Origin: Burkholderiaceae bacterium
Lineage (GTDB): Bacteria > Pseudomonadota > Gammaproteobacteria > Burkholderiales > Burkholderiaceae_E
Direction: 5' to 3'
Assembly: GCA_024711155.1 (NCBI GenBank)
Contig: JANJTK010000197.1
Span: forward strand, 4,739 to 68,738
DNA: 64,000 nucleotides
Shown here: positions 1-64,000 of the stretch, one piece after another
Layout of the letters: every line of letters starts with the position of its first letter
Position numbering within the stretch: position 1 is the stretch's first letter
The notes under the pieces: model-generated
The model's database searches: none
What the model was told of the DNA's origin: nothing
The model's input: the letters and a program-made list of their open reading frames with translations, nothing else
Translations under genes and position numbers: made by a program

Positions 1-1
1 C

Positions 2-1513
2 GACCTGCTGCTGGCGATCGACTGGCAGAACATCAACCGCTTCGCCGACGAGATCCCGATGCGCCCCACCGGGGTGCTGGTCGGCGATTCCGACGAAGGC
101 GAGCCGCCGGCGGTGTTCCTGGCAGGCGGCGCGCGTTACTTCTCGGTGCCGCTGAAGAAGATCTCGAAAGCGGTCCCCGGCAGCTGGACCAACATGGTGG
201 CGCTCGGAGTCGCCGGCGCGCTTGCCGGGATTCCGGTCGAGGCGCTCGAGGAGGCGGTGCGCGCGTCGTGGAAGCGCGCGGAAACGGCGCTGCAGGCCAA
301 CCTGCAGGCACTGCACGCCGGCATCGAGGCGGCCGCCGGCATCGACGGCATGCCGCGCATCGCTGCCGGCCCGGCGCCGGCCGGCAAGCGCTGGCTGCTC
401 AGCGGCAACGAGGGCACCGGTTTCGGTGCGCTGCGCGGCGGCGTGCGCTTCGTCGCCGCTTATCCGATCACCCCGGCCACCGAGGTGCTCGAATGGATGG
501 CGCCGATGCTCAGCAAGGTCGGCGGCACATTGCTGCAGGCCGAGGACGAGCTGGCGTCGATCAACATGATCGTCGGCGCGTCGTACGGCGGCGTGCCGTC
601 GCTCACTGCGACGGCGGGGCCCGGACTCGCGCTCATGACCGAGGGCATCGGGCTCGCCGTCGGCGCCGAAGTGCCGGTCGTCGTCGTCGACGTCATGCGT
701 GGCGGCCCCTCGACCGGCATCCCCGCCAAGAGCGAACAGAGCGACCTGTCGTTCGCCGTGAGCGGCCTGCACGGCGACGCGCCGCGGCTGGTGGTCGCGC
801 CGACGTCGATCTCCGACTGCGTGGCCACCACGCAGTGGGCGGTCGAACTGGCCGAGACACTGCAGGCGCCCGCCATCGTGTTGTCGGATCAGTTCGTCGG
901 GCAGTCGCGCGCGATCGTCGATCGCCCCGCCGACCCCGGTTTCTCAGCGAAGCGGCTGGTGGCCGAGGCGAACGCGCCCGACTTCAAGCGCTACCGCAAC
1001 ACCGAATCCGGCGTTTCGCCGATGGCGGTCCCCGGCACGCCGGGCATCACCTACACGGCCGACGGCCTCGAGAAGAACGAGGCCGGCATCCCCAGCAGCC
1101 AGGCGCGCGACCACTACGCGCAGCTCGACAAGCGCGAGCGCAAGCTGCGGCTGCACGACTACGGCAAGTGGTGGGCCGACGTCGAGGGCGAAGGCGACTG
1201 CGCGGTCATCACCTTCGGGTCGGTGACCGACGTGGCGCGCGAGTCGATCGCGCGGCTCGCGGCGCAGGGCGTTGCGGTCAGGCTGGTCGCGCTGCGGCTG
1301 CTTGCGCCGGCGCAGCCCGAGAAGCTCGCCGAGGCGCTCGCGGGTGTCGCGCGAGTGCTCGTGGTCGAGCAGAACCACTCCGCGCAGCTGTTCCGCTACC
1401 TGCGCTCGATGTACGACCTGCCGGGCAAGCCGGCGAGCTTCCACCGACCCGGCCCGCTACCGATGCGCCCGGGCGAACTTGCGAAAGTGATCCTCGAATG
1501 GAAACAGCAATGA
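2..1513 (+). CDS. korA: 2-oxoacid:ferredoxin oxidoreductase, fused gamma/alpha subunit (KorA-like), 5' end cut by window edge
   Basis: The frame is open from nt 2 (DLLLAIDWQNINRFADEIP) into ORF 59..1513. OFOR gamma- then alpha-domain hallmarks are present (GNEGTGFGALRGGVRFVAAYPITPATE, LQAEDELASINMIVGASYGG, TATAGPGLALMTEG). The stop overlaps the next start (ATGA at 1510-1513). Confidence 0.85.
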   Translation, partial: DLLLAIDWQNINRFADEIPMRPTGVLVGDSDEGEPPAVFLAGGARYFSVPLKKISKAVPGSWTNMVALGVAGALAGIPVEALEEAVRASWKRAETALQANLQALHAGIEAAAGIDGMPRIAAGPAPAGKRWLLSGNEGTGFGALRGGVRFVAAYPITPATEVLEWMAPMLSKVGGTLLQAEDELASINMIVGASYGGVPSLTATAGPGLALMTEGIGLAVGAEVPVVVVDVMRGGPSTGIPAKSEQSDLSFAVSGLHGDAPRLVVAPTSISDCVATTQWAVELAETLQAPAIVLSDQFVGQSRAIVDRPADPGFSAKRLVAEANAPDFKRYRNTESGVSPMAVPGTPGITYTADGLEKNEAGIPSSQARDHYAQLDKRERKLRLHDYGKWWADVEGEGDCAVITFGSVTDVARESIARLAAQGVAVRLVALRLLAPAQPEKLAEALAGVARVLVVEQNHSAQLFRYLRSMYDLPGKPASFHRPGPLPMRPGELAKVILEWKQQ

Positions 1514-2349
1514 ACGAGACGGCGGCGCCCGCTGCTCCGCTCACGGCGGCCAGCTACAAGTCCGGGTACAAGCCGATCTGGTGCCCGGGCTGCGGCGACT
1601 ACTCGGTCCTCGGGTCGGTCACCAAGGCGCTGGCGATCCTGCAACTGCGCCCCGAGAACGTCGCGGTCGTCTCGGGCATCGGCTGCTCGTCGCGGATTCC
1701 CGCGTACACCTCATGCTACGGGTTCCACGGCGTGCACGGACGCTCGCTCGCGGCCGCGACCGGGCTGAAGGTCGCGCGACCCGACATGACGGTGCTGGTG
1801 GCCGGCGGCGACGGCGACGGCTACTCGATCGGCGGCAACCACTTCATGCACGCGTGCCGCCGCAACGTGGACCTCACCTACATCGTGATGGACAACCACG
1901 TCTACGGGATGACGAAAGGCCAGCCCTCGCCGACCACCGAGCCGGACTGGGATTCGAAGCTCTCGCCCGGCGGCACCGGCGTGCGCGCGTTCCACCCGCT
2001 GGTGATCGCGCTCGCATCGGGCGCCAATTTCGTCGCACGAGCGTTTTCCGGCGATCCCAACGGCACGGCGGAGATCCTCGCGCAGGCGGTCCGTCACCCG
2101 GGCTTCTCGTTCGTCGAGATCATGAGCCCGTGCGTGACCTTCCGGCCCGAACAGCGCACCTGGAAAGAGCAGGTGCGCCCTGCCCCGGTCGAGCACACCG
2201 ACGACCGGGCGCGGGCCGCGCGCCGCATCCTCACCGACGACGGATTCAACATCGGCGTGCTGTTCGCCGGCGACCGCGAACCGTATCCGCTCGGCCCGCG
2301 CGGAACACGGCGCAGCATCGCCGAAATCGAGGCGGAGTTCGAACTATGA
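1510..2349 (+). CDS. korB: 2-oxoacid:ferredoxin oxidoreductase beta (ThDP-binding) subunit
   Basis: Distal part of ORF 268..2349. ATG 1510 overlaps the korA stop. Motifs WCPGCGDY, GIGCSSR, GGDGDGYSIGGNH and MDNHVYGMTKGQ are present. There is an alternative in-frame ATG at 1498. Confidence 0.88.
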   Translation: MNETAAPAAPLTAASYKSGYKPIWCPGCGDYSVLGSVTKALAILQLRPENVAVVSGIGCSSRIPAYTSCYGFHGVHGRSLAAATGLKVARPDMTVLVAGGDGDGYSIGGNHFMHACRRNVDLTYIVMDNHVYGMTKGQPSPTTEPDWDSKLSPGGTGVRAFHPLVIALASGANFVARAFSGDPNGTAEILAQAVRHPGFSFVEIMSPCVTFRPEQRTWKEQVRPAPVEHTDDRARAARRILTDDGFNIGVLFAGDREPYPLGPRGTRRSIAEIEAEFEL

Positions 2350-2867
2350 ATGCAAACCGGGTCAAGGCGCCCCGCACCCTCGACGAGTTCATGGCGAAAG
2401 CCTACGAAATGGAGATCGAGGCCGCCCAGCGCTACGCGGAATTCGCCGACGCAATGGAAACGCACAACAATCGCGAAGTAGCGGACCTGTTTCGCAAGAT
2501 GTCGGTGATCGAGGGCAAGCACGCCCAGCAGATCCTGGCCGAGATGGGCTGGGAGTCGCCGCCGGCGCCCGGCGCCGCGGTCTGGGACACCCTCGAAGCG
2601 CCGGAAACGGTGCCGATGGACGAGGTGCACTACCTGATGCAGCCGTACCACGCGCTGACGCTGTCGCTCGCGAGCGAACAGCGCGCCGAACGCTTCTTCG
2701 CGCAGATTGCCGAAGCCGCCACCGTCGACTCGGTGCGCAAGGCGGCCATCGAGATGCGGGCCGAAGAGCGCGAGCACATCGAGCTGATCGAGGCGTGGCT
2801 GAACAAGGTCCCCAAGCCCGACAAGAACTGGGCCGACGACCCCGATCCGCCGCGCTACATCGACTGA
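2346..2867 (+). CDS. ferritin-like / rubrerythrin-family diiron protein (no rubredoxin domain)
   Basis: Distal part of ORF 1581..2867. ATG 2346 overlaps the korB stop (ATGA). The 173-aa product has two ExxH motifs (EGKH, EREH) plus partner Glu-containing helices (EIEAAQRY, SEQRAERFF). No CxxC pairs are present. Confidence 0.7.
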   Translation: MNANRVKAPRTLDEFMAKAYEMEIEAAQRYAEFADAMETHNNREVADLFRKMSVIEGKHAQQILAEMGWESPPAPGAAVWDTLEAPETVPMDEVHYLMQPYHALTLSLASEQRAERFFAQIAEAATVDSVRKAAIEMRAEEREHIELIEAWLNKVPKPDKNWADDPDPPRYID

Positions 2868-2941
2868 CGCCCGCCGAGCCGGGCACACGACGACATCCGG
2901 CCGCATCCGGCCGCCAACGACGACGAGCAAGGACGACACAC

Positions 2942-3337
2942 ATGCAGACACTGCTTCCGGAAGGCTGGGCACCCCCGATCGGCTACGCCAACGGCATCGC
3001 GGTCGACGCCGGCCGCATCGTGTTCGTCGCCGGCCAGGTCGGCTGGGACGCACAACAGAAGTTCCACTCGGAGGAGATCGCTCCGCAGTTCGAGCAGGCC
3101 CTGCTCAACATCCTCGCGGTGCTGGCCGCTGCCGGCGCCGAAGGGCGGCACATTTGCCGGATGACCGCGTACTGCTGCGACAAGCCTGCCTACATGGCGG
3201 CGCGCAGGGATCTCGGCCGGATCTGGCGCAAGCACCTCGGCACCCACTACCCGGCGATGAGCATGATCTTCGTGTCGGACCTGCTCGACAATCCGGGCAA
3301 GATCGAACTCGAGGCGACCGCGGTCGTGCCGAAGTGA
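2942..3337 (+). CDS. RidA/YjgF family protein (reactive intermediate deaminase-like)
   Basis: ATG 2942 lies inside ORF 2795..3337. The 131-aa product reads IGYANGIAVDAGRIVFVAGQVGWD ... IELEATAVV, a typical RidA fold signature. Confidence 0.8.
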   Translation: MQTLLPEGWAPPIGYANGIAVDAGRIVFVAGQVGWDAQQKFHSEEIAPQFEQALLNILAVLAAAGAEGRHICRMTAYCCDKPAYMAARRDLGRIWRKHLGTHYPAMSMIFVSDLLDNPGKIELEATAVVPK

Positions 3338-3389
3338 CGCCCGGGCCGGGTCGCGCTAGCGGCCCGGCGCAGCCCGCGGGCGGCGCGCC

Positions 3390-4019
3390 TCAGCGCGCCA
3401 CGCCCCAGTAGCCGTAGGTCAGCGGCCCGAGCGTGCGCGCGGACCACAGCGAGCCGTCGAGCAGGCCCTCGCTCCACTCGACCTCGAAACCCGCCGCGCG
3501 CAGGATCGTCGGCGGGTCGCGCGTGAGCCGGCAGCCACCGGCCAGCGGCGTCCACACCGGTTCGATCCGTCGCTGCCACCGCTGCGCGCCCGGCGAGCGC
3601 GCGGTGCCGTGCTCGGCGAACAGCAGTTCGCCGCCGCGTCGCAGCACGCGCCGCATCTCGCGCGCAGCCTGTTCGACGTCCGGGATCGTGCACATCGTGA
3701 ACGTGATCACGACCGTGTCGACCGACGCGTCGGCGAGCGGAATGGACTCGCCGGACGCCGGCACGAACTCGACCGGCACCGCGGCCGAGCGCGCCCGCTG
3801 CAGTGCGATCGCGCGCAGTCCGTCGGCAGGCTCGAGCGCGAGCACGCGCTGGACCTTGCCGGGATCGTAGAACGGCAGGTTCAGGCCCGAGCCGTAGCCG
3901 ACTTCGAGCACCCGGCCGCGCGCAAGCGGCACGACGCGCGCGCGCACGCGCGCCAGCGACGCGGAACCGCAGGCCGCGTCGACGAGCCGCGGCAGGATCA
4001 GGCGCTCGTAGACACCCAC
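3390..4019 (-). CDS. class I SAM-dependent methyltransferase
   Basis: From ORF 3390..4130. SAM motif VLEVGYGSGLN and RRVLRRGGELLF are present. I trimmed the start to GTG 4019 (VGVYERLILPRL) because the ATG at 4130 would overlap the divergent folA start. The start is uncertain. Confidence 0.65.
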   Translation of the reverse strand: MGVYERLILPRLVDAACGSASLARVRARVVPLARGRVLEVGYGSGLNLPFYDPGKVQRVLALEPADGLRAIALQRARSAAVPVEFVPASGESIPLADASVDTVVITFTMCTIPDVEQAAREMRRVLRRGGELLFAEHGTARSPGAQRWQRRIEPVWTPLAGGCRLTRDPPTILRAAGFEVEWSEGLLDGSLWSARTLGPLTYGYWGVAR

Positions 4020-4114
4020 GCCCGTCAGTCCTCCGCAGGATCCGGGCACGTCGCCGCTACAATCGAGGCAGGCCCGCGCGCGCCGGCGCAGGCTGCCGAA
4101 AGGGCAACGACACG

Positions 4115-4678
4115 ATGCAACATCCGTCACACGATACCAGCAGCAGCGGCCCGCGCGTGACGATCGTCGTCGCGCGCGCGCGCGGCGGGGTGATCGGCGC
4201 CGGCAACGCGCTGCCCTGGCACCTGCCCGAGGATCTGCGCCACTTCCGCGCGACCACCCTGGGGCGCGCGATCGTGATGGGCAGGAAGACCTTCGAGTCG
4301 ATCGGCAAGGCGCTTCCTGGCCGGCGCACGATCGTCGTCAGCCGCGATCCGGCGTGGTCGCACCCGGGCTGCGAGAGCGCCACCACGCTGCGCGACGCGA
4401 TCGCGCTCGCGGCGCAACCGGGCCCGGATCCGGCGATCGCCACCGACGAAGTGTTCGTCGTCGGCGGCGCCGAACTCTATCGCGAGGCCATCGGGCTGGC
4501 GCAGCGCGCGATCGTCACCGAGATCGAGCTCGACGTCGCCGGCGACGCGCACTTTCCTGAGTTCGACCCGGCGCAGTGGCGCGCGCTCTCGCGCAGCACG
4601 CACCTGGCGCAGAACGGCCTGCACTTCGAGATCGTCGACTACCGGCGGCGCGCGCCCAGCCCCGACGCGGCGGGCTGA
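4115..4678 (+). CDS. folA: dihydrofolate reductase
   Basis: ATG 4115 lies in ORF 3803..4678. DHFR motifs IGAGNALPWHLPEDLRHFRATTLG, IVMGRKTFESIG and VVGGAELY are present. Confidence 0.9.
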   Translation: MQHPSHDTSSSGPRVTIVVARARGGVIGAGNALPWHLPEDLRHFRATTLGRAIVMGRKTFESIGKALPGRRTIVVSRDPAWSHPGCESATTLRDAIALAAQPGPDPAIATDEVFVVGGAELYREAIGLAQRAIVTEIELDVAGDAHFPEFDPAQWRALSRSTHLAQNGLHFEIVDYRRRAPSPDAAG

Positions 4679-4684
4679 CGCTGC

Positions 4685-4715
4685 CAGTCCTTGCGCGCAC
4701 TCAGTCCTTGCGCGC
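4685..4715. repeat. 14-nt direct repeat CAGTCCTTGCGCGC x2 (period 17)
   Basis: Copies at 4685-4698 and 4702-4715 are identical. The second copy contains the stop codon (4701-4703, minus strand) of the CYTH-CHAD gene. The repeat sits in the 22-nt gap between convergent genes. Confidence 0.8.
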
Positions 4716-6338
4716 GAACGGATCGGCACAGGACAACGCCGCCAGCGCCCGTTGCGCGCGCTGCAGCGCGACCTCGCGTCGCGCCGCCAACCAGCCGGCG
4801 GCGAACCACCGGCGCGGTTCGTCGCCAGCCTCCTGGCCAGCGTAGAGCCGCCGCGCAAGATCCAGATCCGACAGTTCCCCGAGCGCTTCCTGCAGCGCCC
4901 CGAGCCGCTTCGCGAACCGCCGCGACGCCTTGCGCGCAAAGACCGGCGCGAGGAATCCGAGCGCGTAGCGCAGGCGCTTGGCGCGCAGGCGCACGACGTG
5001 GCGCGCCGCATCGTCGAGCGCCGCGAAGTCCTCGGCCCGGGCGAGCAACGACTGGCGCCAGCGGCGCAGCCGGGCCCGTGCCAGCGGCGCCAGCGGCGTG
5101 AGCGGCGTGTGGGCCGCAAGCGACCCGCGCGCGCCTGCAATTTCGGGTTCGGGCGCGCGCCCGGCGAGCGCGACACGCCACTCGAGCAGGTCGAGCAGGA
5201 AGCGCTGGGCGTCGTCGCCCGCGAGCAGATCGGCGGCCCTTCTCGCAGGCGCCCCGGCAGGCGTGTCCAGCGCCGCTTCACGACACACCTGCGACTGCCA
5301 TGGCGGGGCGCCGGCGCGCTCGAGCGCCGGTTCGATCGCCTGCGCAAGCACGTCGGCGTCGCGCAGCGCGCCGAGCCGCCGGAACAGTTCGCGCGCGCCG
5401 TCGGCCATCGACTCGGGCGCCGGCGCAACCCAGCCGCGAAACAGGCGCAACGCGCAGCGCAACCGCCGCAGCCCGACGCGCAACTGGTGCAACGCTTCGG
5501 CTTGCTGCGCCTTATCGGTCTGCCCCTGAAGTGGCCGCACTTCGGCTGCCCGCGCCTCGGCGGTCTGCGGACCGTGCCGCGGCCGGCCGCGCGGGGCGGG
5601 CACCGCGAGCGCCGACGCGTTGGCGAACACCTGCGCGATGCATTCGTCGAGCACTGCGCACCAGGCTTCGCCGACGCTCGCCTTGCGCGACAGCGCAACC
5701 GCGGCGGCGCCGCGCGGTGCCGCCTGCGCGCGCCCGTCGGCGAGCGCATCGCCTCGCTCGGCCTTGCTGCGTGCATCGAGCACCAGGCCGAAGCGCGCGC
5801 GCCAGCGGCGCGCCAGCGCGAACAGCGCGGCCGGATCGCCCGACACGAGTTCGCACTCGAGTTCGCACACCGCCAGCGCGCGAGGGCCGGCGACGATGCG
5901 CCCTTCGTCGAACGCGAGCTCGACCACCGCGCCGCGCGTGCGCACGCGCCGCAGCGTGCGCCGGATGTCGGTTCCGTAGCGTTCCCCGAGCGGCGCCTGA
6001 GCGTCGGCCAGCAGCGCCGCCAGCCGCTCGCCAGCCGCGGTGCCGGCGTGCACGGCCGGATCGAGCGACGCGTCGGGACGCGGCACCTCGTGCTCGAGAC
6101 GCACGGGAGAGCCCTGCGCGCCGCACTTCAGCGTCTGCACCCAGCGCCGGCCTTCGCGCCGCAGTCGCAGCGACATTCCCGCGCGCGCGAGGCGCCGGTC
6201 CGGCGTGTCGAAGTAGCGCGCGACGAGCCGCACGGTTGCGGCCGGCTCGCCGCGCGCGGCAAGCGCGGCGCGCACGCCTTCCCGGGCCGCGGCGGGCACG
6301 AGGAACTTCAGTTCAATTTCGACGCCAGGAGGGTTCAC
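4701..6338 (-). CDS. CYTH (triphosphate tunnel metalloenzyme) + CHAD domain protein
   Basis: 3' part of ORF 4701..7505. GTG 6338 has GGAG 8 nt upstream. The N-terminus has EIELKFLV (CYTH ExExK signature), followed by a long helical Arg/Ala/His-rich CHAD-like region. Length 545 aa. Confidence 0.72.
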   Translation of the reverse strand: MNPPGVEIELKFLVPAAAREGVRAALAARGEPAATVRLVARYFDTPDRRLARAGMSLRLRREGRRWVQTLKCGAQGSPVRLEHEVPRPDASLDPAVHAGTAAGERLAALLADAQAPLGERYGTDIRRTLRRVRTRGAVVELAFDEGRIVAGPRALAVCELECELVSGDPAALFALARRWRARFGLVLDARSKAERGDALADGRAQAAPRGAAAVALSRKASVGEAWCAVLDECIAQVFANASALAVPAPRGRPRHGPQTAEARAAEVRPLQGQTDKAQQAEALHQLRVGLRRLRCALRLFRGWVAPAPESMADGARELFRRLGALRDADVLAQAIEPALERAGAPPWQSQVCREAALDTPAGAPARRAADLLAGDDAQRFLLDLLEWRVALAGRAPEPEIAGARGSLAAHTPLTPLAPLARARLRRWRQSLLARAEDFAALDDAARHVVRLRAKRLRYALGFLAPVFARKASRRFAKRLGALQEALGELSDLDLARRLYAGQEAGDEPRRWFAAGWLAARREVALQRAQRALAALSCADPFARKD

Positions 6339-6542
6339 GCTGCGCTCCACGCCCCGCAGCCTGTCGCAGCTGCGCGCGAGCGACGCACCGCGCGCCGCGG
6401 CAAGGAACCTCGCGCAAGCGGCGAGCGAGCGCCAGTCGGGCCGTCGAGCATACCCGCATCCGGCCGGCCGCAGGTTACTGATCGGACGACTGAGCGGACC
6501 GCTAGAATCGCCGGTAATCCGATCGCCACGCGAGTCCCGCCG

Positions 6543-7430
6543 ATGCCCCTGCCCGCCGAACTCCCGACCGTCGCCTGCGAACTCGCCGACGGCATCGCGA
6601 CGATCACGCTGAACCGTCCCGACAAGCTCAACGCGTTCACCGCGCAGATGCTCGAGGACCTGCTCGCGGTCTTCGACGCCACCGACGCCGACGACGCGGT
6701 GCGCGTCGTCATCGTCACCGGCGCGGGCCGCGCGTTCTGCGCCGGCGCCGACCTGTCCGAGGGCGCCAGGACCTTCGACTACTCGGCGCGCGAGGACCTC
6801 GCGAACGCGACCGATCGCGTCGGCGGCGTCCAGCGCGACGGCGGCGGCATCGCGACGCTGCGGATCTTCCGCAGCCTCAAGCCGGTCATCGGCGCGATCA
6901 ACGGCCCGGCGGTCGGCATCGGTGCGACGATGCAGTTGCCGATGGACATCCGGATGGCGTCGACCGAAGCGCGCTTCGGCTTCGTGGTCGCGCGCCGCGG
7001 CATCACCCCCGAAGCGGCGTCGGGATGGTTCCTGCCGCGGCTCGTCGGCATGCAGACCGCGCTCGAGTGGTGCTTCACCGGCCGCGTGTTCCCGGCGCAG
7101 GAGGCGCACGAACGCGGGCTGGTGCGCTCGCTGCACGCGCCCGACCAACTGCTGCCGGCGGCGCGCGCGCTCGCGCGCGAGATCGCCGACAACACCGCGC
7201 CGGTCTCGATCGCGCTCACGCGCCACATGTTGTGGCGACTCGGCACGGCGGACCACCCGATGCACGCGCACCGCATCGACAGCCGCGCGATCCAGGCGCG
7301 CGGCCAGTCGGCCGACGCGCGCGAGGGCGTCAGCGCGTTCCTCGAGAAGCGCGCCGCGCGCTATCCGGACCGCGTCTCGCGCGACCTGCCCGACTTCTTC
7401 CCGTGGTGGGACGAGCCGCCGTTCGAGTAG
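6543..7430 (+). CDS. enoyl-CoA hydratase/isomerase (crotonase) family protein
   Basis: ATG 6543 lies in ORF 4752..7430. Crotonase motifs ITLNRPDKLNAF, VVIVTGAGRAFCAGADL and GAINGPAVGIGATM are present. Confidence 0.85.
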   Translation: MPLPAELPTVACELADGIATITLNRPDKLNAFTAQMLEDLLAVFDATDADDAVRVVIVTGAGRAFCAGADLSEGARTFDYSAREDLANATDRVGGVQRDGGGIATLRIFRSLKPVIGAINGPAVGIGATMQLPMDIRMASTEARFGFVVARRGITPEAASGWFLPRLVGMQTALEWCFTGRVFPAQEAHERGLVRSLHAPDQLLPAARALAREIADNTAPVSIALTRHMLWRLGTADHPMHAHRIDSRAIQARGQSADAREGVSAFLEKRAARYPDRVSRDLPDFFPWWDEPPFE

Positions 7431-7478
7431 CAACCTGCGGGAAGCGGGGCGGCCGCTTCGGTAGAATTGCGGCGAGCC

Positions 7479-7554
7479 GCCCCCGTAGCTCAGTGGATAG
7501 AGCATCCCCCTCCTAAGGGGAGGGTCGCACGTTCGATTCGTGCCGGGGGCGCCA
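7479..7554 (+). tRNA. tRNA-Arg (anticodon CCU), CCA encoded
   Basis: A full 76-nt cloverleaf folds by eye. Acceptor GCCCCCG/CGGGGGC, D arm GCTC-AGTGGATA-GAGC, anticodon arm TCCCC-CTCCTAA-GGGGA (anticodon CCT), T arm GCACG-TTCGATT-CGTGC, discriminator G, then CCA. Confidence 0.92.
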
Positions 7555-7628
7555 GAGAACGGCGGAGCGGCCCGCGAAGCATCCGGGTTCGGGGCTCGCT
7601 CATCGCGAGGCCCGCCGTCGAGTGCGGG

Positions 7629-8168
7629 TCAGCTTCCCGCGAGCGCCTTCTGATGGACCCAGTCGGCGTGGTGCGGCGCGCGCTTGGTCTTCTCCCAGTC
7701 GGCCTGCATCAGGTCGCGCACGCCCGCGAGCTTGCCGACCATCTCGGCGGTCGCGGTGCTCCATGCGAGTTCCAGCCGGTGCCCGTTGGGGTCGAAGAAA
7801 TAGATCGACTTGCAGATCGTGTGGTCGATCGGGCCGAGCACCTCGACACCGCAGGACTCGATGTGGCGCTTGCACTTGAGCAGCGTTTCCTCGTCCGCGA
7901 CGCGCAGGGCCAGATGCTGCACCCAGGGCGGGGTCGCCGTGTCGCGCCCCATCGGCGGAGACTCCGGCAGCTCGAAAAAGGCGACGAACGATCCATCGTC
8001 CATGCGGAAGAACAGATGAAAGTACGGGCTCTCTTCCTGCGTGCTCGGCACGCGATCCTCGGCGACCGCCATCGTGTATTCGAGCCCGAGCACCCTGGTG
8101 TAGAAATCCACCGTTTGCCGCGCGTCCTTGCAGCGGTACGCGACGTGATGCAACCCTTTGACGTCCAT
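7629..8168 (-). CDS. VOC (glyoxalase/bleomycin resistance/dioxygenase) family protein
   Basis: From ORF 7629..8276, trimmed to ATG 8168, which has GAGGAGG about 6 nt upstream. The product reads MDVKGLHHVAYRCKDARQTVDFYTRVLGL ... HLALRV ... IYFFDPNGHRLEL. Confidence 0.75.
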   Translation of the reverse strand: MDVKGLHHVAYRCKDARQTVDFYTRVLGLEYTMAVAEDRVPSTQEESPYFHLFFRMDDGSFVAFFELPESPPMGRDTATPPWVQHLALRVADEETLLKCKRHIESCGVEVLGPIDHTICKSIYFFDPNGHRLELAWSTATAEMVGKLAGVRDLMQADWEKTKRAPHHADWVHQKALAGS

Positions 8169-8696
8169 GCTGTGCCTCCTCGAAGATGCCGCCCGCGGAT
8201 GAAGCTGCTCGCCACCTCCGGGTTCAAGGTTGCAGGCCCCCTCGATGAGGCTACGCCGACGCGATCGGCCGCGCAACCGACTGCGACGCGGTGCTGCGGG
8301 TCGCGGGTGGGCCGACTGGGCACCGAACCTTGGCGCGTGACGGCTACCAGGCTCCCCAGAACCTCGGGTTTCTACGGATATTCAGGACTGTCCTGGTGCC
8401 TATACTTCCTTTTGTTCCATCCATTAATCAGCGTTCCTCTAATGAAACATTGCTTGCTGTCTGTCGGCCCTGCTGCCGCAGGCGGGTCGCACCGACTCGC
8501 CGGTCGCAGCGCCCTCGCGACCGGCGGGTCACAGGGCTTCGGGCGGGCCTTGGCGCGTCACCCGGGGCAAGCCCGCGCTGCGGTGGAGATCGAGGGCATT
8601 TGCCCCGAGGTGATCGAGTTCGCCGAGGGGACGCAGCACGCGGGCGGCTACTGCCGCTCAGTGCGAGCTTCGCAATTCAACTGAAAGGGGGCGATC

Positions 8697-9221
8697 GTGG
8701 CAGAGAAGCAGAAGCGTTCCTGGGACCAGCCCGAAGGCGCGAGCTTCCAGCAGTGGATGGATGCGCGCGTGGCGCGCCGGTCGACGCGAACCTACGACTG
8801 GAACGCGCTGAAGTTCCAGGCCGACCACGATCCGAAGTACGGCCGCGCCCAGATGCGCTACATCGGCACCGGCGGCACCGGCGTCGCGAGCGACAGCAAC
8901 ACGATTTCGGCCGAGCACTTCACGTTCTCGACGATGATTCTGCCGGCAGGCCACGAGGGTCCCCTCCATTTGCACACCGACGTCGAGGAGGTCTTCTTCG
9001 TGCTGCGCGGCAAGGTGAAGCTGATTGCCGAGAAGGACGGCGAGCGCTGGGAAGCGATCGTCGGCGAGCGCGACCTGATTTCCTGGCCGCCCGGGGTCTA
9101 TCGCGGTGAAGTCAACGTCGGGGACGAAGAGGCACTGATGTGCGTGATGCTGGGCTCGGCCCGGCCGATCACGCCGACCTATCCCCCGGATCATCCGCTG
9201 GCGAAGATCAAGCGCGGCTGA
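8697..9221 (+). CDS. cupin domain protein (metal-binding motif intact)
   Basis: ORF 8697..9221 with a GTG start preceded by AAAGGGGG. Cupin motif 1 reads GHEGPLHLHTDVEEVFFVLRG. Confidence 0.65.
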   Translation: MAEKQKRSWDQPEGASFQQWMDARVARRSTRTYDWNALKFQADHDPKYGRAQMRYIGTGGTGVASDSNTISAEHFTFSTMILPAGHEGPLHLHTDVEEVFFVLRGKVKLIAEKDGERWEAIVGERDLISWPPGVYRGEVNVGDEEALMCVMLGSARPITPTYPPDHPLAKIKRG

Positions 9222-9225
9222 ACCA

Positions 9226-10134
9226 ATGGCAAAGACCGTGCCGGCTCCCGAACTCGAGTCCGCGCTCGAGCGTCTCGAGCGCGAGTTTCCGCAGACACTC
9301 GTCAGTTTGCCGCACGGAGCGCGGGTGGCCGTGCGCGAGTGCGCGGCAAACGGCACCGGAGCGGCCTGCGTGCTGCTGCACGGCATCAGCTCCGGCGCTG
9401 CGTCCTGGTTCGGTTGCGCGCGTGCCCTCGCGGAACAGTCGGATTCGCCGGTCGCGCGTGTGCTGGCCTGGGATGCACCGGGTTACGGCGGATCGACCCC
9501 CCTTCCGGCCGAGGTCCCCACCGTCGACGACTATGCAGAACGCCTCGGGGAAGCACTGGATGCACTCGGCGTCTCCCGCTGCGTTCTGGTCGGCCATTCG
9601 ATGGGTGGGCTGATCGCTGCCGCCTACGCCCGGTGTCACGGCGCGGACCGCGTCGCGCGGCTGGTCCTGATCAGCCCAGCGGGGGGCTACGGGGCGGCCG
9701 GGCAGTCCGGGGAGCGTGAGCAGGCGCGCCGCAGCCGACTCGAGGAGTTGGCCGATCGGGGCGTGACAGGCGTGGCCGAACGCGCTGCCGCGCGGCTGCT
9801 CTCCGACGGCGCCGACACCGCGGCGAGGCAGTGGGTGCACTGGAATGCCGCCCGCCTCGATCCCGCCGGCTACCGGCAGGCGGTCGAGTTGCTGTGCAAT
9901 GCGGACCTGGCGCGAAGCCGCCCCCTGGCGATGCCGGTGTCCGTCTACTGTGGTGATGCCGACCGCGTGACCCCGCCCGCCGATTGCGCGGCGCGGGCCC
10001 GTCTGCTCGGCGCTTCCTTTTCGCTGATCGACCGTGCCGGGCACGCGAGCACGGTCGAGCAGGCGACGACAGTTGCCCAAGCGATCGCGCGCGAGGCGCG
10101 CCGATCGGCCGTCGCCGGGGGCGACCATGAATGA
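9226..10134 (+). CDS. alpha/beta-fold hydrolase
   Basis: ORF 9226..10134. LLHGISS (HG oxyanion region) and nucleophile elbow GHSMGG are present, with a C-terminal GHAS His. Confidence 0.8.
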   Translation: MAKTVPAPELESALERLEREFPQTLVSLPHGARVAVRECAANGTGAACVLLHGISSGAASWFGCARALAEQSDSPVARVLAWDAPGYGGSTPLPAEVPTVDDYAERLGEALDALGVSRCVLVGHSMGGLIAAAYARCHGADRVARLVLISPAGGYGAAGQSGEREQARRSRLEELADRGVTGVAERAAARLLSDGADTAARQWVHWNAARLDPAGYRQAVELLCNADLARSRPLAMPVSVYCGDADRVTPPADCAARARLLGASFSLIDRAGHASTVEQATTVAQAIAREARRSAVAGGDHE

Positions 10135-10951
10135 TCCGACCGCCGACGACGCCGGCGACAGATATCTCGTTCCCGCCCTGGAGCGCGGCCTGCGGCTGCT
10201 CGGCGAGTTCAGCCGCGACACCCGGAGCCTCAGCGCACCGGAACTCGGCCGCCGCCTGCGCCTGCCGCGTTCGACGACCTTTCGCCTGCTTGCAACGCTC
10301 GAGCGCCTGGGCTTCGTGGAACGCGCAGGCAACGACTACCGGCTCGGCATGGCCGTGCTCCGGCTCGGATTCGAATACCTCGCTTCGCTCGAATTGACGG
10401 AACTCGGGCAGCCATTGCTCGCGCACCTCTGCGACGAGATCCGCTATCCCTGCAACCTGGTGGTGCGTGACGGGCGATCCATTGTCTATGTCGCGAAAGT
10501 CACCCCGCCGATGCCGTTGTCGAGTTCGGTCCACGTGGGTACCCGGCTGCCCGCGCACGCCACGGTTCTGGGCCGCATCCTGCTCGGGGACATGAACCTG
10601 GACGAATTGCGCACCCTTTATCCCGAGGAGCGCCTGGAGGCGTTTTCAGGCAACACGCCGAACACCGTGCTCGATCTGTTCGAGCTGGTTCGCGCCGACC
10701 GCGAGCGCGGCTACGTGCTCGGCGAGGGTTTCTTCGAGGCGGGCATCTCGACCATCGCGGCGCCGGTGCGCGACCACACGGACCGCGTGGTGGCCGCGCT
10801 CGGCACCACGATCACGTCGGCGCGGATCGACCCGGCGCGCAGCCCGGATCTCGTGCGTGCGGTGCGTGCCTGCGCCGACGCGCTGTCGCAATTGCTCAAC
10901 CACCGTCCTGCAGCCGATCGGGCTGCGACGGCACCCCGGATCCGCTCATGA
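10127..10951 (+). CDS. IclR family transcriptional regulator
   Basis: ATG 10127 lies in ORF 10034..10951 and overlaps the hydrolase 3' end by 8 nt. There is a winged HTH (LSAPELGRRLRLPRSTTFRLLATLERLGFV) and an IclR effector domain (GTRLPAHATVLGRILL). Confidence 0.85.
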   Translation: MNDPTADDAGDRYLVPALERGLRLLGEFSRDTRSLSAPELGRRLRLPRSTTFRLLATLERLGFVERAGNDYRLGMAVLRLGFEYLASLELTELGQPLLAHLCDEIRYPCNLVVRDGRSIVYVAKVTPPMPLSSSVHVGTRLPAHATVLGRILLGDMNLDELRTLYPEERLEAFSGNTPNTVLDLFELVRADRERGYVLGEGFFEAGISTIAAPVRDHTDRVVAALGTTITSARIDPARSPDLVRAVRACADALSQLLNHRPAADRAATAPRIRS

Positions 10952-11760
10952 ATGCGCGACTGACCCGCTGCATCGATCTGCGCGAGCGCGTAGCCGTGGT
11001 GACCGGCGGTTCATCCGGCATCGGTCTGGCGACGGTTGAGCTGCTGCTGGCGGCCGGCGCCTCGGTCGCCCTGTGCGGCCGCGACGAAGACCGTCTGCGC
11101 AACGCCGAGGCGGTGCTGCGCCGCGAATTTTCCGGGGCACGGCTGTACGCGGCGAGTTGCGACGTGCTGAACGCCGAATCCGTGGCCCGCTTTGCGCGCG
11201 ACAGCGAAGCTGCCATCGGGCCGGCGTCGATCCTGGTCAACAACGCGGGTCAGGGCCGGCAGTCGACTTTCGCGGACACGACCGACAGCGCGTGGACCGA
11301 AGAACTGCACCTGAAGTTCTTCTCGGTCATCCATCCGACCCGCGCCTTCCTGCCCCAACTCGAGCGCCACCCGGAGGCGGCGATCGTCTGCGTCAATTCG
11401 TTGCTCGCTGCGCAGCCCGAGCCGCATATGGTGGCCACGTCGGCGGCGCGTGCCGGTGTCAGGAACCTCGTGCGCTCGCTTGCCACCGAACTCGCGCCCA
11501 GGGGCATCCGCGTCAACGGCATCCTGTTGGGGCTGGTCGAGTCCGGTCAGTGGCGCCGTCGCTTCGAAGCGCGCGAAGACCGCTCGACGAACTGGGCCGA
11601 GTGGAGCGCCCAGCTCGCGCAGCGCAAGAAGATCCCGCTTGGTCGCCTCGGCCGACCGGAAGAGGCGGCGCACGCAGTCGTCTACCTGGCCTCACCCTTG
11701 TCGTCGTACACGACGGGCAGCCACATCGACGTGTCCGGAGGTCTTTCCCACCATGCGTGA
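10948..11760 (+). CDS. SDR family protein with non-canonical active-site positions
   Basis: ORF 10948..11760 with an ATGA overlap onto the IclR stop. TGGSSGIG and NNAG are present. At the canonical spacing from Ser151, the YxxxK positions read Thr164 and Arg168 (ATSAARAG). Confidence 0.8.
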   Translation: MNARLTRCIDLRERVAVVTGGSSGIGLATVELLLAAGASVALCGRDEDRLRNAEAVLRREFSGARLYAASCDVLNAESVARFARDSEAAIGPASILVNNAGQGRQSTFADTTDSAWTEELHLKFFSVIHPTRAFLPQLERHPEAAIVCVNSLLAAQPEPHMVATSAARAGVRNLVRSLATELAPRGIRVNGILLGLVESGQWRRRFEAREDRSTNWAEWSAQLAQRKKIPLGRLGRPEEAAHAVVYLASPLSSYTTGSHIDVSGGLSHHA

Positions 11761-13456
11761 CACCGTCACCGTCGGCGCAGTCGTCTCGGCATTCCTCGAG
11801 CAGTGCGGCGTCGAGGCCGCCTTTGGCGTCATCTCGATCCACAACATGCCGATCCTGGACGCCTTCGCGCAGCGCGGCCGGATCCGCTTCGTGATGGCCC
11901 GGGGCGAGGCCGGCGCCGGCAACATGGCCGACGCGTTCGCGCGCTCGACCGCCCGTCTCGGCGTGTGCATCACGAGCACCGGTCCGGCCGCCGGCAACAT
12001 CGCGGGCAGCCTGGTGGAGGCCTGTACCGCGGGCACGCCGCTGCTGCACATCACCGGCCAGATCGAGACCCCGTACCTCGACAAGCGCCTTTCGTACATC
12101 CACGAGGCGCCGGACCAGCTGGCGATGCTCGATGCCGTGTCGAAGGCCGCGTTCCGTGTGCGCAGCGCCGAGACCGCGCTGTCGACACTCAAGCAGGCGG
12201 TGCAGGTCGCGATGACAGCGCCGACCGGGCCGGTGAGCGTGGAAATCCCGATCGATATCCAGCAGACGCTGATCCCGATGCCGCGGGATCTGGCGCCACT
12301 GCCGGTCGCCGTCCCGATGCCCGGCGCCGAGGCACTGGACGCACTCGCGCAACGCCTGAGCGCCACCCGGCGTCCGCTACTGTGGCTGGGCGGCGGCGCG
12401 CGGCATGCCGGTGCCGCGGTGAAACGCCTGAAGGCCCTCGGCTTCGGCATCGTGACGACCGTGCAAGGTCGCGGTATCGTCGCCGAGGACGATCCGGCCT
12501 CACTCGGCGCCTACAACCTCCACCAGCCGGTCGAGGCGTTCTATCAGCGCTGCGACGCCATGCTGGTGGTCGGTTCGCGCCTGCGCAGCAACGAGACTCT
12601 GAAGTACGAACTGAAACTGCCGCGCCCGCTGCTGCGGATCGACGCGGATGCAGCCCAGCAGGGACGATGCTATGCCGACGACGGCTTCGTCTGTGGCGAC
12701 GCAGCGCTGGTGCTGGCGGGCCTGGCCGAGCGACTCGAGGCGCACGGCTGGCGGGCCGACCCGGAATTGCTGCTCGATCTGCGCCGCACCCACGACGAGG
12801 CAGTGCGCACGCTGCACGACGGCCTGGGCCCCTATGCCGAACTGGTGCAGCAGTTGCAGAAGGCGGCCGGCCGCCGGTTCAACTGGGTGCGCGACGTCAC
12901 CGTCTCGAACAGCACCTGGGGCAACCGCGAACTGCGCATCTTCGAGGCCGACGCGGGGATCCACGCCACCGGCGGAGGCATTGGCCAGGGCATGCCGATG
13001 GCGATCGGCGCGGCGGTGGGCGCACAGGTCACAGCGTCGGGCCGCAAGACGTTGTGCCTGGCCGGTGACGGCGGCTTCGTCCTGAACCTGGGCGAACTCG
13101 CGACGCTGGTTCAGGAAGCGTGCGACTGCCTGATCGTGCTGATGAACGACCGGGGCTACGGCGTGATCAGGAACATCCAGGACGCGCAATACGGCCGCCG
13201 CCGCTGCTACGTGGATCTGCACACGCCCGACTACGCCCAGTTGTGCGCCTCGCTGGCGCTGCCGCACGATCGGGTCGGCAACCTGGCCGAGTTGCCCGCG
13301 AAGCTCGACGCTGCGCTCGGCAGCAGCGGCCCGTTCGTGCTGGAGATCGACATGTTGTCGATCGGCAGCTTCAAGACCGCGTTCGCGGGCCCGCCGGTGA
13401 ACCGGACCGATCAGGTGCCGCCGCCGGATACCGCGGTCGGGTCGAGCGCTGCCTGA
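11753..13456 (+). CDS. thiamine diphosphate-dependent enzyme (acetolactate synthase/benzoylformate decarboxylase superfamily)
   Basis: ATG 11753 lies in ORF 11450..13456 and overlaps the SDR 3' end by 8 nt. The N-terminal Pyr domain has GEAGAGNMADAFAR. The ThDP motif is GDGGFVLNLGELATLVQEACDCLIVLMND. Confidence 0.85.
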   Translation: MRDTVTVGAVVSAFLEQCGVEAAFGVISIHNMPILDAFAQRGRIRFVMARGEAGAGNMADAFARSTARLGVCITSTGPAAGNIAGSLVEACTAGTPLLHITGQIETPYLDKRLSYIHEAPDQLAMLDAVSKAAFRVRSAETALSTLKQAVQVAMTAPTGPVSVEIPIDIQQTLIPMPRDLAPLPVAVPMPGAEALDALAQRLSATRRPLLWLGGGARHAGAAVKRLKALGFGIVTTVQGRGIVAEDDPASLGAYNLHQPVEAFYQRCDAMLVVGSRLRSNETLKYELKLPRPLLRIDADAAQQGRCYADDGFVCGDAALVLAGLAERLEAHGWRADPELLLDLRRTHDEAVRTLHDGLGPYAELVQQLQKAAGRRFNWVRDVTVSNSTWGNRELRIFEADAGIHATGGGIGQGMPMAIGAAVGAQVTASGRKTLCLAGDGGFVLNLGELATLVQEACDCLIVLMNDRGYGVIRNIQDAQYGRRRCYVDLHTPDYAQLCASLALPHDRVGNLAELPAKLDAALGSSGPFVLEIDMLSIGSFKTAFAGPPVNRTDQVPPPDTAVGSSAA

Positions 13457-13469
13457 GGACGCCATCGTC

Positions 13470-14258
13470 ATGCGTATCGCGCTGGTCGGTTGCGGTGCCA
13501 TCGGGTCCGCGCTGCTGGAGCTGGTGAAGGACGATCCCGGCTTCGTGGTCGCGGCCATCGTCATGCGGGCCAGCACGGCCAGAGCGGTGAGCGGGCGTCT
13601 TGCGAGCGGTGCGCAGGTCGTGACGACGGTGCCGCTGCAGGGCATCGACCTCGTCGTCGAGGCCGCGGGCCATGCCGCCATCGAGCAGCACGTGTTGCCG
13701 GCCCTGCAACGGGGGGTGCCGTGCATCGTGGCTTCGGTGGGGGCGCTTTCCGCCCGGGGGCTGCCGGAGCGGCTCGAAGCCGCCGCGCGCGCAGGCGGCA
13801 CCCGACTGCAACTGATTGCCGGCGCCATCGGCGCGATCGACGCGCTGGCGGCCGCCCGCATCGGCGGATTGGAGAAGGTGCGCTACACCGGCCGCAAGCC
13901 GCCGCGCGCCTGGACTGGCACCGCCGCCGAGCGGGGCCGCAACCTGGGTGCACTTCTTGCGGAGACGGTGATATTCGAGGGGTCGGCCCGCGAAGCCGCC
14001 ACCCTCTATCCGAAGAACGCCAACGTGGCCGCGACGGTGTCGCTCGCCGGCCTGGGCCTCGACCGCACCATGGTGCGCTTGATCGCCGATCCGTCCCTGG
14101 ACGAAAACGTGCACGAAGTCGAAGCCGCGGGTGCCTTCGGAAGCTTCGCGCTGACCATGCGCAACAAGCCTCTGCCGGCGAATCCCGGGACTTCGGCGCT
14201 GACCGTCTACAGCGCGGTGCGCGCACTGCGCAATCGTGTCTCGGCGCTGTACATCTGA
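13470..14258 (+). CDS. aspartate dehydrogenase (NadX) family protein
   Basis: ORF 13470..14258. Rossmann motif IALVGCGAIGS is followed by YPKNANVAATVSLAGLG and NPGTSALTVYS, typical of the AspDH family. Confidence 0.78.
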   Translation: MRIALVGCGAIGSALLELVKDDPGFVVAAIVMRASTARAVSGRLASGAQVVTTVPLQGIDLVVEAAGHAAIEQHVLPALQRGVPCIVASVGALSARGLPERLEAAARAGGTRLQLIAGAIGAIDALAAARIGGLEKVRYTGRKPPRAWTGTAAERGRNLGALLAETVIFEGSAREAATLYPKNANVAATVSLAGLGLDRTMVRLIADPSLDENVHEVEAAGAFGSFALTMRNKPLPANPGTSALTVYSAVRALRNRVSALYI

Positions 14259-14266
14259 GTCCCGAC

Positions 14267-15745
14267 ATGAAGGCCCGCCTCGAACTTCTCCCGATCGACG
14301 TGGCAGGCGAATGGCGCCCGGGTAACGGCGAAGAATACGAAAGCCTCTACCCCGCCACCGGGGAACCCGTTGCCCGCCTGCGAGCGGCCAGTCCGGGCGA
14401 CGTGGACGAAGCCATCAACCGCGCCGACCGCACCTTCCGCAACAGCGGCTGGGCACAGATGCTGCCGCACGCGCGTGCCGCGGTGCTGCACCGCGTCGCG
14501 GCCCTGATCCGCGAGCGCTCCGAAGACCTCGCGCAGCGGCAGCGTCTGGACAACGGCAAGCCGATCAGCGAGACCCGGGCGCTGGTGGCGAGCGCCGCCG
14601 GCACGTTCCAGTATTTTGCCGCTGCGCTCGAGACGCTGGAGGAGGCCATCACCCCATCGCGCGGCGCCTGGGTGACGATGAGCGTGCACGAACCGATGGG
14701 CGTCGTGGCCGCGATCACGCCGTGGAACTCGCCGATCGCCAGCGAGGCGCAGAAGCTCGCGCCGGCGCGCGCAGCCGGCAACGCGGTGGTCGTGAAGCCG
14801 GCCGAGGTCACGCCGCTCATGGCGCTGGAGCTGGCGAGTATCTGCGAGGAAGCCGGTGTGCCCAGGGGCATGGTGAGCGTGCTGCCCGGCAAGGGCTCGG
14901 TCATCGGCGACGTCATCACCCGGCATCCGCTGGTCAGGCGAGTTTCGTTCACCGGCGGCACGGCCACCGGCAAGCACATCGCCCGCATTGCGGCCGACAA
15001 GATGATGCCGGTGTCGCTGGAGCTGGGCGGAAAGTCGCCCACCATGGTGCTCGAGGACGCGGATCTCGACCACGCGCTGGCCGGTGTGCTCTACGGCATC
15101 TTCAGCAGCTCGGGCGAATCGTGCATCGCAGGCTCGCGCCTGTTCGTCGCGCGTCGCATCTACGACGAGTTCGTCACCCGCCTGGCCCGGGCCGCCGGGT
15201 CGCTGCGCGTGGGCGATCCGTCCAGCGAGCGCACGCAAATGGGTCCGCTGATCACTGCCGGGCACCGCGAGAGCATCGAGCGCTACGTGGCGCTGGGCGT
15301 GAGCGAGGGCGGCCGCATCCGCAGCGGCGGCGTACGCCCGAGCGGCGCCGGCTTCGACCGGGGCTACTTCTACACCCCGACCATCCTCGAGGGCCTGGCC
15401 AACACGGCACGCGTCAGCCGGGAGGAGATCTTCGGCCCGGTGCTGGTAGCGATGCCCTTCGACACCGAGGACGACCTCATCGCCCAAGCCAACGACAGCG
15501 TCTACGCGCTTGCCGCCGGCGTGTGGAGCCGCGACTTCAAGCGCGCCTGGGCGCTCGGCCGCGCGGTGCAGGCCGGCACCGTGTGGATCAATACCTACAA
15601 GCAGTTCTCCGTTTCCACCCCATTCGGCGGCTGGCGCGACTCCGGCCTCGGCCGCGAGAAGGGCCGCGAAGGCATCTTCCAGTACATGCAGCAGAAGAGC
15701 CTGTACTGGGGCATCAACGAGGAGCCGCTCGCATGGGCGCGCTGA
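14267..15745 (+). CDS. NAD(P)-dependent aldehyde dehydrogenase
   Basis: ATG 14267 lies in ORF 13490..15745. Motifs ITPWNSP, ELGGKSP (catalytic Glu), GESCIAGSR (catalytic Cys) and EEIFGPV are present. Confidence 0.9.
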   Translation: MKARLELLPIDVAGEWRPGNGEEYESLYPATGEPVARLRAASPGDVDEAINRADRTFRNSGWAQMLPHARAAVLHRVAALIRERSEDLAQRQRLDNGKPISETRALVASAAGTFQYFAAALETLEEAITPSRGAWVTMSVHEPMGVVAAITPWNSPIASEAQKLAPARAAGNAVVVKPAEVTPLMALELASICEEAGVPRGMVSVLPGKGSVIGDVITRHPLVRRVSFTGGTATGKHIARIAADKMMPVSLELGGKSPTMVLEDADLDHALAGVLYGIFSSSGESCIAGSRLFVARRIYDEFVTRLARAAGSLRVGDPSSERTQMGPLITAGHRESIERYVALGVSEGGRIRSGGVRPSGAGFDRGYFYTPTILEGLANTARVSREEIFGPVLVAMPFDTEDDLIAQANDSVYALAAGVWSRDFKRAWALGRAVQAGTVWINTYKQFSVSTPFGGWRDSGLGREKGREGIFQYMQQKSLYWGINEEPLAWAR

Positions 15746-15800
15746 CGCCGGTGACCGCCGGCCCGGACTACCCGATCGAGCCCGCAAGGATGAGCGCGCC

Positions 15801-16772
15801 ATGAGCATTCTCGGCATCGACCAGATCACCTACGGCGCGGACGAACTCGCCACCAGCCGTCGGTTCTTTATCGACTGGGGCCTGACGCTGGCGCAGGAGC
15901 GCGCCGACGAACTCGTCTTCGAATGCCTCAACGGCTGCCGCGTGGTCGTGGCCGCGTCGACGAAAGCCGACCTGCCGCCACCAATCGAGAGCGGCCCGAC
16001 ACTGCGCGAGGTCGTCTGGGGCGTCGAGAGCGAACAGGACCTTCAACGGTACGCCGACGCGATCCGGGGCAATCCGGATTTCGTCGACGCCGTGGTCGAT
16101 GGTGCCCGGCGCATCGGCTGCACCGATCCGAATGGTCTTGCGGTGCGCCTGCAAGTCAGTCGCAAGCGCCCGGTCGAGGTGGCGTGTGCGGCCATGAACA
16201 CCTGGTCTGCCAGGCCGCGCGTCGACCGGCGCAGCCCGGTCTACGAGCGCGCCACACCCATCGAAGTGGGCCATGTGGTGTTTTTCGTTGTTGACATCGA
16301 GGCGACGGAACGCTTCTACGCCAGCCGGCTCGGCTTCGTCGCGTCCGACCGTTACCCGGGCCGCGGCGCGTTCATGCGCTGCGCACCCTCAGGCGGCCAC
16401 CACGACCTGTTCCTGCTGCAGCTGCCGTCGGGGCAGCGTGGACTCAACCACGTAGCGTTCACAGTGCGCGACATCCACGAGGTGTTCGGCGGCGGCCTGC
16501 ACGTTTCGCGCTGCGGCTGGGAGACCCAACTCGGGCCGGGGCGGCACCCGATCTCGTCGGCCTACTTCTGGTACTTCAGGAACCCGGCCGGTGGCCTGAT
16601 CGAGTACTACGCCGACGAGGACGAGCTCACCGGCAACTGGCAGGCGCGCGACTTCGAACCTGGGCCCACGGTTTTCGCCGAATGGGCTATCGACGGCGGC
16701 ATCGACGGTCACACACGTCGCCAGAGGGACGTCACTCCCCCCGGCGGCAGGTTCCTCACTGAGAAGACCTGA
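15801..16772 (+). CDS. two-domain VOC family protein, possible ring-cleavage dioxygenase
   Basis: ATG 15801 lies in ORF 15510..16772. The 323-aa product has two VOC repeats (GIDQITYGADELATSRRFFIDWGL, and VGHVVFFVVDIEATERFYASRLGF ... LNHVAFTV). Substrate is unknown. Confidence 0.65.
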   Translation: MSILGIDQITYGADELATSRRFFIDWGLTLAQERADELVFECLNGCRVVVAASTKADLPPPIESGPTLREVVWGVESEQDLQRYADAIRGNPDFVDAVVDGARRIGCTDPNGLAVRLQVSRKRPVEVACAAMNTWSARPRVDRRSPVYERATPIEVGHVVFFVVDIEATERFYASRLGFVASDRYPGRGAFMRCAPSGGHHDLFLLQLPSGQRGLNHVAFTVRDIHEVFGGGLHVSRCGWETQLGPGRHPISSAYFWYFRNPAGGLIEYYADEDELTGNWQARDFEPGPTVFAEWAIDGGIDGHTRRQRDVTPPGGRFLTEKT

Positions 16773-16866
16773 TGGCTGACCGGCCCACGACCTCGAGCCG
16801 CGGCGACACCCGCGCGCGTAACAGGGCGAGGCCTCCCACCGTTCTCTGCGCTCGAAAGGAGGCGAC

Positions 16867-18006
16867 ATGAACATCGGCATCGCAGGCGCTGGCATCGGCG
16901 GCCTGGCCGCGGCGATCGCGCTGCGCAACATGGGGCACGAAGTGGTGCTGTTCGAACAGGCGCCGCGCTTTTCGCGCGTCGGCGCCGACATCAATCTCAC
17001 GCCGAACGCGGTCCGGGCGCTCGACGGCCTGGGTGTCGGCGACGCCCTGCGTGAGACCGCAGCGCGACCCACCCACCGCATCAGCCGAACCTGGGACACC
17101 GGCGAAGAGACCTCGCGTCTCGAAATGGCCGATGCGGCGCAGGCCCGGTATGGTGCACCGCAATTGACCCTGCACCGCGCCGACCTGATGGGCGCGCTCG
17201 AGGCGGCGGTGCCGGCCGGGATCGTTCGCTTCGGCAAGCGCATCGCCGGTGTCGAGCGCACGCCCGACGGCTCGAGCACGTTGAAGTTTGCCGATGGCAC
17301 CAGCGAAACGGTCTACCTGCTGGTCGGCGCGGACGGCATTCACTCGGTGGTTCGAGAAGCGATGTTCGGCCCGGAGAGCCCGAGGTTCACCGGCGTCGTC
17401 GCGTACCGGGCGGTGGTGCCGGCCAGCCGCCTGCAGGGCGTCTCGAACCTCGGCGCGTTCACGAAGTGGTGGGGACCGGACCCGGCGATCCAGATCGTGA
17501 CGTTTCCGCTGAATCGCGGACGGGACATCTTCATCTTCGCCACCGAGCCGCAGCACAGCTGGCGTCACGAATCGTGGACGATGCCCGGCGATGTGAAGGA
17601 ACTGCGCGCCTCCTACGCGAATTTTCATCCCGAGGCGCGCGCGTTGCTCGATGCCTGCGACGAGGTCCTGAAGTCGGCGTTGTACGTACGTGATCCGCTG
17701 CCGGTCTGGTCCGTCGGTCGCCAGACCCTGCTTGGTGACGCCTGCCATCCGATGACGCCGTTCATGGCGCAGGGCGCCGGCATGGCAATCGAGGACGCGA
17801 TCGTGCTGGCGCGCTGCCTGAACGACGATTCGCTGCCCGATCCCGCTGCACGGCTGGTCCGCTACCAGCAGTTGCGCCTGCCGCGCACGAGCCGGGTCCA
17901 GATCGGGTCGCGCGGCAACGAGTGGCTCAAGGAGGGCGGCAACGCGGATTGGGTTTACGGCTACGACGCCTGGGCGATTCCGCTGACGCCCGAGCCAGCC
18001 GGATGA
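16867..18006 (+). CDS. group A FAD-dependent monooxygenase (salicylate hydroxylase / 6-hydroxynicotinate 3-monooxygenase-like)
   Basis: ORF 16867..18006. Motifs IGIAGAGIGGLAAA (GxGxxG), GADGIHSVVR, LLGDACHPMTPFMAQGAGMAIEDA and a C-terminal WVYGYD are present. Confidence 0.85.
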   Translation: MNIGIAGAGIGGLAAAIALRNMGHEVVLFEQAPRFSRVGADINLTPNAVRALDGLGVGDALRETAARPTHRISRTWDTGEETSRLEMADAAQARYGAPQLTLHRADLMGALEAAVPAGIVRFGKRIAGVERTPDGSSTLKFADGTSETVYLLVGADGIHSVVREAMFGPESPRFTGVVAYRAVVPASRLQGVSNLGAFTKWWGPDPAIQIVTFPLNRGRDIFIFATEPQHSWRHESWTMPGDVKELRASYANFHPEARALLDACDEVLKSALYVRDPLPVWSVGRQTLLGDACHPMTPFMAQGAGMAIEDAIVLARCLNDDSLPDPAARLVRYQQLRLPRTSRVQIGSRGNEWLKEGGNADWVYGYDAWAIPLTPEPAG

Positions 18007-18127
18007 CGCAGATGCCAGCCGTTGCCGGCCCGGCCGCGGTCGTCGTGAGCCGAGACCGCCGGTGGCGGCGCAGTTCGCGATCCGGGTCGTTGACGTCCGC
18101 AGGGCTACGCTGTACGATTGCCATAAA

Positions 18128-18152
18128 TGAACAGCGTGTTCATTTATGAACA
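18128..18152 (+). promoter_or_regulatory. candidate operator: TGAACA-N3-TGTTCA-N4-TGAACA (inside the 11-3-11 palindrome ATAAATGAACA gcg TGTTCATTTAT, 18123-18147)
   Basis: Read directly from an AT-rich island in GC-rich DNA. It ends 44 nt upstream of the ATG of the molybdenum-enzyme large subunit. The same architecture recurs at 25791-25815 on the minus strand. Confidence 0.55.
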
Positions 18153-18196
18153 TCGCACCGGACGCCGACGACGCTCACCGACGGAGACCTGCTCGC

Positions 18197-20494
18197 ATGA
18201 CGCAGTCCAACGAATACGCGGTGATCGGAAAACCGACCCCGAAGAAGGAAGCGCAGGCAAAGGTCACCGGCGGCGCGCGCTTCGCCACCGACGTCTACCT
18301 GCGCGACATGCTGTGGGCCCGGGTCCTGCGCAGCCCCCTGCCCCACGCCCGCATCGTCTCCATCGACACCACGAAGGCGAAGCGCCTGCCCGGGGTGATG
18401 GCGGTGCTCACTGCGGACGACGTGCCGGAGGCGCGCTACGGCGCGCTGGTGCTCGACATGGGGATGTTCGCGCGCGGCAAGGTCAGGTACGTCGGTGAGG
18501 CCATCGCCGCGGTCGCTGCCGTCGACGAGGAAACCGCGGCGCGGGCGGTCCGCTTGATCGAGGTCGAATACGAGGAACTCCCGGCCGTGTTCGACCCGCT
18601 CGAGGCGATGCGCCCGGACGCGCCGCTCGTTCACGAGAACCTGCCGGGCTACAAGACACTCTTCGACCGCACCCGGCGCGCGATGACCGGCAACGTCAAC
18701 TACCAGGCCGACATCGAGTCGGGGAACGTCGACGAGGGCTTCGCGCAGTCCGACTTCGTCTACGAGGACACCTACGAGGTCCAGAAGCAGCATCCGTCCT
18801 ACATGGAACCGAACTCCACGGTCGCGCACCTGGACGAGGACGGCCGGCTCATCGTCTACAACACCACTCAGCGGCCTCACATCAACCAGGCGATCCTCTC
18901 GTCGCTGCTGGGGATCCCGATCTCGCGCATCCGCGTCATCCCTTGCCACGTCGGCGGCGGATTCGGCGGGAAGAACCGGACCCTGTCCGAACCAACGGCG
19001 GCCGCGCTCGCGTTGAAGACGAAGCGCCCGGTGCGCCTCACCTTCTCGCACGAGGAGGAGTTCACGTCGGCGACCACCCGGCACTCCGCGATCATCCGGA
19101 TGAAGACGGGGGTCAGGAAGGACGGCACCCTCGTCGCCACGCAGGTCAGCCTGTACTACGAATGCGGCGCCTACGCGCCGACCCCGAACGCGGTGTGGCT
19201 CGGCGCGATCTCGTCCTCCGGACCGTACCGGATTCCGAACGCCAGGACCGAGGCGTTCTCGGTGTACACGAACAAGATGATGGGTGGCGCCTTTCGCGGA
19301 TACGGCGCGCCGCAGTCGAATTTCGCGCGCGAATCGCAGATGGACCGGATCGCCCGCGACCTGAACATCGATCCGATCGAGCTGCGGCTGAAGAACTGCC
19401 TGGTCCCGGGCGACTCGCTGCACACCGGCCAGCCGCTGCACAGCGTGCGCATCAAGGAGGCGCTGCTCAGGGCGCGGGACATGGCGCAGTGGAACACGCG
19501 CAGGCACGACGGCAACCGCGCGCTCGGCGTCGCCTGCGGCATCTTCGCCTGCGGGGGCTTCGCGACCTCGGCCGTCGTCAAGCTGCACATGGACGGCACC
19601 GCGTTCGTCGCGACCGGCGCGATGGACATGGGCCAGGGCTTGCGCACCGTGATGGCGCAGATTGCCGCCGAGGAACTCGGCATGTCCGCCGACGACGTGA
19701 CGGTGGCGATCGGCGACACCGACCTGACGCCCTTCGACGTGGGAATCTTCGGCGACCGGGGAACGCACACCACCGGGTTGGCGGTCCAGATGGCTGCCGC
19801 CGACGCCAGGCAGCAACTGGTGGCCGCGGCCGCCGATGCGATGGGCGCGAAGGCCACCAACCTGGAGTTGCGGGACCGCACAGTGATCGATCGAAGCACT
19901 CCCGGGAAGATGCTCCATTTCCGCGACGTCCTGGGAGGCGGCCAGTACAAGAAGGGCGGACCGATCATCGGGAAGGCGTCGATCAACCCGTCCGACACGC
20001 CGTTCGATCCGAAGATCGTCCAGGGCGCGGCCTCGAGGATGTTCTCGACCTACACCTTCGCCGTGCACATCGCGGAGGTCGAGGTGGAGCGCGCGACGGG
20101 GATCACGCGCGTGCCGAAGGTCTACGCGGTTCACGACTGCGGCACCGTCATCAACCCCGCGGGTCTCGAGGGGCAGATCATCGGCGGCCTGGCCACCGGT
20201 CTCGGATACGCGCTGTACGAGGAGGTCCTGATCCAGAACGGCCAGGTCCAGAACCCGAGCTTTCTCGAATGCCGTCCGCCCACTGCCGTCGACATGCCCG
20301 CGATCGAGTGGGACGTGGTCGAGGAATTCGATCGCAAGGGGCCCTTCGGCGCCAAGGGCGTCGGAAACGTCTCGGTCATCAACATGGCGCCGGCCATCGC
20401 GAACGCGGTAGAGACGATCACCGGCGTCCGCGTGAAGTCGCTCCCGATCACCGCCGCGAAGATCGTCGGCGGCGCGACGGCCGAGGAGCAATGA
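18197..20494 (+). CDS. xanthine-oxidase-family molybdopterin (large) subunit, set 1 (4-hydroxybenzoyl-CoA reductase alpha-like)
   Basis: ATG 18197 lies in ORF 18146..20494 (765 aa). Motifs GKVRYVGEAIAAVAA, HVGGGFGGK, GGAFRGYGAPQ, AMDMGQG and GPFGAKGVGN are present. Confidence 0.85.
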   Translation: MTQSNEYAVIGKPTPKKEAQAKVTGGARFATDVYLRDMLWARVLRSPLPHARIVSIDTTKAKRLPGVMAVLTADDVPEARYGALVLDMGMFARGKVRYVGEAIAAVAAVDEETAARAVRLIEVEYEELPAVFDPLEAMRPDAPLVHENLPGYKTLFDRTRRAMTGNVNYQADIESGNVDEGFAQSDFVYEDTYEVQKQHPSYMEPNSTVAHLDEDGRLIVYNTTQRPHINQAILSSLLGIPISRIRVIPCHVGGGFGGKNRTLSEPTAAALALKTKRPVRLTFSHEEEFTSATTRHSAIIRMKTGVRKDGTLVATQVSLYYECGAYAPTPNAVWLGAISSSGPYRIPNARTEAFSVYTNKMMGGAFRGYGAPQSNFARESQMDRIARDLNIDPIELRLKNCLVPGDSLHTGQPLHSVRIKEALLRARDMAQWNTRRHDGNRALGVACGIFACGGFATSAVVKLHMDGTAFVATGAMDMGQGLRTVMAQIAAEELGMSADDVTVAIGDTDLTPFDVGIFGDRGTHTTGLAVQMAAADARQQLVAAAADAMGAKATNLELRDRTVIDRSTPGKMLHFRDVLGGGQYKKGGPIIGKASINPSDTPFDPKIVQGAASRMFSTYTFAVHIAEVEVERATGITRVPKVYAVHDCGTVINPAGLEGQIIGGLATGLGYALYEEVLIQNGQVQNPSFLECRPPTAVDMPAIEWDVVEEFDRKGPFGAKGVGNVSVINMAPAIANAVETITGVRVKSLPITAAKIVGGATAEEQ

Positions 20495-20495
20495 C

Positions 20496-21518
20496 ATGCA
20501 GGCCCTTCCGGAATTCGAATATTTCGAGCCCGCATCGCTGGAGCAGGCGGCGCAGTTGCTGCGCGACGTCGGCGAGCAGTGCATGGTGCTCGGCGGCGGG
20601 ACCGACCTCGTCCCGTCGATGCGGCAAGGCCTGTTCCGGCCGAAGTACCTGCTGTCGCTGCAGGCGATCGACGCGCTGCGCGACATCCGCTGGGACGATC
20701 GAACCGGACTGGACATCGGCGCACTCGCGACGCTGCGCAGCGTCGAGTCGCACCCCGACGTGCTGCGGCGCTTCCCGCTCGCCGCGCGTGGCGCTTTCGA
20801 GGTCGCGTCGCCGTCGCTCAAGCAAATGGCGACCGTCGGCGGCAACCTCTGCCTGGACACGCGCTGCTACTACTACAACCAGTCCGAGCAGTGGCGGGAG
20901 TGCAGCACCGCGTGCCTGAAGATGGGCGGCGAATTCTGCAAGGCGTCGCCGGGCGGGCGGGCGCGCAAGTGCTTCGCGGCGTTCTCGGGCGACCTGGCGA
21001 CGACGCTCGTCGCGCTCGACGCGCAAGTGACGCTGCTGTCGGGGCGAGGCGAGCGGACGCTCGCGCTGCGCGACTTCTACACCGGCGACGGCGCGAAGCC
21101 CAACGTCAGGCAACCCGACGAGATCCTCACCCGCGTGCTGATTCCGGCTGCCAGCAGCGGCCGCATCGGCTCGTACCGGAAGTACCGCATCCGCGGTTCG
21201 ATCGACTACCCGATTGCCAGTGTCGCGTTGACGGCGCGGCCGACGGCGAACCCGGACGTGTTCGAGGATCCGCGCCTCGTCGTCAGCGCCGTGACGACGC
21301 GGCCTGTGGTCGTCAAGGGCGTCGAGGAGCTCGTGGCCGGGAAGCCGCTGGACGAGGCGCTGATCGAGGCAGCCGCGCAGCTCGCCCGCCGCGCCGCCAT
21401 TCCGGTGGCGAACACCGCGGGGGTGCGCACTCACCGCAAGCACGTCGTCCACGAGTTCGCGCGGGAAGCGTTCGCCGACCTCGTCCAGCAGGCGCGAAGA
21501 GCGCCGCTGCCATCCTGA
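20496..21518 (+). CDS. FAD-binding (medium) subunit, set 1, with Cys-rich insertion (putative extra [4Fe-4S] site)
   Basis: ORF 20496..21518 starts 1 nt after the large-subunit stop. It has a CoxM/XdhB-like fold (VLGGGTDLV, VGGNL). A roughly 37-aa insert reads CLDTRCYYYNQSEQWRECSTACLKMGGEFCKASPGGRARKC. Confidence 0.85.
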   Translation: MQALPEFEYFEPASLEQAAQLLRDVGEQCMVLGGGTDLVPSMRQGLFRPKYLLSLQAIDALRDIRWDDRTGLDIGALATLRSVESHPDVLRRFPLAARGAFEVASPSLKQMATVGGNLCLDTRCYYYNQSEQWRECSTACLKMGGEFCKASPGGRARKCFAAFSGDLATTLVALDAQVTLLSGRGERTLALRDFYTGDGAKPNVRQPDEILTRVLIPAASSGRIGSYRKYRIRGSIDYPIASVALTARPTANPDVFEDPRLVVSAVTTRPVVVKGVEELVAGKPLDEALIEAAAQLARRAAIPVANTAGVRTHRKHVVHEFAREAFADLVQQARRAPLPS

Positions 21519-21532
21519 ACGGGGTCACGAAC

Positions 21533-22069
21533 ATGAAACAGGCGCTGACGCTGCAGATCAACGGCCGATCGCACGAGTTGCTCGTCGAGCCCCGCCGGAC
21601 GCTGCTCCAGGTGCTGCGCGAGGACCTCGCGCTGACGGGAACCAAGGAGGTCTGCCTGCTGGGATCCTGCGGCGCGTGCACCGTGCTCGTCGACGGCAAG
21701 CCGGCGCTCTCCTGCCTCGTGCTGGCAGTGTCGTGCCGCAACCGGCAGGTCACCACGATCGAGGGACTCGCGCGCGACGGCGAACTGCACCCGCTGCAGC
21801 AGGCGTTCATCGACAAGGGCGCAGTGCAGTGCGGCTACTGCACGCCCGGCATGATCATGGCCGGGAAGGCGCTGCTCGACGAGCACCCGGCACCGACCGC
21901 CGCGCAGGCGCGCCAGGCGATCGCGGGGAACCTGTGCCGCTGCACAGGATACGCGCAGATCGTCGACGCAATCGTGAGTGCAGGCGGCGCGTCGGGACCT
22001 TGCTGCGGCGGCGTGCCGGCGCAGCCCGCCCTTGCGGCCCCGTACCTGATGCCGGAGACCGGCGAGTAG
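21533..22069 (+). CDS. [2Fe-2S]-binding (small) subunit, set 1
   Basis: ATG 21533 lies in ORF 20579..22069. Cluster motifs [20 protein letters not shown] and CRCTGY are present. Confidence 0.88.
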
Positions 22070-22082
22070 GCGGTCCACCGAC

Positions 22083-23036
22083 ATGGACACCGCGTTCTCC
22101 GACGCGCCCGACATCAGGATCTCGGTACGCCAGGTCTTCGGATTCGACTCGGACCTTCAGGTTCCGGCGTTCAGCGAAGCGAGCGAGCACGTGCCCGATC
22201 TCGACGAAGCGTACTGCTTCGACCTCGAGACCACGATGGCGATCCTGGTCGCGTTCGCCCACAACCGTCGCCTGCTGATCCAGGGTCGCCACGGCAGCGG
22301 CAAGTCGTCGCACATCGAGCAGGTCGCAGCGCGCCTGAACTGGCCGACGGTGCGCGTCAACCTGGACGGCCAGATCACGCGCACCGACCTGATCGGCCGC
22401 GACGCCATCGTGTTGCGCGAAGGCAAGCAGGTCACGGAATTCCGTGAAGGCATCCTGCCGTGGGCCTTCCAGCATCCGGTCGCGCTCGTCTTCGACGAGT
22501 ACGACGCGGGCCGCCCGGACGTCATGTTCGCGATCCAGCGGGTGCTCGAACTCGAGGGCCGCCTGACCTTGCTCGACGGCAACCGCGTCCTGCGCCCCCA
22601 CCCCGGGTTCAGGCTCTTCTCGACGGCGAACACGGTCGGGCTCGGCGACGCCACGGGCCTGTACCACGGCACGCAGCTGCTGAACCACGCGCAACTCGAC
22701 CGCTGGAACCTGGTCGCACGACTCGACTACCTCAGGCCCGACGACGAGATCGGGATCGTCCTGGCGAAGACACGCGGATACGACGATGACGAAGGCCGCA
22801 AGGCCGTCGCGTCGATGGTCGCGATGGCGAACCTGACGCGTTCCGGTTTTGCCGCCGGGGACGTCTCCGCCGTGATGTCGCCGCGGACAGTCATCACCTG
22901 GGCCGAGAATGCGCGCCTCTTCGGCGACGTTCGACTGGCGTTCCGCCTGACCTACCTGAACCGCTGCGACGACTTCGAGCGACCGATCGTTGCCGAGTAC
23001 TACCAGCGCTGCTTCGACGACGACCTCGGCGCGTAG
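22083..23036 (+). CDS. cobS: CobS-like AAA+ (MoxR-class) ATPase
   Basis: ORF 22083..23036 starts 13 nt after the small-subunit stop. Walker A is [13 protein letters not shown] and Walker B is LVFDEYD. There is strong by-eye resemblance to aerobic cobaltochelatase CobS ([57 protein letters not shown]). Confidence 0.8.
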
Positions 23037-23061
23037 CGCAGCGACGCGCGAAGATCATCGA

Positions 23062-24948
23062 ATGTCCGAGTCCGATCCGGCGCACGATCCGCTCGCGCGA
23101 CTCTGCGCCGTGACCGCGGCGACGATGCGCGCGCTGGCGGGCCGCGCGGACATTCCGCTCCCGTTCGCCCCGGACCCCGTCGGCCCGGGGATCCCGGACG
23201 CCCGCACGGCAGAGCCGGACGCAGCTCTCGCCGGCGATGCCCTCGCCCGCTTTCGCGGCGACGCCGACGCAGTTGCGTTGCGCCTGCGCCTGCACGACCC
23301 CGCCCTTCACGCGCGCCTCGCGCCCGCCGGCGGCGACGCCCGCGCCGCCTTCGACGCCCTGGAGCAGTTGCGCGTCGAAGCGCTCGGCGCGATCCACATG
23401 CGTGGCGTGGCCGCGAACCTTCGCGCCGCCGCGCAGGCGCGATGGCATACGCGCTGGCTCGACGCCGCGCACGGTCGCGATACAGCGCACCGTGGCGACA
23501 CCGCACCCGTCGCCGACCTCCTGGCGCTGCTCGCACGCGAGCGGCTCACTGGCGACCGCTGCTGGCCGCGTGCGGCCGATGGCGTCATCGACCGCTGGCG
23601 CACCCGGCTCGATGCCAGCGTCGAGCGTCGACTCGATAGACTCGTCGACGCCGTCGCCGACCAGGACCGCTTCGGCGAGCAGGTGCGTCTCCTTCTTTCC
23701 GAGGCCGAGCTCGACGACGCATGCCCGCCGAAGATCGAGTCTTCCGGGGGAGCACCCGAACCCGACTGCGACCGTCCCGACGACACGCCTCGCGACGAGC
23801 GCGCGATCGACGCCGCCAGCGTGGAGCCCGACGCCGCGCCCACGCGTGCACTCGAGTCGAGTGCCCCGCTGGCCGGCCGCGACGAAGAGCACGGCACCGA
23901 GGCCGCCCCGCAGGGGCCGGCGCCCGCTGCCGTGCAATCGGCGCCGGCGGCGGCCTGCGCGCCGCCCTCTCGCTATCGGCCATTTACCACTGCGCACGAC
24001 GAGGTCGTCACGCCGGGCGACCTGCGCGATCGCGGCGAGTTGCTGCGGCTTCGCGCGCTTCTCGACGCCCTGATCGCGGCGAGCGGTCGCGCGACCTCCC
24101 GCGACGCCGCCCGCCTGCAGCGCCAGCTGCTCGCCAGCACCCCCCGGGGCTGGGACTTCGAGCTCGAGGCAGGCCTGCTCGACACCGCGCGCCTGGTGCG
24201 CACGATCGTTGCCCCCGACAACGCACGCATCTACAAGAGCGAGCGCGAGGAGCGCGTCCCCGAGACGACCGTCACGCTGCTGGTCGACAACTCGGGATCG
24301 ATGCGCGGGCGACCGATCGCGCTCGCAGCGATGACCGCCGACATCGTCGCGCGCACGCTCGAGCGCTGCGGCATCGGCACCGAGATCCTGGGCTTCACGA
24401 CCCGCGCATGGAAGGGTGGCCGTTCACGCAAGGACTGGGTCGCCCAGGGCAGGCCGCCGGCCCCGGGCCGTCTCACGGACCTGCGGCACGTCGTCTACAA
24501 GTCGGCCGGCACGCCGTGGCGGCGCGCCCGCGTCGGCCTTGCGCTGATGCTCGACGAGGGCCTGCTGAAGGAGAACGTCGACGGCGAGGCACTCCTCTGG
24601 GCGCACGCGCGGCTGCTCGCGCGCCCCGAGCGACGGCGGATCCTGATGGTGGTCTCCGACGGCGCCCCGCTGGACGACTCTACGACTTGTACGAACGCAC
24701 CCGACTACCTCGAACGGCACCTGAGAGAGGTCATCGCGTGGATCGAGCGCCTGTCCCTCGTCGAGTTGACGGCCATCGGCATCTGCCACGACGTCTCGCG
24801 CCATTACCGTCGGGCCCTGACCCTCGACGATGCGGAGCAGCTGGGCAGCGCGGTGATCCGGGAACTGGGTGCGCTCTTCTCGCCATCCCGGAGCTCGGGC
24901 AACCGGGGGTCGGAGCTGTCAGGCCGCCCTCGTCATGGACCCAGGTAG
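23062..24948 (+). CDS. cobT: CobT-like von Willebrand factor A (VWA) protein
   Basis: ATG 23062 lies in ORF 22990..24948 (628 aa). The C-terminal VWA domain has the MIDAS motif [14 protein letters not shown]. CobT-like blocks follow ([60 protein letters not shown]). Confidence 0.8.
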
Positions 24949-24970
24949 GCTCGACGCGCGCGATCGTCGT

Positions 24971-25765
24971 TCAGCTGTTGCCGCCCGAACTGCGGCGCAC
25001 CCGCACGAGTTGCGAGACGATCCCGACGGCAATCTCGGCGGGTGTGTTGTTGCCGACCTTCTCGCCGACGGGACAGACGATCCGGTCCACGAAGGCGGGG
25101 TCCAGCCCTTCCCGGGCCAGCTCGCGCCTGAGCGCCTGCCCCTTCGACTTGCTGCCGATGACCCCGAGATAGGGAAGCGGCAACGCGGCCGCGGCGATCG
25201 CCTTCAGCACCGGAACGTCGGTGGCGTGCCCCATCGTCATGACGAGCACCATCGATTGCGGGCGGACGCGCCGCACGCCCTCCTCGAACTCCGGCACCTG
25301 CACCGCTTCGAGCGCCTCCGCACGCGGCAGGCGGTCGAGCCAGTCAGCGCGGACGTCGATGCAGGTGACGCGGCAATCCAGTTCGACGAGGAAGCGGCAC
25401 AGCTTCTGCGCCACGTGCCCGGCGCCGAAGATGACGATGTCCCAGTCGAGATCGGGACGCTGCACTTCGAAGAAGACCGCGGCCTCGCCGGCACACGTCA
25501 TGCCCAGGTCCTTCATCAGATTGAACCGCGCGAAACGCGTACCCGCGCCGGCCTCGCCGGCAAGCATCTCCAGCGCGATCTCCCGGCATCGGCTCTCGAG
25601 CCGCCCGCCCCCGACCGTTCCGAAGAAGAGCCCGTCGCGGGTGAACAGCGCGCGCGCCCCCACGACCTGCGGAATGCTGCCGCGGGCATCGACGAGGGTG
25701 GCGACGCAAAACGCGGCTCGCGCGCTCAGCAGCGCCTCGATCTGCCTCAACAGGATCGCGTTCAA
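24971..25765 (-). CDS. xdhC: XdhC/CoxI family molybdenum-cofactor insertion chaperone
   Basis: ORF 24971..25765 with a TTG start and GGAGA 7 nt upstream. The N-domain reads ATLVDARGSIPQVVGARALF. The Rossmann-like C-domain reads IVIFGAGHVAQ. Confidence 0.8.
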   Translation of the reverse strand: MNAILLRQIEALLSARAAFCVATLVDARGSIPQVVGARALFTRDGLFFGTVGGGRLESRCREIALEMLAGEAGAGTRFARFNLMKDLGMTCAGEAAVFFEVQRPDLDWDIVIFGAGHVAQKLCRFLVELDCRVTCIDVRADWLDRLPRAEALEAVQVPEFEEGVRRVRPQSMVLVMTMGHATDVPVLKAIAAAALPLPYLGVIGSKSKGQALRRELAREGLDPAFVDRIVCPVGEKVGNNTPAEIAVGIVSQLVRVRRSSGGNS

Positions 25766-25790
25766 CCGGATCTCCGTGCCGCGGCCTCAG

Positions 25791-25815
25791 TGTTCAGACA
25801 TGAACATAATGTTCA
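25791..25815 (-). promoter_or_regulatory. candidate operator, second copy: minus strand reads TGAACA-N3-TGTTCA-N4-TGAACA
   Basis: The plus strand reads TGTTCA gaca TGAACA taa TGTTCA. It ends 25 nt upstream of the xdhC TTG start, in the same orientation relative to its gene as the site at 18128-18152. It includes the 8-1-8 palindrome ATGAACAT a ATGTTCAT (25800-25816). Confidence 0.55.
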
Positions 25816-25878
25816 TAAAAGTACAATCTGGCAGCCGAACCGTCAACCTCAGGAAGCGACCTGACAGGCCGCTGGCGG

Positions 25879-26703
25879 TCACGCGTCGTCCCGGTACCCG
25901 AACAACTGCGAGAGCACGCGCGCCGCTCCGGTCACCGCGCTCTCGACCCGGGCCGAGACCTGCGGGTCGAAGCGCGAGTCCGGTCCGGCCACGCTGATCG
26001 CCGCAATGACGCCGCCGAGACGGTCCCGGACCGCGGCGGCGCATGCGTCGACGCCGCGCTCGAAGCCCGACCGGCTCCACGCGCATCCGCGCGCCTGGTC
26101 CTCGGCAATCCGCCGGTCGAGCGCGGCGTGAGAGGCCGGCGTCTTCCCGGGCATGGAGGCGAGCGGCCCCTTTCCGAGAAGTTCGCGGCGACGCGCCGAA
26201 GGCAATCCTGCAAGCAGGATTCGCCCCGGGGCCGTGACGTGCGCAGGCACCCGGCTGCCGACGCGAATGTTGCTGACCAGCAGCGTGTTGGGTAACTCCT
26301 GCAGCAGGTACACCATCTCGTCGCCCGACAGGACTGCGAGATGCGCCGAGAACTGCGTCTCGGCGGCGAGTCGTGCGAGGATCGGCTGCGCCAGGCGCAA
26401 CAGGTCCCGGTCGCCGAGTGCGGCCGCCGCCATCGCGAGGAAGCGCGCTCCGACGCGGTATCCGGCTGCGCCCGGCGCGCGCTCGACGATTCGCTCGTGC
26501 TCGAGCGTGTCGAGCAGCCGGGCGAGCGTGACCCGATTGATGTCGAGTTGTCGCGCCAGGTGACTCAGTGGAATCGTTACTCCGCCGGCCGCTATGTAAT
26601 CGAGCAGCCGCATTGCGCGCTGCACCGGGGAGATCAGGTAGACCCCCTGGGCATGCTCCGGACCGGACGATTCGTCCGCCGGGCCGGACTTGCCGAGTGC
26701 CAT
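25879..26703 (-). CDS. IclR family transcriptional regulator
   Basis: From ORF 25879..26898, trimmed to ATG 26703 (GGGAGG 9 nt upstream). The product (MALGKSG...) has an HTH (LSHLARQLDINRVTLARLLDTLEHERIV) and an effector domain (GSRVPAHVTAPGRILLA). Confidence 0.8.
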   Translation of the reverse strand: MALGKSGPADESSGPEHAQGVYLISPVQRAMRLLDYIAAGGVTIPLSHLARQLDINRVTLARLLDTLEHERIVERAPGAAGYRVGARFLAMAAAALGDRDLLRLAQPILARLAAETQFSAHLAVLSGDEMVYLLQELPNTLLVSNIRVGSRVPAHVTAPGRILLAGLPSARRRELLGKGPLASMPGKTPASHAALDRRIAEDQARGCAWSRSGFERGVDACAAAVRDRLGGVIAAISVAGPDSRFDPQVSARVESAVTGAARVLSQLFGYRDDA

Positions 26704-26966
26704 TGTTCGCATCCTCCCGAAGACCGCGGCGCCGCCGACGGGCCGGCCCGGGCGGTCGCTGCTGCATCGCCGCAAACGTGCGGAACAGGCTCCGATTCTA
26801 GCCCGCTCGGCATCCTGCCCCGACTCATTCCAGAATCTCGTTCCTTTTTTGACTTCGGTCAATGACGCGTCGCGCCGGCAGGGAATAGCGTGAGGCACAC
26901 AACAAGACCACGCACTGTGAGCGCCCCACTGCGCCGCGGCCGAGTCGCGAATCGGAGACCCGCATC

Positions 26967-27539
26967 ATGCTGATCGAGGGCCAGTTCCCGGTCGCCGCTG
27001 CGCCGGAGAGCCTGCTCGGCTGCCTCTTCGACGCGAAGTTGATGGCCTCCTGCCTGCCAGGCTGCGAGACCCTCGAGGCGATCGACGCGGATCGTTATCG
27101 GGCCGTGGTCGTCGTGGGAATGGCCGGCATCAAGGCCCGCTTCGATCTCGAGGTGGAAATTACCCGGCGCGACGCGTTCGACATCTGGACGGTTACCAAG
27201 GGCGCCGAGGGCGGACAGGCGAGCACGCTGCGCGCCGAGAGCCAGGTGAGCCTGCACCCGATCCCGGAAGGCACCCTCGTGAGCTACCGCTCCGATGTGT
27301 CGCTGACCGGTCGGCTCGGGCGGTTCGCACTGGGCATGATGAAGAAGAAGGCGCAGAGCATGGGCGACGAGTTCGCCGCGAACCTGCGCCAGAAGCTGGA
27401 ACAGGTCGGGACCGGCGCCGCGACGCCGCCTGCCGAGGCCGTCCCGGCGCAGCCGGCGCCGCCGCCCGCGTCGCGATCCTGGTGGCGCCGGCTCCTCGCG
27501 TGGCTGCGCGGCGAGCGCGCGGTGCAGAAAGCGGACTGA
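26967..27539 (+). CDS. CoxG-like SRPBCC family protein
   Basis: ORF 26967..27539 with GGAGA upstream. The product reads MLIEGQFPVAAAPESLLGCLFDAKLMASCLPGCE ... GRLGRFALGMMKKKA, with a Pro/Ala-rich tail ending in an amphipathic segment. Confidence 0.75.
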   Translation: MLIEGQFPVAAAPESLLGCLFDAKLMASCLPGCETLEAIDADRYRAVVVVGMAGIKARFDLEVEITRRDAFDIWTVTKGAEGGQASTLRAESQVSLHPIPEGTLVSYRSDVSLTGRLGRFALGMMKKKAQSMGDEFAANLRQKLEQVGTGAATPPAEAVPAQPAPPPASRSWWRRLLAWLRGERAVQKAD

Positions 27540-27556
27540 CTGCGAAGGAATCGGGC

Positions 27557-28408
27557 ATGAGCGCACTGCAAGGACTGTATCGCCCCACCACGGTGGACGA
27601 AGCCACTGCCCTTCTTCGACAGGATCCGGACGCCAAGCCGATGTCGGGCGGGGCGACGCTCGTCGCCATGCTCAACGCCGGAGTGATCGAGCCCGCTGCG
27701 CTGGTCTGCCTGGATCGGATCGAAGAGCTCAAGGGCATCTCGGTATCCGGCGACGGCGGCGTGCGCATCGGAGCCTTCACCCGGCACCGGGAGACGGCGC
27801 AATGCCGGCTCGAGCTGGGTGAACTCGGCGTCGTGCGTCACGCCGCCTCGCAGATTGCAAACGCGACGGTGCGCAACATGGGGACGATCGGAGGGTCGAT
27901 CTCCTTCGCGGACCCGGGCCTCGACTACCCGCCCGCGCTCGTCGCAGCCGGCGCCGCGATCGAGATCGCCTCCGTCGACGGCCGCCGCAGCGTGGCCGCG
28001 CAGGAGTTCTTCGTCGACTGGTACACGACCGCGCTCGAGCCGGGCGAGATCGTCACGGCCGTCATCCTGCCGCCGCCCGAGGGAGGCCAGGGGCTTTACC
28101 TCAAGCACTGCCGCGTCTCGGGCGACTATGCGACGGTCTCGGTGGCGGTGAGCGCGACCGATTCCGGTCGCCTGCGGGTCGCGATCGGCGGGTGCGGTCC
28201 CGTCCCGATTCGCGACGACGAAGCCGACACGATTCTCTCCGCGGACCGCAGCGATGCGGCCTGCGCGCGCGCGGGAGCCCTGCTGCAGGACAGAGCCGAC
28301 CCGCTCGACGACGTACGCGGCAGCGCGGACTACCGCCGCAGACTCATTCCTCGCATGCTCGCCAGTGCCCTTCGCGAGCTCGCGTCCATCAAGGGAGGTG
28401 CCGCGTGA
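27557..28408 (+). CDS. FAD-binding (medium) subunit, set 2 (CoxM-like, no Cys insertion)
   Basis: ATG 27557 lies in ORF 27482..28408. Motifs MSGGATLV, NMGTIGGSISFADPGLDYPPAL and a C-terminal GSADYRRRL are present. Confidence 0.85.
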   Translation: MSALQGLYRPTTVDEATALLRQDPDAKPMSGGATLVAMLNAGVIEPAALVCLDRIEELKGISVSGDGGVRIGAFTRHRETAQCRLELGELGVVRHAASQIANATVRNMGTIGGSISFADPGLDYPPALVAAGAAIEIASVDGRRSVAAQEFFVDWYTTALEPGEIVTAVILPPPEGGQGLYLKHCRVSGDYATVSVAVSATDSGRLRVAIGGCGPVPIRDDEADTILSADRSDAACARAGALLQDRADPLDDVRGSADYRRRLIPRMLASALRELASIKGGAA

Positions 28409-28914
28409 ATCTGCCTTCGTCCACGGCCGAGGCGACCATCCTCACCCTGCGCATCAATGGCGAGCAGGTGCAGGTGCGCGCCGGCCTGCGCGACACGCTG
28501 TTGACCGTGTTGCGTGACCAGCTGCAGCTGACCGCGGCCAAGCGGGGCTGCAACCAGGGCGTCTGCGGCGCCTGCACCATCGAGATCGACGGCAGGCCGG
28601 CACGCGCGTGCCTGACGCTGGCGCGCGCCTGCGAGGGCGCCGACGTGCGCACGCTGGAGGGCATGAGCGACAGTCCCGCAATGAAGGCGCTGCAAGACGC
28701 CTTCGCCAGCCACCAGGCGTTCCAGTGCGGGTTCTGCACCCCCGGAATGCTGGTCAGCGCCCGCTCGCTCCTCGAAGGGAATCCTGCGCCGGACGAGGCC
28801 GCAATCCGGGTCGCGATGTCGGGCAACCTGTGCCGGTGCACCGGCTATGTCAGCATCATCGCCGCCGTCGACGCGGCGGCCTCGACACTCGGCGATCACG
28901 GAGCGAGCTCATGA
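28405..28914 (+). CDS. [2Fe-2S]-binding (small) subunit, set 2
   Basis: GTG 28405 (GTGA overlap, RBS AAGGGAGG) lies in ORF 28192..28914. Motifs CNQGVCGACT, CGFCTPGM and CRCTGY are present. Confidence 0.85.
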   Translation: MNLPSSTAEATILTLRINGEQVQVRAGLRDTLLTVLRDQLQLTAAKRGCNQGVCGACTIEIDGRPARACLTLARACEGADVRTLEGMSDSPAMKALQDAFASHQAFQCGFCTPGMLVSARSLLEGNPAPDEAAIRVAMSGNLCRCTGYVSIIAAVDAAASTLGDHGASS

Positions 28915-31286
28915 GCACCGCAACCCGCGACGGTCTCGACCGGCCCGTGCCCGGCGATCGGCAGGCGGTCGGGCGTCCGATCCAGCAGATCGAGGCCGCC
29001 GAGAAGTTGAGCGGATCGGCGCAATACATCGCCGATCTGTACCGACCCGGCATGCTGTACGGGGCGATCGTCCAGAGCACGCACGCGCACGCGCGCATCC
29101 GCGGTTACGACCTGTCGGACGCCCTGGCACTTGCAGGCGTGCGCGCGATCGTCACCGGCGACGATCTCGACGAACACCACCGGATGGGCGCGTTCATCAA
29201 GGACGAGCCGGGCTTTGCGAAGGGGAAAGTGCGCTACGTGGGCGAGATCGTCGCCGGCGTCGCGGCCGACACTGAAGAGATCGCGCGCGCGGCGGCGCGC
29301 CTCGTCAAGGTCGACTACGAAGTGCTGTCCCCGGTCCTGGATCCCGCCGACGCGCTCGGATCCGACGCAGCGCGCGTGCATGAACGAGCCGAATCGTACG
29401 AAAAGGTCTTCGATTCCGGGACGGCCGGCAACGTCTGCTCGCGGACCGCATTCCGGCAGGGCGAACCCGACGGTGCGTGGGCCGACTGCGACATCGTCGT
29501 CGAGGGGGAGTACCAGACCCAGGCGCAGGCGCACCTGTCGATCGAGCCGTGCGGCGCGCTGGCGGAGGTCGACGCCGCTGGCCGGGTGACGCTGTGGTCG
29601 GCGAACCAGTCCGTGTTCAGGGTCCAGGCCAGCGTTTGCGAGTCGCTGGGACTGCCGATGACGAAACTGCGCTGCGTGACGCCGCGCATCGGCGCGGGGT
29701 TCGGGAACAAGATGGAAGCGCACGTCCAGCCGCTGGTCGTGCTGCTCGCCCTGAAGGCCCGGCGTCCGGTCAAGCTGATCCTGAGCCGAGAGGAGGACTT
29801 CGAAACGGTGCGCGCCCGGCATCCGTTCAGGATCCGCATGAAGACGGGGGCGCGCAAGGACGGAACCCTGGTGGCGCGCGAGACCGAATTGCTGCTCGAC
29901 GGCGGTGCCTACGGCGACGACAGTCCCGGCGTTCTCGGATACGCGCTGCTCATGAACTGCGGCCCCTACCGCATCCCGAACGTGCACGCGCACGGCCAGG
30001 TCGTCTACACCAACAAGATGCGCTTCGGCGCCATGCGCGGCTTCGGCGTGCCGCAGGTCACCTTTGCGTCGGAACAGCAGCTCGACGAGATCGCTCGCAG
30101 GCTCGACATGGATCCGCTCGCACTGCGGCGCAGGAACATGCTGTCGCCGGGCGATCCCTGGTTCGGCTACCAGGAAGTGCGCTCGAACGGCCTGGCGCAG
30201 TGCGTCGACATCGTCGAGCGCGAGTCCGGCATGGCGGCGCGCCGTACGCGGGGCTGCCACGACGACGAACGTCCCGGGCGTCGACGCGGATTCGGCGTCG
30301 CGCTGACCGCCCACATCAGCGGGCTGCTCTCGTCCGGCGCCATCGTGCGGATGCTCGAGGACGGAAGCGTGCTGCTGAATACCGGTGCAGTCGACATCGG
30401 GCAGGGCTCGAACACGGTGCTGACGCAGATCTGCGCGGAGTCGCTGAAGCTGCCGGTGGAGCGTGTGGCCATCGCCAGCCCCGACACCGACGGTTCTCCG
30501 TACAACTGGGGCACGACGGCCAGCCGCGTCACCTACGTCACCGGGCGCTCGGTCGCCAAGGCCGCTGCCGAGGTCGAGCGCAAGCTCAAGGAGCACGCGA
30601 GCGAAATGCTCGAGTGCGGCATCGACGATCTCGAACTGCTGCCGGGCGGGAAGGTCGCGATCAAGGGCGTCGGGCAACGCTCGGTCAGTTTCGCCGCGAT
30701 TTCCGGGCGCGCCCACTGGGCTGCGGGCGGTCCGATCATCGGCACCGACAGCTGGGTCTTCGACCAGAAGACCTTCGACCCCAAGCGCTGCACCACGCTC
30801 GGGCTCCCGTTCCCGCAGATCGGAATCTTCAGCTTCGGGGCCCTCGTGACCGAGGTCGAGATCGACGACGCGACCGGCCGCGTTCGCGTGCTGGGCGCGT
30901 GGTCGGCCTGCGACCTCGGCTACGCGATCAATCCCGCCATGGCGAGGGGACAGGTCGAGGGCGCGTTCGTGCAGGGCATGGGCTACGCGCTGACGGAGGA
31001 ACTGGTCTGGGACGGCGGCCGTCTCGCCAATCCCACGCTGATGGACTACAAGATCCCGACGGTCGCGGAACTGCCCGCCACGCTGCGCGCCTACCTGGTC
31101 GAGTCGGAGGAGCCGAGCGGGCCGTTCGGAGCGAAGAGCGTCGGCGAACTCGGGATCAACGGTGTCGCGGCAGCCATCGCGAACGCCATTGCCGATGCCA
31201 CCGGCGTGCGCCTGCACAGGCTTCCGATGACACCGGAACGTGTCCTCGACGGGTTGCTGGCGGACAGCGCCGGTGCGGGGCATTGA
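28911..31286 (+). CDS. xanthine-oxidase-family molybdopterin (large) subunit, set 2
   Basis: ATG 28911 (ATGA overlap) lies in ORF 28608..31286 (791 aa). Motifs GKVRYVGEIVAGVAA, RIGAGFGNK, GAMRGFGVPQ, VDIGQG and GPFGAKSVGE are present. There is no CODH-type AYxCSFR loop. Confidence 0.85.
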   Translation: MSTATRDGLDRPVPGDRQAVGRPIQQIEAAEKLSGSAQYIADLYRPGMLYGAIVQSTHAHARIRGYDLSDALALAGVRAIVTGDDLDEHHRMGAFIKDEPGFAKGKVRYVGEIVAGVAADTEEIARAAARLVKVDYEVLSPVLDPADALGSDAARVHERAESYEKVFDSGTAGNVCSRTAFRQGEPDGAWADCDIVVEGEYQTQAQAHLSIEPCGALAEVDAAGRVTLWSANQSVFRVQASVCESLGLPMTKLRCVTPRIGAGFGNKMEAHVQPLVVLLALKARRPVKLILSREEDFETVRARHPFRIRMKTGARKDGTLVARETELLLDGGAYGDDSPGVLGYALLMNCGPYRIPNVHAHGQVVYTNKMRFGAMRGFGVPQVTFASEQQLDEIARRLDMDPLALRRRNMLSPGDPWFGYQEVRSNGLAQCVDIVERESGMAARRTRGCHDDERPGRRRGFGVALTAHISGLLSSGAIVRMLEDGSVLLNTGAVDIGQGSNTVLTQICAESLKLPVERVAIASPDTDGSPYNWGTTASRVTYVTGRSVAKAAAEVERKLKEHASEMLECGIDDLELLPGGKVAIKGVGQRSVSFAAISGRAHWAAGGPIIGTDSWVFDQKTFDPKRCTTLGLPFPQIGIFSFGALVTEVEIDDATGRVRVLGAWSACDLGYAINPAMARGQVEGAFVQGMGYALTEELVWDGGRLANPTLMDYKIPTVAELPATLRAYLVESEEPSGPFGAKSVGELGINGVAAAIANAIADATGVRLHRLPMTPERVLDGLLADSAGAGH

Positions 31287-31393
31287 CGGGTGCAGGACTT
31301 CGGCGTAAGGATCGTGCGCATCGCATCGACAGCGGCGTCATCCGCGGCGGAGCGAAGAAGCACGCAACAGCAACGATCACCAGGAGACAACCC

Positions 31394-32599
31394 ATGAAGA
31401 CTCTCTCGAAGCGGCGTGCCGTACTGGCCGCAACGGTCGGCGCGGTCGCGGCCGCCGCCGGATTCGCCGCTGCGCCCGCCTGGGCGCAGGCCGACAAGCC
31501 GTTGCGGATCGGATTCTCGATGGCGCGCACCGGACCGCTCGCCAATGCCACCGTCTCGCAGGCGAACACCTACGAACTGTGGCGCGAGCAGATCAATGCG
31601 CGCGGCGGCATGAATGTCGGCGGCACGAAGCGCAAGGTCGAGTTCGTCAGCTACGACGACCAGTCGAAGCCCGACCAGGCCGTGCGCGTCTACGAGAAGC
31701 TCATCACCGACGACAAGGTCGATCTGCTGATCGCGCCCTGGGGCACGCCGTTCCATATCGCGATCGCTCCGGTGCTCGAGAAATACCGCTTCCCGATGGT
31801 CGGCAACACCGCTGCGTCGGTCAGCCTGCGCCAGGTCAAGCCGGGTTACATCTGGTTCCCGACCTCGGCGATTCCAGACCGCATCGGCGACGAACTGGCG
31901 GCCCTCCTCGTGGAGAACAAGGTCAAGTCGGTGGCCATCATCGCCAACGTCCTGCCGTTCACCAAGGAGATCCGCAACTTCACCGAACCGGCGGTCAAGA
32001 AGGCGGGCATCGAGGTCAAGCTCATCGCCGAGTATCCGCCTGACATCAAGGACATGACCTCGGTCCTGACGCAGATCAAGCAGGCGAACGTCGACGCCGT
32101 CCTGGCGCTGTCCTACCCGGGCGACTCGGTGCTCTACGCGCGGCAGGCCAAGGAGCTGAACCTGACCAATCCGTTCCAGTTCGTCGCCGTCGGTCCGAGC
32201 GACGCGTTCTTTCCGAAGGCCGTCGGCGCCTCGTCGGCCGAGGGTGTGGTGACGATTGCGCACTGGTCGCCGCGCCCCGACTGGAAGGGATCGCAGGAGT
32301 TCCTCGACTCGTACGTGAAGAAGTTCAAGGACGAGCCCGACTACCTGAACTCGGCGCTCGCGTGGGTTTCGCTCGAGATTCTCGAAGCGGCGGTGGCCAA
32401 GGGCGGACTCGACAAGGAGAAGATCCGCGAGATCGTCCGGACCGGGACCTTCGACACGATCAACGGCAAGGTGAAGTTCGACGGCGTGCAGAACACCATC
32501 ACGCCGACGGCGTTCGTCCAGATGCAGCAAGGCAAGCTGAAGCTCATCTGGCCGAAGTCGATCGCCAGCGGCCAGTACACGCCCAAGAAGGGCTGGTAA
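31394..32599 (+). CDS. ABC transporter substrate-binding protein (LivK/branched-chain amino acid-type, family also used for aromatic acids)
   Basis: ATG 31394 (AGGAGA upstream) lies in ORF 29477..32599. The signal peptide ends AAPAWAQA. The mature protein has the type I periplasmic binding fold. Confidence 0.82.
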   Translation: MKTLSKRRAVLAATVGAVAAAAGFAAAPAWAQADKPLRIGFSMARTGPLANATVSQANTYELWREQINARGGMNVGGTKRKVEFVSYDDQSKPDQAVRVYEKLITDDKVDLLIAPWGTPFHIAIAPVLEKYRFPMVGNTAASVSLRQVKPGYIWFPTSAIPDRIGDELAALLVENKVKSVAIIANVLPFTKEIRNFTEPAVKKAGIEVKLIAEYPPDIKDMTSVLTQIKQANVDAVLALSYPGDSVLYARQAKELNLTNPFQFVAVGPSDAFFPKAVGASSAEGVVTIAHWSPRPDWKGSQEFLDSYVKKFKDEPDYLNSALAWVSLEILEAAVAKGGLDKEKIREIVRTGTFDTINGKVKFDGVQNTITPTAFVQMQQGKLKLIWPKSIASGQYTPKKGW

Positions 32600-32621
32600 G
32601 CCGCACCGGACGCGACACGCC

Positions 32622-33521
32622 TTGCCGGTTCTCGATGTCCTCCTGTCGGGGCAGCTGCTGTTCGCTGCCCTGGTGACGGGCGCCCTGTACGCCCTGGTCG
32701 CGCTCGGCCTGAACCTTGTCTACGGCACCATGCGCGTCCTGAACGTCGCGCATGGCGACCTGGTGATGCTGGGCGCCTACGGGGCGTTCTACGGGTGGAC
32801 CCTGGCGGGCGTGTCGCCTCTGGCGGCCGTCCCGCTGGTTGCCGCGGTCGGCGGACTCGCCGGCTATGGCATCTACCGCGGCGTGTTCCGGCGCCTGCTG
32901 GCGGCGGGTGCACTCAACGCCGCCCGGCTCGAAGGCAATTCACTGCTGCTGTTCTTCGGCATCTCGATCATCCTGCAGAACGTTGCTGCCCTGCTGTTCA
33001 CGCCGAACCTGCAGGGCTACCAGTACCTGTCCGACGTCGTCCGGATCGGCAACGTCTCGATGACCATGAACCGGATCGCCGCGCTGCTGATCGCCGGGAC
33101 GGCCTGCATCGGCGTCGCCGTCTTCCTGGGCCGCAGCATCACCGGGCTGGCGATGCGCGCGGTGATCGAGAAGCGCGAAGCGGCCTACGTCGTCGGCGTC
33201 AACGTCGACAGCGTGCAGGCCTTCAGCTTCGTGATCGGATTCGGCACCGCCGCGCTCGGCGGAGTGTTGATCTCGATGCTCGAGCAGTTCTCGCCCTTCT
33301 CCGGGTTCCCGTTCACGATCGCGGGTTTCATCGTGATCATTCTCGGCGGTCTCGGAAACCTCACGGCCGGTTTGGTGGCCGCGCTGTTACTGGGCGTCAT
33401 CGAAACCTACGGCGTGGCGCTGACCTCGGCCAACCTGCGCTCGGTGCTTCTCTACGGGGCGTTCGTCGGCGCTCTGCTGCTGTTCCCGCGCGGCGTGTTC
33501 ACGCGGGCCACCCGGCTCTGA
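32622..33521 (+). CDS. ABC transporter permease (LivH-like)
   Basis: ORF 32622..33521 with a TTG start. The product is a multi-pass hydrophobic protein with ALVALGLNLVYGTMRVLNVAHGD. Confidence 0.8.
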   Translation: MPVLDVLLSGQLLFAALVTGALYALVALGLNLVYGTMRVLNVAHGDLVMLGAYGAFYGWTLAGVSPLAAVPLVAAVGGLAGYGIYRGVFRRLLAAGALNAARLEGNSLLLFFGISIILQNVAALLFTPNLQGYQYLSDVVRIGNVSMTMNRIAALLIAGTACIGVAVFLGRSITGLAMRAVIEKREAAYVVGVNVDSVQAFSFVIGFGTAALGGVLISMLEQFSPFSGFPFTIAGFIVIILGGLGNLTAGLVAALLLGVIETYGVALTSANLRSVLLYGAFVGALLLFPRGVFTRATRL

Positions 33522-33522
33522 C

Positions 33523-34467
33523 ATGCTCGGTTCCTCCCGTCGCTACCCGCTCGCAGCCGGCGCGGCCATCGCGCTGGCGCTGGTCGCCGTCCCGTTCGTC
33601 GCCAATGCTTACGTCGTCGGGATCGGCCTGACGCTGCTGATGTGGATCGCGCTCACGCAGAGCTGGTGCGTGCTGTCCCAGATGACCGGCTACGTTTCAC
33701 TTGGGCACGTCGTGTTCTACGGCATCGGCGCGTACTTCGCCGTCGTGACCTGGCAGCAGGTTCCGCTGCCGGTCGTGATTCCGGTCGCCGGGCTGATCGC
33801 CGCCGCCTTCGCCGCGCTGGTGGGACTGCCGGTGCTGCGGGTGCGGGGGCCCTACTTCGTGATTCTCACCTTCGGCCTCGCCGAACTCGTCAAGTACAGC
33901 ATCATGGCGTACGAGTCGGCCAGCGGCATGGCGAGCCGCATCCTGTTCGGCACACCCGACCTGGTCGTCGTCTACTTCCTGATGTTCGGACTCGCCATCG
34001 CGGCCGTCATCCTGCTCGAGTGGGTCAGCAGCTCACGCTTCGGCCACGGCCTGCGGTCGCTGCGCGAGAACGAGGAAGCCGCGGAAACCCTGGGCGTTCC
34101 GATCGTCCGGTTCAAGCTCATCGCATTCGTCCTGTCAGCCGCCATCCCAGGGATGGTGGGCGCCGTCATGGCGCTCCGATCGACCTATTTCGTCGTTGGG
34201 CAGGTTTTCGACCCGATGATCTCGATCACCGTCATTGCAATGGCAGTGCTCGGAGGAGGCGACAACTCGCGCGGGCCGCTGCTCGGCGTCATCTTCCTTT
34301 CGATCCTCTCCGAAGCGCTGTGGGCGCACGCACCGCTGCTCTACATGATCGTCCTCGGCGCCATCCTGATCGTCTTCGTGCTGCTGATCCCCGGCGGTCT
34401 CGTCGGGATGTGGGAGGCGCGCACCGCGAAGCGGGCAGCCACCTCGAACCCGTTGCCGGTGCGCTAA
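33523..34467 (+). CDS. ABC transporter permease (LivM-like)
   Basis: ORF 33523..34467. Motifs GYVSLGHVVFYGIGAY and LRENEEAAETLG are present. Confidence 0.8.
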   Translation: MLGSSRRYPLAAGAAIALALVAVPFVANAYVVGIGLTLLMWIALTQSWCVLSQMTGYVSLGHVVFYGIGAYFAVVTWQQVPLPVVIPVAGLIAAAFAALVGLPVLRVRGPYFVILTFGLAELVKYSIMAYESASGMASRILFGTPDLVVVYFLMFGLAIAAVILLEWVSSSRFGHGLRSLRENEEAAETLGVPIVRFKLIAFVLSAAIPGMVGAVMALRSTYFVVGQVFDPMISITVIAMAVLGGGDNSRGPLLGVIFLSILSEALWAHAPLLYMIVLGAILIVFVLLIPGGLVGMWEARTAKRAATSNPLPVR

Positions 34468-35201
34468 TGAGCGCGTTGCTGTCGATCAAGGGCCTGGGCA
34501 AGCGCTTCGGAGGGCTCACGGCGCTCGAAGACGTCTCGTTCGAGGTCGATGCGGGCCGAATCGTCGGCATCATGGGCGCCAACGGGGCGGGCAAGACGAC
34601 GATGTTCAGCCTGATCGCCGGCAACGTGCGCCCGAGCATGGGCGACATTCGATTCCGCGGTGATTCACTGGTTGGGCGGCGGCCCGACCAGATCTGCCGG
34701 ATGGGCATCGCGCGCACGTTCCAGATCGTCAAGCCGTTTCCGGCGCTTTCGGTACTCGGGAACCTTCGCACCGCAGGGATGTTCGGGAAGGCGCAGCACC
34801 GCAGCGCCGCTCAGGCCGACGAAGCGTCGATGCAGGTGCTGCGCGATCTCGGCCTCGACGACGTCGCCGACCGGCCAGCATCGACGCTCACGCTGGCAGG
34901 CCAGAAGCGGCTCGAAGTGGCGCGCGCCATCGCAACGGGGGCAGAACTCATCCTGCTCGACGAGGTCATGGCGGGACTCACGCCGGTCGAGGTTGCCGCG
35001 ATGCTGGACACCTTGCGACGGGTGCAGGCCGAGCGAGGACTCACGCTCCTCGTGATCGAGCATGTCATGCGCGCGTTGATGGACCTGTGCAGCCACCTGA
35101 TCGTGCTTCACCACGGAAGGCTCATCGCCGAGGGGGACCCGCAGAGCATCGGGCGCAACGAGAAGGTGCTGTCGGTTTACTTCGGGGTGTCGAGTGAGTG
35201 A
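34467..35201 (+). CDS. ABC transporter ATP-binding protein (LivG-like)
   Basis: ATG 34467 (TAATG overlap) lies in ORF 33642..35201. Walker A is GANGAGKTT and Walker B is LILLDEV. Confidence 0.85.
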   Translation: MSALLSIKGLGKRFGGLTALEDVSFEVDAGRIVGIMGANGAGKTTMFSLIAGNVRPSMGDIRFRGDSLVGRRPDQICRMGIARTFQIVKPFPALSVLGNLRTAGMFGKAQHRSAAQADEASMQVLRDLGLDDVADRPASTLTLAGQKRLEVARAIATGAELILLDEVMAGLTPVEVAAMLDTLRRVQAERGLTLLVIEHVMRALMDLCSHLIVLHHGRLIAEGDPQSIGRNEKVLSVYFGVSSE

Positions 35202-35913
35202 CGCGTCCGTGCTGGAGATCGACGACCTCGTCGCCGGCTATGGCGCCACCATGGTGATCCACGGGCTGTCGCTGCGGGTCGCTGCGCGCGGCGTCACGGT
35301 GATGCTCGGCGCCAACGGCGCCGGCAAGACCACGCTGATGAAGACGCTCGCCGGCCTCGTCGCGCCGGTTCGCGGCCGCCTTCGCCTGATGGGCGAGGAC
35401 ATCACCCGCGTCAGCAGCGACCGCCGCGTCAGGGCCGGCATGGTGCTGGTGCCCGAGGGCAGGATGGTGTTTCCCAGCCTGAGCGTGCGCGAGAACCTGC
35501 GCCTTGGGGCCATCAATGCCCGCGCGCTGCCCGAATGGCGTCGTACCCTCGACCACGTCTACCACGTCTTTCCACGCCTGCTCGAACGCGAACGGCAGCA
35601 GGCGGTCACGCTGTCGGGTGGCGAACAGCAGATGCTCGCGATCGGCCGCGGCCTGATGGCCAAGCCGACGCTGATGTTGCTCGACGAGCCGTCGCTGGGA
35701 CTCGCGCCGGTGATGTCGGTCCAGATCTTCGACCTGGTCCGACGAATGTCCTCGGAAGGCCTGACCCTGCTGCTCGCCGAGCAGGACGTCCACAAGTCGC
35801 TCGCCGTGGCCACGCAGGCCTACGTGGTGGAGAACGGCCGCATCACTGCCGAAGGGCCCGCCGAGTCGATTGCGGGCGACGCCCGCATCCGGCAGGCCTA
35901 TCTGGGGCTCTGA
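35194..35913 (+). CDS. ABC transporter ATP-binding protein (LivF-like)
   Basis: ORF 35194..35913. Motifs GANGAGKTT, LSGGEQQML and LLDEPSLGLAP are present. Confidence 0.85.
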   Translation: MSDASVLEIDDLVAGYGATMVIHGLSLRVAARGVTVMLGANGAGKTTLMKTLAGLVAPVRGRLRLMGEDITRVSSDRRVRAGMVLVPEGRMVFPSLSVRENLRLGAINARALPEWRRTLDHVYHVFPRLLERERQQAVTLSGGEQQMLAIGRGLMAKPTLMLLDEPSLGLAPVMSVQIFDLVRRMSSEGLTLLLAEQDVHKSLAVATQAYVVENGRITAEGPAESIAGDARIRQAYLGL

Positions 35914-35921
35914 GCCGCCTC

Positions 35922-35982
35922 CCCCGGACTCGCGTCTCCCCGGCTCGCGTCTCCCCGGCTCGCGTTTCCCCGGCTCGCGTTT
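35922..35982. repeat. tandem repeat, 4 copies of a 15-nt unit CCCCGGCTCGCGTCT (first copy 16 nt)
   Basis: Read directly as ccccggactcgcgtct / ccccggctcgcgtct / ccccggctcgcgttt / ccccggctcgcgttt. It lies between the convergent stops of the LivF-like gene (35913) and ubiX (35997). Confidence 0.85.
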
Positions 35983-35996
35983 TCGCCGCGGGCTGC

Positions 35997-36572
35997 TCAG
36001 CCGGGAGGGGCCGGTTCCTTCCAGCGCTTCATCAGCGAGTGGCAAATGCCGAACTGGTCGAGCGCCTTGCCGACCGTGTGGTTGACGATGTCGTCGAGGG
36101 TCTTCGGCCGGTTGTAGAACGCCGGCATCGGAGGCATCATCACCGCCCCGTAACGGGCGGCTCGCGTCATCAGCTCCAGGTGGCCCAGGTGAAGCGGCGC
36201 CTCCCGAACGACGAGAACGAGCGGGCGTCGCTCCTTCAGGCAGACGTCGGCCGCCCGCGTCAGCAGGTTGTCGTTGTGCGAGTTGGCAATCTCGGACAGG
36301 GTCTTGATCGAGCACGGCGCCACGATCATTCCGGCCGTGAGATACGACCCGCTCGAAATCGCAGCCCCGATGTCTGCGTGCGGATGAACGACGTCCGCGA
36401 GCGCCTCGACGGCTGACGCCTTCCAGTCCGTCTCGTCGGCGATCGTGCGGCGCGCCGAGGGCGACATCACCAGATGCGTTTCGACGTCAGGAACGTTGCT
36501 GAGCGCCTCCAGCGCCCGGATGCCGTAGATGGCACCCGACGCGCCGGAAATCCCGATGATCAGCCGCTTCAT
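35997..36572 (-). CDS. ubiX: UbiX-family flavin prenyltransferase (prFMN synthase)
   Basis: From ORF 35997..36578, trimmed to ATG 36572 (GAGGAG 5 nt upstream). Motifs GISGASGAIYG, MIVAPCSIKTL and LVVREAPL are present. Confidence 0.88.
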   Translation of the reverse strand: MKRLIIGISGASGAIYGIRALEALSNVPDVETHLVMSPSARRTIADETDWKASAVEALADVVHPHADIGAAISSGSYLTAGMIVAPCSIKTLSEIANSHNDNLLTRAADVCLKERRPLVLVVREAPLHLGHLELMTRAARYGAVMMPPMPAFYNRPKTLDDIVNHTVGKALDQFGICHSLMKRWKEPAPPG

Positions 36573-36608
36573 TGCCACTCCTCGATGATCGCCGTTCGCG
36601 CCTGCGCC

Positions 36609-38156
36609 CTATCGCGCCGTCGCGTGCCCGTCGCGAAGCGCCTTCTTGTCCACCTTGCCCACGGTGGTCCGCGGAATCGCATCGACGAATTCGACGGCCG
36701 CCGGCACCTTGTACCGGGCCAGGTTCGCACGGCAGTGCTCGAGCACGTCCTCGGCATCGAGTTTCGCACCGGCGCGACGAACCACGTAGGCCCGGATCAC
36801 CTCGCCACGGTAAGGATCGGGCACGCCGACCGCGGCCGCCTCGGCGATCCCGGGATGCGCGTGAAGCACCTCGTCGACTTCCCGCGGGTAGACGTTGTAG
36901 CCGCCGACGATGGCCATGTCCTTCTTGCGATCGCGGATGAACAGGTTGCCGTCGGGGTCGAGTTCGCCCATGTCGCCCGTGTAGAGCCAGCCGTCGCGCA
37001 AGGCCTCGGCGGTCTCCTGCGGTCGGTTCCGGTAGCCGGCCATCACCTGCGGCCCCCGCGCCCGGACCTCGCCGATGCTCCCCACCGGCAGCACGGTGGT
37101 CCCGTTCTCGACGTCGACGATCTGGATCTCGGTTCCCGGAAGCGCGGGCCCCGACGATCCAGGCTCGAGCGCAGTACCCTCGCGAACGTAGGTGAGGACC
37201 GGCCCCGCCTCGGTCTGCCCGAAGCCCTCCAGGATCGGCGTCCCGGTCCGCTCGTACCAGCGCTTCATCGTCTCCTCAGGCAACGGAGCCGACCCGGAGT
37301 AACAGGTCCTCAGGCTCGAGAAGTCCGCTTGCGCGAAGCCCTCGAAACCCATCAGGCCGATGAAGATCGTCGGACCGGCTGGAAGCCGGGTGATCCGCTC
37401 CCTGCGGATCACGTCGAGGAGCCAGTCGGGGCGGTACCTGGGCATGATGACCAGCTTGCCTCGGCAATAGCAGGCCAGATGCAGGCACATCGCCACCGCA
37501 AAGACGTGGAACAACGGCATCACGCACACGATGTTCTCGTCGCCGGGTCGCGTCGGCAGGGCCGCTTCGCGCTGGCTCACGTTCACCGCCATCTGGCCGT
37601 GCGTGATGTTGACGCCCTTCGGAAGACCGGTGGTTCCGCCCGTGTACTGCAGCGTCGCGAGATCCCCCGGGCCCGGGAGCGGCTCGGGCAATCCCGCGCC
37701 AGGGTCGTCTCGCCAGCCGTCCAGAAGGCGCCCCCCTTCCCCCAGCCGGATCGAGTGCGGAACGCCGAGCGCCGCCAGCAGCGGTTCGACCGTCGCAGCG
37801 CTCTCGCCGTCGTACAGCAGCACCGCCGGCTCGGCGTCGCGGATGATGTGCGTCAGTTCCCGAGCGGTGTAGATCGGGTTGATCGGTGTGGCCTGCGCGC
37901 CGGCAGCGTGCGCGGCGAACATGGCCACCGCCATCTCGAGGGAGTTTCCGCACACCAGCGCAACGCGCGACCCTCGCGCACCGAGCGAGACGAGTTCGCT
38001 GGCGAAGCCCCCGACGCAGCGGAGGTATTCCGCATACGTCAGGGACCGCTCGCCGCACACCAGCGCCACCGCATCGGGCGACTGCGTGGCGGCATCCGAC
38101 AGCATGTGCACCACCGTCGGATGCACGCGCGGCAAGCCCGAAAGGTCCGGCATCAT
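36609..38156 (-). CDS. AMP-forming acyl/aryl-CoA ligase (ANL superfamily)
   Basis: From ORF 36609..38492, trimmed to ATG 38156 (AAGAGGG 6 nt upstream; 515 aa). Motifs LQYTGGTTGLPKGV, GFGQTEAG, YTGDMG and RTTVGKVDKK are present. Confidence 0.85.
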   Translation of the reverse strand: MMPDLSGLPRVHPTVVHMLSDAATQSPDAVALVCGERSLTYAEYLRCVGGFASELVSLGARGSRVALVCGNSLEMAVAMFAAHAAGAQATPINPIYTARELTHIIRDAEPAVLLYDGESAATVEPLLAALGVPHSIRLGEGGRLLDGWRDDPGAGLPEPLPGPGDLATLQYTGGTTGLPKGVNITHGQMAVNVSQREAALPTRPGDENIVCVMPLFHVFAVAMCLHLACYCRGKLVIMPRYRPDWLLDVIRRERITRLPAGPTIFIGLMGFEGFAQADFSSLRTCYSGSAPLPEETMKRWYERTGTPILEGFGQTEAGPVLTYVREGTALEPGSSGPALPGTEIQIVDVENGTTVLPVGSIGEVRARGPQVMAGYRNRPQETAEALRDGWLYTGDMGELDPDGNLFIRDRKKDMAIVGGYNVYPREVDEVLHAHPGIAEAAAVGVPDPYRGEVIRAYVVRRAGAKLDAEDVLEHCRANLARYKVPAAVEFVDAIPRTTVGKVDKKALRDGHATAR

Positions 38157-38239
38157 CGGCAACCCTCTTCTTCCCCTGCTGCCCGGTGCGGCAGCTCGAA
38201 CTGCGACGGGGCCGGATCGCCGGCCCCGGGTTGCCGCTC

Positions 38240-40186
38240 CTACCAGCCGGCGGGCCGCGAGATCGTGATGTGCGGCTTGACCTCTTCCTCCGTCGGCACC
38301 CATCCCGGAAGGATGTGCTTGCCCAGCGGGTGCAGCTGGTAGGGCGCCGTGCCCTCCGCGAACCCGGTCTTGCGCATGTTGGCGCGCAAGCTCGCGGTGG
38401 CTTTCTCGTCGATCCGGAAGTCGCAGGCCTCGGCGTCGACCTCGTCGATCACGACCCCGTAGAAGTCGCGCGCTGCGGCGACGCTGAGCCACTCGTCCTT
38501 GACGTCTTCGAGCACCAGCTCGGGTTCGCGGTCCAGCGGATTGCCGAAGCCGCCGCCGCCGCTGGACGAATAATAGATCTTGTCGCCCTTCTTCAACTCG
38601 ACGCCGGTGGCGTACATTCCGGCGTTGAACTCGCGGTCGGTGCCCTTGTTGACGATCAGCATGCTGCCGCCGCCGTTGAGGCCGCCGGAGAGGCCGAAGG
38701 GGCCGAACTTCTCACGGTCGCCGTGAATCGTCATGGTGACGTCGGTCTGCACTTCCAGCTCGCGCACCAGCGCAAAGCCGCCGCGCCGCATGCCGTGGCC
38801 GCACGAATCGACGCGCGCCTCGTAGGCCGTGTACACGACCGGGAACCAGCGCTCCTCGAGCTCCTGCGGAATCGTCCTCGCGTTGCAGAAGCGCATGAAG
38901 ATCAGCGACTTGCCGTCCTTGAACGTGCGCGCATTCTCGCCGCCCACGGCGTAGGTGTACTGGACGAACTCCTTCTTCGTGCGCGGGTTGAAGCCGCCCA
39001 TGCAGAGGTTGGTCAGGCTGACCGCCGCCGGATAGACGCGCCACGGCTGCACCTTGCCCAACGGCCCTCCGAGGCACGCAATGGTCACGGCCTCGATCTT
39101 GTCGAAAGCGCCCGAGCAGTATCCGGTCGTGGGCGCAGGGAAGTCGACGTCGACGCAGGTGCCCCGCTTCGAGATGATCTCGAGGTTGCGGACGATCCCG
39201 TGGTTGAGCGGAAACAGCGACGGGAAGCAGATCATGAAGCCGAGATAGGTGCCGCCGATCAGCGTGGCCCGCGTGCCGCCCCAGGAGGCCCGCGGCTGCT
39301 TGTCCGAGTCGGTCCAGTCGAAGGTGAGCTTGGTGCCCTTCTTCGTCATCACGCAGTGCACGCGGATCGGCGGCTTGCCGGGCGACATCACGTCCTGGTC
39401 GCCGAAGTCCTCGAATTGCCAGGTGCCGTCGGGCAGCGCGGCCAGCTCGGCCAGCATCATGCGCTCGGTGTAGTTGAACTGTTCCTCGTAGGCCTGGAAC
39501 AGCGTCTCGACCCCGTAGCGCTCGCACAGCTCGACCACCCGCCGGTCGATCAGGCTCGAGGCCTCGAACTGCGCCTGCAGGTCGGCCCGGCGCTCGATCG
39601 AGCCGCGGATGTTGATGGCGATCAGGCTGAACAGCTCCTCGTCGAGCTTGTTCTCCTTGAACAACCGGATCGGCGGGATGCGGATGCCCTCCGCATAGCA
39701 GCTGGTCGCCTCGGGGTTGAAAGTGCCGGGCAGCGGCCCTCCCATGTCGGCCCAGTGGATCACCGTGCACGCGAACGCGACGATCTGGCCGCGGAAGAAG
39801 ATCGGCCGGATCATCCGCGTGTCGTTGACGTGCGAACCGGTGCGATACGGGTCGCTGAACAGGAAGGTGTCCCCTGGCTTCATGCTCTCGCGGGAGATGT
39901 CCTTCAGCAGTTCCTGCACCGACGGCTCGAACGACGCATAGTGCGCCGCCGCATCGGTATGTCCGTGCGCGACCAGCCGCGCATCGGGCGTGAGGATCGC
40001 GTTGGAGCGGTCACGCCCCATCCCGATCACCGGATGGTAGGCGATGCGCTCGATGGTCGTCGACGCCTCGTAGCAGGCGGCAACGAACGCGTTGCGCATC
40101 ACCTCGAAGGTGATCAGGTCCATGCCGAGGCCCGCATCCTCGATCTTCTCTTTGACGGCTGTGGCTGTGCTCGATTTCTGCGACAT
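38240..40186 (-). CDS. hydantoinase B/oxoprolinase family subunit (HyuB-like)
   Basis: From ORF 38240..40573, trimmed to ATG 40186 (GAAGGA 7 nt upstream, 13 nt after the hyuA stop; 648 aa). The product reads DLITFEVMRNAFVAACYEASTTIERIAYHPVI, with SSSGGGGFGNPLDREPELVLEDV. Confidence 0.85.
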   Translation of the reverse strand: MSQKSSTATAVKEKIEDAGLGMDLITFEVMRNAFVAACYEASTTIERIAYHPVIGMGRDRSNAILTPDARLVAHGHTDAAAHYASFEPSVQELLKDISRESMKPGDTFLFSDPYRTGSHVNDTRMIRPIFFRGQIVAFACTVIHWADMGGPLPGTFNPEATSCYAEGIRIPPIRLFKENKLDEELFSLIAINIRGSIERRADLQAQFEASSLIDRRVVELCERYGVETLFQAYEEQFNYTERMMLAELAALPDGTWQFEDFGDQDVMSPGKPPIRVHCVMTKKGTKLTFDWTDSDKQPRASWGGTRATLIGGTYLGFMICFPSLFPLNHGIVRNLEIISKRGTCVDVDFPAPTTGYCSGAFDKIEAVTIACLGGPLGKVQPWRVYPAAVSLTNLCMGGFNPRTKKEFVQYTYAVGGENARTFKDGKSLIFMRFCNARTIPQELEERWFPVVYTAYEARVDSCGHGMRRGGFALVRELEVQTDVTMTIHGDREKFGPFGLSGGLNGGGSMLIVNKGTDREFNAGMYATGVELKKGDKIYYSSSGGGGFGNPLDREPELVLEDVKDEWLSVAAARDFYGVVIDEVDAEACDFRIDEKATASLRANMRKTGFAEGTAPYQLHPLGKHILPGWVPTEEEVKPHITISRPAGW

Positions 40187-40199
40187 GATTTCGTCCTTC

Positions 40200-42257
40200 T
40201 CAGCGCTCGACCTGGATGATGAGATTGCCATAGTTGTCGACCCGGCAGTGGGTCCGCGGCGGCATGACCACCGTCGTGTCGGCCTGCTCCACGATCGCGG
40301 GGCCGTCGAAGGTGGCTCCAGCCGGCAGCAACTCGCGCTGATAGATGTCCGTCTGCACGAATCCCGCGTCCTGGAACCAGACCATCCGGTTGCACTTGTG
40401 CGCATCGCGCAAGGTGCTGGTGCGTTCGATCGGCTGCAGGTCGGGCTTCTCGATCCGGCCCCTGACCACGACCCGCAGGTTGACGATCTCCACCGGCGCG
40501 TAGCCGGGCGGCAGCGTATAGCCGTAGGCCTCGCGCATCGCCCCCATGAAGGTGGTGGTGATTCCGTCGACATTGTCGATGCGGCCCGGCTCGACGGCCA
40601 CCGTGAAGAACCTGCTCTGGCTGAAGTACTTCACGTCGGCCAGCCGCTCCACGACGATGTCCGTTTCGGCGATGCCCTCGCTCTTCAGGATGCCGACCGC
40701 GCGCTTGACCAGCGCGTCGAACTCGTCGTTGAGCCAGCCGAAGTCGATCTCTTCCTCGACCTTGTGGATCGGCGTGGTGAATTCCTGCTTCATGTCGACG
40801 CGGATCGCGCCGAACGCCGAGGCGTAGCCGGGCAGCGGCGGCACCACGACGGTCGGGGAGCCGATCTCGCGCGCCAGGTCGCACGCATAGAGCGAGCCTC
40901 CGCCGCCATACGGAACGATCGCGAAGTCGCGCGGATCCCACCCACGCGCGACCGTCTGGATGCGCATCGCCATCATCAGGTTCGCCATGGCCACGCGGTA
41001 CATGTTGGCGGCCGATTCCTCGGCGGTCCAGCCGTAGTGCGATCCGATCTTCTCCGAGAGCGCCTTGCGCGACAGATTGCCGTCGACCTTCAGCTCGCCG
41101 CCGAGGTAGTACTCGGGATCGATCCGGCCGAGCACGATCTGGCAGTCAGTGTTGGTGGGCTCCTCGCCCCCCTGCCCGTAGCACGCCGGCCCCGGGACCG
41201 CGCCCATGCTCTGCGGCCCGACGTTCAGGATCTTGCCCTTGTCGACCCAGCCGATCGAACCTCCGCCCGAACCGATGTACACGGTGTCGACCGAGGGCAG
41301 GCAGCACGGCACGTTCCAGAGGATCTTCCACTCGTGCGTGATCGCCGGCGAACCGCGATAGATCATCGAGACGTTGTTGGTCGTGCCGCCCGTCTCGAAC
41401 GCGATCACGTTCTCGAAGCCGGCCAGCGACCCGATGTAGCCTGCCATCCCCACCGCGCCCGACACCGGCGAGGAATGGAAGGTCTTGGCGGGCATCTTCG
41501 CCGCCTCGTCCATGCCGATCACGCCGCCGCCCGAGGTGGTCACGAGGATCGGGCCGTTGAAGTTCCAGTCCTTCTTGAGCCGGCTCGACAGGCCGCTCAG
41601 GTAGTTCTTGAGGATCGGCGCGATGTACGCGTTCAGGACGGTCGTGCAGGTGCGCTCGAACTCGAGCATCTGCGGCAGCACCTCGTGCGACAGCGTGACG
41701 TCGACGCCCGGAAGCTCCCGCTGCAGGATCTCGCGCGTGCGCACTTCATGCGCGGGATTCATGAACGAGTCCATGTAGACGACCGCGACGGACTCGACAC
41801 CGCGCTTGCGGCACTTGCGCGCGGCCGTAACCACGTCTTCCTCGCTCAGCGGCGTGAGGATCTCCCCGTACGGGCTGACGCGCTCGCGCACGGTCAGCAC
41901 GTCGCGGCGCGGGATGATCAGCTCGGGCGGATCCCAGTCCAGCTCAAACGCGGAGATGCGTTCCGCGCGCCCGCCGCCGAGCACGTCCCGGAAGCCGACC
42001 GTCGTGATGAGCGCCGTCTTCACCCCCTTGCGCTCGAGGATCGCGTTGGTCGACACCGTGGCGCCGTGCCGGAACGATGCAACGTCTTCGCCCCGCAGGC
42101 CGGCCCGCTTGAGCCCGTTGATCACGCCGTCGAAGAAGGTCGGGGGAGTCGAGGGCACCTTGCCGATGCGCTGCTCGCCCGTCTCTAGATTCACGCCGAT
42201 CACGTCGGTGAAGGTTCCACCGATGTCCGTGCCGACGACCCATTTCCCCTTGCCCAT
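40200..42257 (-). CDS. hydantoinase A/oxoprolinase family subunit (HyuA-like, ATP-binding actin-like fold)
   Basis: From ORF 40200..42299, trimmed to ATG 42257 (GGAGG 4-5 nt upstream; 685 aa). Motifs VGTDIGGTFTDVI, VSTNAILERKG and FETGGTT are present. Confidence 0.85.
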   Translation of the reverse strand: MGKGKWVVGTDIGGTFTDVIGVNLETGEQRIGKVPSTPPTFFDGVINGLKRAGLRGEDVASFRHGATVSTNAILERKGVKTALITTVGFRDVLGGGRAERISAFELDWDPPELIIPRRDVLTVRERVSPYGEILTPLSEEDVVTAARKCRKRGVESVAVVYMDSFMNPAHEVRTREILQRELPGVDVTLSHEVLPQMLEFERTCTTVLNAYIAPILKNYLSGLSSRLKKDWNFNGPILVTTSGGGVIGMDEAAKMPAKTFHSSPVSGAVGMAGYIGSLAGFENVIAFETGGTTNNVSMIYRGSPAITHEWKILWNVPCCLPSVDTVYIGSGGGSIGWVDKGKILNVGPQSMGAVPGPACYGQGGEEPTNTDCQIVLGRIDPEYYLGGELKVDGNLSRKALSEKIGSHYGWTAEESAANMYRVAMANLMMAMRIQTVARGWDPRDFAIVPYGGGGSLYACDLAREIGSPTVVVPPLPGYASAFGAIRVDMKQEFTTPIHKVEEEIDFGWLNDEFDALVKRAVGILKSEGIAETDIVVERLADVKYFSQSRFFTVAVEPGRIDNVDGITTTFMGAMREAYGYTLPPGYAPVEIVNLRVVVRGRIEKPDLQPIERTSTLRDAHKCNRMVWFQDAGFVQTDIYQRELLPAGATFDGPAIVEQADTTVVMPPRTHCRVDNYGNLIIQVER

Positions 42258-42414
42258 TTCACCTCCGTTTCGTCGCGCGCCAACGCGGTCGCGCGACATC
42301 GTGTTCGGGATTCGCGAAGACGATGCCGACCCCCGTCTGCATCGCTCTTTAAGGAACGGTATTCATTTTTCGGCTGTCAGTCAAGAGCCGCGCCCGGCAT
42401 CGCTCGTCCTCCGC

Positions 42415-43206
42415 TCAGACGGTCTCGAGGCTGCGTCCGGGCATGTAGTGGAGGACCGCACGTTCCGCCGCCACAACCGCGGCGTAAGCAAGGATTCCGA
42501 TCACCGTGAGCACCACGATCGTGACGAACACCATCGCCGTGTTCGCCTGCCCCTCGCCGAACACCAGCAGGTACCCGAGCCCCGAGTTGCCGCCGACCAT
42601 CTCGCCGACCAGGACACCGATGACGGCCAGCGTCGAGGCGATTCGCAGGCCCGAGAACAGCGGCGGCATCGACGCCGGGAACTCGAGTTTCCAGAACAAT
42701 TGCAGGCGCGTCGCGCTGAACGAACGAACGAGGTTGATCATGTCGCGATCGAGCGTGTGCATTGCCCCGAGGACGTTCACCATCACCGGGAAGAACACGA
42801 TCAGCACCGCGACCAGGATCTTCGGGTAGATCGTGTAGCCGAACCACATGACGAACAGCGGCGCGAACGCGACCTTCGGGGCGATCTGCATCGCAAGGAT
42901 GTAGGGCGACAGCACCATCTCGGCTGTGGGCGAGACTCCCAGGCCATAGCCGACGATCATGCCGAGAAGGCTGCCGAGGATGAACCCGATCACCACCTCC
43001 GCCAGCGTCACTCCCGTGTGGAAGAGCAGCTTCTCGACCCGGACCATGCGCCCGGCCTCGACGATCACGTCGGAGAGCGGCGGGATGATGAATTCGGGGA
43101 TGCCCGTCAACCCGGGCAGCCATTGCCATGCGGCGGCGAAGGCCGCCAGCAGGGCAAGGCTGCCCGACAGGGCAGACCGCCCCGAGCCTCGAGGCGCGGC
43201 GGCCAT
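42415..43206 (-). CDS. ABC transporter permease (NitT/TauT nitrate/sulfonate/taurine-type)
   Basis: ORF 42415..43206. It is a BPD-type inner-membrane component (LVRSFSATRLQLFWKLEFPASMP). Confidence 0.8.
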   Translation of the reverse strand: MAAAPRGSGRSALSGSLALLAAFAAAWQWLPGLTGIPEFIIPPLSDVIVEAGRMVRVEKLLFHTGVTLAEVVIGFILGSLLGMIVGYGLGVSPTAEMVLSPYILAMQIAPKVAFAPLFVMWFGYTIYPKILVAVLIVFFPVMVNVLGAMHTLDRDMINLVRSFSATRLQLFWKLEFPASMPPLFSGLRIASTLAVIGVLVGEMVGGNSGLGYLLVFGEGQANTAMVFVTIVVLTVIGILAYAAVVAAERAVLHYMPGRSLETV

Positions 43207-43209
43207 GGC

Positions 43210-44199
43210 CTAGCGGACGAACTGGTTGGTGTAGAGGTCGGCGATCGGCGTCTTCGTGCGCACGATCCCCTGCGACACGTAGAAGTCCTGCAGCTTGACG
43301 AGCCGCGCCTCGTCCATTTCCCCGAGCACTGCCTGTCCCGGATAGACGCGCTCGGCGTAATAGCCGAGGATCTTCGCCATCGCAGCCTCCTTGCCGGCGT
43401 GCTGGGGCACCGCAGCAACATACGCCTGCGCCGCCGCCTTCGGATCCTTCATCACTTCCGCCACCGCCCTGAGGGTCGCGCGCACGAAGCCGCGCACCGC
43501 CTGCGGCTTCTTCGCGATCGTGGCGTCGGATGCGATGATCGCCTGCGCCATGCCGGGGAAGTACTGATCGACCGAAATCCAGTTGAGCCGGATTCCCGCA
43601 TCCTCGACCGCGGCGCCCCACTCCGGAACGGCCGCTGCCGCGACGGCATCCCCGCTGATCATCAGCTTCGAGACTCCGGCGGGCCCGACGGCCTGGGCAT
43701 TGACGTCGTTCTTGCCCAGGTTGAAGGCCGCCAGGGCGCCGAGAAGCGCGTAATACGTCGTGTCCTGGTAGGCCATGACCGCAATGGTCTTGCCCTTCAG
43801 GTCAGCCGGGCTGCGGATTCCGGAATCCGCCCTCGAGATCAGTTGCGTCAGCGCGCGCCCCCCGAGCACCGCCACCGTCTTCACCGGCACGCCGTTGGGT
43901 CGCACGATCACCGAGGTGTCGCCGATGCCGCCGCCCATGTCGGCGTTGCCGGCGCCCACCTGCTTGGCGACGTCGGCGCCCCCCTTGCCGACGACGAACT
44001 CGACCTCGACGCCCTCCGCCGCGTAGTACCCCTTCGCCTGCGCGAGCATGAACGGCGCAAAGGCGGGCAGCACGGCCGGCGCCGGGAACAGGTAGGTGAT
44101 CTTCTCCGCCGCGCTGGCAGCTCCTGCCGGCAGGAGCGCAGCCGCGAGACCCAGGGCCAGCGTGAGCTGGCGCAATGCAGCAAACGTCTTCCTCAACAT
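43210..44199 (-). CDS. ABC transporter substrate-binding protein (NMT1/THI5-like, NitT/TauT family)
   Basis: From ORF 43210..44634, trimmed to ATG 44199 (GAGGAG 8 nt upstream; 329 aa). The signal peptide ends PAGAASAAE. Confidence 0.75.
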   Translation of the reverse strand: MLRKTFAALRQLTLALGLAAALLPAGAASAAEKITYLFPAPAVLPAFAPFMLAQAKGYYAAEGVEVEFVVGKGGADVAKQVGAGNADMGGGIGDTSVIVRPNGVPVKTVAVLGGRALTQLISRADSGIRSPADLKGKTIAVMAYQDTTYYALLGALAAFNLGKNDVNAQAVGPAGVSKLMISGDAVAAAAVPEWGAAVEDAGIRLNWISVDQYFPGMAQAIIASDATIAKKPQAVRGFVRATLRAVAEVMKDPKAAAQAYVAAVPQHAGKEAAMAKILGYYAERVYPGQAVLGEMDEARLVKLQDFYVSQGIVRTKTPIADLYTNQFVR

Positions 44200-44225
44200 G
44201 ACCTGTCTCCTCGTGTCAGTGGCGA

Positions 44226-45020
44226 TCAGTGATCGCCTTCGTTGATGTGCAACAGTGCCATCAGTTCGCGAACGTACTCGGTCATCCGGGTGCTCTGGCG
44301 GCGGGCGAACGGATTCGCTCGATCCGGAATGTCGACCACGATTTCCCGCACGATGGTGCCGGGCCGCTGGCTCATCACCAGGACGCGATCCGACAGCGCC
44401 ACCGCCTCGGCGAGATCGTGAGTGATGAACAGGGCGGTCCTGCGCTCCTGCGCAAACGCGCGGCTGAAATCGCTCTGGAGAACCATCTTGGTCTGCGCAT
44501 CGACTGCCGAGAACGGCTCGTCGAGCAGAATCACGTCCGGATCGACGGCAAGCGTGCGCGCGAGCGCCGCGCGCTGGCGCATGCCACCGGAAAGCTGGTG
44601 CGGGTAGTGATGACCGAACTTGCCCAGGCGGCATCGTTCGAGGTGGTCGGCGGCCCGGGCCCGGCGAGTCTCGCGGGGTTCTCCGCGGATCTCGAGGCCG
44701 AGTTCGATGTTCCCGAGGATCGTCCGCCAGGGCATCAGCAGGTCCTTCTGGAGCATGAAGGCCACCTGGCGATTCGGTCCTTCCACGCGATGCCCGTCGA
44801 CGAAGACCTCGCCGGCGTTGGGCCGGTCGAGACCGGCGGCCATCGTCAGCAGCGTGCTCTTGCCGCAGCCGCTGGGACCGATCAGCGAAACGACTTCGCC
44901 GTCACCGATGGCAAGACTGACATCGGTGACGGCGACCACCGGCTCGGCCACGCCGCCCCCCCGGCCCTTCACGTTGAAGCACCGGGTCACCTTCCGGAAT
45001 TCCAGGCGCGGCGCGGCCAT
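44226..45020 (-). CDS. ABC transporter ATP-binding protein (NitT/TauT family)
   Basis: From ORF 44226..45074, trimmed to ATG 45020 (GGGAGG upstream, 20 nt after the UbiD stop). Motifs GPSGCGKST, LSGGMRQR and ILLDEPFSAVD are present. Confidence 0.85.
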   Translation of the reverse strand: MAAPRLEFRKVTRCFNVKGRGGGVAEPVVAVTDVSLAIGDGEVVSLIGPSGCGKSTLLTMAAGLDRPNAGEVFVDGHRVEGPNRQVAFMLQKDLLMPWRTILGNIELGLEIRGEPRETRRARAADHLERCRLGKFGHHYPHQLSGGMRQRAALARTLAVDPDVILLDEPFSAVDAQTKMVLQSDFSRAFAQERRTALFITHDLAEAVALSDRVLVMSQRPGTIVREIVVDIPDRANPFARRQSTRMTEYVRELMALLHINEGDH

Positions 45021-45040
45021 GGCCTCCCCCGGGGACCGAG

Positions 45041-46453
45041 TCAGCGCTTGCGCCAGGTGAGCTTGCTGCCCCATTTCGCAAGCGTCCGATCGACGATCTG
45101 GGGATCATCGACGGTCCTCGGCGCCTTCTCGCCCCAGAACTCGTACTCCTCGGTGCACATCGTGGCGTCGATGCCGAGTCCGGTCTGCCAGCCCTTCTCG
45201 CGCAGGCTGACCGCCGGGTCGAGCCACTGCCCGGCGCGTCGCGGGAGGATGTTGACGTCGCGGTCCGCCCGCACCCGCGTCGACAATGCCCAGTGCACGC
45301 TGTCGTAGTCCCAGATGTCGATGTCCTTGTCGACGACGATGACGTGCTTGTAGCGCGCATAGGTCGCGCCCCAGACGGCATCCATGACCTGCTGCGCATG
45401 CCCCGGAAAGAGCTTGTCGATCTTGACGATGGCCTCGTAGGTGACGTCGCAGCGCAGGTCGAGCACCCCGGGAACCAGGGCCTTGATGGTCTGGTACGCA
45501 ACCGCCTGCGAGGATTTCCCGACCGCGAATGCGCTCTCCGACGGATACCACTGTTCGCGCGCCCCGAGATAGATCGGGTTCTTGCGCATCGTCACGCGGG
45601 TCACTTCGAACACCGGATTCGAGCGGGCCTCGCCGTAATAGCCGGTGTACTCGCCGAATCCGCCTTCGATCTCGCGATGCGCGGGCCGAACGAAACCCTC
45701 GAAGACGAACTCGCAGGTCGCCGGAACGAAGATATCGACGCTCTGGCACTTGACCATGTCGAGCGGTTCGCCGCGCAACCCCCCGGCGATCTCGAATTCA
45801 TCGACGTTGGGAGGCGTCCGCGTGCTCGCGACGATGAACACGGTCGGGTCGTAACCGGTGACGACGGCCATCGGCATCGGTTCGCCGTGGCGCTCGTACT
45901 GGATGTAGTGCTGGCGACCGTGGGTGTATTCCGGGGCGCCCCATCCGAGCTTGTTCTTGCCGAGGGTGCCCATCCGGTAGATGCCCGCGTTGTGCACGCC
46001 CGTTTCCCGGTCCTTGGTGATCGACACGCTGAGGGTTCCGGGGAAGCGCCCACCATCGTACTGATGCCAGATCGTGTTGCAGATCCGGTCCAGGTCGATC
46101 TCGTCACCCTCGAGCACGACCTCCTGGCAGGGCGCCGACGACACGATCCGGGGCTTGACCGGAACCGCCGTGCGGCGACACCACTCGTCGTTGAAGGTGG
46201 ACCAATGCTCCATGCCGAGGGCCGCGAGGAAGCGCCGGTCGGTGCCGAGGAGATTGGTGACCATCGGGTAGTCGCACCCCTTGATCCGGTCGAACTGGAT
46301 CGCCGGCCCGTGCTCCTGCAAGCCGATCCGGGTGATGCCGTTGATCTCCCAGTCGGGATCCACCTCGTCGCCAATCCGGTGCAAGTCGCCCTTCTTGTCG
46401 AGGTACTCGAGAAACTCCCGCATGTCGTACCAGTTCGCCTTCGCCTTGCTCAT
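45041..46453 (-). CDS. UbiD-family prFMN-dependent (de)carboxylase
   Basis: ORF 45041..46453 (470 aa). The product reads MREFLEYLDKKGDLHRIGDEVDPDWEI. Motifs HNAGIYRM, EFEIAGGLRGEPLDMVKC and EGGFGEYTGYYG (catalytic Glu region) are present. Confidence 0.88.
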   Translation of the reverse strand: MSKAKANWYDMREFLEYLDKKGDLHRIGDEVDPDWEINGITRIGLQEHGPAIQFDRIKGCDYPMVTNLLGTDRRFLAALGMEHWSTFNDEWCRRTAVPVKPRIVSSAPCQEVVLEGDEIDLDRICNTIWHQYDGGRFPGTLSVSITKDRETGVHNAGIYRMGTLGKNKLGWGAPEYTHGRQHYIQYERHGEPMPMAVVTGYDPTVFIVASTRTPPNVDEFEIAGGLRGEPLDMVKCQSVDIFVPATCEFVFEGFVRPAHREIEGGFGEYTGYYGEARSNPVFEVTRVTMRKNPIYLGAREQWYPSESAFAVGKSSQAVAYQTIKALVPGVLDLRCDVTYEAIVKIDKLFPGHAQQVMDAVWGATYARYKHVIVVDKDIDIWDYDSVHWALSTRVRADRDVNILPRRAGQWLDPAVSLREKGWQTGLGIDATMCTEEYEFWGEKAPRTVDDPQIVDRTLAKWGSKLTWRKR

Positions 46454-46913
46454 GGTCGTTGCCGCTCCTGTGTTCGGTGTCGCCTACGCCGTCGTTGCCG
46501 TGCACTTCGTGATCGCAATCGCCTCGCCGAATCGCCACGCCAGAGTCCGAACTGCACGAACCTGCCGGCGCCGTCAGGATGCGCGCCAGCATTCCGGGAA
46601 GTGGGGTCGGTGGTTCGTCAGAAACCGGGACGGGACAGCCTTCCCCGAATCCGGTGCGTCTCCTCAAAAACGTATCGTGTTCTTTTATGGATCCAATTTA
46701 GTCCCAATCCGGCCGGGCTGTCAATTGGCCTGGACATCGGGGGTTTCCCGCGTCCGGATCGGCCCCGGGCGCGGCCGCCGGGACGCGATTCCGGCACGCC
46801 GGGCAGGTGGCGCGAGGATCGACTTGCTATCATCCGCGCGCATTACCAGCGCATACGCACGCGAACGCCTCCGCAACGAGGTGGCCGCGAGCCGCAGCCC
46901 CCGGCAAGCATCC

Positions 46914-47585
46914 ATGGCACAGATCAAGAAGAAGGCAGTTCGTGAAGCGATCCTCGCCGCGGCGAAGGATCTCTTCACGGCGAAGGGCTACTCGGGCACG
47001 ACACTGTCGGACATCGCGAGCGAATCCCGCGTCACGATGTCCAACATCTACAACTACTTTCCGTCGAAGCTCGGGATTCTCTACGCGCTCTACGAGCCCT
47101 GGCTCGATCACCGGCTCGACCTGCTGGGCGCCGAAGTGGCGCGCATCAGGGATCCCCGCAGGCGTCTGCGCAAGATCCTCGTCAGCGTTCTGCGGGACAT
47201 CCCGAGCGCCAACAACTGCTTCGCCAACAACATCCTTCAGGCGCTGTCGACCTTGTCCGTCGACGAACCCTACTCGCGCGAGTTGCTCCTGCGCTCGGAG
47301 CGCAAGGTTGCGTCGATGATTCGCGAAGCGCTGTCCGACTGCCCCGACATGGACGTTCCCGAGCAGGCGCTGGCGCATCTGCTGTTCATGGCGTTCGACG
47401 GCTTCGCGGTCAACTTCAGGGTCACCGGCATCACGAAGCAGGCCGACGACGTGGTGGACATGCTCTGCGACCTGATGATCGGCAAGTCGACGTCACCTGC
47501 CGTGTCGCAGGCGACGAAGGCGACCCCGACCGCGAAGCGCGCGAGCCCGGCGGCGGCCGGCCGGCGCAAGGCAGCCGCCGCCTGA
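46914..47585 (+). CDS. TetR family transcriptional regulator
   Basis: ATG 46914 lies in ORF 46281..47585. The HTH reads GTTLSDIASESRVTMSNIYNYFPSK. The gene is divergent from the UbiD operon. Confidence 0.85.
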   Translation: MAQIKKKAVREAILAAAKDLFTAKGYSGTTLSDIASESRVTMSNIYNYFPSKLGILYALYEPWLDHRLDLLGAEVARIRDPRRRLRKILVSVLRDIPSANNCFANNILQALSTLSVDEPYSRELLLRSERKVASMIREALSDCPDMDVPEQALAHLLFMAFDGFAVNFRVTGITKQADDVVDMLCDLMIGKSTSPAVSQATKATPTAKRASPAAAGRRKAAAA

Positions 47586-47602
47586 GGAGGCGCCGCCCCT
47601 CG

Positions 47603-48532
47603 TCACCGGGCATGTGTGCGCGCGCGCTCCCGCCCGAACAGCTTCAGCACCCGTTCCCGCAGCCAGCCCTGCGCCGCGTCGGCATCACTCGCGGCGTGCC
47701 AGACCATTCGCACCTCGTACGGCGGCATCTTCAGCGGCAGCGGCCACATCGCCAGGCGCCGGGAGCGCTGGCAAGCCATGCGCGCGAACATGCTCGGCAC
47801 GATCGCCGCCAGCCGGCGCTCGACCACCAGATCCGGCACCGACGCGTAGTGGCGCGCGCGCACCGCGACGCGATCCGCCAGCCCGTGACGCTCCAGCGCG
47901 TCGGCAACGCCGCGATGGTAGGTCGCGGCCGGCGATGCCAGCACCAGGCGCGCGTCGCCGAACCCCCTGCGCGTGCGCCAGGCCGGCGGCGCGTCCTGGC
48001 TCCCCAGCACGACGTAGTGCTCGCTGAAGAGCAGCTTCGATCGCACGCCTGCCTGCCCGGGGTCCATCATGCCGATCGCGAGCCCGACTTCGCGCCGCGC
48101 GAGCGCGTCGGCGACGCGCTCGGCCGGCACGCCGACGTTGACGAAGCGCGTGTGCGGCGCCTCGCGCAGCACGGCTTCGACGATGCGCGGCAGGAAGACG
48201 GCCTCGCCGAGGTCCGACAGCGACAGCCGCCACTCGACGACGCTCTCGGACGGGTCGAAGACCTCGGCACCGGTCAGCGCCGCCTCGAGCGCTTCGAGGT
48301 GACGCGCCGCTGCCGGCACGATGCGCTCGGCGAGCGCCGTCGGCGTCAGTCCGCCCGCGCCGCGGACGAACAGCGGATCGCCGAACGCCTCGCGCAGCCG
48401 CGCCAGCGCGTTGCTGGTCGCGGGCTGGCTGAGCGCGAGCCGGCGCCCGGCGTCGGTGACCGAGCGAGCGCGGTCGATCTCCAGCAGCACGCGCAGCAGG
48501 TTCAGGTCGAGGCGGTCGAAGCGCAGCGTCAT
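47603..48532 (-). CDS. LysR family transcriptional regulator
   Basis: ORF 47603..48532. The HTH reads RSVTDAGRRLALSQPATSNALARLRE. The gene is divergent from the iorAB-like genes. Confidence 0.85.
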   Translation of the reverse strand: MTLRFDRLDLNLLRVLLEIDRARSVTDAGRRLALSQPATSNALARLREAFGDPLFVRGAGGLTPTALAERIVPAAARHLEALEAALTGAEVFDPSESVVEWRLSLSDLGEAVFLPRIVEAVLREAPHTRFVNVGVPAERVADALARREVGLAIGMMDPGQAGVRSKLLFSEHYVVLGSQDAPPAWRTRRGFGDARLVLASPAATYHRGVADALERHGLADRVAVRARHYASVPDLVVERRLAAIVPSMFARMACQRSRRLAMWPLPLKMPPYEVRMVWHAASDADAAQGWLRERVLKLFGRERARTHAR

Positions 48533-48686
48533 TGATTTCCTGAATGTCGTTGATTGCGTGAATCCATTTGACGGATATCGAGCCTACGACTAAGGTCCGA
48601 TCCGATCAAGCCCCGGAGCGCTGCCGAGGCCGCGCCCTAGCGCTGCCCCGCAACGAACCCGCAACCTCCTGTCGCGCAGTCGGTCC

Positions 48687-50834
48687 TTGGAACGTTCGTT
48701 CTCCGAAGAGATCCGCTCGCTGGCCCTCGGCGCCGGCGAGACCTTCCATGGCGAAGGCATCCTCGCCGTCACCAAGGCGCTGCTGCAGTCGGGGGTCAGC
48801 TACGTCGGCGGCTACCAGGGCGCCCCGGTGTCGCACCTGCTCGACGTGATGGTGCAGGCGCGCGAGACGATGGACGAACTCGGCGTGCACGTCGAGGCCT
48901 GCGCGAACGAGGCGTCGGCGGCCGCGATGCTGGGCGCCTCGATCATGTATCCGGTGCGCGGCGCGGTGACCTGGAAGTCGGTCGTCGGCACCAACGTCGC
49001 CTCCGACGCGCTATCCAACCTGGCGTCGCCCGGCGTGATCGGCGGGGCGATGATCGTCGTCGGCGAGGACTACGGCGAGGGTGCGAGCGTGATCCAGGAG
49101 CGCACGCACGCGTTCGCGATGAAGTCCGGCCTGTGGCTGCTCGATCCGCGGCCGAACCTGCCGACCATCGTGCGCATGGTCGAGCGTGGCTTCGAGCTGT
49201 CGGAGGCGTCGAGCACGCCGGTGATTCTCGAGCTGCGCATCCGCGCCTGCCACGTGCGCGGCAGCTTCGTCGCGAGCGACAACGTGCGGCCGAAGATCTC
49301 CACCCGTGAACTGCAGTCCGAGCCGGCCGCCTTCGACTACGACCGCCTCGCGCACCCGCCGGCCACCTTCGATCACGAGCGAGCCAAGTACGAGCTGCGG
49401 ATGCCGGCCGCGCGACGCTACATCGTCGATGCGGGCCTGAACGAGCGCTTCGACGGCGATCTCGGCGAGCTCGGCATCGTGGTGCAGGGCGGCCTCTACA
49501 ACAACCTCGTCCGCGCGCTGCAGACGCTGGGGCTGGCGGACGCCCGCGGCCGCTCGCGCATCCCGATCCTCAATCTCAACGTCGTCTACCCGCTGGTGCC
49601 GGAGCAGCTTTCGGAATTCTGCGCCGGCAAGCGCGCCGTGCTGATCCTCGAGGAAGGCCAGCCCGAGTTCATCGAACAGGAGATCAGCTCGATCCTGCGC
49701 CGCGCCGCCGTGGCCACGCCGCTGCACGGCAAGGACCTGCTGCCGATGGCGGGCGAGTACACCGCCGAGGTGATCCTGTCCGGGCTCGCGCGCTACCTGC
49801 AGCAGCACGCGCCCGAGCTGCCGCGCGAAGCCGGCGAGCGCGCGCTGCGCGAGATCGGCGAACTGCGCGCGCGCGCCGCCGACCTGCTCGGGGGGCAGGT
49901 TCCGGCGCGTCCCCCGGGCTTTTGCACCGGCTGCCCAGAACGCCCGGTGTTCGCAGCACTCAAGCTCGTCGAACAGGACCTCGGCCGGCTGCACGTGTCG
50001 GCCGACATCGGATGCCACTCGTTCGCGACCTTCGCGCCGTTCTCGTTCGGCCAGTCGATCCTCGGCTACGGGATGAGCCTCGCAAGCAGCGCGGGCGTGC
50101 GCAACTTCTCGGCCAAGCGACCGATCGCGATCATGGGCGACGGCGGCTTCTGGCACAACGGACTGCTCTCGGGCGTGACCTCGGCGCTGCTGAACCAGGC
50201 CGACGGCGTGCTCGTGATCATGAAGAACGGCTACACCTCGGCCACCGGCACGCAGGAAACGATCTCGACACCGAGCTCCGAATCGCGGCGCGTGGCCGAA
50301 GGCACCAGCGCGACCGGCAACGAGACCACCATCGAGAGCACGCTCAAGGGCCTCGGCGTGAAATGGCTGCGCACGGTCGACAACTACCGCGTCGATGACG
50401 TGCGCAAGACCCTGCACGAGGCGCTCACGTCGTCGTTCGACGGCCTGAAGGTCGTGATCGCCGACGGGGAATGCCAGCTCGAGCGCCAGCGGCGGCTCAA
50501 GCCGCTGCGCGCGCGGGCGCTGAAGGAAGGCCGGCGCGTCGTGCGCACGCGCTTCGGCGTCGACGAGGACACCTGCACCGGCGACCACTCGTGCATCCGG
50601 CTGTCGGGGTGCCCGACGCTGACGGTGAAGACGCCGGCCGATCCGCTGAAGGTCGACCCGGTCGCGCACGTCACCAACGACTGCGTCGGCTGCGGCCTGT
50701 GCGGCGAGGTCGCGCACGCCGCGGTGCTGTGCCCGTCGTTCTGGCGCGCCGAGATCGTCACCCATCCGACTCGCTGGGAGCGGCTGCGGGCGCGCGTGCG
50801 CGCCGCCCTCTTCCGCGCGCTGCAGCCGGCCTGA
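48687..50834 (+). CDS. iorA: indolepyruvate/arylpyruvate:ferredoxin oxidoreductase alpha subunit-like (IorA family)
   Basis: ORF 48687..50834 with a TTG start and no clear RBS, so the start is uncertain. The product has GEGILAVTKALLQSGVSYVGGYQGAPVSH, ThDP motif GDGGFWHNG, and C-terminal ferredoxin-type Cys (CTGDHSC, CVGCGLCGE). Confidence 0.82.
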   Translation: MERSFSEEIRSLALGAGETFHGEGILAVTKALLQSGVSYVGGYQGAPVSHLLDVMVQARETMDELGVHVEACANEASAAAMLGASIMYPVRGAVTWKSVVGTNVASDALSNLASPGVIGGAMIVVGEDYGEGASVIQERTHAFAMKSGLWLLDPRPNLPTIVRMVERGFELSEASSTPVILELRIRACHVRGSFVASDNVRPKISTRELQSEPAAFDYDRLAHPPATFDHERAKYELRMPAARRYIVDAGLNERFDGDLGELGIVVQGGLYNNLVRALQTLGLADARGRSRIPILNLNVVYPLVPEQLSEFCAGKRAVLILEEGQPEFIEQEISSILRRAAVATPLHGKDLLPMAGEYTAEVILSGLARYLQQHAPELPREAGERALREIGELRARAADLLGGQVPARPPGFCTGCPERPVFAALKLVEQDLGRLHVSADIGCHSFATFAPFSFGQSILGYGMSLASSAGVRNFSAKRPIAIMGDGGFWHNGLLSGVTSALLNQADGVLVIMKNGYTSATGTQETISTPSSESRRVAEGTSATGNETTIESTLKGLGVKWLRTVDNYRVDDVRKTLHEALTSSFDGLKVVIADGECQLERQRRLKPLRARALKEGRRVVRTRFGVDEDTCTGDHSCIRLSGCPTLTVKTPADPLKVDPVAHVTNDCVGCGLCGEVAHAAVLCPSFWRAEIVTHPTRWERLRARVRAALFRALQPA

Positions 50835-50835
50835 C

Positions 50836-52452
50836 ATGAGCGCAGCCCGACCCTTCTCGATCCTGATCGCGGCGCTCGGCGGCGAGGGCGGCGGCGTGCT
50901 CAACGACTGGATCGTCCAGTGCGCGCTCGCGAGCGGCCTGCCGGTGCAGACCACCTCGGTGCCGGGGGTCGCGCAGCGCACCGGCTCCACCAGCTACTAC
51001 GTGGAGCTGATGCGTGAGCCGCTGGGCGACGACGCGCAACCGGTGTTCGCGCTCAGTCCGATGCCCGGCGCGGTCGACGTCGTGCTTGCCAGCGAACTGG
51101 TCGAGGCCGGCCGCATGGTCGAGCGCGGTTTCGTGAACCCGCAGCGCACGACGCTGATCGCCGCCTCGCATCGGGTCTACACGACCCGGGAGAAGATGCA
51201 GATGGGCGACGGTCGCAGCGACGACGCCACCATCCACGCCGCCGCGCGGGCGCTCGCCGCGCGCTACGTCAGCCTCGACATGGCGTCGATCGCCGCCGCG
51301 CACGGCACCGTGATCAGCGCGGTGATGTTCGGCGCACTGGCCGGTGCGGGCGCCCTGCCATGGCCCCGCGAGACCTGCGAGCGAGTGATCCGCGACGGCG
51401 GCATCGGCGTGCAGTCGAGCCTCGCCGGCTTCTCGGCGGCGTTCGACGCGGCCGCCACCGGCGCGGCGCGCGAGGCGCTCGCGGCTGCCGGGGTCGAGCG
51501 CGCCGCCCGCGCCTCTCCGGAGATGTGGGCGCCGCTGCTCGCAACCCTGCCGGCTCCGATGCGCGAACACGCCGCCCACGGGGTGGCGCGCCTGATCGAC
51601 TACCAGGATGGCGCCTACGCGCGCCTGTACGTCGAGCGCCTGCGGCGCCTCGCCGACGCCAGCGGCGCTGCCGGCACGAGCGGCGGCGCCGACCGGGCAT
51701 CGGCCTCGACCGGCGCGGCGCTCGCCGACGCCGCGCGTCACCTGGCACTGTGGATGAGCTACGAGGACGTGATCCGGGTCGCCGACCTGAAGTCCCGCCG
51801 CAGCCGCGTCGAACGCATCCGCGCGGAAGCCCGCGTGCGCCAAGACGAACTGCTCGACGTCGTCGACTACCTGCGCCCCGGTCTCGACGAGGTGGCGGCG
51901 ATCCTGCCGCGCGCGCTCGGGATGCGGCTGCGCTCGCGCGCGCAGCGTCGCGGCACGCTCGACCAGCCCGGGCCGGGGCTGCACCTGCCGGCCACGCGAC
52001 TGCACGGCCTGCTGATGCTGCGGCTGCTGGCGTGGCTGCGACCGCTGCGCCGCCGCTCGCTGCGCTTTCACGAGGAGCAGCAGGCGATCGAGCGCTGGCT
52101 CGCCGCGCTCGTGCGCAGCCTCGCCGCCGCCCCCCAGTTCGCCGCTGCGCTGGCCGGGCTGCCGCGCGTGCTCAAGGGCTACGGCGATACCCAGCGGCGC
52201 GGCCGCGCGAGCTTCGCGCGGATCTTCGACACGCTCGTCGAGCGCTCGCTCGGGAACGCCGACGCGCCGACGCCGAGCGACGCCACCGAGCTGCGCCAGG
52301 CCATCGAAGCGGCGCTCGCCGAGCCGGCCGGACGCGAACTCGAACGCGCGCTCGAGCGCGCCGGCGTTACCCCGTTGCCGCCGGCCGAGAAGCCGATCGT
52401 GTGGAGCAGAAAGCCACGCAATGCGCCTTCAACTGTAGTAACTTCGCGCTGA
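50836..52452 (+). CDS. iorB: indolepyruvate oxidoreductase beta subunit-like (IorB family with long C-terminal helical domain)
   Basis: ORF 50836..52452 starts 1 nt after the iorA stop. The product has LIAALGGEGGGVLNDWIV, PGVAQRTGST and a DUF-like C-terminal half. Confidence 0.8.
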   Translation: MSAARPFSILIAALGGEGGGVLNDWIVQCALASGLPVQTTSVPGVAQRTGSTSYYVELMREPLGDDAQPVFALSPMPGAVDVVLASELVEAGRMVERGFVNPQRTTLIAASHRVYTTREKMQMGDGRSDDATIHAAARALAARYVSLDMASIAAAHGTVISAVMFGALAGAGALPWPRETCERVIRDGGIGVQSSLAGFSAAFDAAATGAAREALAAAGVERAARASPEMWAPLLATLPAPMREHAAHGVARLIDYQDGAYARLYVERLRRLADASGAAGTSGGADRASASTGAALADAARHLALWMSYEDVIRVADLKSRRSRVERIRAEARVRQDELLDVVDYLRPGLDEVAAILPRALGMRLRSRAQRRGTLDQPGPGLHLPATRLHGLLMLRLLAWLRPLRRRSLRFHEEQQAIERWLAALVRSLAAAPQFAAALAGLPRVLKGYGDTQRRGRASFARIFDTLVERSLGNADAPTPSDATELRQAIEAALAEPAGRELERALERAGVTPLPPAEKPIVWSRKPRNAPSTVVTSR

Positions 52453-52509
52453 CCCGGGAGCCCGGCCCGGACGAGAATCCAGAACACTGTTCGAACGAGG
52501 AGACCATCG

Positions 52510-53547
52510 ATGAAAGCCCGCAGGATTCCGCTCGCCGCCGCCGTCGCCGCGGCCGCCGCCACGATCGCGCTCGCCGCGCCTCCGGCCGCCGCGCAGGACA
52601 AGCCGGTCGAGATGCGCTTCGCGCACTGGCTGCCGCCGACGCATCCGCTCGCGAAGCTCGGTTTCGAGCCGTGAGCGAAGTCGGTCGAGGCGGCGTCGAA
52701 GGGCTCGATCAAGGTGATGCTCTTCCCGGCGCAGCAGCTCGGCAAGGCCGCCGACCACTACGACATGGCGCGCGACGGCATCGCCGACATGACCTGGGTC
52801 AACCCCGGCTACCAGGCCGGCCGCTTCCCGGTCTTCGCGGCCGGCGAGCTGCCAATGCTGATGAGCAGCGCCGCGCGCGGCTCGACGGCGCTCGACGCGT
52901 GGTACCGCCCGCATGCCGCCAGGGAGATGGGCGACGTGCGGCTGTGCTTCGCGCACGTGCACACGGGCACGCTGCACTCGAAGCGCGCGATCGCCGACCC
53001 GGGACAGATCAAGGGCATGAAGATCCGCCCGTCCAACGGCACGATGGCGGCCTACATGTCGCTGCTCGGCGCGACCAACGTCCAGGTGTCGGCGCCCGAG
53101 TCGCGCGACGCGCTCGAGAAGGGCGTGGCCGATGCGATCGTCTTCCCGTGGCACTCGATCATCACCTTCGGCATCGACAAGGTGGTGAAGTTCCACAACG
53201 ACCACAAGCTCTACGCGACGACCTTCGCGTGGACGATGAACAAGGGCTGGTACGACAAGCTGTCGGCCGGGCAGAAGAAGGTCGTCGACGACCACTGCAC
53301 CAACGAGTGGGCGGGCAAGGTCGGCGCCGCGTGGGGCGACGACGAGGACTCCGGCCAGGGCAAGATGGAGAAGATGGCCGGCCACACCATCGTCAAGCTC
53401 ACCCCCGAGCAGAAGAAGGCCTGGCGCGACGCCGCCGAGCCGCTCTACACGCAGTGGGTGGCGGCGGCCAACAAGGCAGGCCACGACGGCAAGACCGTGC
53501 TCGACGCCCTGCGCAACGAGCTGAAGAAGCGCGACGCCGCTTATTGA
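52510..53547 (+). pseudogene. dctP: TRAP transporter substrate-binding protein (DctP family) interrupted by in-frame TGA at 52672-52674
   Basis: ATG 52510 (AGGAGA upstream) encodes a signal peptide and then ...THPLAKLGFEP-TGA-AKSVEAASKGSIKVMLFPAQQLGKAADHYDM. This continues in the same frame into ORF 52714..53547. The stop sits where this family normally has Trp (..W..V...S.G). Confidence 0.7.
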
Positions 53548-53652
53548 ACCGCGGCGCCCGCCGCCGGACGAGCGCGCCGGGCAGCACGCCCGGCGCCGCT
53601 TCGTTTCCGCGCGGCGCCTGCCGGCGCCCGCCCACCCCCACGGCGCAACGCG

Positions 53653-54153
53653 ATGAACCGCCTGCTGTCCGCCACCGAGAACGTGGCTGCGGTGTTCCTG
53701 CTGGCGATCGCCCTGCTGACGGCCGGCAACGTCGTCCTGCGCGACATCTTCAGCCTCCAGATTCCCGACTGGTTCGACGGCTCGAAGCAGCTGCAGGCGA
53801 TCGCGCTGTTCTGGGGCATCGCCATCGCCACCTACCGCGGCGGACACATCTGCGTCGACATTCTCTGGGAACACCTCGGTGACCGCGGTCGGCGCTGGCT
53901 CGACCTGTTCGCGACGCTCGTGACGCTGGGTTTCCTCGCCCCGCTCGCGTGGATGGTGTGGGTGAAGGTGAGCGGCACCGGCACGCAGGCGAGCAGCGAC
54001 CTGCGGCTGCCGCTGGTCTGGTTCTACGCGCTCGGCGCCGTCGGCGCGACGGTCGCAGCACTGCTCGGTGCGCTGCGCGCGATCGAACTGGCACGCGGGC
54101 GGGCGAGCGACGGCGGGCACGCCCCGCAGCCGGAGGCCGGTCATGGATCGTGA
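53653..54153 (+). CDS. dctQ: TRAP transporter small permease (DctQ family)
   Basis: ORF 53653..54153. The product has four hydrophobic segments and lies between the dctP-like and dctM-like genes. Confidence 0.78.
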   Translation: MNRLLSATENVAAVFLLAIALLTAGNVVLRDIFSLQIPDWFDGSKQLQAIALFWGIAIATYRGGHICVDILWEHLGDRGRRWLDLFATLVTLGFLAPLAWMVWVKVSGTGTQASSDLRLPLVWFYALGAVGATVAALLGALRAIELARGRASDGGHAPQPEAGHGS

Positions 54154-55444
54154 CCTCGTCGCCCTGTTCGGCTTCGTCGGCATGTTCGTGCTGATGGCGC
54201 TGCGCGTGCCGATCGGCATCGCGATGGGCATCGCCGGCGTGGCCGGCTTCGCGGCGCTCACGAACCTCAAGACCGGCCTGAACCTGCTAGCCAACGTGCC
54301 GCTGTCGGTGCTGACCGACTACAACCTCAGCGTGATCCCGATGTTCATCCTGATGGGCGCCTTCGCGTCGCACTCGGGGATGAGCCGCGAACTGTTCGCC
54401 GCCGGACGCGCGTGGCTCGGGCATCGCCGCGGCGGGCTCGCGCTCGCGTCGGTGGCCGCCTGCGGAGGGTTCTCCGCCATCAACGGATCGTCGGTCGCGA
54501 CGGCGGCGACGATGACCCAGGTGGCGCTGCCAGAGATGCGGCGCGCCGGCTACGCGCCGGGCTTCTCGGCCGGCGTGATCGCGGCCGGCGGCACGCTCGG
54601 CATCATGATCCCGCCGTCGGTCATCTTCGTGCTCTACGGGATCATGACCGAAACCGACATCACGAAGCTGTTCGCGGCCGGCGTGCTGCCGGGGCTGATG
54701 GCGGTCGGCTTCTACTTCCTCGTGATCCAGGCGATCGGCTGGCGCTCGCCGCAGAGCATGCCCAGGGGAGAACAGCACACGTGGCCAGAACGGGTCGCGT
54801 CGCTGAAGGACCTGTGGGCGATCCTGCTGCTATTCCTGTTCGTGCTCGGAGGAATCTACGGCGGCCTGTTCACCGTGCAGGAGGCGGCCGGGATCGGCGC
54901 GTCCGGCACGCTGCTGATCGGTGTCGTGCGCGGCCGGCTGCGCCCGCCGCAGATCCGCGCGGCGCTGGTCGACGCCCTGCGGGTGTCGTCGGCGATCATG
55001 GCGATCGAGCTGGGCGCCTACCTGTTCGGCTACTTCCTGACCAACACGCAGGTCACGCAGAAGGCGGTCGAGCTGCTCGTGAACCTGCCGGTCGGCCCCT
55101 ACGGCGTGCTCGCGCTGGTGATGCTCGGCTACTTCGTGCTCGGCGCGGTGATGGACGAGCTCGCGATGATCCTGCTCACCGTCCCGATCGTGTTTCCGGC
55201 GATGATGCAGCTCGGCTTCGATCCGGTCTGGTTCGGCGTGATCATCGTGATGGCAGTCACCTTCGGCATGGTCTGCCCGCCCGTCGGGATCAACGTGTTC
55301 GTGATCAACTCGATCGCTCGCGACGTGCCGCTCGGCGCGATCTATCGGGGAACGATGCCGTTCATCGCGGTCGACATCGTGCGACTCGTGATCCTGTGCG
55401 CGTTTCCGGCGATCTCGCTGTGGCTGCCCTCGACGATGGGCTGA
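54143..55444 (+). CDS. dctM: TRAP transporter large permease (DctM family)
   Basis: ATG 54143 lies in ORF 54068..55444 and overlaps the dctQ 3' end by 11 nt. Motifs GGFSAINGSSVATAATM and GTLGIMIPPS are present. Confidence 0.85.
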   Translation: MDRDLVALFGFVGMFVLMALRVPIGIAMGIAGVAGFAALTNLKTGLNLLANVPLSVLTDYNLSVIPMFILMGAFASHSGMSRELFAAGRAWLGHRRGGLALASVAACGGFSAINGSSVATAATMTQVALPEMRRAGYAPGFSAGVIAAGGTLGIMIPPSVIFVLYGIMTETDITKLFAAGVLPGLMAVGFYFLVIQAIGWRSPQSMPRGEQHTWPERVASLKDLWAILLLFLFVLGGIYGGLFTVQEAAGIGASGTLLIGVVRGRLRPPQIRAALVDALRVSSAIMAIELGAYLFGYFLTNTQVTQKAVELLVNLPVGPYGVLALVMLGYFVLGAVMDELAMILLTVPIVFPAMMQLGFDPVWFGVIIVMAVTFGMVCPPVGINVFVINSIARDVPLGAIYRGTMPFIAVDIVRLVILCAFPAISLWLPSTMG

Positions 55445-55453
55445 CCGCAGCGC

Positions 55454-56908
55454 TCAGATCGGCAACCTGAGCACTGCGGCGGCGCCGAACAGGGCCAGCA
55501 GCAGGCCCAGCAGCCAGCGGCTGCCGCGGTCGCGCAGCGCGTAGACCAGCGGGTCGTCGTGCATGCGGCCGCGCGCGGTGTCCAGCCAAAGGCGACCGAT
55601 CCAGACCAGCAGGCCGAACAGCACGGGCCACAGCATCTGCGGCGACGCATAGCGGCGCATCACGTCGGGATCGTTGACGTAGAGCGCCAGCACGACGAGC
55701 GCTGCGCACGATGTCGCGATGCCGAGCGACTGCAGCACCGCCAGGTCGCTGACCGCGTAGCCGCGGCCCTTGCCGGTCTCCTCGTCGCGTTCGAGCTGCG
55801 CGACGAGTTCCCCGCAGCGCTTGAGCAGCGCCAGGCTGAAGAACAGGAACACCGAGAAGGCGAGCAGCCAGAACGACACCGCGATCCCGGTGGCGGCGCC
55901 GCCGGCCAGCACGCGCAGCGTGTACAGGCCGGCGAGCATCGCGACGTCGACGAGCGCGATGCGCTTGGCGAGCGCCGAGTAGAACCCGGTCATCGCCAGG
56001 TAAGCGAGCACCGCCGCCGTGAAGCGTTCGCCGACCGCCCAGGCGATCGCGAGCGACGCCGCCAGCAGCAGCGCCGCGCCGGCGAAGCCGCTGCGCACCG
56101 ACAGCCGGCCGGCCGCGAAGGCGCGTTCGCGCTTGCGCGGGTGGCGCCGGTCGGCGGCGAGGTCGAGCAGGTCGTTGAGCACATAGCCGCCCGAGGCCGC
56201 GAGGCTGAACGACAGGAACGCGAGCAGCGCATCGACCAGCAGTTCGCCCTCGTCGATGCGGAACGCCGTGAGCAGCGGCACCAGCACCAGCACGTTCTTG
56301 AGCCACTGGTGCGGCCGCACGGCGCCGGCCCACGAACGCAGGCGCTGCGCGCGCGTCGGCTTCGGATCGAACACGGCCGCCACGTCCGCGCGCCGCCGCG
56401 CCTCGCGCAGCACGCGCTCGGGCGCGCCCACGACGATCGCCCGGCGCGCCTGCGCGAAGATCTCGACGTCCTCCGGCCCGTTGCCGCAGTAATCGAACGG
56501 CGCCCCGCCCGCGTCGGCGCGAATCGCCTCGAGCTTGTTGCGCCCCTTCAGGTTGTGCCGCCCGTCGCTCGCCAGGACGGCGTCGAACAGGCCGGCGCGG
56601 GCCGCCACGGACTCGGCGAGCGACCGGTCGGCGGCCGTTGCCAGCACGATCCGCCGGCCCAGCGCCCGCTGCTCGCGCAGCCACGCCAGCAGCGACTCGT
56701 GCAGCGGCAGCGATCCGACCTCGGGCGCCCCCAGCTCCGCCAGGCGCTGCTTCAGCGCGGCCCGTCCGGTCGCCAGCGTGCGCAGCGCGGCCAGTGCGGC
56801 CAGCGGATCGACCCTGAGCGCGCTCGCGAACGACTCCCACAGCGTGTCGGTCCTGACCACGCTGCCGTCGAGATCGACGTACAAGGGAACCTGGTTTTCG
56901 GCAAGCAT
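55454..56908 (-). CDS. HAD-like phosphatase fused to UbiA-family prenyltransferase (decaprenyl-phosphate phosphoribosyltransferase-like)
   Basis: ORF 55454..56908. The N-terminal HAD motif I reads LYVDLDGSVV. From about residue 195 the UbiA domain begins, with the Asp-rich motif NDLLDLAADRRHPRKRERAFA and multiple TM segments. Confidence 0.75.
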   Translation of the reverse strand: MLAENQVPLYVDLDGSVVRTDTLWESFASALRVDPLAALAALRTLATGRAALKQRLAELGAPEVGSLPLHESLLAWLREQRALGRRIVLATAADRSLAESVAARAGLFDAVLASDGRHNLKGRNKLEAIRADAGGAPFDYCGNGPEDVEIFAQARRAIVVGAPERVLREARRRADVAAVFDPKPTRAQRLRSWAGAVRPHQWLKNVLVLVPLLTAFRIDEGELLVDALLAFLSFSLAASGGYVLNDLLDLAADRRHPRKRERAFAAGRLSVRSGFAGAALLLAASLAIAWAVGERFTAAVLAYLAMTGFYSALAKRIALVDVAMLAGLYTLRVLAGGAATGIAVSFWLLAFSVFLFFSLALLKRCGELVAQLERDEETGKGRGYAVSDLAVLQSLGIATSCAALVVLALYVNDPDVMRRYASPQMLWPVLFGLLVWIGRLWLDTARGRMHDDPLVYALRDRGSRWLLGLLLALFGAAAVLRLPI

Positions 56909-56917
56909 GCGCGGTCC

Positions 56918-56925
56918 ATTATAGT
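56918..56925. promoter_or_regulatory. overlapping face-to-face -10-like boxes (TATAAT on minus, TATAGT on plus) in a 23-nt divergent gap
   Basis: The plus strand reads cATTATAGTg. TATAGT (56920-56925) is 6 nt before ATG 56932. TATAAT (minus strand, 56923-56918) is 9 nt before ATG 56908. Neither start has a Shine-Dalgarno sequence. Confidence 0.4.
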
Positions 56926-56931
56926 GGCGCG

Positions 56932-57534
56932 ATGCTCTCGCAGATCCGCTCCGGCTCGGCCGCGCCGCTGCCCGTGCCCGGCCCGAACGTGCCGCGCCGG
57001 GACTACGGGTTGCTGGGCCGCCTCGGCCTGGCCTGGATGCGCTGGCGCGGCTGGCGCATCGAGGGCGAGATCCCGGACCTGGCGCGCGCCGTGGTGGCGG
57101 TGGCCCCGCACTCGTCGAATTGGGACTTCGTCCACGCGATCGCAGCGGTCTTCGTGCTGCGCCTGCGGGTGTCGTTCGTCGGCAAGCACACGCTCTTCCG
57201 CGGGCCGCTCGGGCGCTTCATGACGTGGCTGGGCGGAATTCCGGTCGACCGCGGGCGCCCCAACGGACTGGCCGAGACCCTGCAGGCCCGCTTCGCCGAG
57301 GCCAGGGCGCTGTGGGTCGGCGTGGCGCCCGAGGGCACCCGGCGTCAGGGGGCGCCGTTCAGGTCGGGCTTCTACCGGATCGCGCAGGCTGCGCAGGTGC
57401 CGATCGTTCCCGTCTTTCTCGACTACGAGCGGCAGGTGATCGGCGTGCTGCCGCCCCGGCAGCCGCTGCTGCCGGTCGACGAGGGGGTGGCCGCCATCCG
57501 CGACCTGTTGCTCGAACACGGCCGGCGTCGATAG
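56932..57534 (+). CDS. lysophospholipid (PlsC-like) acyltransferase family protein
   Basis: ORF 56932..57534. The HX4D motif is PHSSNWD, and VAPEGTR is present. Confidence 0.75.
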   Translation: MLSQIRSGSAAPLPVPGPNVPRRDYGLLGRLGLAWMRWRGWRIEGEIPDLARAVVAVAPHSSNWDFVHAIAAVFVLRLRVSFVGKHTLFRGPLGRFMTWLGGIPVDRGRPNGLAETLQARFAEARALWVGVAPEGTRRQGAPFRSGFYRIAQAAQVPIVPVFLDYERQVIGVLPPRQPLLPVDEGVAAIRDLLLEHGRRR

Positions 57535-57574
57535 CCCGCGCCGACGCAGGCCCATTCCGTCCCTGGAACCGAAC

Positions 57575-58069
57575 ATGTCCCACGCCCCGCACCCGCATCC
57601 GCCCCGCCCCGCCGAGGACCAGCAGCGCTTCGAGCAGATGATGCGCGAAGTGTTCGAGCAGTTGATCGCCTTCAACAAGGTCATCGGTTTCACCATCGAG
57701 TCGTTCGACCCGGCCGAGCCGCGCGTGCGCTTCGACATGAAGCCGGAACTGGTCGGGCACTTCATGTACGGCCGCCTGCACGGCGGCGTGATTTCAGCGG
57801 TGCTCGACGCCACGGCCGGTTTCGCGCTGATGTGCGCGATCGCCGACAAGCACCGCAACGAACCGGCCGAACAGGTCGTGCAGCGTTTCGTCCGCATCGG
57901 GACGATCGACCTGCGGATCGACTTCCTGCAGCAGGGCATCGGAAAGTGCTTCCACGCGGCCGCACGCATCACGCGGCTGGGCGGCCGGATCGGCTCGGCG
58001 CAGATGACGCTGGTCAACGACGCCGGCGCGCTGATCGCCACCGGATCGTCGGCCTACGTGATCAGCTGA
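57575..58069 (+). CDS. PaaI/YigI-like hotdog-fold thioesterase
   Basis: ORF 57575..58069. Motifs GRLHGGVISAVLDATAGFAL and TIDLRIDFL are present. Confidence 0.75.
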   Translation: MSHAPHPHPPRPAEDQQRFEQMMREVFEQLIAFNKVIGFTIESFDPAEPRVRFDMKPELVGHFMYGRLHGGVISAVLDATAGFALMCAIADKHRNEPAEQVVQRFVRIGTIDLRIDFLQQGIGKCFHAAARITRLGGRIGSAQMTLVNDAGALIATGSSAYVIS

Positions 58070-58190
58070 TTACGGGTTTACCCCCGCCATCAAGGGGAAT
58101 CGCTCCGTACTAACATCCGGGTCGGGGAGCGCTGCAAGGCCCGGAACCCTGCCTGCGACGCAGCCCGGCGCACCCCGAGGAGACACGCCC

Positions 58191-59066
58191 TTGCAGGTCC
58201 TGCAGGTACTGGTGAGCGGAATCGCTCAAGGCTGCATCTACGGACTGATCGCGCTCGGCTTCGTCCTGATCTACAAGGCGACCGAGACGGTCAGCTTCGC
58301 GCAGGGCGAGCTGATGATGGTCGGGGCGTTCCTCGGGCTGGCGCTGATGGCCGCACTCGGGTTCCCGTTCTGGCTCTCGGTGCTGTCGACCATCGCTGCG
58401 ATGGGCGTGTTCGGGATCCTGCTCGAGCGGGTCGTGATCCGCCCGATCCTCGGCCAGCCCGCGTTCTCGATCGTCATGCTGACGATCGGCATCGGCTACG
58501 TCGCGCGCGGCGCGATCACCATGATCCCGAACGTCGGCACCGACACGCACACGCTGCCCGTGCCCTACCGCAACGAGGCGATCCAGCTGGGCGGCGTCGT
58601 GTTCGCGCTCGAACAGCTCGCCGTCATTGCCGTCACGGCCATCCTGTGCCTGGCGCTGTACCTGCTGTTCCGCTACAGCAAGGTCGGCATCGCGATGCAG
58701 GCCTCGTCGCAGAACCAGCTCGCCGCCTGGTACATGGGCATCCCGGTCAAGCGCCTCAACGGCCTGGTCTGGGGCCTCGCCGCGGCAGTGGCGGCCGTCG
58801 CCGGGCTGCTGCTCGCGCCGATCACGTTCATCCACGCCAACATGGGCTTCATCGGGCTGAAGGCGTTTCCGGCAGCGGTCGTCGGCGGCTTCGGCAGCCT
58901 GCCCGGTGCGATCGTTGGCGGGCTCATCATCGGGATCGTCGAGTCGATGTCGGGCTTCTTCCTGCCGGAGGGCTTCAAGGACGTCGCCGCCTACGTCGTG
59001 GTGCTGGCCATGCTGATGATCAGGCCCAATGGCCTGTTCGGCGAGAGCCTGCGCAAGAAGGTCTGA
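58191..59066 (+). CDS. ABC transporter permease (LivH-like)
   Basis: ORF 58191..59066 with a TTG start and GAGGAGA 7 nt upstream. The product has GCIYGLIALGFVLIYKATETVSFAQGE. Confidence 0.82.
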   Translation: MQVLQVLVSGIAQGCIYGLIALGFVLIYKATETVSFAQGELMMVGAFLGLALMAALGFPFWLSVLSTIAAMGVFGILLERVVIRPILGQPAFSIVMLTIGIGYVARGAITMIPNVGTDTHTLPVPYRNEAIQLGGVVFALEQLAVIAVTAILCLALYLLFRYSKVGIAMQASSQNQLAAWYMGIPVKRLNGLVWGLAAAVAAVAGLLLAPITFIHANMGFIGLKAFPAAVVGGFGSLPGAIVGGLIIGIVESMSGFFLPEGFKDVAAYVVVLAMLMIRPNGLFGESLRKKV

Positions 59067-59074
59067 GGACGACC

Positions 59075-60151
59075 ATGCGGTTTCTCTTCCGGACCCGCTA
59101 CGACGAGGACATCGACCTCGCGCGCCACGGCGGCGACCGGTTCTGGTACACGCTGCTGCTGGCCTGCCTGCTCGTGGCGCCGTGGGCGCTGCCCGAGTAC
59201 TGGCTCGCCCAGCTGACCTTCGTGCTGATCTACAGCGTCGTCGGCCTCGGGCTGATGCTGCTGGCGGGATTCACGGGGCTGTTCTCGCTGGGGCACGCGG
59301 CGTTCCTCGGCGTCGGGGCCTATACCGAAACCGTGCTCGCCGCACACGGCTGGCCGTTCCCGCTGTCGCTCGCCGTCGCGATGGGTTTGTCGGCCGCCGT
59401 GGGCGCGATCGTCGGCCTGCCGGCGCTGCGCGTGAAGGGCATCTACCTCGGAATCGCCACGCTCGCGTTCGGCTTCATCGTCGAAGAGGTGCTGGCCCGC
59501 TGGGAGAGCGTCACCGGCGGCAACGCCGGCAAGATCGTGCCGGCCATCGACGTCTTCGGCTGGAAGGCCGACACCGCGCCTTCGTTCTACCTGGTCTGCT
59601 TCGCCATCACGGTGGCCTGCACGCTGCTGGTGCTGAACCTGCTGCGCTCGCCGACCGGCCGTGCCTTCGTCGCGATCCGCGACTCCGAGATCTCGGCGCA
59701 GAGCATGGGGATCCACCTCGCGCGCTACAAGACGCTGTCGTTCATGCTCTCGGCCGCGCTCGCCGGCGTCGGCGGCGCGCTCTACGCGCACCAGATCCGG
59801 TTCCTGTCGCCCGACCAGTTCGGCATCGTGCACTCGATCGACCTGCTGCTGATGGTGGTCATCGGCGGCCTGGGCTCGATTCACGGCGTGTTCCTCGGCG
59901 CGATCTTCCTGATCACGATGCCGCAGGTCATCGCGCTCGGCAAGGACCTGCTGCCCCCGGCGATCGGCCAGGCGGTGGGGCTGCAGGCGGTCGTCTACGG
60001 CGTCGTGCTGATCGCGTTCGTGCTGTTCGAGCCGATGGGCCTGTACGGCCGCTGGCTCAAGGTGCGCGCCTGGTTCCAGCTGTTCCCGTTCTACCGCCGC
60101 GGCATGTTCCGGCGGCAGAAGGCGTTCCAGAAGTCGGACCGGCTCAGATGA
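59075..60151 (+). CDS. ABC transporter permease (LivM-like)
   Basis: ATG 59075 lies in ORF 58646..60151. Motifs GLFSLGHAAFLGVGAY and IRDSEISAQSMG are present. Confidence 0.82.
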   Translation: MRFLFRTRYDEDIDLARHGGDRFWYTLLLACLLVAPWALPEYWLAQLTFVLIYSVVGLGLMLLAGFTGLFSLGHAAFLGVGAYTETVLAAHGWPFPLSLAVAMGLSAAVGAIVGLPALRVKGIYLGIATLAFGFIVEEVLARWESVTGGNAGKIVPAIDVFGWKADTAPSFYLVCFAITVACTLLVLNLLRSPTGRAFVAIRDSEISAQSMGIHLARYKTLSFMLSAALAGVGGALYAHQIRFLSPDQFGIVHSIDLLLMVVIGGLGSIHGVFLGAIFLITMPQVIALGKDLLPPAIGQAVGLQAVVYGVVLIAFVLFEPMGLYGRWLKVRAWFQLFPFYRRGMFRRQKAFQKSDRLR

Positions 60152-60948
60152 GCGGGATGCTGCTCAGCGCGCGCGACCTCGGCGTCCGCTTCGGCGGCGT
60201 GCTCGCGGTCAACGGCGTCAGCTTCGACGTGAAACCGGGCGAGGTATTCACGCTGATCGGGCCCAACGGCGCCGGCAAGACCACCGTGTTCAACCTGATC
60301 AGCCGGATCTACGACCCGACGGCCGGGTCGATCGAATTCGAGGGCCGCCCGCTCACGGCGGTCGCCCCGCACCGGATCGCCGAGCTCGGGATCGCGCGCA
60401 CCTTCCAGAACATCGAGCTCTTCGAGCACGCCACGGTGCTGCAGAACCTGCTGATCGGCCGCCACGTTCACCGGCGCAGCAACCTGTGGCGCGAACTCGT
60501 GTTCGCGCCACAGGTGCGCGCGGCCGAGCGCGAAACGCGGCGCCGCGTCGAGGAGATCATCGAGTTCCTCGACCTGCAGCACTACCGCGACACGATGGTG
60601 GCGGGTCTGCCCTATGGCGTGCGCAAGGTGGTCGAGCTGGCGCGCGCGCTCGCCACCGAGCCGAAGCTGCTGCTGCTCGACGAACCCTCCTCGGGTCTGA
60701 ACCCCGAGGAGACCAACGACATGGCGTTCTGGATCCAGGACATCCGCACCGACCTCGGCATCACGGTGCTGATGGTCGAGCACGACATGTCGCTGGTGTC
60801 GCGGGTGTCGGACCGGGTGCTGGCGATGAACCAGGGCGAGGTGCTGGCGACCGGCTCGCCCGCCGAGGTCCAGGCGCATCCGGGCGTCGTCGAGGCCTAT
60901 CTCGGCGCGGCCGATGATGCCAGCTCGCTGCGGAGGCGCGAGCCGTGA
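60148..60948 (+). CDS. ABC transporter ATP-binding protein (LivG-like)
   Basis: ATG 60148 (ATGA overlap) lies in ORF 59029..60948. Motifs GPNGAGKTT and LLLLDEPSSGLNP are present. Confidence 0.85.
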   Translation: MSGMLLSARDLGVRFGGVLAVNGVSFDVKPGEVFTLIGPNGAGKTTVFNLISRIYDPTAGSIEFEGRPLTAVAPHRIAELGIARTFQNIELFEHATVLQNLLIGRHVHRRSNLWRELVFAPQVRAAERETRRRVEEIIEFLDLQHYRDTMVAGLPYGVRKVVELARALATEPKLLLLDEPSSGLNPEETNDMAFWIQDIRTDLGITVLMVEHDMSLVSRVSDRVLAMNQGEVLATGSPAEVQAHPGVVEAYLGAADDASSLRRREP

Positions 60949-61718
60949 ACGACGCGATCCTCGAGCTGCTCAACGTCGAGAGCGCCTACGGCCCGATCAA
61001 GGCGATCCGCGGCGTCAGCCTCGAGGTGCGCGAGGGGCAGATCGCGACCGTGCTCGGCGCCAACGGCGCCGGCAAGACCACGATCCTGAAGACGATCTCC
61101 GGGATCATCGATCCGCGCAAGGGGTCGATCCGTCTCCACGGCGAGGACATCACGGCGCGCGACCCCGCGTGGATCGTTCGGCGCGGCGTCTCGCACGTTC
61201 CCGAGGGGCGCGAAGTCTTTCCGCTGCTGTCGGTGCGCGACAACCTGATGATGGGCGCGTACACGCGCGCTGACCGCGACGGCGTCGCGCGCGACCTCGA
61301 ATCGGTGTTCGACTACTTCCCGATCCTGCGCGAGCGCGCCGCGCAGGACGCGGGATTGCTGTCGGGCGGACAGCAACAGATGCTGGCGATCTCGCGCGCG
61401 ATCATGGCCGCGCCGCGCCTGATCCTGCTCGACGAGCCGAGCCTCGGACTCTCGCCGAAGCTCACGCGCGAGATCTTCGAGATCGTCGTGCGCATCAACC
61501 GCGAGCGCGGCACGACGATGCTGCTGGTCGAACAGAACGCGAACATGGCGCTCGAGGCCGCCGACTACGGCTACGTGCTCGAGAACGGCCGCATCGTCAT
61601 GGAGGACACCTGCGCGGCATTGCGCGAGAAGGAAGACATCCGCGAGTTCTATCTCGGGATGCGAGAGACCGGCGCCCGCGGCGAGCGGCGCTGGAAGAAG
61701 AAGAAGACCTGGCGGTGA
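60945..61718 (+). CDS. ABC transporter ATP-binding protein (LivF-like)
   Basis: ORF 60945..61718 with a GTGA-type 4-nt overlap. Motifs GANGAGKTT, LSGGQQQML and LLDEPSLGLSP are present. Confidence 0.85.
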   Translation: MNDAILELLNVESAYGPIKAIRGVSLEVREGQIATVLGANGAGKTTILKTISGIIDPRKGSIRLHGEDITARDPAWIVRRGVSHVPEGREVFPLLSVRDNLMMGAYTRADRDGVARDLESVFDYFPILRERAAQDAGLLSGGQQQMLAISRAIMAAPRLILLDEPSLGLSPKLTREIFEIVVRINRERGTTMLLVEQNANMALEAADYGYVLENGRIVMEDTCAALREKEDIREFYLGMRETGARGERRWKKKKTWR

Positions 61719-61722
61719 GCGC

Positions 61723-63585
61723 ATGAGCGGCATCTGGGATCTCGGCTACATCCGGCCGATTCACGACGTCGTGGTGCCGGGCGAGACGTTGCCGGTGCTG
61801 TTCCGAAACGCAGTGCGGGCGCGCGGCGAAGCCGTCTTCATGCGCGAGAAGGAGCTCGGCCTGTGGCGCAGCTGGTCGTGGAACGAGACCGGACGCGCTG
61901 TGCGCGAAGTGGCAATGGGACTCGTCGCGCTCGAGGTCGCGCCCCGCGAGTGCGTGTCGGTCCTGTCGAACACGACCGTCGAGTGGGTCATCGCCGACCT
62001 CGGCATCCTGTGCGCTGCCGGCATCTCGAACGGCATCTACCCGACCGATTCGGCGAGCCAGGTCCGCTACCTGTGCGAGGACTCGCGCACCGTCGTCGCC
62101 TTCGTCGAGAACGACGAGCAGCTCGACAAGCTGCTCGAGGTGCGCGACGAGTTGCCGCTGCTGCGCAAGATCGTCGTTTTCGACATGGAAGGGCTGCGCC
62201 ACTTCCACGATCCAATGGTGATGGGGCTCGACGCGCTGCGCGAACTCGGCGCGCGTCACGACGCCGCGAACCCGGGCGCCTTCGACGCCCTGGTCGAACT
62301 CCCGCAGCCGGACGAACTGGCGATCCTGATCTACACGTCGGGAACGACCGGCAGGCCCAAGGGCGCCATGCACAACCACCGCGGCATCGTCTACACGGTC
62401 CGCGGCCTGAACACCCTGATCGGCCAGGACGACACCGACGAGCGGATGTGCTTCCTGCCGCTTTGCCACGTCGCCGAGCGCATCGGCGGCGCTTACTTCG
62501 CGCTCTACACGGGATCGCGGCTGAACTTCGTCGAGAACCCGGACACGGTGCCCGAGAACGTGCGCGAGATCGCGCCGACGGTCTTCTTCGGGGTACCGCG
62601 AGTGTGGGAGAAGTTCTACTCGGCCGTCACCATCGCGATCTCCGAGTCGACGCGGCTGCAGCAGCTCGCCTACCGCTGGGCGCTCGGCGTGGGCCGGCGC
62701 GTGGCCGACCGGGTGCTCGAAGGCCAGCCGGTGCCGTCGCTGCTCAAGGCCGGGTTTCGCGTCGCGCGCTTCCTGGTGCTCGACAACGTGCGCAAGATGA
62801 TCGGCATCCACCGCGCGCGCTTCCTCGTCACCGGCGCCGCGCCGATCTCGCCCGACCTGGTCAAGTGGTACCTGTCGCTCGGCGTGCCGATCCTCGAGGT
62901 GTGGGGCCAGACCGAATCGTGCGGCGCCTCCACCGGGATGCCGGCAGCCCGGATCGTCCCGGGCTCGATCGGCACCGCCGCCTCGTACAACGAGGTGCGG
63001 GTCGATCCGGCCACCGGCGAGTTGCTCGTGCGCGGGCCCAACGTGTTCATGGGCTACCTGAACCAGCCGGACAAGACGGCCGAGACCGTCGACGCCGACG
63101 GCTGGCTGCACACCGGCGACGTCGGGACCGTCGACGAGAACGGCTACTTCCGCATCACCGACCGGATGAAGGACATCATCATCACCGCCGGCGGCAAGAA
63201 CGTCACGCCGAGCGAGATCGAGAACGAGCTGAAGTTCTCGCCCTACATCACCGATGCGGTGGTCATCGGCGATCGCAGGCCGTACCTGGCCGCGCTGGTC
63301 ATGATCGACCAGGAAAACGTCGAGAAGTTCGCGCAGGACCACGACGTGCCGTTCTCGAACTATGCCAGCCTGACCCGCGCGAAGGAGGTCCAGGCGCTGA
63401 TCCAGGGCGAGGTCGACCGTGTGAACCGCAAGTTCGCGCGCGTCGAGCAGATCAAGGCGTTCCGGCTGCTCGAAACGCAGCTCGGCGCCGAGGACGAGGA
63501 ACTGACGCCGACGATGAAACTCAAGCGCAAGTTCGTCGAGGCGAAGTACGCAGGACTGATCGAGTCGATGTACAAGGGAGGCTGA
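61723..63585 (+). CDS. AMP-forming long-chain/aryl acyl-CoA synthetase (FadD-like, ANL superfamily)
   Basis: ORF 61723..63585 (620 aa). Motifs IYTSGTTGRPKGA, WGQTES, HTGDVG and TPTMKLKR are present. The gene is embedded between the ABC ATPase genes and a binding-protein gene. Confidence 0.85.
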   Translation: MSGIWDLGYIRPIHDVVVPGETLPVLFRNAVRARGEAVFMREKELGLWRSWSWNETGRAVREVAMGLVALEVAPRECVSVLSNTTVEWVIADLGILCAAGISNGIYPTDSASQVRYLCEDSRTVVAFVENDEQLDKLLEVRDELPLLRKIVVFDMEGLRHFHDPMVMGLDALRELGARHDAANPGAFDALVELPQPDELAILIYTSGTTGRPKGAMHNHRGIVYTVRGLNTLIGQDDTDERMCFLPLCHVAERIGGAYFALYTGSRLNFVENPDTVPENVREIAPTVFFGVPRVWEKFYSAVTIAISESTRLQQLAYRWALGVGRRVADRVLEGQPVPSLLKAGFRVARFLVLDNVRKMIGIHRARFLVTGAAPISPDLVKWYLSLGVPILEVWGQTESCGASTGMPAARIVPGSIGTAASYNEVRVDPATGELLVRGPNVFMGYLNQPDKTAETVDADGWLHTGDVGTVDENGYFRITDRMKDIIITAGGKNVTPSEIENELKFSPYITDAVVIGDRRPYLAALVMIDQENVEKFAQDHDVPFSNYASLTRAKEVQALIQGEVDRVNRKFARVEQIKAFRLLETQLGAEDEELTPTMKLKRKFVEAKYAGLIESMYKGG

Positions 63586-63631
63586 GGCCCCCGGGGGCCG
63601 ACGTCGTGGACATCTGGAGGGAGACAGGACC

Positions 63632-64000
63632 ATGAAACGGGCAATCGTTGCACTCGCAGTACTGGCGTCGGCCCCTGGCGCGCTGGCGCAGTCGCAGGGC
63701 GTCACGAAGGACGAGATCCTGGTCGGCTCGATTCTCGACCAGTCGGGACCGCTCGCCGGCTTCGGCAAGCAGACCCGGCTCGGCATGATGCTGAGGATCG
63801 ACGAGGTCAACGAGCAGGGCGGCGTGAACGGCCGCAAGCTGCGACTGATCGTCGAGGACGACGGCTACGATCCCCGGCGCGCTGTGCTGGGAGCGCAGAA
63901 ACTCGTCAACCAGGACAAGGTGTTCGCCGTCATCGGCCACATCGGCACCGCGCACAACATGGCCGCGATGCCGATCCAGTTCGAGAAGAACGTCTTCAAC
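63632..64000 (+). CDS. ABC transporter substrate-binding protein (LivK-like), 3' end cut by window edge
   Basis: ATG 63632 (GGAGGGAGA upstream) is open to the window end (123 codons). The signal peptide ends APGALAQS, followed by ILVGSILDQSGPLAGFGK. It is not in the ORF track because there is no stop. Confidence 0.75.
   Translation, partial: MKRAIVALAVLASAPGALAQSQGVTKDEILVGSILDQSGPLAGFGKQTRLGMMLRIDEVNEQGGVNGRKLRLIVEDDGYDPRRAVLGAQKLVNQDKVFAVIGHIGTAHNMAAMPIQFEKNVFN

Follow-up and report, generated by a model that had tools for sequence, protein, structure and literature searches.

A CobS/CobT-like motor-adaptor pair embedded in xanthine dehydrogenase-family operons of Burkholderiales and its probable role in molybdoenzyme maturation or activation

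Background

To our knowledge, the sole known job of CobS and CobT is to drive CobN in aerobic B12 synthesis (cobalt insertion). The structure of the two proteins and the motor-adaptor-effector logic by which they operate were described only in 2026 (bioRxiv 10.64898/2026.07.21.739949), and the Brucella CobSTN structures place the CobN contact sites of CobT on the VWA face beside the MIDAS and on the CobT_N sheet. Within the xanthine dehydrogenase (XDH) family, a BchI-like AAA+ protein, CoxD, and a VWA protein, CoxE, mature CO dehydrogenase, whose Mo site requires them to be completed after translation (PMC4240915, PMC3471820). In CbbQ/CbbO and NorQ/NorD a hexameric motor of the AAA_5 class and a VWA adaptor remodel a folded metallo- or carboxylase enzyme, and the XDH family furthermore has dedicated accessory factors in the Moco-insertion chaperones XdhC and PaoD, which are encoded beside the structural genes. 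Here we describe a CobS/CobT-like pair that is encoded inside an XDH-family operon and compare it with these systems.

Gene organization of the locus

The window, by which we mean the whole stretch of 64,000 nucleotides that was analysed, is a mosaic catabolic island. The features of interest are the following:

18090-18118, plus strand: promoter-like site TTGACG-17-TACGAT, 5' of the first gene (MoL); consensus match
18197-20494 (alternative start 18146), plus strand: MoL, XDH-family molybdopterin-binding large subunit (type A); Pfam Ald_Xan_dh_C, MoCoBD_1 and MoCoBD_2
20496-21518, plus strand: FAD-binding medium subunit; Pfam FAD_binding_5 and CO_deh_flav_C
21533-22069, plus strand: 2Fe-2S small subunit with the C-terminal tail YLMPETGE; Pfam Fer2 and Fer2_2, alignment
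22083-23036, plus strand: CobS-like AAA+ motor, 317 aa; Pfam, NCBIfam and PDB match
23062-24948, plus strand: CobT-like adaptor, 628 aa; Pfam, NCBIfam and PDB match
24971-25765, minus strand: XdhC-family Moco insertion chaperone; Pfam XdhC_CoxI and XdhC_C
25879-26898, minus strand: IclR-family regulator, start codon uncertain; profile annotation
26967-27539, plus strand: CoxG/SRPBCC protein, first gene of the second XDH-family operon; profile annotation
27482-31286, plus strand: second XDH-family operon, with FAD subunit (~27482-28408), 2Fe-2S subunit (~28430-28914) and large subunit (~28950-31286)

The open reading frames and their translations bear out the arrangement given in a preliminary description of this DNA, namely a run of five plus-strand genes in which gaps of 13 nt (22070-22082) and 25 nt (23037-23061) precede the CobS-like and the CobT-like gene, respectively, followed by a convergent xdhC that ends 22 nt past the CobT-like stop. 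No promoter- or terminator-like sites were seen inside the operon, and the site at 18090-18118 is the sole one of its kind on the plus strand between 17800 and 27200, although it constitutes weak evidence since it is a consensus match only. The start of MoL is placed at 18197 because a database protein of 765 aa (P0121) is identical. The XdhC protein scores 154 bits against TIGR02964 (cut-off 161.6), and the XdhC-IclR-CoxG set is also found after CobT at one other locus (L002).

Family assignment and conservation of the machinery

Pfam assigns CobS_N (PF12556, E = 6e-17) and AAA_5 (PF07728, E = 6e-13) to the CobS-like protein and CobT (PF06213, E = 2e-54) and CobT_C (PF11775, E = 1e-85) to its partner, while neither protein matches MoxR/AAA_3 or VWA_CoxE and no such genes were found elsewhere in the window. 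In a PDB search the Brucella CobS and CobT were matched at E = 1e-140; the alignment to Brucella CobS is gapless (residues 5-315), that of the CobT-like protein to 9uka_G spans residues 16-622, and the CobS-like protein is ~74-75% identical to canonical CobS. The preliminary description had called the two proteins genuine members of the CobS/CobT family, and at the family level this holds: every motif that it quoted was found, including Walker A (GRHGSGKSS, aa 68-76, nt 22284-22310) and Walker B (LVFDEYD, aa 135-141, nt 22485-22505) of the CobS-like protein, the MIDAS motif DNSGSMRG (DxSxS, aa 409-416, nt 24286-24309) of the CobT-like protein and the further blocks of 12 and 15 letters. It does not hold at the level of the NCBI equivalogs, since both proteins fall below the cut-offs of TIGR01650 (519 bits, cut-off 558.55) and TIGR01651 (596 bits, cut-off 759.05), their sole strong NCBIfam matches, and belong to a separate clade. 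Other XDH-linked members score 517-536 bits against TIGR01650 and canonical alphaproteobacterial CobS proteins 586-591, above the cut-off. One SAR11-type CobS is also found below it, at 532 bits.

The machinery as such is intact. From N- to C-terminus, the CobT-like protein is made up of an M48C-like N domain, a linker that is disordered, a shaft (~nt 24148-24270) and a VWA domain, and the MIDAS set (D422, S424, S426, N518 and D546) is kept in full. The residues of the CobS-CobT interface in the Brucella complex are kept on both sides (D110, I112, R147, D263, E308, Q311 and R312 of CobS; R34, R76, D80 and N130 of CobT), and variation is confined to two shaft contacts of CobS, S102 and I104, the latter being lost. 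Both genes are under purifying selection, with dN/dS values below 1 (0.08-0.25 for the CobS-like and 0.35-0.49 for the CobT-like gene). Substitutions specific to the clade are Y72R/H, T79S, H100Q and the loss of I104 in CobS, and A331P and N363A in CobT. Relative to the canonical baseline, the divergence ratio of CobT is most marked in the shaft (0.67; the disordered linker is alike at 0.66), followed by the pre-shaft region (0.75) and, more weakly, by the CobT_N beta-sheet (0.82) and the VWA domain (0.83).

The pair thus shares its Pfam architecture, Walker motifs, salt-bridge residues, shaft region and MIDAS with CobNST of P. denitrificans and Brucella melitensis (9ujv, 9uka), but differs in its separate clade, its scores below the equivalog cut-offs, its clade-specific substitutions and its location inside an XDH-family operon instead of next to BolA, J-domain and L28 genes; no CobN is encoded in the window. 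The preliminary analogy to CoxD/CoxE, NorQ/NorD and CbbQ/CbbO is a reasonable one. The CoxD/CoxE(/CoxF) system of the Oligotropha carboxidovorans Mo-Cu CODH likewise combines a chelatase-like AAA+ ATPase with a VWA/MIDAS protein, and its genes likewise lie with an XDH-family enzyme, downstream of the L/M/S genes; CoxD is however BchI/MoxR-like and CoxE of the VWA_CoxE type, whereas the window pair matches just CobS_N/AAA_5 and CobT/CobT_C, a CoxF homologue is missing from the window and the client enzymes lack the Cu-binding loop of CODH. CbbQ and NorQ, whose systems likewise join an AAA_5-class motor to a VWA adaptor, are weak and very distant PDB matches to the CobS-like protein (E = 1e-6 to 1e-8), and their adaptor architecture and clients differ. 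XdhC and PaoD resemble the pair in being accessory factors encoded beside XDH-family genes, but have an unrelated fold and are not ATPases, and the presence of XdhC in addition to the pair indicates that the latter is not simply an XdhC replacement.

Distribution and phylogeny

A survey of other genomes for cobST homologues adjoining XDH-family genes, as suggested in the preliminary description, did reveal such a linkage. In a dereplicated set of 97 CobS+CobT pairs, XDH-family genes were found no further than 10 kb from the pair in 7/7 members of the window's clade and in 1/90 pairs outside it (Fisher p = 6e-10, a value that is inflated by relatedness and by the post-hoc choice of the clade, with at least two different operon architectures involved). 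The linkage is not due to chance. The order MoL-FAD-FeS-CobS-CobT recurs in independent contigs (CobS 81% and 75% identical), one of which is a Burkholderiaceae MAG, while a second architecture, (TetR)|CobS-CobT-FAD-FeS-MoL, occurs at five loci (L040, L041, L074, L167 and L184) with an unrelated XDH subfamily that is only 27-33% identical to the enzyme of the window and has no Cys-rich insert. Each clade member examined is found in or directly beside a same-strand XDH operon, with flanking genes that vary by locus, and the embedding in a molybdoenzyme operon noted for the window is therefore conserved and specific to one clade. The carriers of the clade include a 4.0-Mb Burkholderiaceae MAG contig (JAVSMN010000001.1), the NCBI contig that encodes P0121 and P0244, the assemblies GCA_964267925.1, GCA_021166835.1 and GCA_036675585.1, the Zeimonas MAG DASWVL01 and SZOX01. 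A search of PLSDB yielded no cultured strain with the XDH-linked clade, just more distant pairs in other contexts.

In neighbour-joining trees of CobS, CobT and their concatenate, both architectures fall in one clade, which has 100% bootstrap support in either taxon set when CobS or the concatenate is used; CobT gives 100% with 97 taxa and 79% once four further Burkholderiaceae pairs are added. By sequence, the XDH-operon pair accordingly represents a distinct branch of CobS/CobT that is present in several Burkholderiales genomes.

Among the matches listed, ~130 alphaproteobacterial pairs sit in the BolA/J-domain/L28 neighbourhood and 0 of them have XDH genes within 10 kb; a metagenome search with CobT, which served as a negative control, likewise returned almost exclusively marine alphaproteobacterial pairs among the matches listed, none of them XDH-linked. 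Three non-alphaproteobacterial pairs that lack neighbouring XDH genes (L039, L052 and L055) have no cob genes nearby and no shared theme. At the Oceanicoccus locus L049 two opposite-strand XDH operons flank CobST, but this locus was not counted as support because it is not a member of the clade and because no XDH genes accompany its sister L051. Burkholderiaceae pairs in unrelated contexts, namely Pandoraea, where ureG overlaps cobS and cobT follows, Caballeronia, where a CobW-like GTPase and an amidohydrolase are the neighbours, and B. multivorans, where it lies beside xsc-pta-tauE, also fall outside the XDH-linked clade.

The co-encoded molybdoenzyme

MoL resembles the alpha subunit of 4-hydroxybenzoyl-CoA reductase (4-HBCR), but Asn replaces the catalytic Glu (GAKGVGN, nt 20348-20368), N741 lying opposite E726 of HcrA in an alignment to PDB 1rm6_A; the large subunit of the second XDH operon keeps the Glu (GAKSVGE). 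Since, furthermore, all three 4-HBCR families fall short of their cut-offs, with TIGR03194, the best NCBIfam match of MoL, at 578 bits (cut-off 994), TIGR03195 at 252 bits for the FAD subunit (cut-off 404) and TIGR03193 at 180 bits (cut-off 258), the enzyme does not qualify as a 4-HBCR by these measures. Like HcrB, the FAD subunit carries a Cys-rich insert of ~40 aa (nt 20850-20972), and its FAD_binding_5 domain spreads 213 residues over 168 profile positions.

Orthologous XDH operons at 64-78% identity, one of them in a Burkholderiales MAG, have no adjoining CobST, which makes the pair a lineage-specific accessory. It would thus seem dispensable for this enzyme family in other hosts, unless supplied in trans, and the comparison indicates that it is not a general requirement of the subfamily. 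No subunit feature was found by which operons with linked CobST could be told from those lacking it; the Asn-for-Glu exchange, the Cys-rich insert and the YLMPETGE tail were tried as markers of linkage and rejected, being subfamily traits common to CobST-less orthologues. A role in assembly of the extra Fe-S cluster, raised in the preliminary description, is unlikely, since the second CobST-linked XDH type has no Cys insert, so that the cluster is not the common client feature, and since insert-bearing orthologues often occur without CobST.

Discussion

Taking gene context alone, the fact that the pair is built into XDH-family operons suggests that it probably helps to mature or activate the enzymes encoded there. 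On balance we believe that a paralogous branch of CobS/CobT has exchanged CobN for a new target, the XDH-family enzyme of its own operon, and from the Brucella CobSTN structures we infer by analogy its client, direction of action and chemistry. Six CobS-like subunits would form an ATP-driven ring that holds the CobT-like adaptor by its shaft. The VWA/MIDAS face of the adaptor may dock on the molybdoenzyme while this is folded but still apo or immature, the most likely site being the large subunit. ATP hydrolysis would then partly open this subunit, allowing the Mo site to be completed, be it by Moco insertion together with XdhC or by sulfuration, or a dead enzyme to be reactivated. In favour of re-targeting we count the operon itself, the two architectures united in one clade, the intact machinery, the scores below the cut-offs, the raised divergence in the shaft, the pre-shaft, the CobT_N sheet and the VWA domain, and the CoxD/CoxE precedent; against it stand the orthologous operons without CobST, the lack of a distinguishing enzyme feature and the 74-75% identity to canonical CobS, with which a retained cobaltochelatase function would be compatible. 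Literature searches combining CobS/CobT with xanthine dehydrogenase, MoxR/CoxD, molybdenum hydroxylase or 4-HBCR retrieved nothing relevant, and the impression that a role of a CobST-type pair with a molybdoenzyme is undescribed thus finds agreement in that no paper describing such a linkage was found.

Alternatively, the pair may act after biogenesis, as an activase or a repair and quality-control remodeller that, much as CbbQ/CbbO does for Rubisco, frees the co-encoded molybdoenzyme from an inhibited or desulfo state. The membership of CobS in the AAA_5 fold class (CbbQ/NorQ/GvpN) and its weak PDB matches to CbbQ and NorQ are in agreement with this notion, as are the separate XdhC that already covers Moco insertion and the dispensability of the pair in orthologous operons, which is to be expected of an accessory activase; the closest functional precedent for the enzyme family, CoxD/CoxE, is however biogenetic (PMC4240915), and we regard this explanation as rather unlikely.

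It could furthermore be argued that the pair simply drives cobalt chelation, as an ordinary motor for a CobN encoded elsewhere, and that its position in the XDH operon reflects co-regulation or historical accident. The preliminary description had stressed that cobN and other cobalamin genes are missing from the window, and indeed Pfam detects no cob gene, CobN or B12-dependent enzyme, and likewise no CoxD/E/F, among its ~45 ORFs, nor does Rfam detect a cobalamin riboswitch in it. Little weight attaches to the lack of a neighbouring cobN, however, since canonical alphaproteobacterial cobS and cobT also sit apart from the other cob genes, in the BolA/J-domain/L28 neighbourhood. The strong family membership, the identity to canonical CobS and the conserved MIDAS and CobS-CobT interface residues, save for S102 and I104 at the shaft, likewise fit an ordinary motor. 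Such a motor is nonetheless improbable in view of the well-supported separate clade with its scores under the cut-offs, the two independent operon architectures with two XDH subfamilies, the gaps of just 13 and 25 nt, the window's want of a B12 riboswitch, cob gene or B12-dependent enzyme, and the divergence of shaft, pre-shaft and VWA domain above the canonical baseline. That the pair serves another client, or is a general metallochaperone module that moves with catabolic islands by horizontal transfer and adjoins XDH genes without direct interaction, is suggested by the unrelated contexts in Pandoraea, Caballeronia and B. multivorans and by the mosaic nature of the window, but is highly improbable, since those pairs lie outside the XDH-linked clade and all clade members examined keep to a same-strand XDH operon despite differing flanking genes.

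If re-targeting to the molybdoenzyme is correct, the pair would constitute a second independent ATP-driven maturation step for XDH-family molybdoenzymes, after CoxD/CoxE, and a CobS/CobT branch coupled to another effector would illustrate how chaperone pairs of the AAA+/VWA kind switch clients; it could also explain the poor heterologous expression of some XDH-family enzymes. A practical consequence is that a cobS or cobT match in a Burkholderiales genome or metagenome ought not to be taken as a sign of B12 synthesis. More tentatively, CobS/CobT may be no dedicated motor of cobalt chelation but a movable cassette of motor and adaptor, repeatedly joined in evolution to different metalloenzymes, namely XDH-family molybdoenzymes, the urease of Pandoraea and the amidohydrolase and CobW-like GTPase of Caballeronia, and the alphaproteobacterial BolA/J-domain/CobS/CobT/L28 block might then reflect a housekeeping role in metallocentre formation or remodelling beyond B12. 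This block is near-universal in Alphaproteobacteria, SAR11-type genomes included.

Operon structure and family assignment

In the window, the genes of the CobS-like and CobT-like proteins (the CobST pair) are the last two of five tightly packed genes on the forward strand:

18090-18118, promoter-like site upstream of the five-gene block
18197-20494, + strand, molybdopterin-binding large subunit (MoL)
20496-21518, + strand, FAD-binding medium subunit
21533-22069, + strand, 2Fe-2S small subunit (FeS)
22083-23036, + strand, CobS-like gene
23062-24948, + strand, CobT-like gene

The gaps of 13 nt (2Fe-2S/CobS-like) and 25 nt (CobS-like/CobT-like) reported in the preliminary description are correct, as is the convergent xdhC, which ends on the opposite strand 22 nt past the CobT-like stop; beyond it come an IclR regulator, coxG and a second operon of the xanthine dehydrogenase (XDH) family. 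Promoter- and terminator-like sites were sought on the forward strand inside the block and none were found, which is weak evidence. All motifs quoted earlier were recovered in the window proteins, and their assignment to the CobS/CobT family is upheld by Pfam (CobS_N and AAA_5; CobT and CobT_C) and by matches to the Brucella melitensis CobS and CobT chains (E = 1e-140). Both proteins nonetheless score below the NCBI equivalog cut-offs (519 versus 558.55 bits for CobS, 596 versus 759.05 bits for CobT), and the same CobS model gives 517-536 bits for three other XDH-linked CobS proteins versus 586-591 for two canonical alphaproteobacterial ones. Pfam analysis of about 45 window ORFs found no cob gene, CobN, B12-dependent enzyme or CoxD/E/F, and Rfam no cobalamin riboswitch in the window; together with the gene layout this confirms the original observation of a CobST pair in a molybdenum-enzyme operon with no cobalamin genes in the window.

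Conservation of the linkage

The survey of other genomes for cobST beside XDH-family genes, as earlier proposed, was carried out, and the linkage is conserved within one clade, in two operon architectures. In type A, to which the window belongs, the order MoL-FAD-FeS-CobS-CobT recurs at the loci of the nearest CobS homologues, one 81% and the other 75% identical; the 75% homologue comes from a Burkholderiaceae MAG. Type B has the order CobS-CobT-FAD-FeS-MoL, often with a TetR gene in front (loci L040, Burkholderiaceae; L041, Zeimonas; L074, Betaproteobacteria PRO1; L167; L184); its large subunit shares only 27-33% identity with the window MoL, with glyceraldehyde-dehydrogenase/CODH-like nearest models, and its FAD subunit lacks the Cys insert. 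Types A and B fall into one clade when 97 dereplicated pairs are placed in neighbour-joining trees (100 bootstraps), with 100% support for CobS, CobT and the concatenate; adding four further Burkholderiaceae pairs gives values of 100%, 79% and 100%, respectively. XDH genes lie nearby in 7/7 pairs of the clade versus 1/90 outside (Fisher p = 6e-10, inflated by relatedness and post-hoc choice of the clade), and the occurrence of two architectures with two enzyme subfamilies is a stronger argument for a real linkage than this p value.

An identical CobS protein (P0002) is found on loci L001 and L002, with ABC-transporter genes downstream on one contig and a window-like XdhC-IclR-CoxG on the other, which indicates recent rearrangement around the operon 3' end. 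In an Oceanicoccus MAG (L049, 3951-15771) opposite-strand XDH-family operons flank CobS-CobT on both sides; since its sister L051 has none, either coincidence or a third, separate association could account for it.

Intactness and divergence of the pair

The Brucella CobSTN structures (bioRxiv 10.64898/2026.07.21.739949) served as the reference for residue mapping. The CobS residues holding CobT (D110, I112, R147, D263, E308, Q311, R312), their CobT partners (R34, R76, D80, N130) and the MIDAS set of CobT (D422, S424, S426, N518, D546) are all kept, and dN/dS is 0.08-0.25 for CobS and 0.35-0.49 for CobT. Derived changes common to the clade include A59V, G60A, V67L, Y72R/H, T79S, H100Q, T193A, M208L and I213L in CobS, where the shaft contact I104 is likewise lost across the clade, and A331P and N363A, among others, in CobT. 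Scaled to divergence among canonical sequences, the extra CobT divergence is greatest in the shaft (ratio 0.67) and similar in the disordered linker (0.66), followed by the pre-shaft segment (0.75), the CobT_N β-sheet (0.82) and the VWA domain (0.83), while CobT_N outside the sheet diverges at the canonical level. CobN docks in the holoenzyme on the VWA face next to the MIDAS and on the CobT_N sheet (bioRxiv 10.64898/2026.07.21.739949), and the pattern would fit a change of effector. That the pair is a plain cobaltochelatase pair working with a distant CobN is disfavoured and quite improbable.

The co-encoded enzyme

Type A large-subunit orthologues of 64-78% identity keep the order MoL-FAD-FeS with no CobST beside them in L171 (Rhodospirillaceae MAG), L172/L173, L174, L175/L176 (Burkholderiales MAG) and L177. 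Linked and unlinked operons share an Asn for the catalytic Glu (GAKGVGN), an HcrB-like Cys insert and the small-subunit tail YLMPETGE, and the CobST pair is therefore, on these comparisons, a lineage-specific accessory. They also rule out the extra Fe-S cluster, whose assembly was earlier suggested as a possible role, as a common client feature.

The Asn is MoL N741 (numbered from 18146; nt 20348-20368), where aligned XDH-family enzymes have Glu (E726 in 4-hydroxybenzoyl-CoA reductase, 4-HBCR; GAKGVGE in CODH; GAKSVGE in the second large subunit of the window). Every orthologue down to 64% identity keeps this Asn, whether CobST is present or not, which suggests unusual chemistry for this uncharacterised 4-HBCR-like subfamily. 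The second operon (26967-31286; coxG, FAD, 2Fe-2S and large subunit), whose large subunit keeps the Glu, lies about 2 kb downstream of the CobST pair, and two XDH-family gene sets are also close together in the relatives L001, L005, L171, L172 and L175.

Possible function

The best-supported reading, which we hold to be somewhat probable on grounds of gene context and sequence, is that the motor-adaptor pair of this clade has exchanged CobN for the co-encoded XDH-family enzyme as its target, and would drive ATP-dependent maturation of the Mo site, or possibly its reactivation. A role on the molybdoenzyme as activase rather than in biogenesis is unlikely, and a client encoded elsewhere, set against the conserved linkage, is more improbable than either alternative. 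The Mo-Cu site of CO dehydrogenase is completed by CoxD/CoxE, in which a BchI-like AAA+ is paired with a VWA protein (PMC4240915, PMC3471820); the likeness is that an AAA+/VWA pair is proposed here too for the Mo site of an XDH-family enzyme, but the window proteins belong to another family (Pfam). AAA+/VWA pairs that serve metalloenzymes are already known as a kind of system, and the combination of family and client appears new, full-text literature searches for CobS/CobT tied to XDH-family enzymes having found nothing, in agreement with the preliminary description.

Other contexts of CobS/CobT

In Pandoraea oxalativorans pPO70-1 (L181, 8376-11820) 11 nt of a cobS homologue overlap ureG, a cobT homologue comes next, and the urease genes ureD-ureABC are adjacent; this pair groups with alphaproteobacterial sequences, outside the XDH-linked clade (types A and B). 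Pairs of B. multivorans (L178), Caballeronia sp. NK8 (L179) and Cupriavidus sp. EM10 (L180) form a separate IclR-CobS-CobT clade (100% bootstrap) with strongly diverged CobT (35-40% identity). The unit lies beside xsc-pta in L178 and L179, with tauE too in L178, where a DMSO-reductase-type Mo enzyme is found upstream; in L179 the genes of a CobW-like GTPase and an amidohydrolase converge on it.

About 130 alphaproteobacterial loci were among the matches listed in genome and metagenome scans, and an XDH gene within 10 kb was seen at none of them. A J-domain gene occurs around cobS-cobT in 43 of 52 long GTDB loci (among L007-L086), most also with BolA and L28, and the close canonical homologues P0012, P0021 and P0247 share this context. 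The conserved neighbourhood BolA/J-domain protein/CobS/CobT/ribosomal protein L28 is seen in L169, L170 and L182, and SAR11-type single-cell genomes share it. No cob genes lie near these alphaproteobacterial loci, a hint that the function there may not be limited to B12 synthesis. Given this housekeeping-like neighbourhood and the other non-cobalamin Burkholderiaceae contexts, CobS/CobT as a more general remodelling cassette is a tentative possibility.

The window (G+C about 70%) carries a catabolic island (Pfam, the same ~45 ORFs) encoding POR/IOR-type oxidoreductases, UbiD/UbiX, hydantoinase A/B-like proteins, CoA ligases and TRAP and ABC transporters. At 4278-6590 about 770 codons run without a stop in a coding-like frame that has no Pfam match; an enoyl-CoA hydratase domain comes after it (residues 770-1031 of the 4278-7430 frame). 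The stretch may be a gene that escaped annotation, or the high G+C may have produced it as an artefact.

Follow-up and report, generated by a model that had tools for sequence, protein, structure and literature searches.

Which catabolic route would bring together a prFMN-dependent (de)carboxylase, an ATP-dependent enzyme of the hydantoinase/oxoprolinase family, a CoA ligase and an ABC importer is the question raised by an eight-gene operon in the 64,000-nt stretch of Burkholderiaceae DNA analyzed here (the window). According to open reading frame calls and translations, all eight genes lie on the minus strand, with gaps of 20, 26, 3, 157, 13, 83 and 36 nt in the order from ubiD to ubiX. They encode a UbiD-family prFMN (de)carboxylase (positions 45041-46453; 470 aa; Pfam UbiD_N, UbiD and UbiD_C), the ATPase of a NitT/TauT-type importer (44226-45020; Pfam ABC_tran), an NMT1/SsuA-type periplasmic binding protein (43210-44199; PF09084 NMT1, 133 bits), an importer permease (42415-43206; BPD_transp_1), the ATP-binding subunit HyuA (40200-42257; 685 aa; Hydant_A_N, Hydantoinase_A and Hydant_A_C) and the catalytic subunit HyuB (38240-40186; 648 aa; Hydantoinase_B, 419 bits) of a hydantoinase/oxoprolinase-family ATP-dependent hydrolase, an AMP-forming acyl/aryl-CoA ligase of the FadD/4CL/MatB type (36609-38156; 515 aa; AMP-binding and AMP-binding_C), and the flavin prenyltransferase UbiX, i.e., the prFMN synthase (35997-36572; 191 aa; NF004685, 273 bits against a cut-off of 188). 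An acetone-carboxylase gamma gene is missing from the cluster, and the gaps are free of small open reading frames. Coordinates and profile searches bear out the initial annotation with respect to the eight genes, their spacing and families, and the lack of a gamma gene.

The limits originally drawn around the cluster (35997-46453) proved too narrow, and the functional unit spans at least 26967-47585. The eight genes make up half of a ~20-kb island (approximately 25.9-47.6 kb), which also holds a convergent nine-gene operon (26967-35913, plus strand). This operon encodes a CoxG/SRPBCC accessory protein (26967-27539; PF06240) and the three subunits of a molybdenum enzyme of the xanthine-dehydrogenase family, namely, the FAD-binding medium subunit CoxM (27557-28408; 283 aa; FAD_binding_5 and CO_deh_flav_C), the [2Fe-2S] small subunit CoxS (28405-28914; Fer2_2 and Fer2) and the molybdopterin large subunit CoxL (28911-31286; 791 aa; Ald_Xan_dh_C, MoCoBD_1 and MoCoBD_2). 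It is completed by a Liv-type (HAAT family) ABC importer with a binding protein, two permeases and two ATPases (31394-35913; Pfam Peripla_BP_6 and ABC_tran, the permeases assigned by homology and synteny), whose genes overlap or almost abut and are kept beside CoxL or HyuAB in relatives. An XdhC-type molybdenum-cofactor insertion chaperone, likely accessory, is encoded nearby (24971-25786, minus strand; XdhC_CoxI and XdhC_C).

The two convergent operons are probably controlled by a TetR-family regulator, which is divergent from ubiD (46914-47585, plus strand; 223 aa; TetR_N) and has homologues of 40-67% identity adjoining hyuA or ubiD in relatives, and by an IclR-family regulator divergent from coxG (25879-26964, minus strand, as stop-to-stop limits with the true start probably further inside; HTH_IclR and IclR_C), whose best match, the PcaR/PobR subfamily, is below cut-off. 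Upstream of ubiD lies a single sigma-70-like promoter (TTGACA-18-TAAATT at 46724-46695) within a candidate promoter and operator region (46660-46730, minus strand), followed by an AT-rich island, CATAAAAGAACnCnATACGTTTTTGAG, that is kept in locus L138 while the remaining spacer has diverged. The coding strand of the cluster has no terminator-like sites; the two weak terminator matches of the region are both on the plus strand inside hyuB.

The association recurs, with rearranged gene orders, in 126 related loci of Alpha-, Beta- and Deltaproteobacteria, Acidobacteria and Bacillota, and HyuA, HyuB and UbiD stay 62-96% identical across loci while gene orders differ between phyla; the mean column identity of HyuB across phyla is 80%. 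Since the same set stands together on many independent contigs from several phyla, the association exceeds chance, and the combination is not, as the initial annotation had considered, unique to this genome. Neither a characterized member, nor an isolate with the full cluster, nor a paper describing it was found, and the route appears to be undescribed. Among 20 genome loci centered on UbiD (at least 64% identity, flanked by 7 kb or more on both sides), CoxL homologues of at least 40% identity are present in 13, HyuB and a ligase in 12 each, and at least one of CoxL and HyuB in 17. All 10 metagenome loci centered on HyuB (at least 7 kb of flank) carry a ligase, 7 carry CoxL and 6 carry UbiD. 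Among direct adjacencies, HyuB-ligase, the tightest link found, occurs 29 times, UbiD-CoxG or UbiD-CoxM 22 times, HyuB-UbiD 18 times and CoxL-HyuA 11 times. Fusions of CoxG with UbiD (P0057) and with CoxM (L137) were also observed. In anaerobes, the ligase itself is exchanged for a non-homologous type: the FadD type occurs in Alpha- and Betaproteobacteria, the PaaK type in Deltaproteobacteria, Acidobacteria and Dethiobacter.

Other loci contain only parts of the set. On the closed 5.25-Mb contig L137, the molybdenum enzyme, HyuAB and the ligase occur with no UbiD within 10 kb, and L057 has HyuAB and the ligase, whereas its Cox paralogues are all of low identity (31-45%) and UbiD is missing from the 22 kb of sequence covered. 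Conversely, marine Rhodospirillaceae loci combine UbiD, CoxG, CoxMSL and importers but have neither HyuAB nor a ligase within 10 kb, and HyuAB is missing from several loci of anaerobes. The NitT-type importer, whose ATPase homologues adjoin UbiD in relatives, was found only where UbiD occurs (18 of 74 loci with UbiD versus 0 of 52 without), and TRAP carboxylate importers adjoin UbiD in anaerobes. A tungsten aldehyde:ferredoxin oxidoreductase is an additional member of the deltaproteobacterial loci, and the core is flanked by an NCS1 permease in L050 and by a sugar/purine-type ABC importer in L137. The core of the island appears to consist of the molybdenum enzyme, HyuAB and the ligase, with UbiD, UbiX and the NitT-type importer as an optional feeder module and not as its center.

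The HyuAB family includes acetone and acetophenone carboxylases as well as hydrolases that open stable lactams at the cost of ATP. Among solved structures, HyuA matches N-methylhydantoinase (424 bits), ApcC (314 bits), caprolactamase (307 bits) and acetone carboxylase beta (197 bits), and HyuB matches N-methylhydantoinase (217 bits), caprolactamase B (200 bits), ApcD (131 bits) and acetone carboxylase alpha (58 bits). HyuA stays below the cut-off of the CapA equivalog (463 versus 1000). By these scores, HyuAB belongs to the hydrolase branch and resembles the ATP-consuming hydrolases of lactams and hydantoins more closely than the acetone and acetophenone carboxylases. In the same kind of comparison, the ligase matches malonyl-CoA synthetase best (286 bits), followed by feruloyl-CoA synthetase (271 bits). 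For the NitT-type ATPase, the best NCBIfam matches (SaoA, TauB and nitrate types) are all below cut-off, and a solved-structure search with the NMT1-type binding protein gave no informative homologue.

UbiD exceeds the cut-off of TIGR00148 (337 versus 245 bits) and falls below those of the VdcC, UbiD proper and PpcA/B profiles. Its closest characterized enzyme and best solved structure is HmfF (6H6V; 35.7% identity). It forms a separate, uncharacterized clade, whose members are 54-93% identical to it, while the next matches fall to about 41%. The active-site motifs that had been read as intact are present: N155, R160, E219 and E268 are invariant in the clade and, together with E263, identical in HmfF, whereas the equally invariant Ser307 stands where HmfF has its furan-recognizing histidine. 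Many hosts are anaerobes or belong to denitrifier lineages. In the literature searched, no paper connects UbiD to enzymes of the hydantoinase or oxoprolinase type. CoxL is most similar to 4-hydroxybenzoyl-CoA reductase alpha (HcrA; 369 bits in the PDB, 560 bits in NCBIfam with a cut-off of 995), but a preference for CoA esters is weakly based, because ordinary xanthine dehydrogenases (525 bits) and the nicotinate dehydrogenase of Eubacterium barkeri (240 + 161 bits for the two halves combined) score similarly. The match of CoxM to HcrB is split over two stretches and reaches only 102 bits, and CoxM lacks a compact four-Cys cluster, so that the HcrB-type 4Fe-4S insertion seems to be absent.

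Enzymes of the xanthine-dehydrogenase family introduce water-derived hydroxyl groups at carbons adjoining a ring nitrogen. The most likely reading of the island, with a probability of roughly 45%, is an Hmf-type pathway that works without oxygen and breaks down a heteroaromatic carboxylic acid with nitrogen in its ring. A more highly carboxylated substrate would enter via the NitT-type importer and lose one ring carboxyl to UbiD, supplied with prFMN by UbiX, in a feeder step like that of HmfFG on furan-2,5-dicarboxylate. The mono-acid, which may also be imported directly through the Liv-type system, would be converted to its CoA ester by the ligase (as by HmfD), and CoxG/CoxMSL would place oxygen from water beside the ring nitrogen (as HmfABC does on furoyl-CoA), the product tautomerizing to a cyclic amide. 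HyuAB would open this stable lactam with ATP, in the manner of 5-oxoprolinase on 5-oxoproline, and the open-chain enamine would shed ammonia and enter central metabolism. We infer substrate, step order and 2-oxoglutarate as end product from gene content; the candidate five-membered ring is pyrrole-2-carboxylate, which the feeder step would supply from pyrrole di- or tricarboxylates, and its direct conversion to 2-oxoglutarate would fit the absence of conserved downstream genes. Pyridine carboxylates are also possible. A scheme of this kind, with an adjacent molybdenum enzyme hydroxylating the ring, was the first of two proposals in the initial annotation and gains support from CoxG-CoxMSL as the most conserved neighbor of UbiD, from the CoxG-UbiD fusion and from the Hmf homologues.

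Compared with the true hmf cluster of a Caballeronia plasmid, six Hmf components have homologues in the island, with identities of 30% for UbiD and HmfF, 58% for UbiX and HmfG, 32% for CoxL and HmfA, 30% for CoxG and the C-terminal domain of HmfA, 32% for CoxM and HmfB, 44% for CoxS and HmfC, and 32% for the ligase and HmfD. HmfE (thioesterase) and HmfH have no counterpart, and in their stead the island holds the ATP-dependent lactam hydrolase; the lactone of the furan pathway opens easily. The published Hmf pattern of a conserved core (hmfABCDE) and a variable feeder (hmfFG) is the same as that of the island (PMC3223595). Some observations sit less well with a nitrogen analogue of Hmf, i.e., the lack of an HmfE-like thioesterase, the serine replacing the furan-recognizing histidine, the tungsten oxidoreductase, which hints at an aldehyde intermediate that a five-membered-ring scheme does not predict, and the marine loci, for which a free acid as substrate of the molybdenum enzyme is the better fit. 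Reductive dehydroxylases also occur in the xanthine-dehydrogenase family, e.g., HCR and Ucd/Uxd of Enterocloster (PMC12658268).

A rather unlikely alternative uses the same four enzymes in another order, with no CoA-ester stage in the ring chemistry: decarboxylation and hydroxylation of the free acid would yield a neutral lactam (2-pyridone or pyrrolinone), HyuAB would open it and the ligase would act last. The UbiD step could precede or follow hydroxylation beside the nitrogen, and an example would lead from nicotinate or picolinate via the 6-hydroxy acid, 2-pyridone and 5-aminopentadienoate/glutaconate semialdehyde to glutaconyl-CoA. The tight HyuB-ligase link, the adjacency of UbiD to CoxG or CoxM and of CoxL to HyuA, and the ligase-free marine loci are consistent with this order, as are the flanking NCS1 and sugar/purine-type importers, which are typical of neutral nitrogen compounds, the true aldehyde:ferredoxin oxidoreductase, which fits a semialdehyde product, and the best solved homologue of the ligase, malonyl-CoA synthetase, whose substrate is a small aliphatic diacid. 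However, the gene-by-gene Hmf parallel, including the CoxG domain within HmfA, and HcrA as the best CoxL match favor a CoA-ester substrate, loci without UbiD would in this scheme need a carboxyl-free substrate, and we know of no precedent for ATP-dependent hydrolysis of an aromatic pyridone.

It is improbable that independent modules merely travel together, with HyuAB, ligase and importer serving a saturated lactam or hydantoin (caprolactam, valerolactam or 5-oxoproline) and UbiD and the molybdenum enzyme an unrelated aromatic acid. Each module does occur alone, and further catabolic units lie nearby in the window; yet the genes, although rearranged time and again, have stayed co-located in at least five lineages of phylum or class rank, CoxL and UbiD recur in most well-flanked HyuB-centered loci, HyuB abuts UbiD and CoxL abuts HyuA repeatedly, and the TetR homologues adjoin genes of either module.

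The second proposal of the initial annotation, ATP activation of an enol, phenol or pyridone by HyuAB in place of phenylphosphate synthase, carboxylation by UbiD and ligation to CoA, followed by dehydroxylation by an HCR-like molybdenum enzyme, is disfavored and carries little probability. UbiD, UbiX, an aryl-CoA ligase and an HcrA-like enzyme do mirror anaerobic phenol degradation, the many anaerobic or denitrifier-lineage hosts would suit it, and HyuAB has carboxylases in its family. Against it stand the frequent occurrence of UbiD without HyuAB and of HyuAB without UbiD, the hydrolase-like HyuAB with neither gamma nor epsilon subunit, the short CoxM with its poor HcrB match, UbiD scores far below the PpcA and PpcB cut-offs, the carboxylate importers (TRAP and NitT) adjoining UbiD, and the marine loci, in which UbiD occurs with neither ATP-using module.

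That the island is just a furan cluster that has diverged, serving furan-2,5-dicarboxylate and furoate while HyuAB has an unrelated role, as HmfF and the six Hmf homologues might suggest, is highly improbable given UbiD-HmfF identities of 30-36% and a CoxL-HmfA identity of 32%, compared with at least 54% to HmfA in confirmed furfural degraders (PMC3223595), the clade-invariant Ser307, the missing HmfE and HmfH, and the tight conservation, together with ligase and molybdenum enzyme, of a HyuAB that a lactone-opening route would not need.

The eight minus-strand genes that the initial annotation had assigned to one operon at 35997-46453 (UbiD, an ABC importer, HyuA, HyuB, a CoA ligase, and UbiX) are all present there with gaps of exactly 20, 26, 3, 157, 13, 83, and 36 nt. 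Profile searches upheld every family assignment, typed the importer as NitT/TauT and the ligase as AMP forming, and recovered the TetR regulator (46914-47585) divergent from the ubiD operon. At the high G+C content of the window (66 to 75%), raw open reading frame lists are crowded with spurious frames, and real genes were therefore picked by third-position G+C. The proposed operon content stood, whereas its extent had to be corrected: the unit is larger and comprises a tightly packed, convergent nine-gene operon on the plus strand directly downstream. It encodes the SRPBCC accessory protein CoxG (26967-27539), the FAD subunit CoxM (27557-28408), the 2Fe-2S subunit CoxS (28405-28914), and the molybdopterin subunit CoxL (28911-31286) of a molybdenum enzyme, followed by five genes for a Liv-type ABC importer (31394-35913). 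An IclR regulator gene is divergent from coxG, with an XdhC chaperone gene just past it, and solved-structure searches with both periplasmic binding proteins returned only weak, uninformative matches. The island is a cautionary case, since half of the pathway is missed if one operon is read in isolation. With a probability of roughly 35%, it may represent a widespread, unrecognized O2-independent pathway for N-heteroaromatic acids, in which ATP-driven hydrolysis of a molybdenum-generated lactam would replace oxygenase or reductive cleavage and a new UbiD clade would feed in polycarboxylated rings.

A single sigma-70-like promoter (TTGACA-18-TAAATT) is located 240 nt upstream of ubiD. Just downstream of this match, and within a window of 66 to 75% G+C, lies an AT-rich island at 46660-46730 (CATAAAAGAACACGATACGTTTTTGAG), which is kept in the close relative L138, a wastewater contig, while the remaining spacer diverges. 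This island is a candidate TetR operator; a repeat search gave no palindrome. The minus strand of the ubiD cluster contains no terminator-like site, and the two weak matches are both on the plus strand. The two operons converge, and the 83-nt spacer between the stop codons of livF and ubiX is filled by a 15-nt tandem repeat (CCCCGGCTCGCGTCT; 35922-35980, 3.9 copies, 95% matches); no terminator was found in it, and its folding is no better than that of shuffled sequence.

UbiD contains the Pfam domains UbiD_N, UbiD, and UbiD_C and scores 337 bits against TIGR00148 (cutoff, 245) but lies under the cutoff of every functionally named equivalog, i.e., VdcC, UbiD proper, PpcA/B, and SCO4490. Its relatives form a compact set at 54 to 93% identity, below which values fall to about 41%. 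Among 12 clade members, N155, R160, E219, and E268 are invariant and E263 is nearly so, and all five residues are identical in an alignment with HmfF, the furan-2,5-dicarboxylate decarboxylase, which is also the best solved and the best characterized relative (235 bits; 35.7% identity to PtHmfF). Nevertheless, UbiD has neither orthologue-level identity to HmfF nor its furan-specificity histidine (H296/H297), which aligns with Ser307, a residue invariant in the clade. R304 and R331 of HmfF correspond to S315 and T338 in the window protein and carried no weight in this comparison. The residue recognizing the ring heteroatom is a histidine in HmfF and Asn318 in HudA (PMC7976604). Phthaloyl-CoA decarboxylase structures matched UbiD with 108 bits, far under the 235 bits of HmfF, and close similarity to a phthaloyl- or isophthaloyl-CoA decarboxylase was not recovered; HudA, AroY, and Fdc1 were likewise far weaker matches than HmfF. 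The PpcA and PpcB models of phenylphosphate carboxylase gave 188 and 162 bits (cutoffs, 469 and 565), and the cluster holds one UbiD gene with no genes for small or HAD-type subunits. UbiX was clearly recognized by NF004685 (273 bits; cutoff, 188) and TIGR00421 (234 bits; cutoff, 109). Nucleotide and protein searches of plasmids revealed no close relative; the UbiD matches were at most 35% identical, and the two inspected, from Ruegeria and Paracoccus, proved to be UbiD/UbiX/UbiUVT loci of the ordinary ubiquinone kind, irrelevant to the island.

The three domains of HyuA and the HyuB domain score well over their Pfam cutoffs. Nearest to both subunits are N-methylhydantoinase and caprolactamase, whereas acetophenone and acetone carboxylases are distant: the CapAB equivalogs of caprolactamase gave 463 and 253 bits (cutoffs, 1000), ApcC, ApcA, and ApcD gave 298, 197, and 134 bits (cutoffs, 1250 to 1500), and the acetone carboxylase alpha subunit matched HyuB with 58 bits over a short stretch only. 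Neither carboxylase was recognized, and inspection of the open reading frames of the cluster found none for a small (gamma/epsilon) subunit, in agreement with the earlier claim that an acetone carboxylase gamma gene is absent. Because the nearest matches are hydrolases, the carboxylases are distant, and the gamma subunit is absent, sequence comparison assigns HyuAB to the hydrolases within the hydantoinase/oxoprolinase family. With 5-oxoprolinase, N-methylhydantoinase, and CapAB, it shares the two-subunit architecture without a gamma subunit and the best sequence matches, but the known substrates of these enzymes are saturated lactams. We know of no HyuAB hydrolase whose genes share a cluster with those of UbiD, a molybdenum hydroxylase, and a CoA ligase.

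The molybdenum enzyme belongs to the xanthine dehydrogenase family, whose domains are present in all three subunits (Ald_Xan_dh_C, MoCoBD_1, and MoCoBD_2 in CoxL; FAD_binding_5 and CO_deh_flav_C in CoxM; Fer2_2 in CoxS). CoxL is nearest to the alpha subunit of 4-hydroxybenzoyl-CoA reductase (HCR), yet its 560 bits are well under the cutoff of 995, and its scores against xanthine dehydrogenases are almost equally high. CoxM is only 283 aa long, matches the beta subunit HcrB with 102 bits in two stretches (cutoff, 405), and shows no compact group of four cysteines, and the 4Fe-4S insertion of HcrB seems to be absent from it; neither HCR subunit was thus recognized at its cutoff. Furoyl-CoA dehydrogenase HmfABC was not recognized either, given 32% identity of CoxL to Caballeronia HmfA and the lack of an enoyl-CoA-hydratase-like (HmfE) gene, and confirmed furfural degraders show identities to HmfA of at least about 54% (PMC3223595). 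Enzymes of the xanthine dehydrogenase family can also act reductively, e.g., HCR and the urolithin dehydroxylases of Enterocloster (PMC12658268). The best solved relatives of the ligase are malonyl-CoA and feruloyl-CoA synthetases. Between lineages, the ligase is swapped for a nonhomologous type, with FadD/4CL-type enzymes in Alpha- and Betaproteobacteria and PaaK-type enzymes in Deltaproteobacteria, Acidobacteria, and Dethiobacter, a distribution from which the ligase function appears to be retained where the gene itself is not.

The conservation of the gene combination across genomes, proposed as a check in the initial annotation, was borne out by two reciprocal scans. The UbiD-centered scan with one genome per species yielded 46 loci, nearly all from metagenome-assembled genomes of Rhodospirillales, Burkholderiales, Xanthobacteraceae, Desulfobacterales and other Deltaproteobacteria, Acidobacteria, Dethiobacter and other Bacillota, Dehalococcoidia, and Gaiellales; Enterocloster and [Clostridium] asparagiforme, whose UbiD is 57% identical, were the sole isolates among them. 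In tblastn comparisons with the window proteins, HyuA-HyuB adjoin UbiD in many of these loci at 65 to 90% identity, and CoxG-CoxMSL are found near UbiD even more often. Twenty of these loci extend 7 kb or more to either side and have a UbiD identity of 64% or higher; 13 of them have CoxL as a neighbor, 12 have HyuB, 12 have a CoA ligase, and 17 have CoxL or HyuB. Cluster representatives related to HyuB number over 100, at 62 to 96% identity and all metagenomic. The HyuB-centered scan of metagenome contigs gave 80 loci, of which 10 extend 7 kb or more in each direction; a ligase is present in all 10, CoxL in seven, and UbiD in six. Counts of absence are soft in both scans, as the loci came from pattern-based searches and many contigs are short. 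The closest relative, L138 (HyuB, 96% identical), has exactly the gene order of the window. Elsewhere, the order is reshuffled among lineages while the gene set remains together, and fusions occur (CoxG-UbiD in a marine group and CoxG-FAD subunit in L137). The collections searched contained no isolate with the HyuAB-linked form of the cluster.

The scans also point to modularity. L137, a closed contig of 5.25 Mb, carries the molybdenum enzyme, HyuAB, and the ligase with no UbiD within 10 kb; L057 (HyuB, 89% identical) resembles the window minus UbiD, UbiX, and the NitT importer. The NitT importer is present in 18/74 loci with UbiD and 0/52 without it, a contingency affected by locus ascertainment, and in anaerobes TRAP carboxylate importers adjoin UbiD. 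On these grounds, UbiD, UbiX, and a carboxylate importer appear to form an accessory module, whereas the core consists of the molybdenum enzyme, HyuAB, and the ligase.

The closest known counterpart is the Hmf pathway for furfural and HMF, for which hmfABCDE together with hmfFG from Cupriavidus basilensis HMF14 is the reference. A plasmid search with the HmfF sequence detected a complete hmfFGABCDEH cluster on a plasmid of Caballeronia sp. Lep1P3 (L140) and, on pHTA426 of Geobacillus kaustophilus, an hmf-like cluster in which CoxG is separate. Like the island of the window, the Hmf system combines a UbiD/UbiX pair, an AMP-forming CoA ligase, and a three-subunit enzyme of the xanthine dehydrogenase family that includes a CoxG/SRPBCC domain, and the published Hmf pattern, in which the core is conserved and the decarboxylase feeder varies (PMC3223595), is also seen in the window-type island. 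The parallel runs part for part, yet the identities to the Caballeronia proteins are only 30 to 58% (UbiD-HmfF, 30%; UbiX-HmfG, 58%; CoxL-HmfA, 32%; CoxM-HmfB, 32%; CoxS-HmfC, 44%; ligase-HmfD, 32%; CoxG and the C-terminal domain of HmfA, residues 848 to 1007, 30%), so that no protein is an orthologue. In contrast to Hmf, the island lacks the HmfE thioesterase and the HmfH oxidase, has a serine in place of the furan-recognizing histidine of HmfF, adds an ATP-dependent-type HyuAB hydrolase and two ABC importers, and has strict anaerobes among its hosts.

In view of the parallel to the Hmf cluster and the hydrolase-type HyuAB, the most economical reading is one of the two options of the initial annotation, a nitrogen analogue of the Hmf route. 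In the furan route, hydroxylation of furoyl-CoA leads to a readily opening lactone; with a nitrogen ring, the same chemistry would give a lactam, whose hydrolysis is unfavorable and might be driven with ATP by HyuAB, as in other enzymes of this family. Water-derived hydroxylation beside a ring nitrogen, yielding a lactam that needs opening, would be shared with the nicotinate dehydrogenase and quinoline 2-oxidoreductase pathways. The island contains no conserved hydratase, acyl-CoA dehydrogenase, or thiolase, and since no conserved downstream genes are present, the product should enter central metabolism directly, which favors a five-membered ring with a 2-carboxyl group, giving 2-oxoglutarate and ammonia. 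The aerobic pyrrole-2-carboxylate route also ends in 2-oxoglutarate and ammonia. Candidate substrates would be pyrrole carboxylates from hydroxyproline, melanin, or tetrapyrroles, as well as pyridine carboxylates, e.g., nicotinate, picolinate, and dipicolinate.

A different order of steps, with decarboxylation and hydroxylation of the free compounds, ring opening, and only then CoA ligation, is the less likely reading in our estimation. Four findings nevertheless point to it, namely, the marine loci, which have UbiD and the molybdenum enzyme without the ligase or HyuAB, the extra true aldehyde:ferredoxin oxidoreductase of deltaproteobacterial loci, the very tight linkage of HyuB and the ligase, and the resemblance of the ligase to malonyl-CoA synthetase; the parallel to the Hmf cluster is on the side of the nitrogen analogue. 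The second option of the initial annotation, namely, ATP activation of the substrate, carboxylation by the prenylated-flavin enzyme, and CoA ligation, is disfavored for three reasons: UbiD and HyuAB can occur one without the other, HyuAB belongs with the hydrolases of its family, and HCR-specific features are absent. The anaerobic phenol route does share with the island a UbiD-family enzyme, UbiX, an aryl-CoA ligase, an HcrA-like molybdenum enzyme, and ATP-consuming activation. However, the island has no PpsABC, PpcC, or PpcD genes, its UbiD is under the PpcA/B cutoffs and optional, the iron-sulfur insertion of HcrB seems to be missing from its CoxM, and its HyuAB is hydrolase-like. The known aerobic dipicolinate (dip) cluster was ruled out, as its first enzyme is an O2-dependent monooxygenase and molybdenum cofactor is not required for it.

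The enzyme families are all known; new are their combination and the implied logic of ring opening. Full-text literature searches found no paper linking UbiD with hydantoinase, oxoprolinase, or caprolactamase enzymes and no described pathway joining a molybdenum hydroxylase, HyuAB, and a ligase. In known routes for N-heterocycles, the ring is opened after reduction, by an oxygenase, or by a simple amidase, and to our knowledge none of them joins decarboxylation by a prenylated-flavin enzyme with a CoA ligase and a HyuAB hydrolase that consumes ATP. If the nitrogen analogue of the Hmf route is correct, it would constitute a third means by which heteroaromatic nitrogen rings are opened, next to oxygenases and to reduction of the ring, working with and without oxygen, and would provide a function for a large, highly conserved, and entirely uncharacterized UbiD clade and an equally conserved HyuAB clade. 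Both clades occur in metagenomes from groundwater, wastewater, sediment, and the ocean, and the pathway would be relevant to how heterocyclic carbon and nitrogen are cycled in anoxic environments. Its (de)carboxylase for heteroaromatic compounds and its lactam hydrolase, which would be ATP dependent, might also serve as biocatalysts, both enzyme classes being in demand for fixing CO2 and for the chemistry of lactams and nylon monomers.

A separate catabolic-looking island at 10034-21518 encodes an IclR regulator, a TPP enzyme, a protein with an aspartate dehydrogenase domain, an aldehyde dehydrogenase, an FAD_binding_3 monooxygenase, and a second large subunit of the xanthine dehydrogenase family with an FAD subunit; no 2Fe-2S gene was recognized in it. 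It probably corresponds to the molybdenum enzymes that the initial annotation had described as adjacent. The cobaltochelatase subunits CobS and CobT (22050-24948) lie between the two molybdenum enzyme islands. At 47603-55444, a LysR gene, which adjoins TetR in L138 as well, is oriented divergently to the genes of a split 2-oxoacid:ferredoxin oxidoreductase of the IorA/IorB-like type (48687-52452), followed by a TRAP DctPQM importer.

Some of the related loci have additional partners. L009 (8525-9955), L073, and L074 contain a second UbiD paralogue, 31% identical to that of the window and located between HyuB and the 80%-identical UbiD; these tandem genes are reminiscent of the heteromeric subunits of phenylphosphate carboxylase. 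The deltaproteobacterial loci L028, L029, L047, L115, and L132 show the order HyuA, HyuB, UbiD, PaaK-type ligase, 163-aa ferredoxin, and tungsten aldehyde:ferredoxin oxidoreductase, followed in the first three by a ThiS/MoaD-like protein. When the tungsten enzyme was compared with BamB-type benzoyl-CoA reductases, its score against them (208 bits) was lower than that against true aldehyde:ferredoxin oxidoreductases (322 bits). In strict anaerobes (L013/L054, L019, and L022/L051), a bis-MGD molybdenum enzyme of the DMSO reductase family recurs near UbiD, so that three different pterin enzyme families partner one UbiD clade; a membrane-anchored 4Fe-4S protein is also found near UbiD in the two deltaproteobacterial loci and in two others. 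The loci of Enterocloster and [Clostridium] asparagiforme (L039 to L041; 9992-21069) combine the 57%-identical UbiD with UbiX, an MFS transporter, a NUDIX/IDI-like protein, a regulator that looks PucR-type by its sequence, and a 135-aa small protein at the position of the LpdD chaperone gene in the related Syntrophomonas locus L055. Their molybdenum enzyme genes are arranged as 2Fe-2S, molybdenum, and long (793 aa) FAD-binding subunit, as in the published uxdFOC. The ucd/uxd genes were detected in only four Enterocloster species, E. lavalensis not being among them (PMC12658268). Since E. lavalensis carries the present locus, it is probably a paralogue of the published urolithin dehydroxylase operon.
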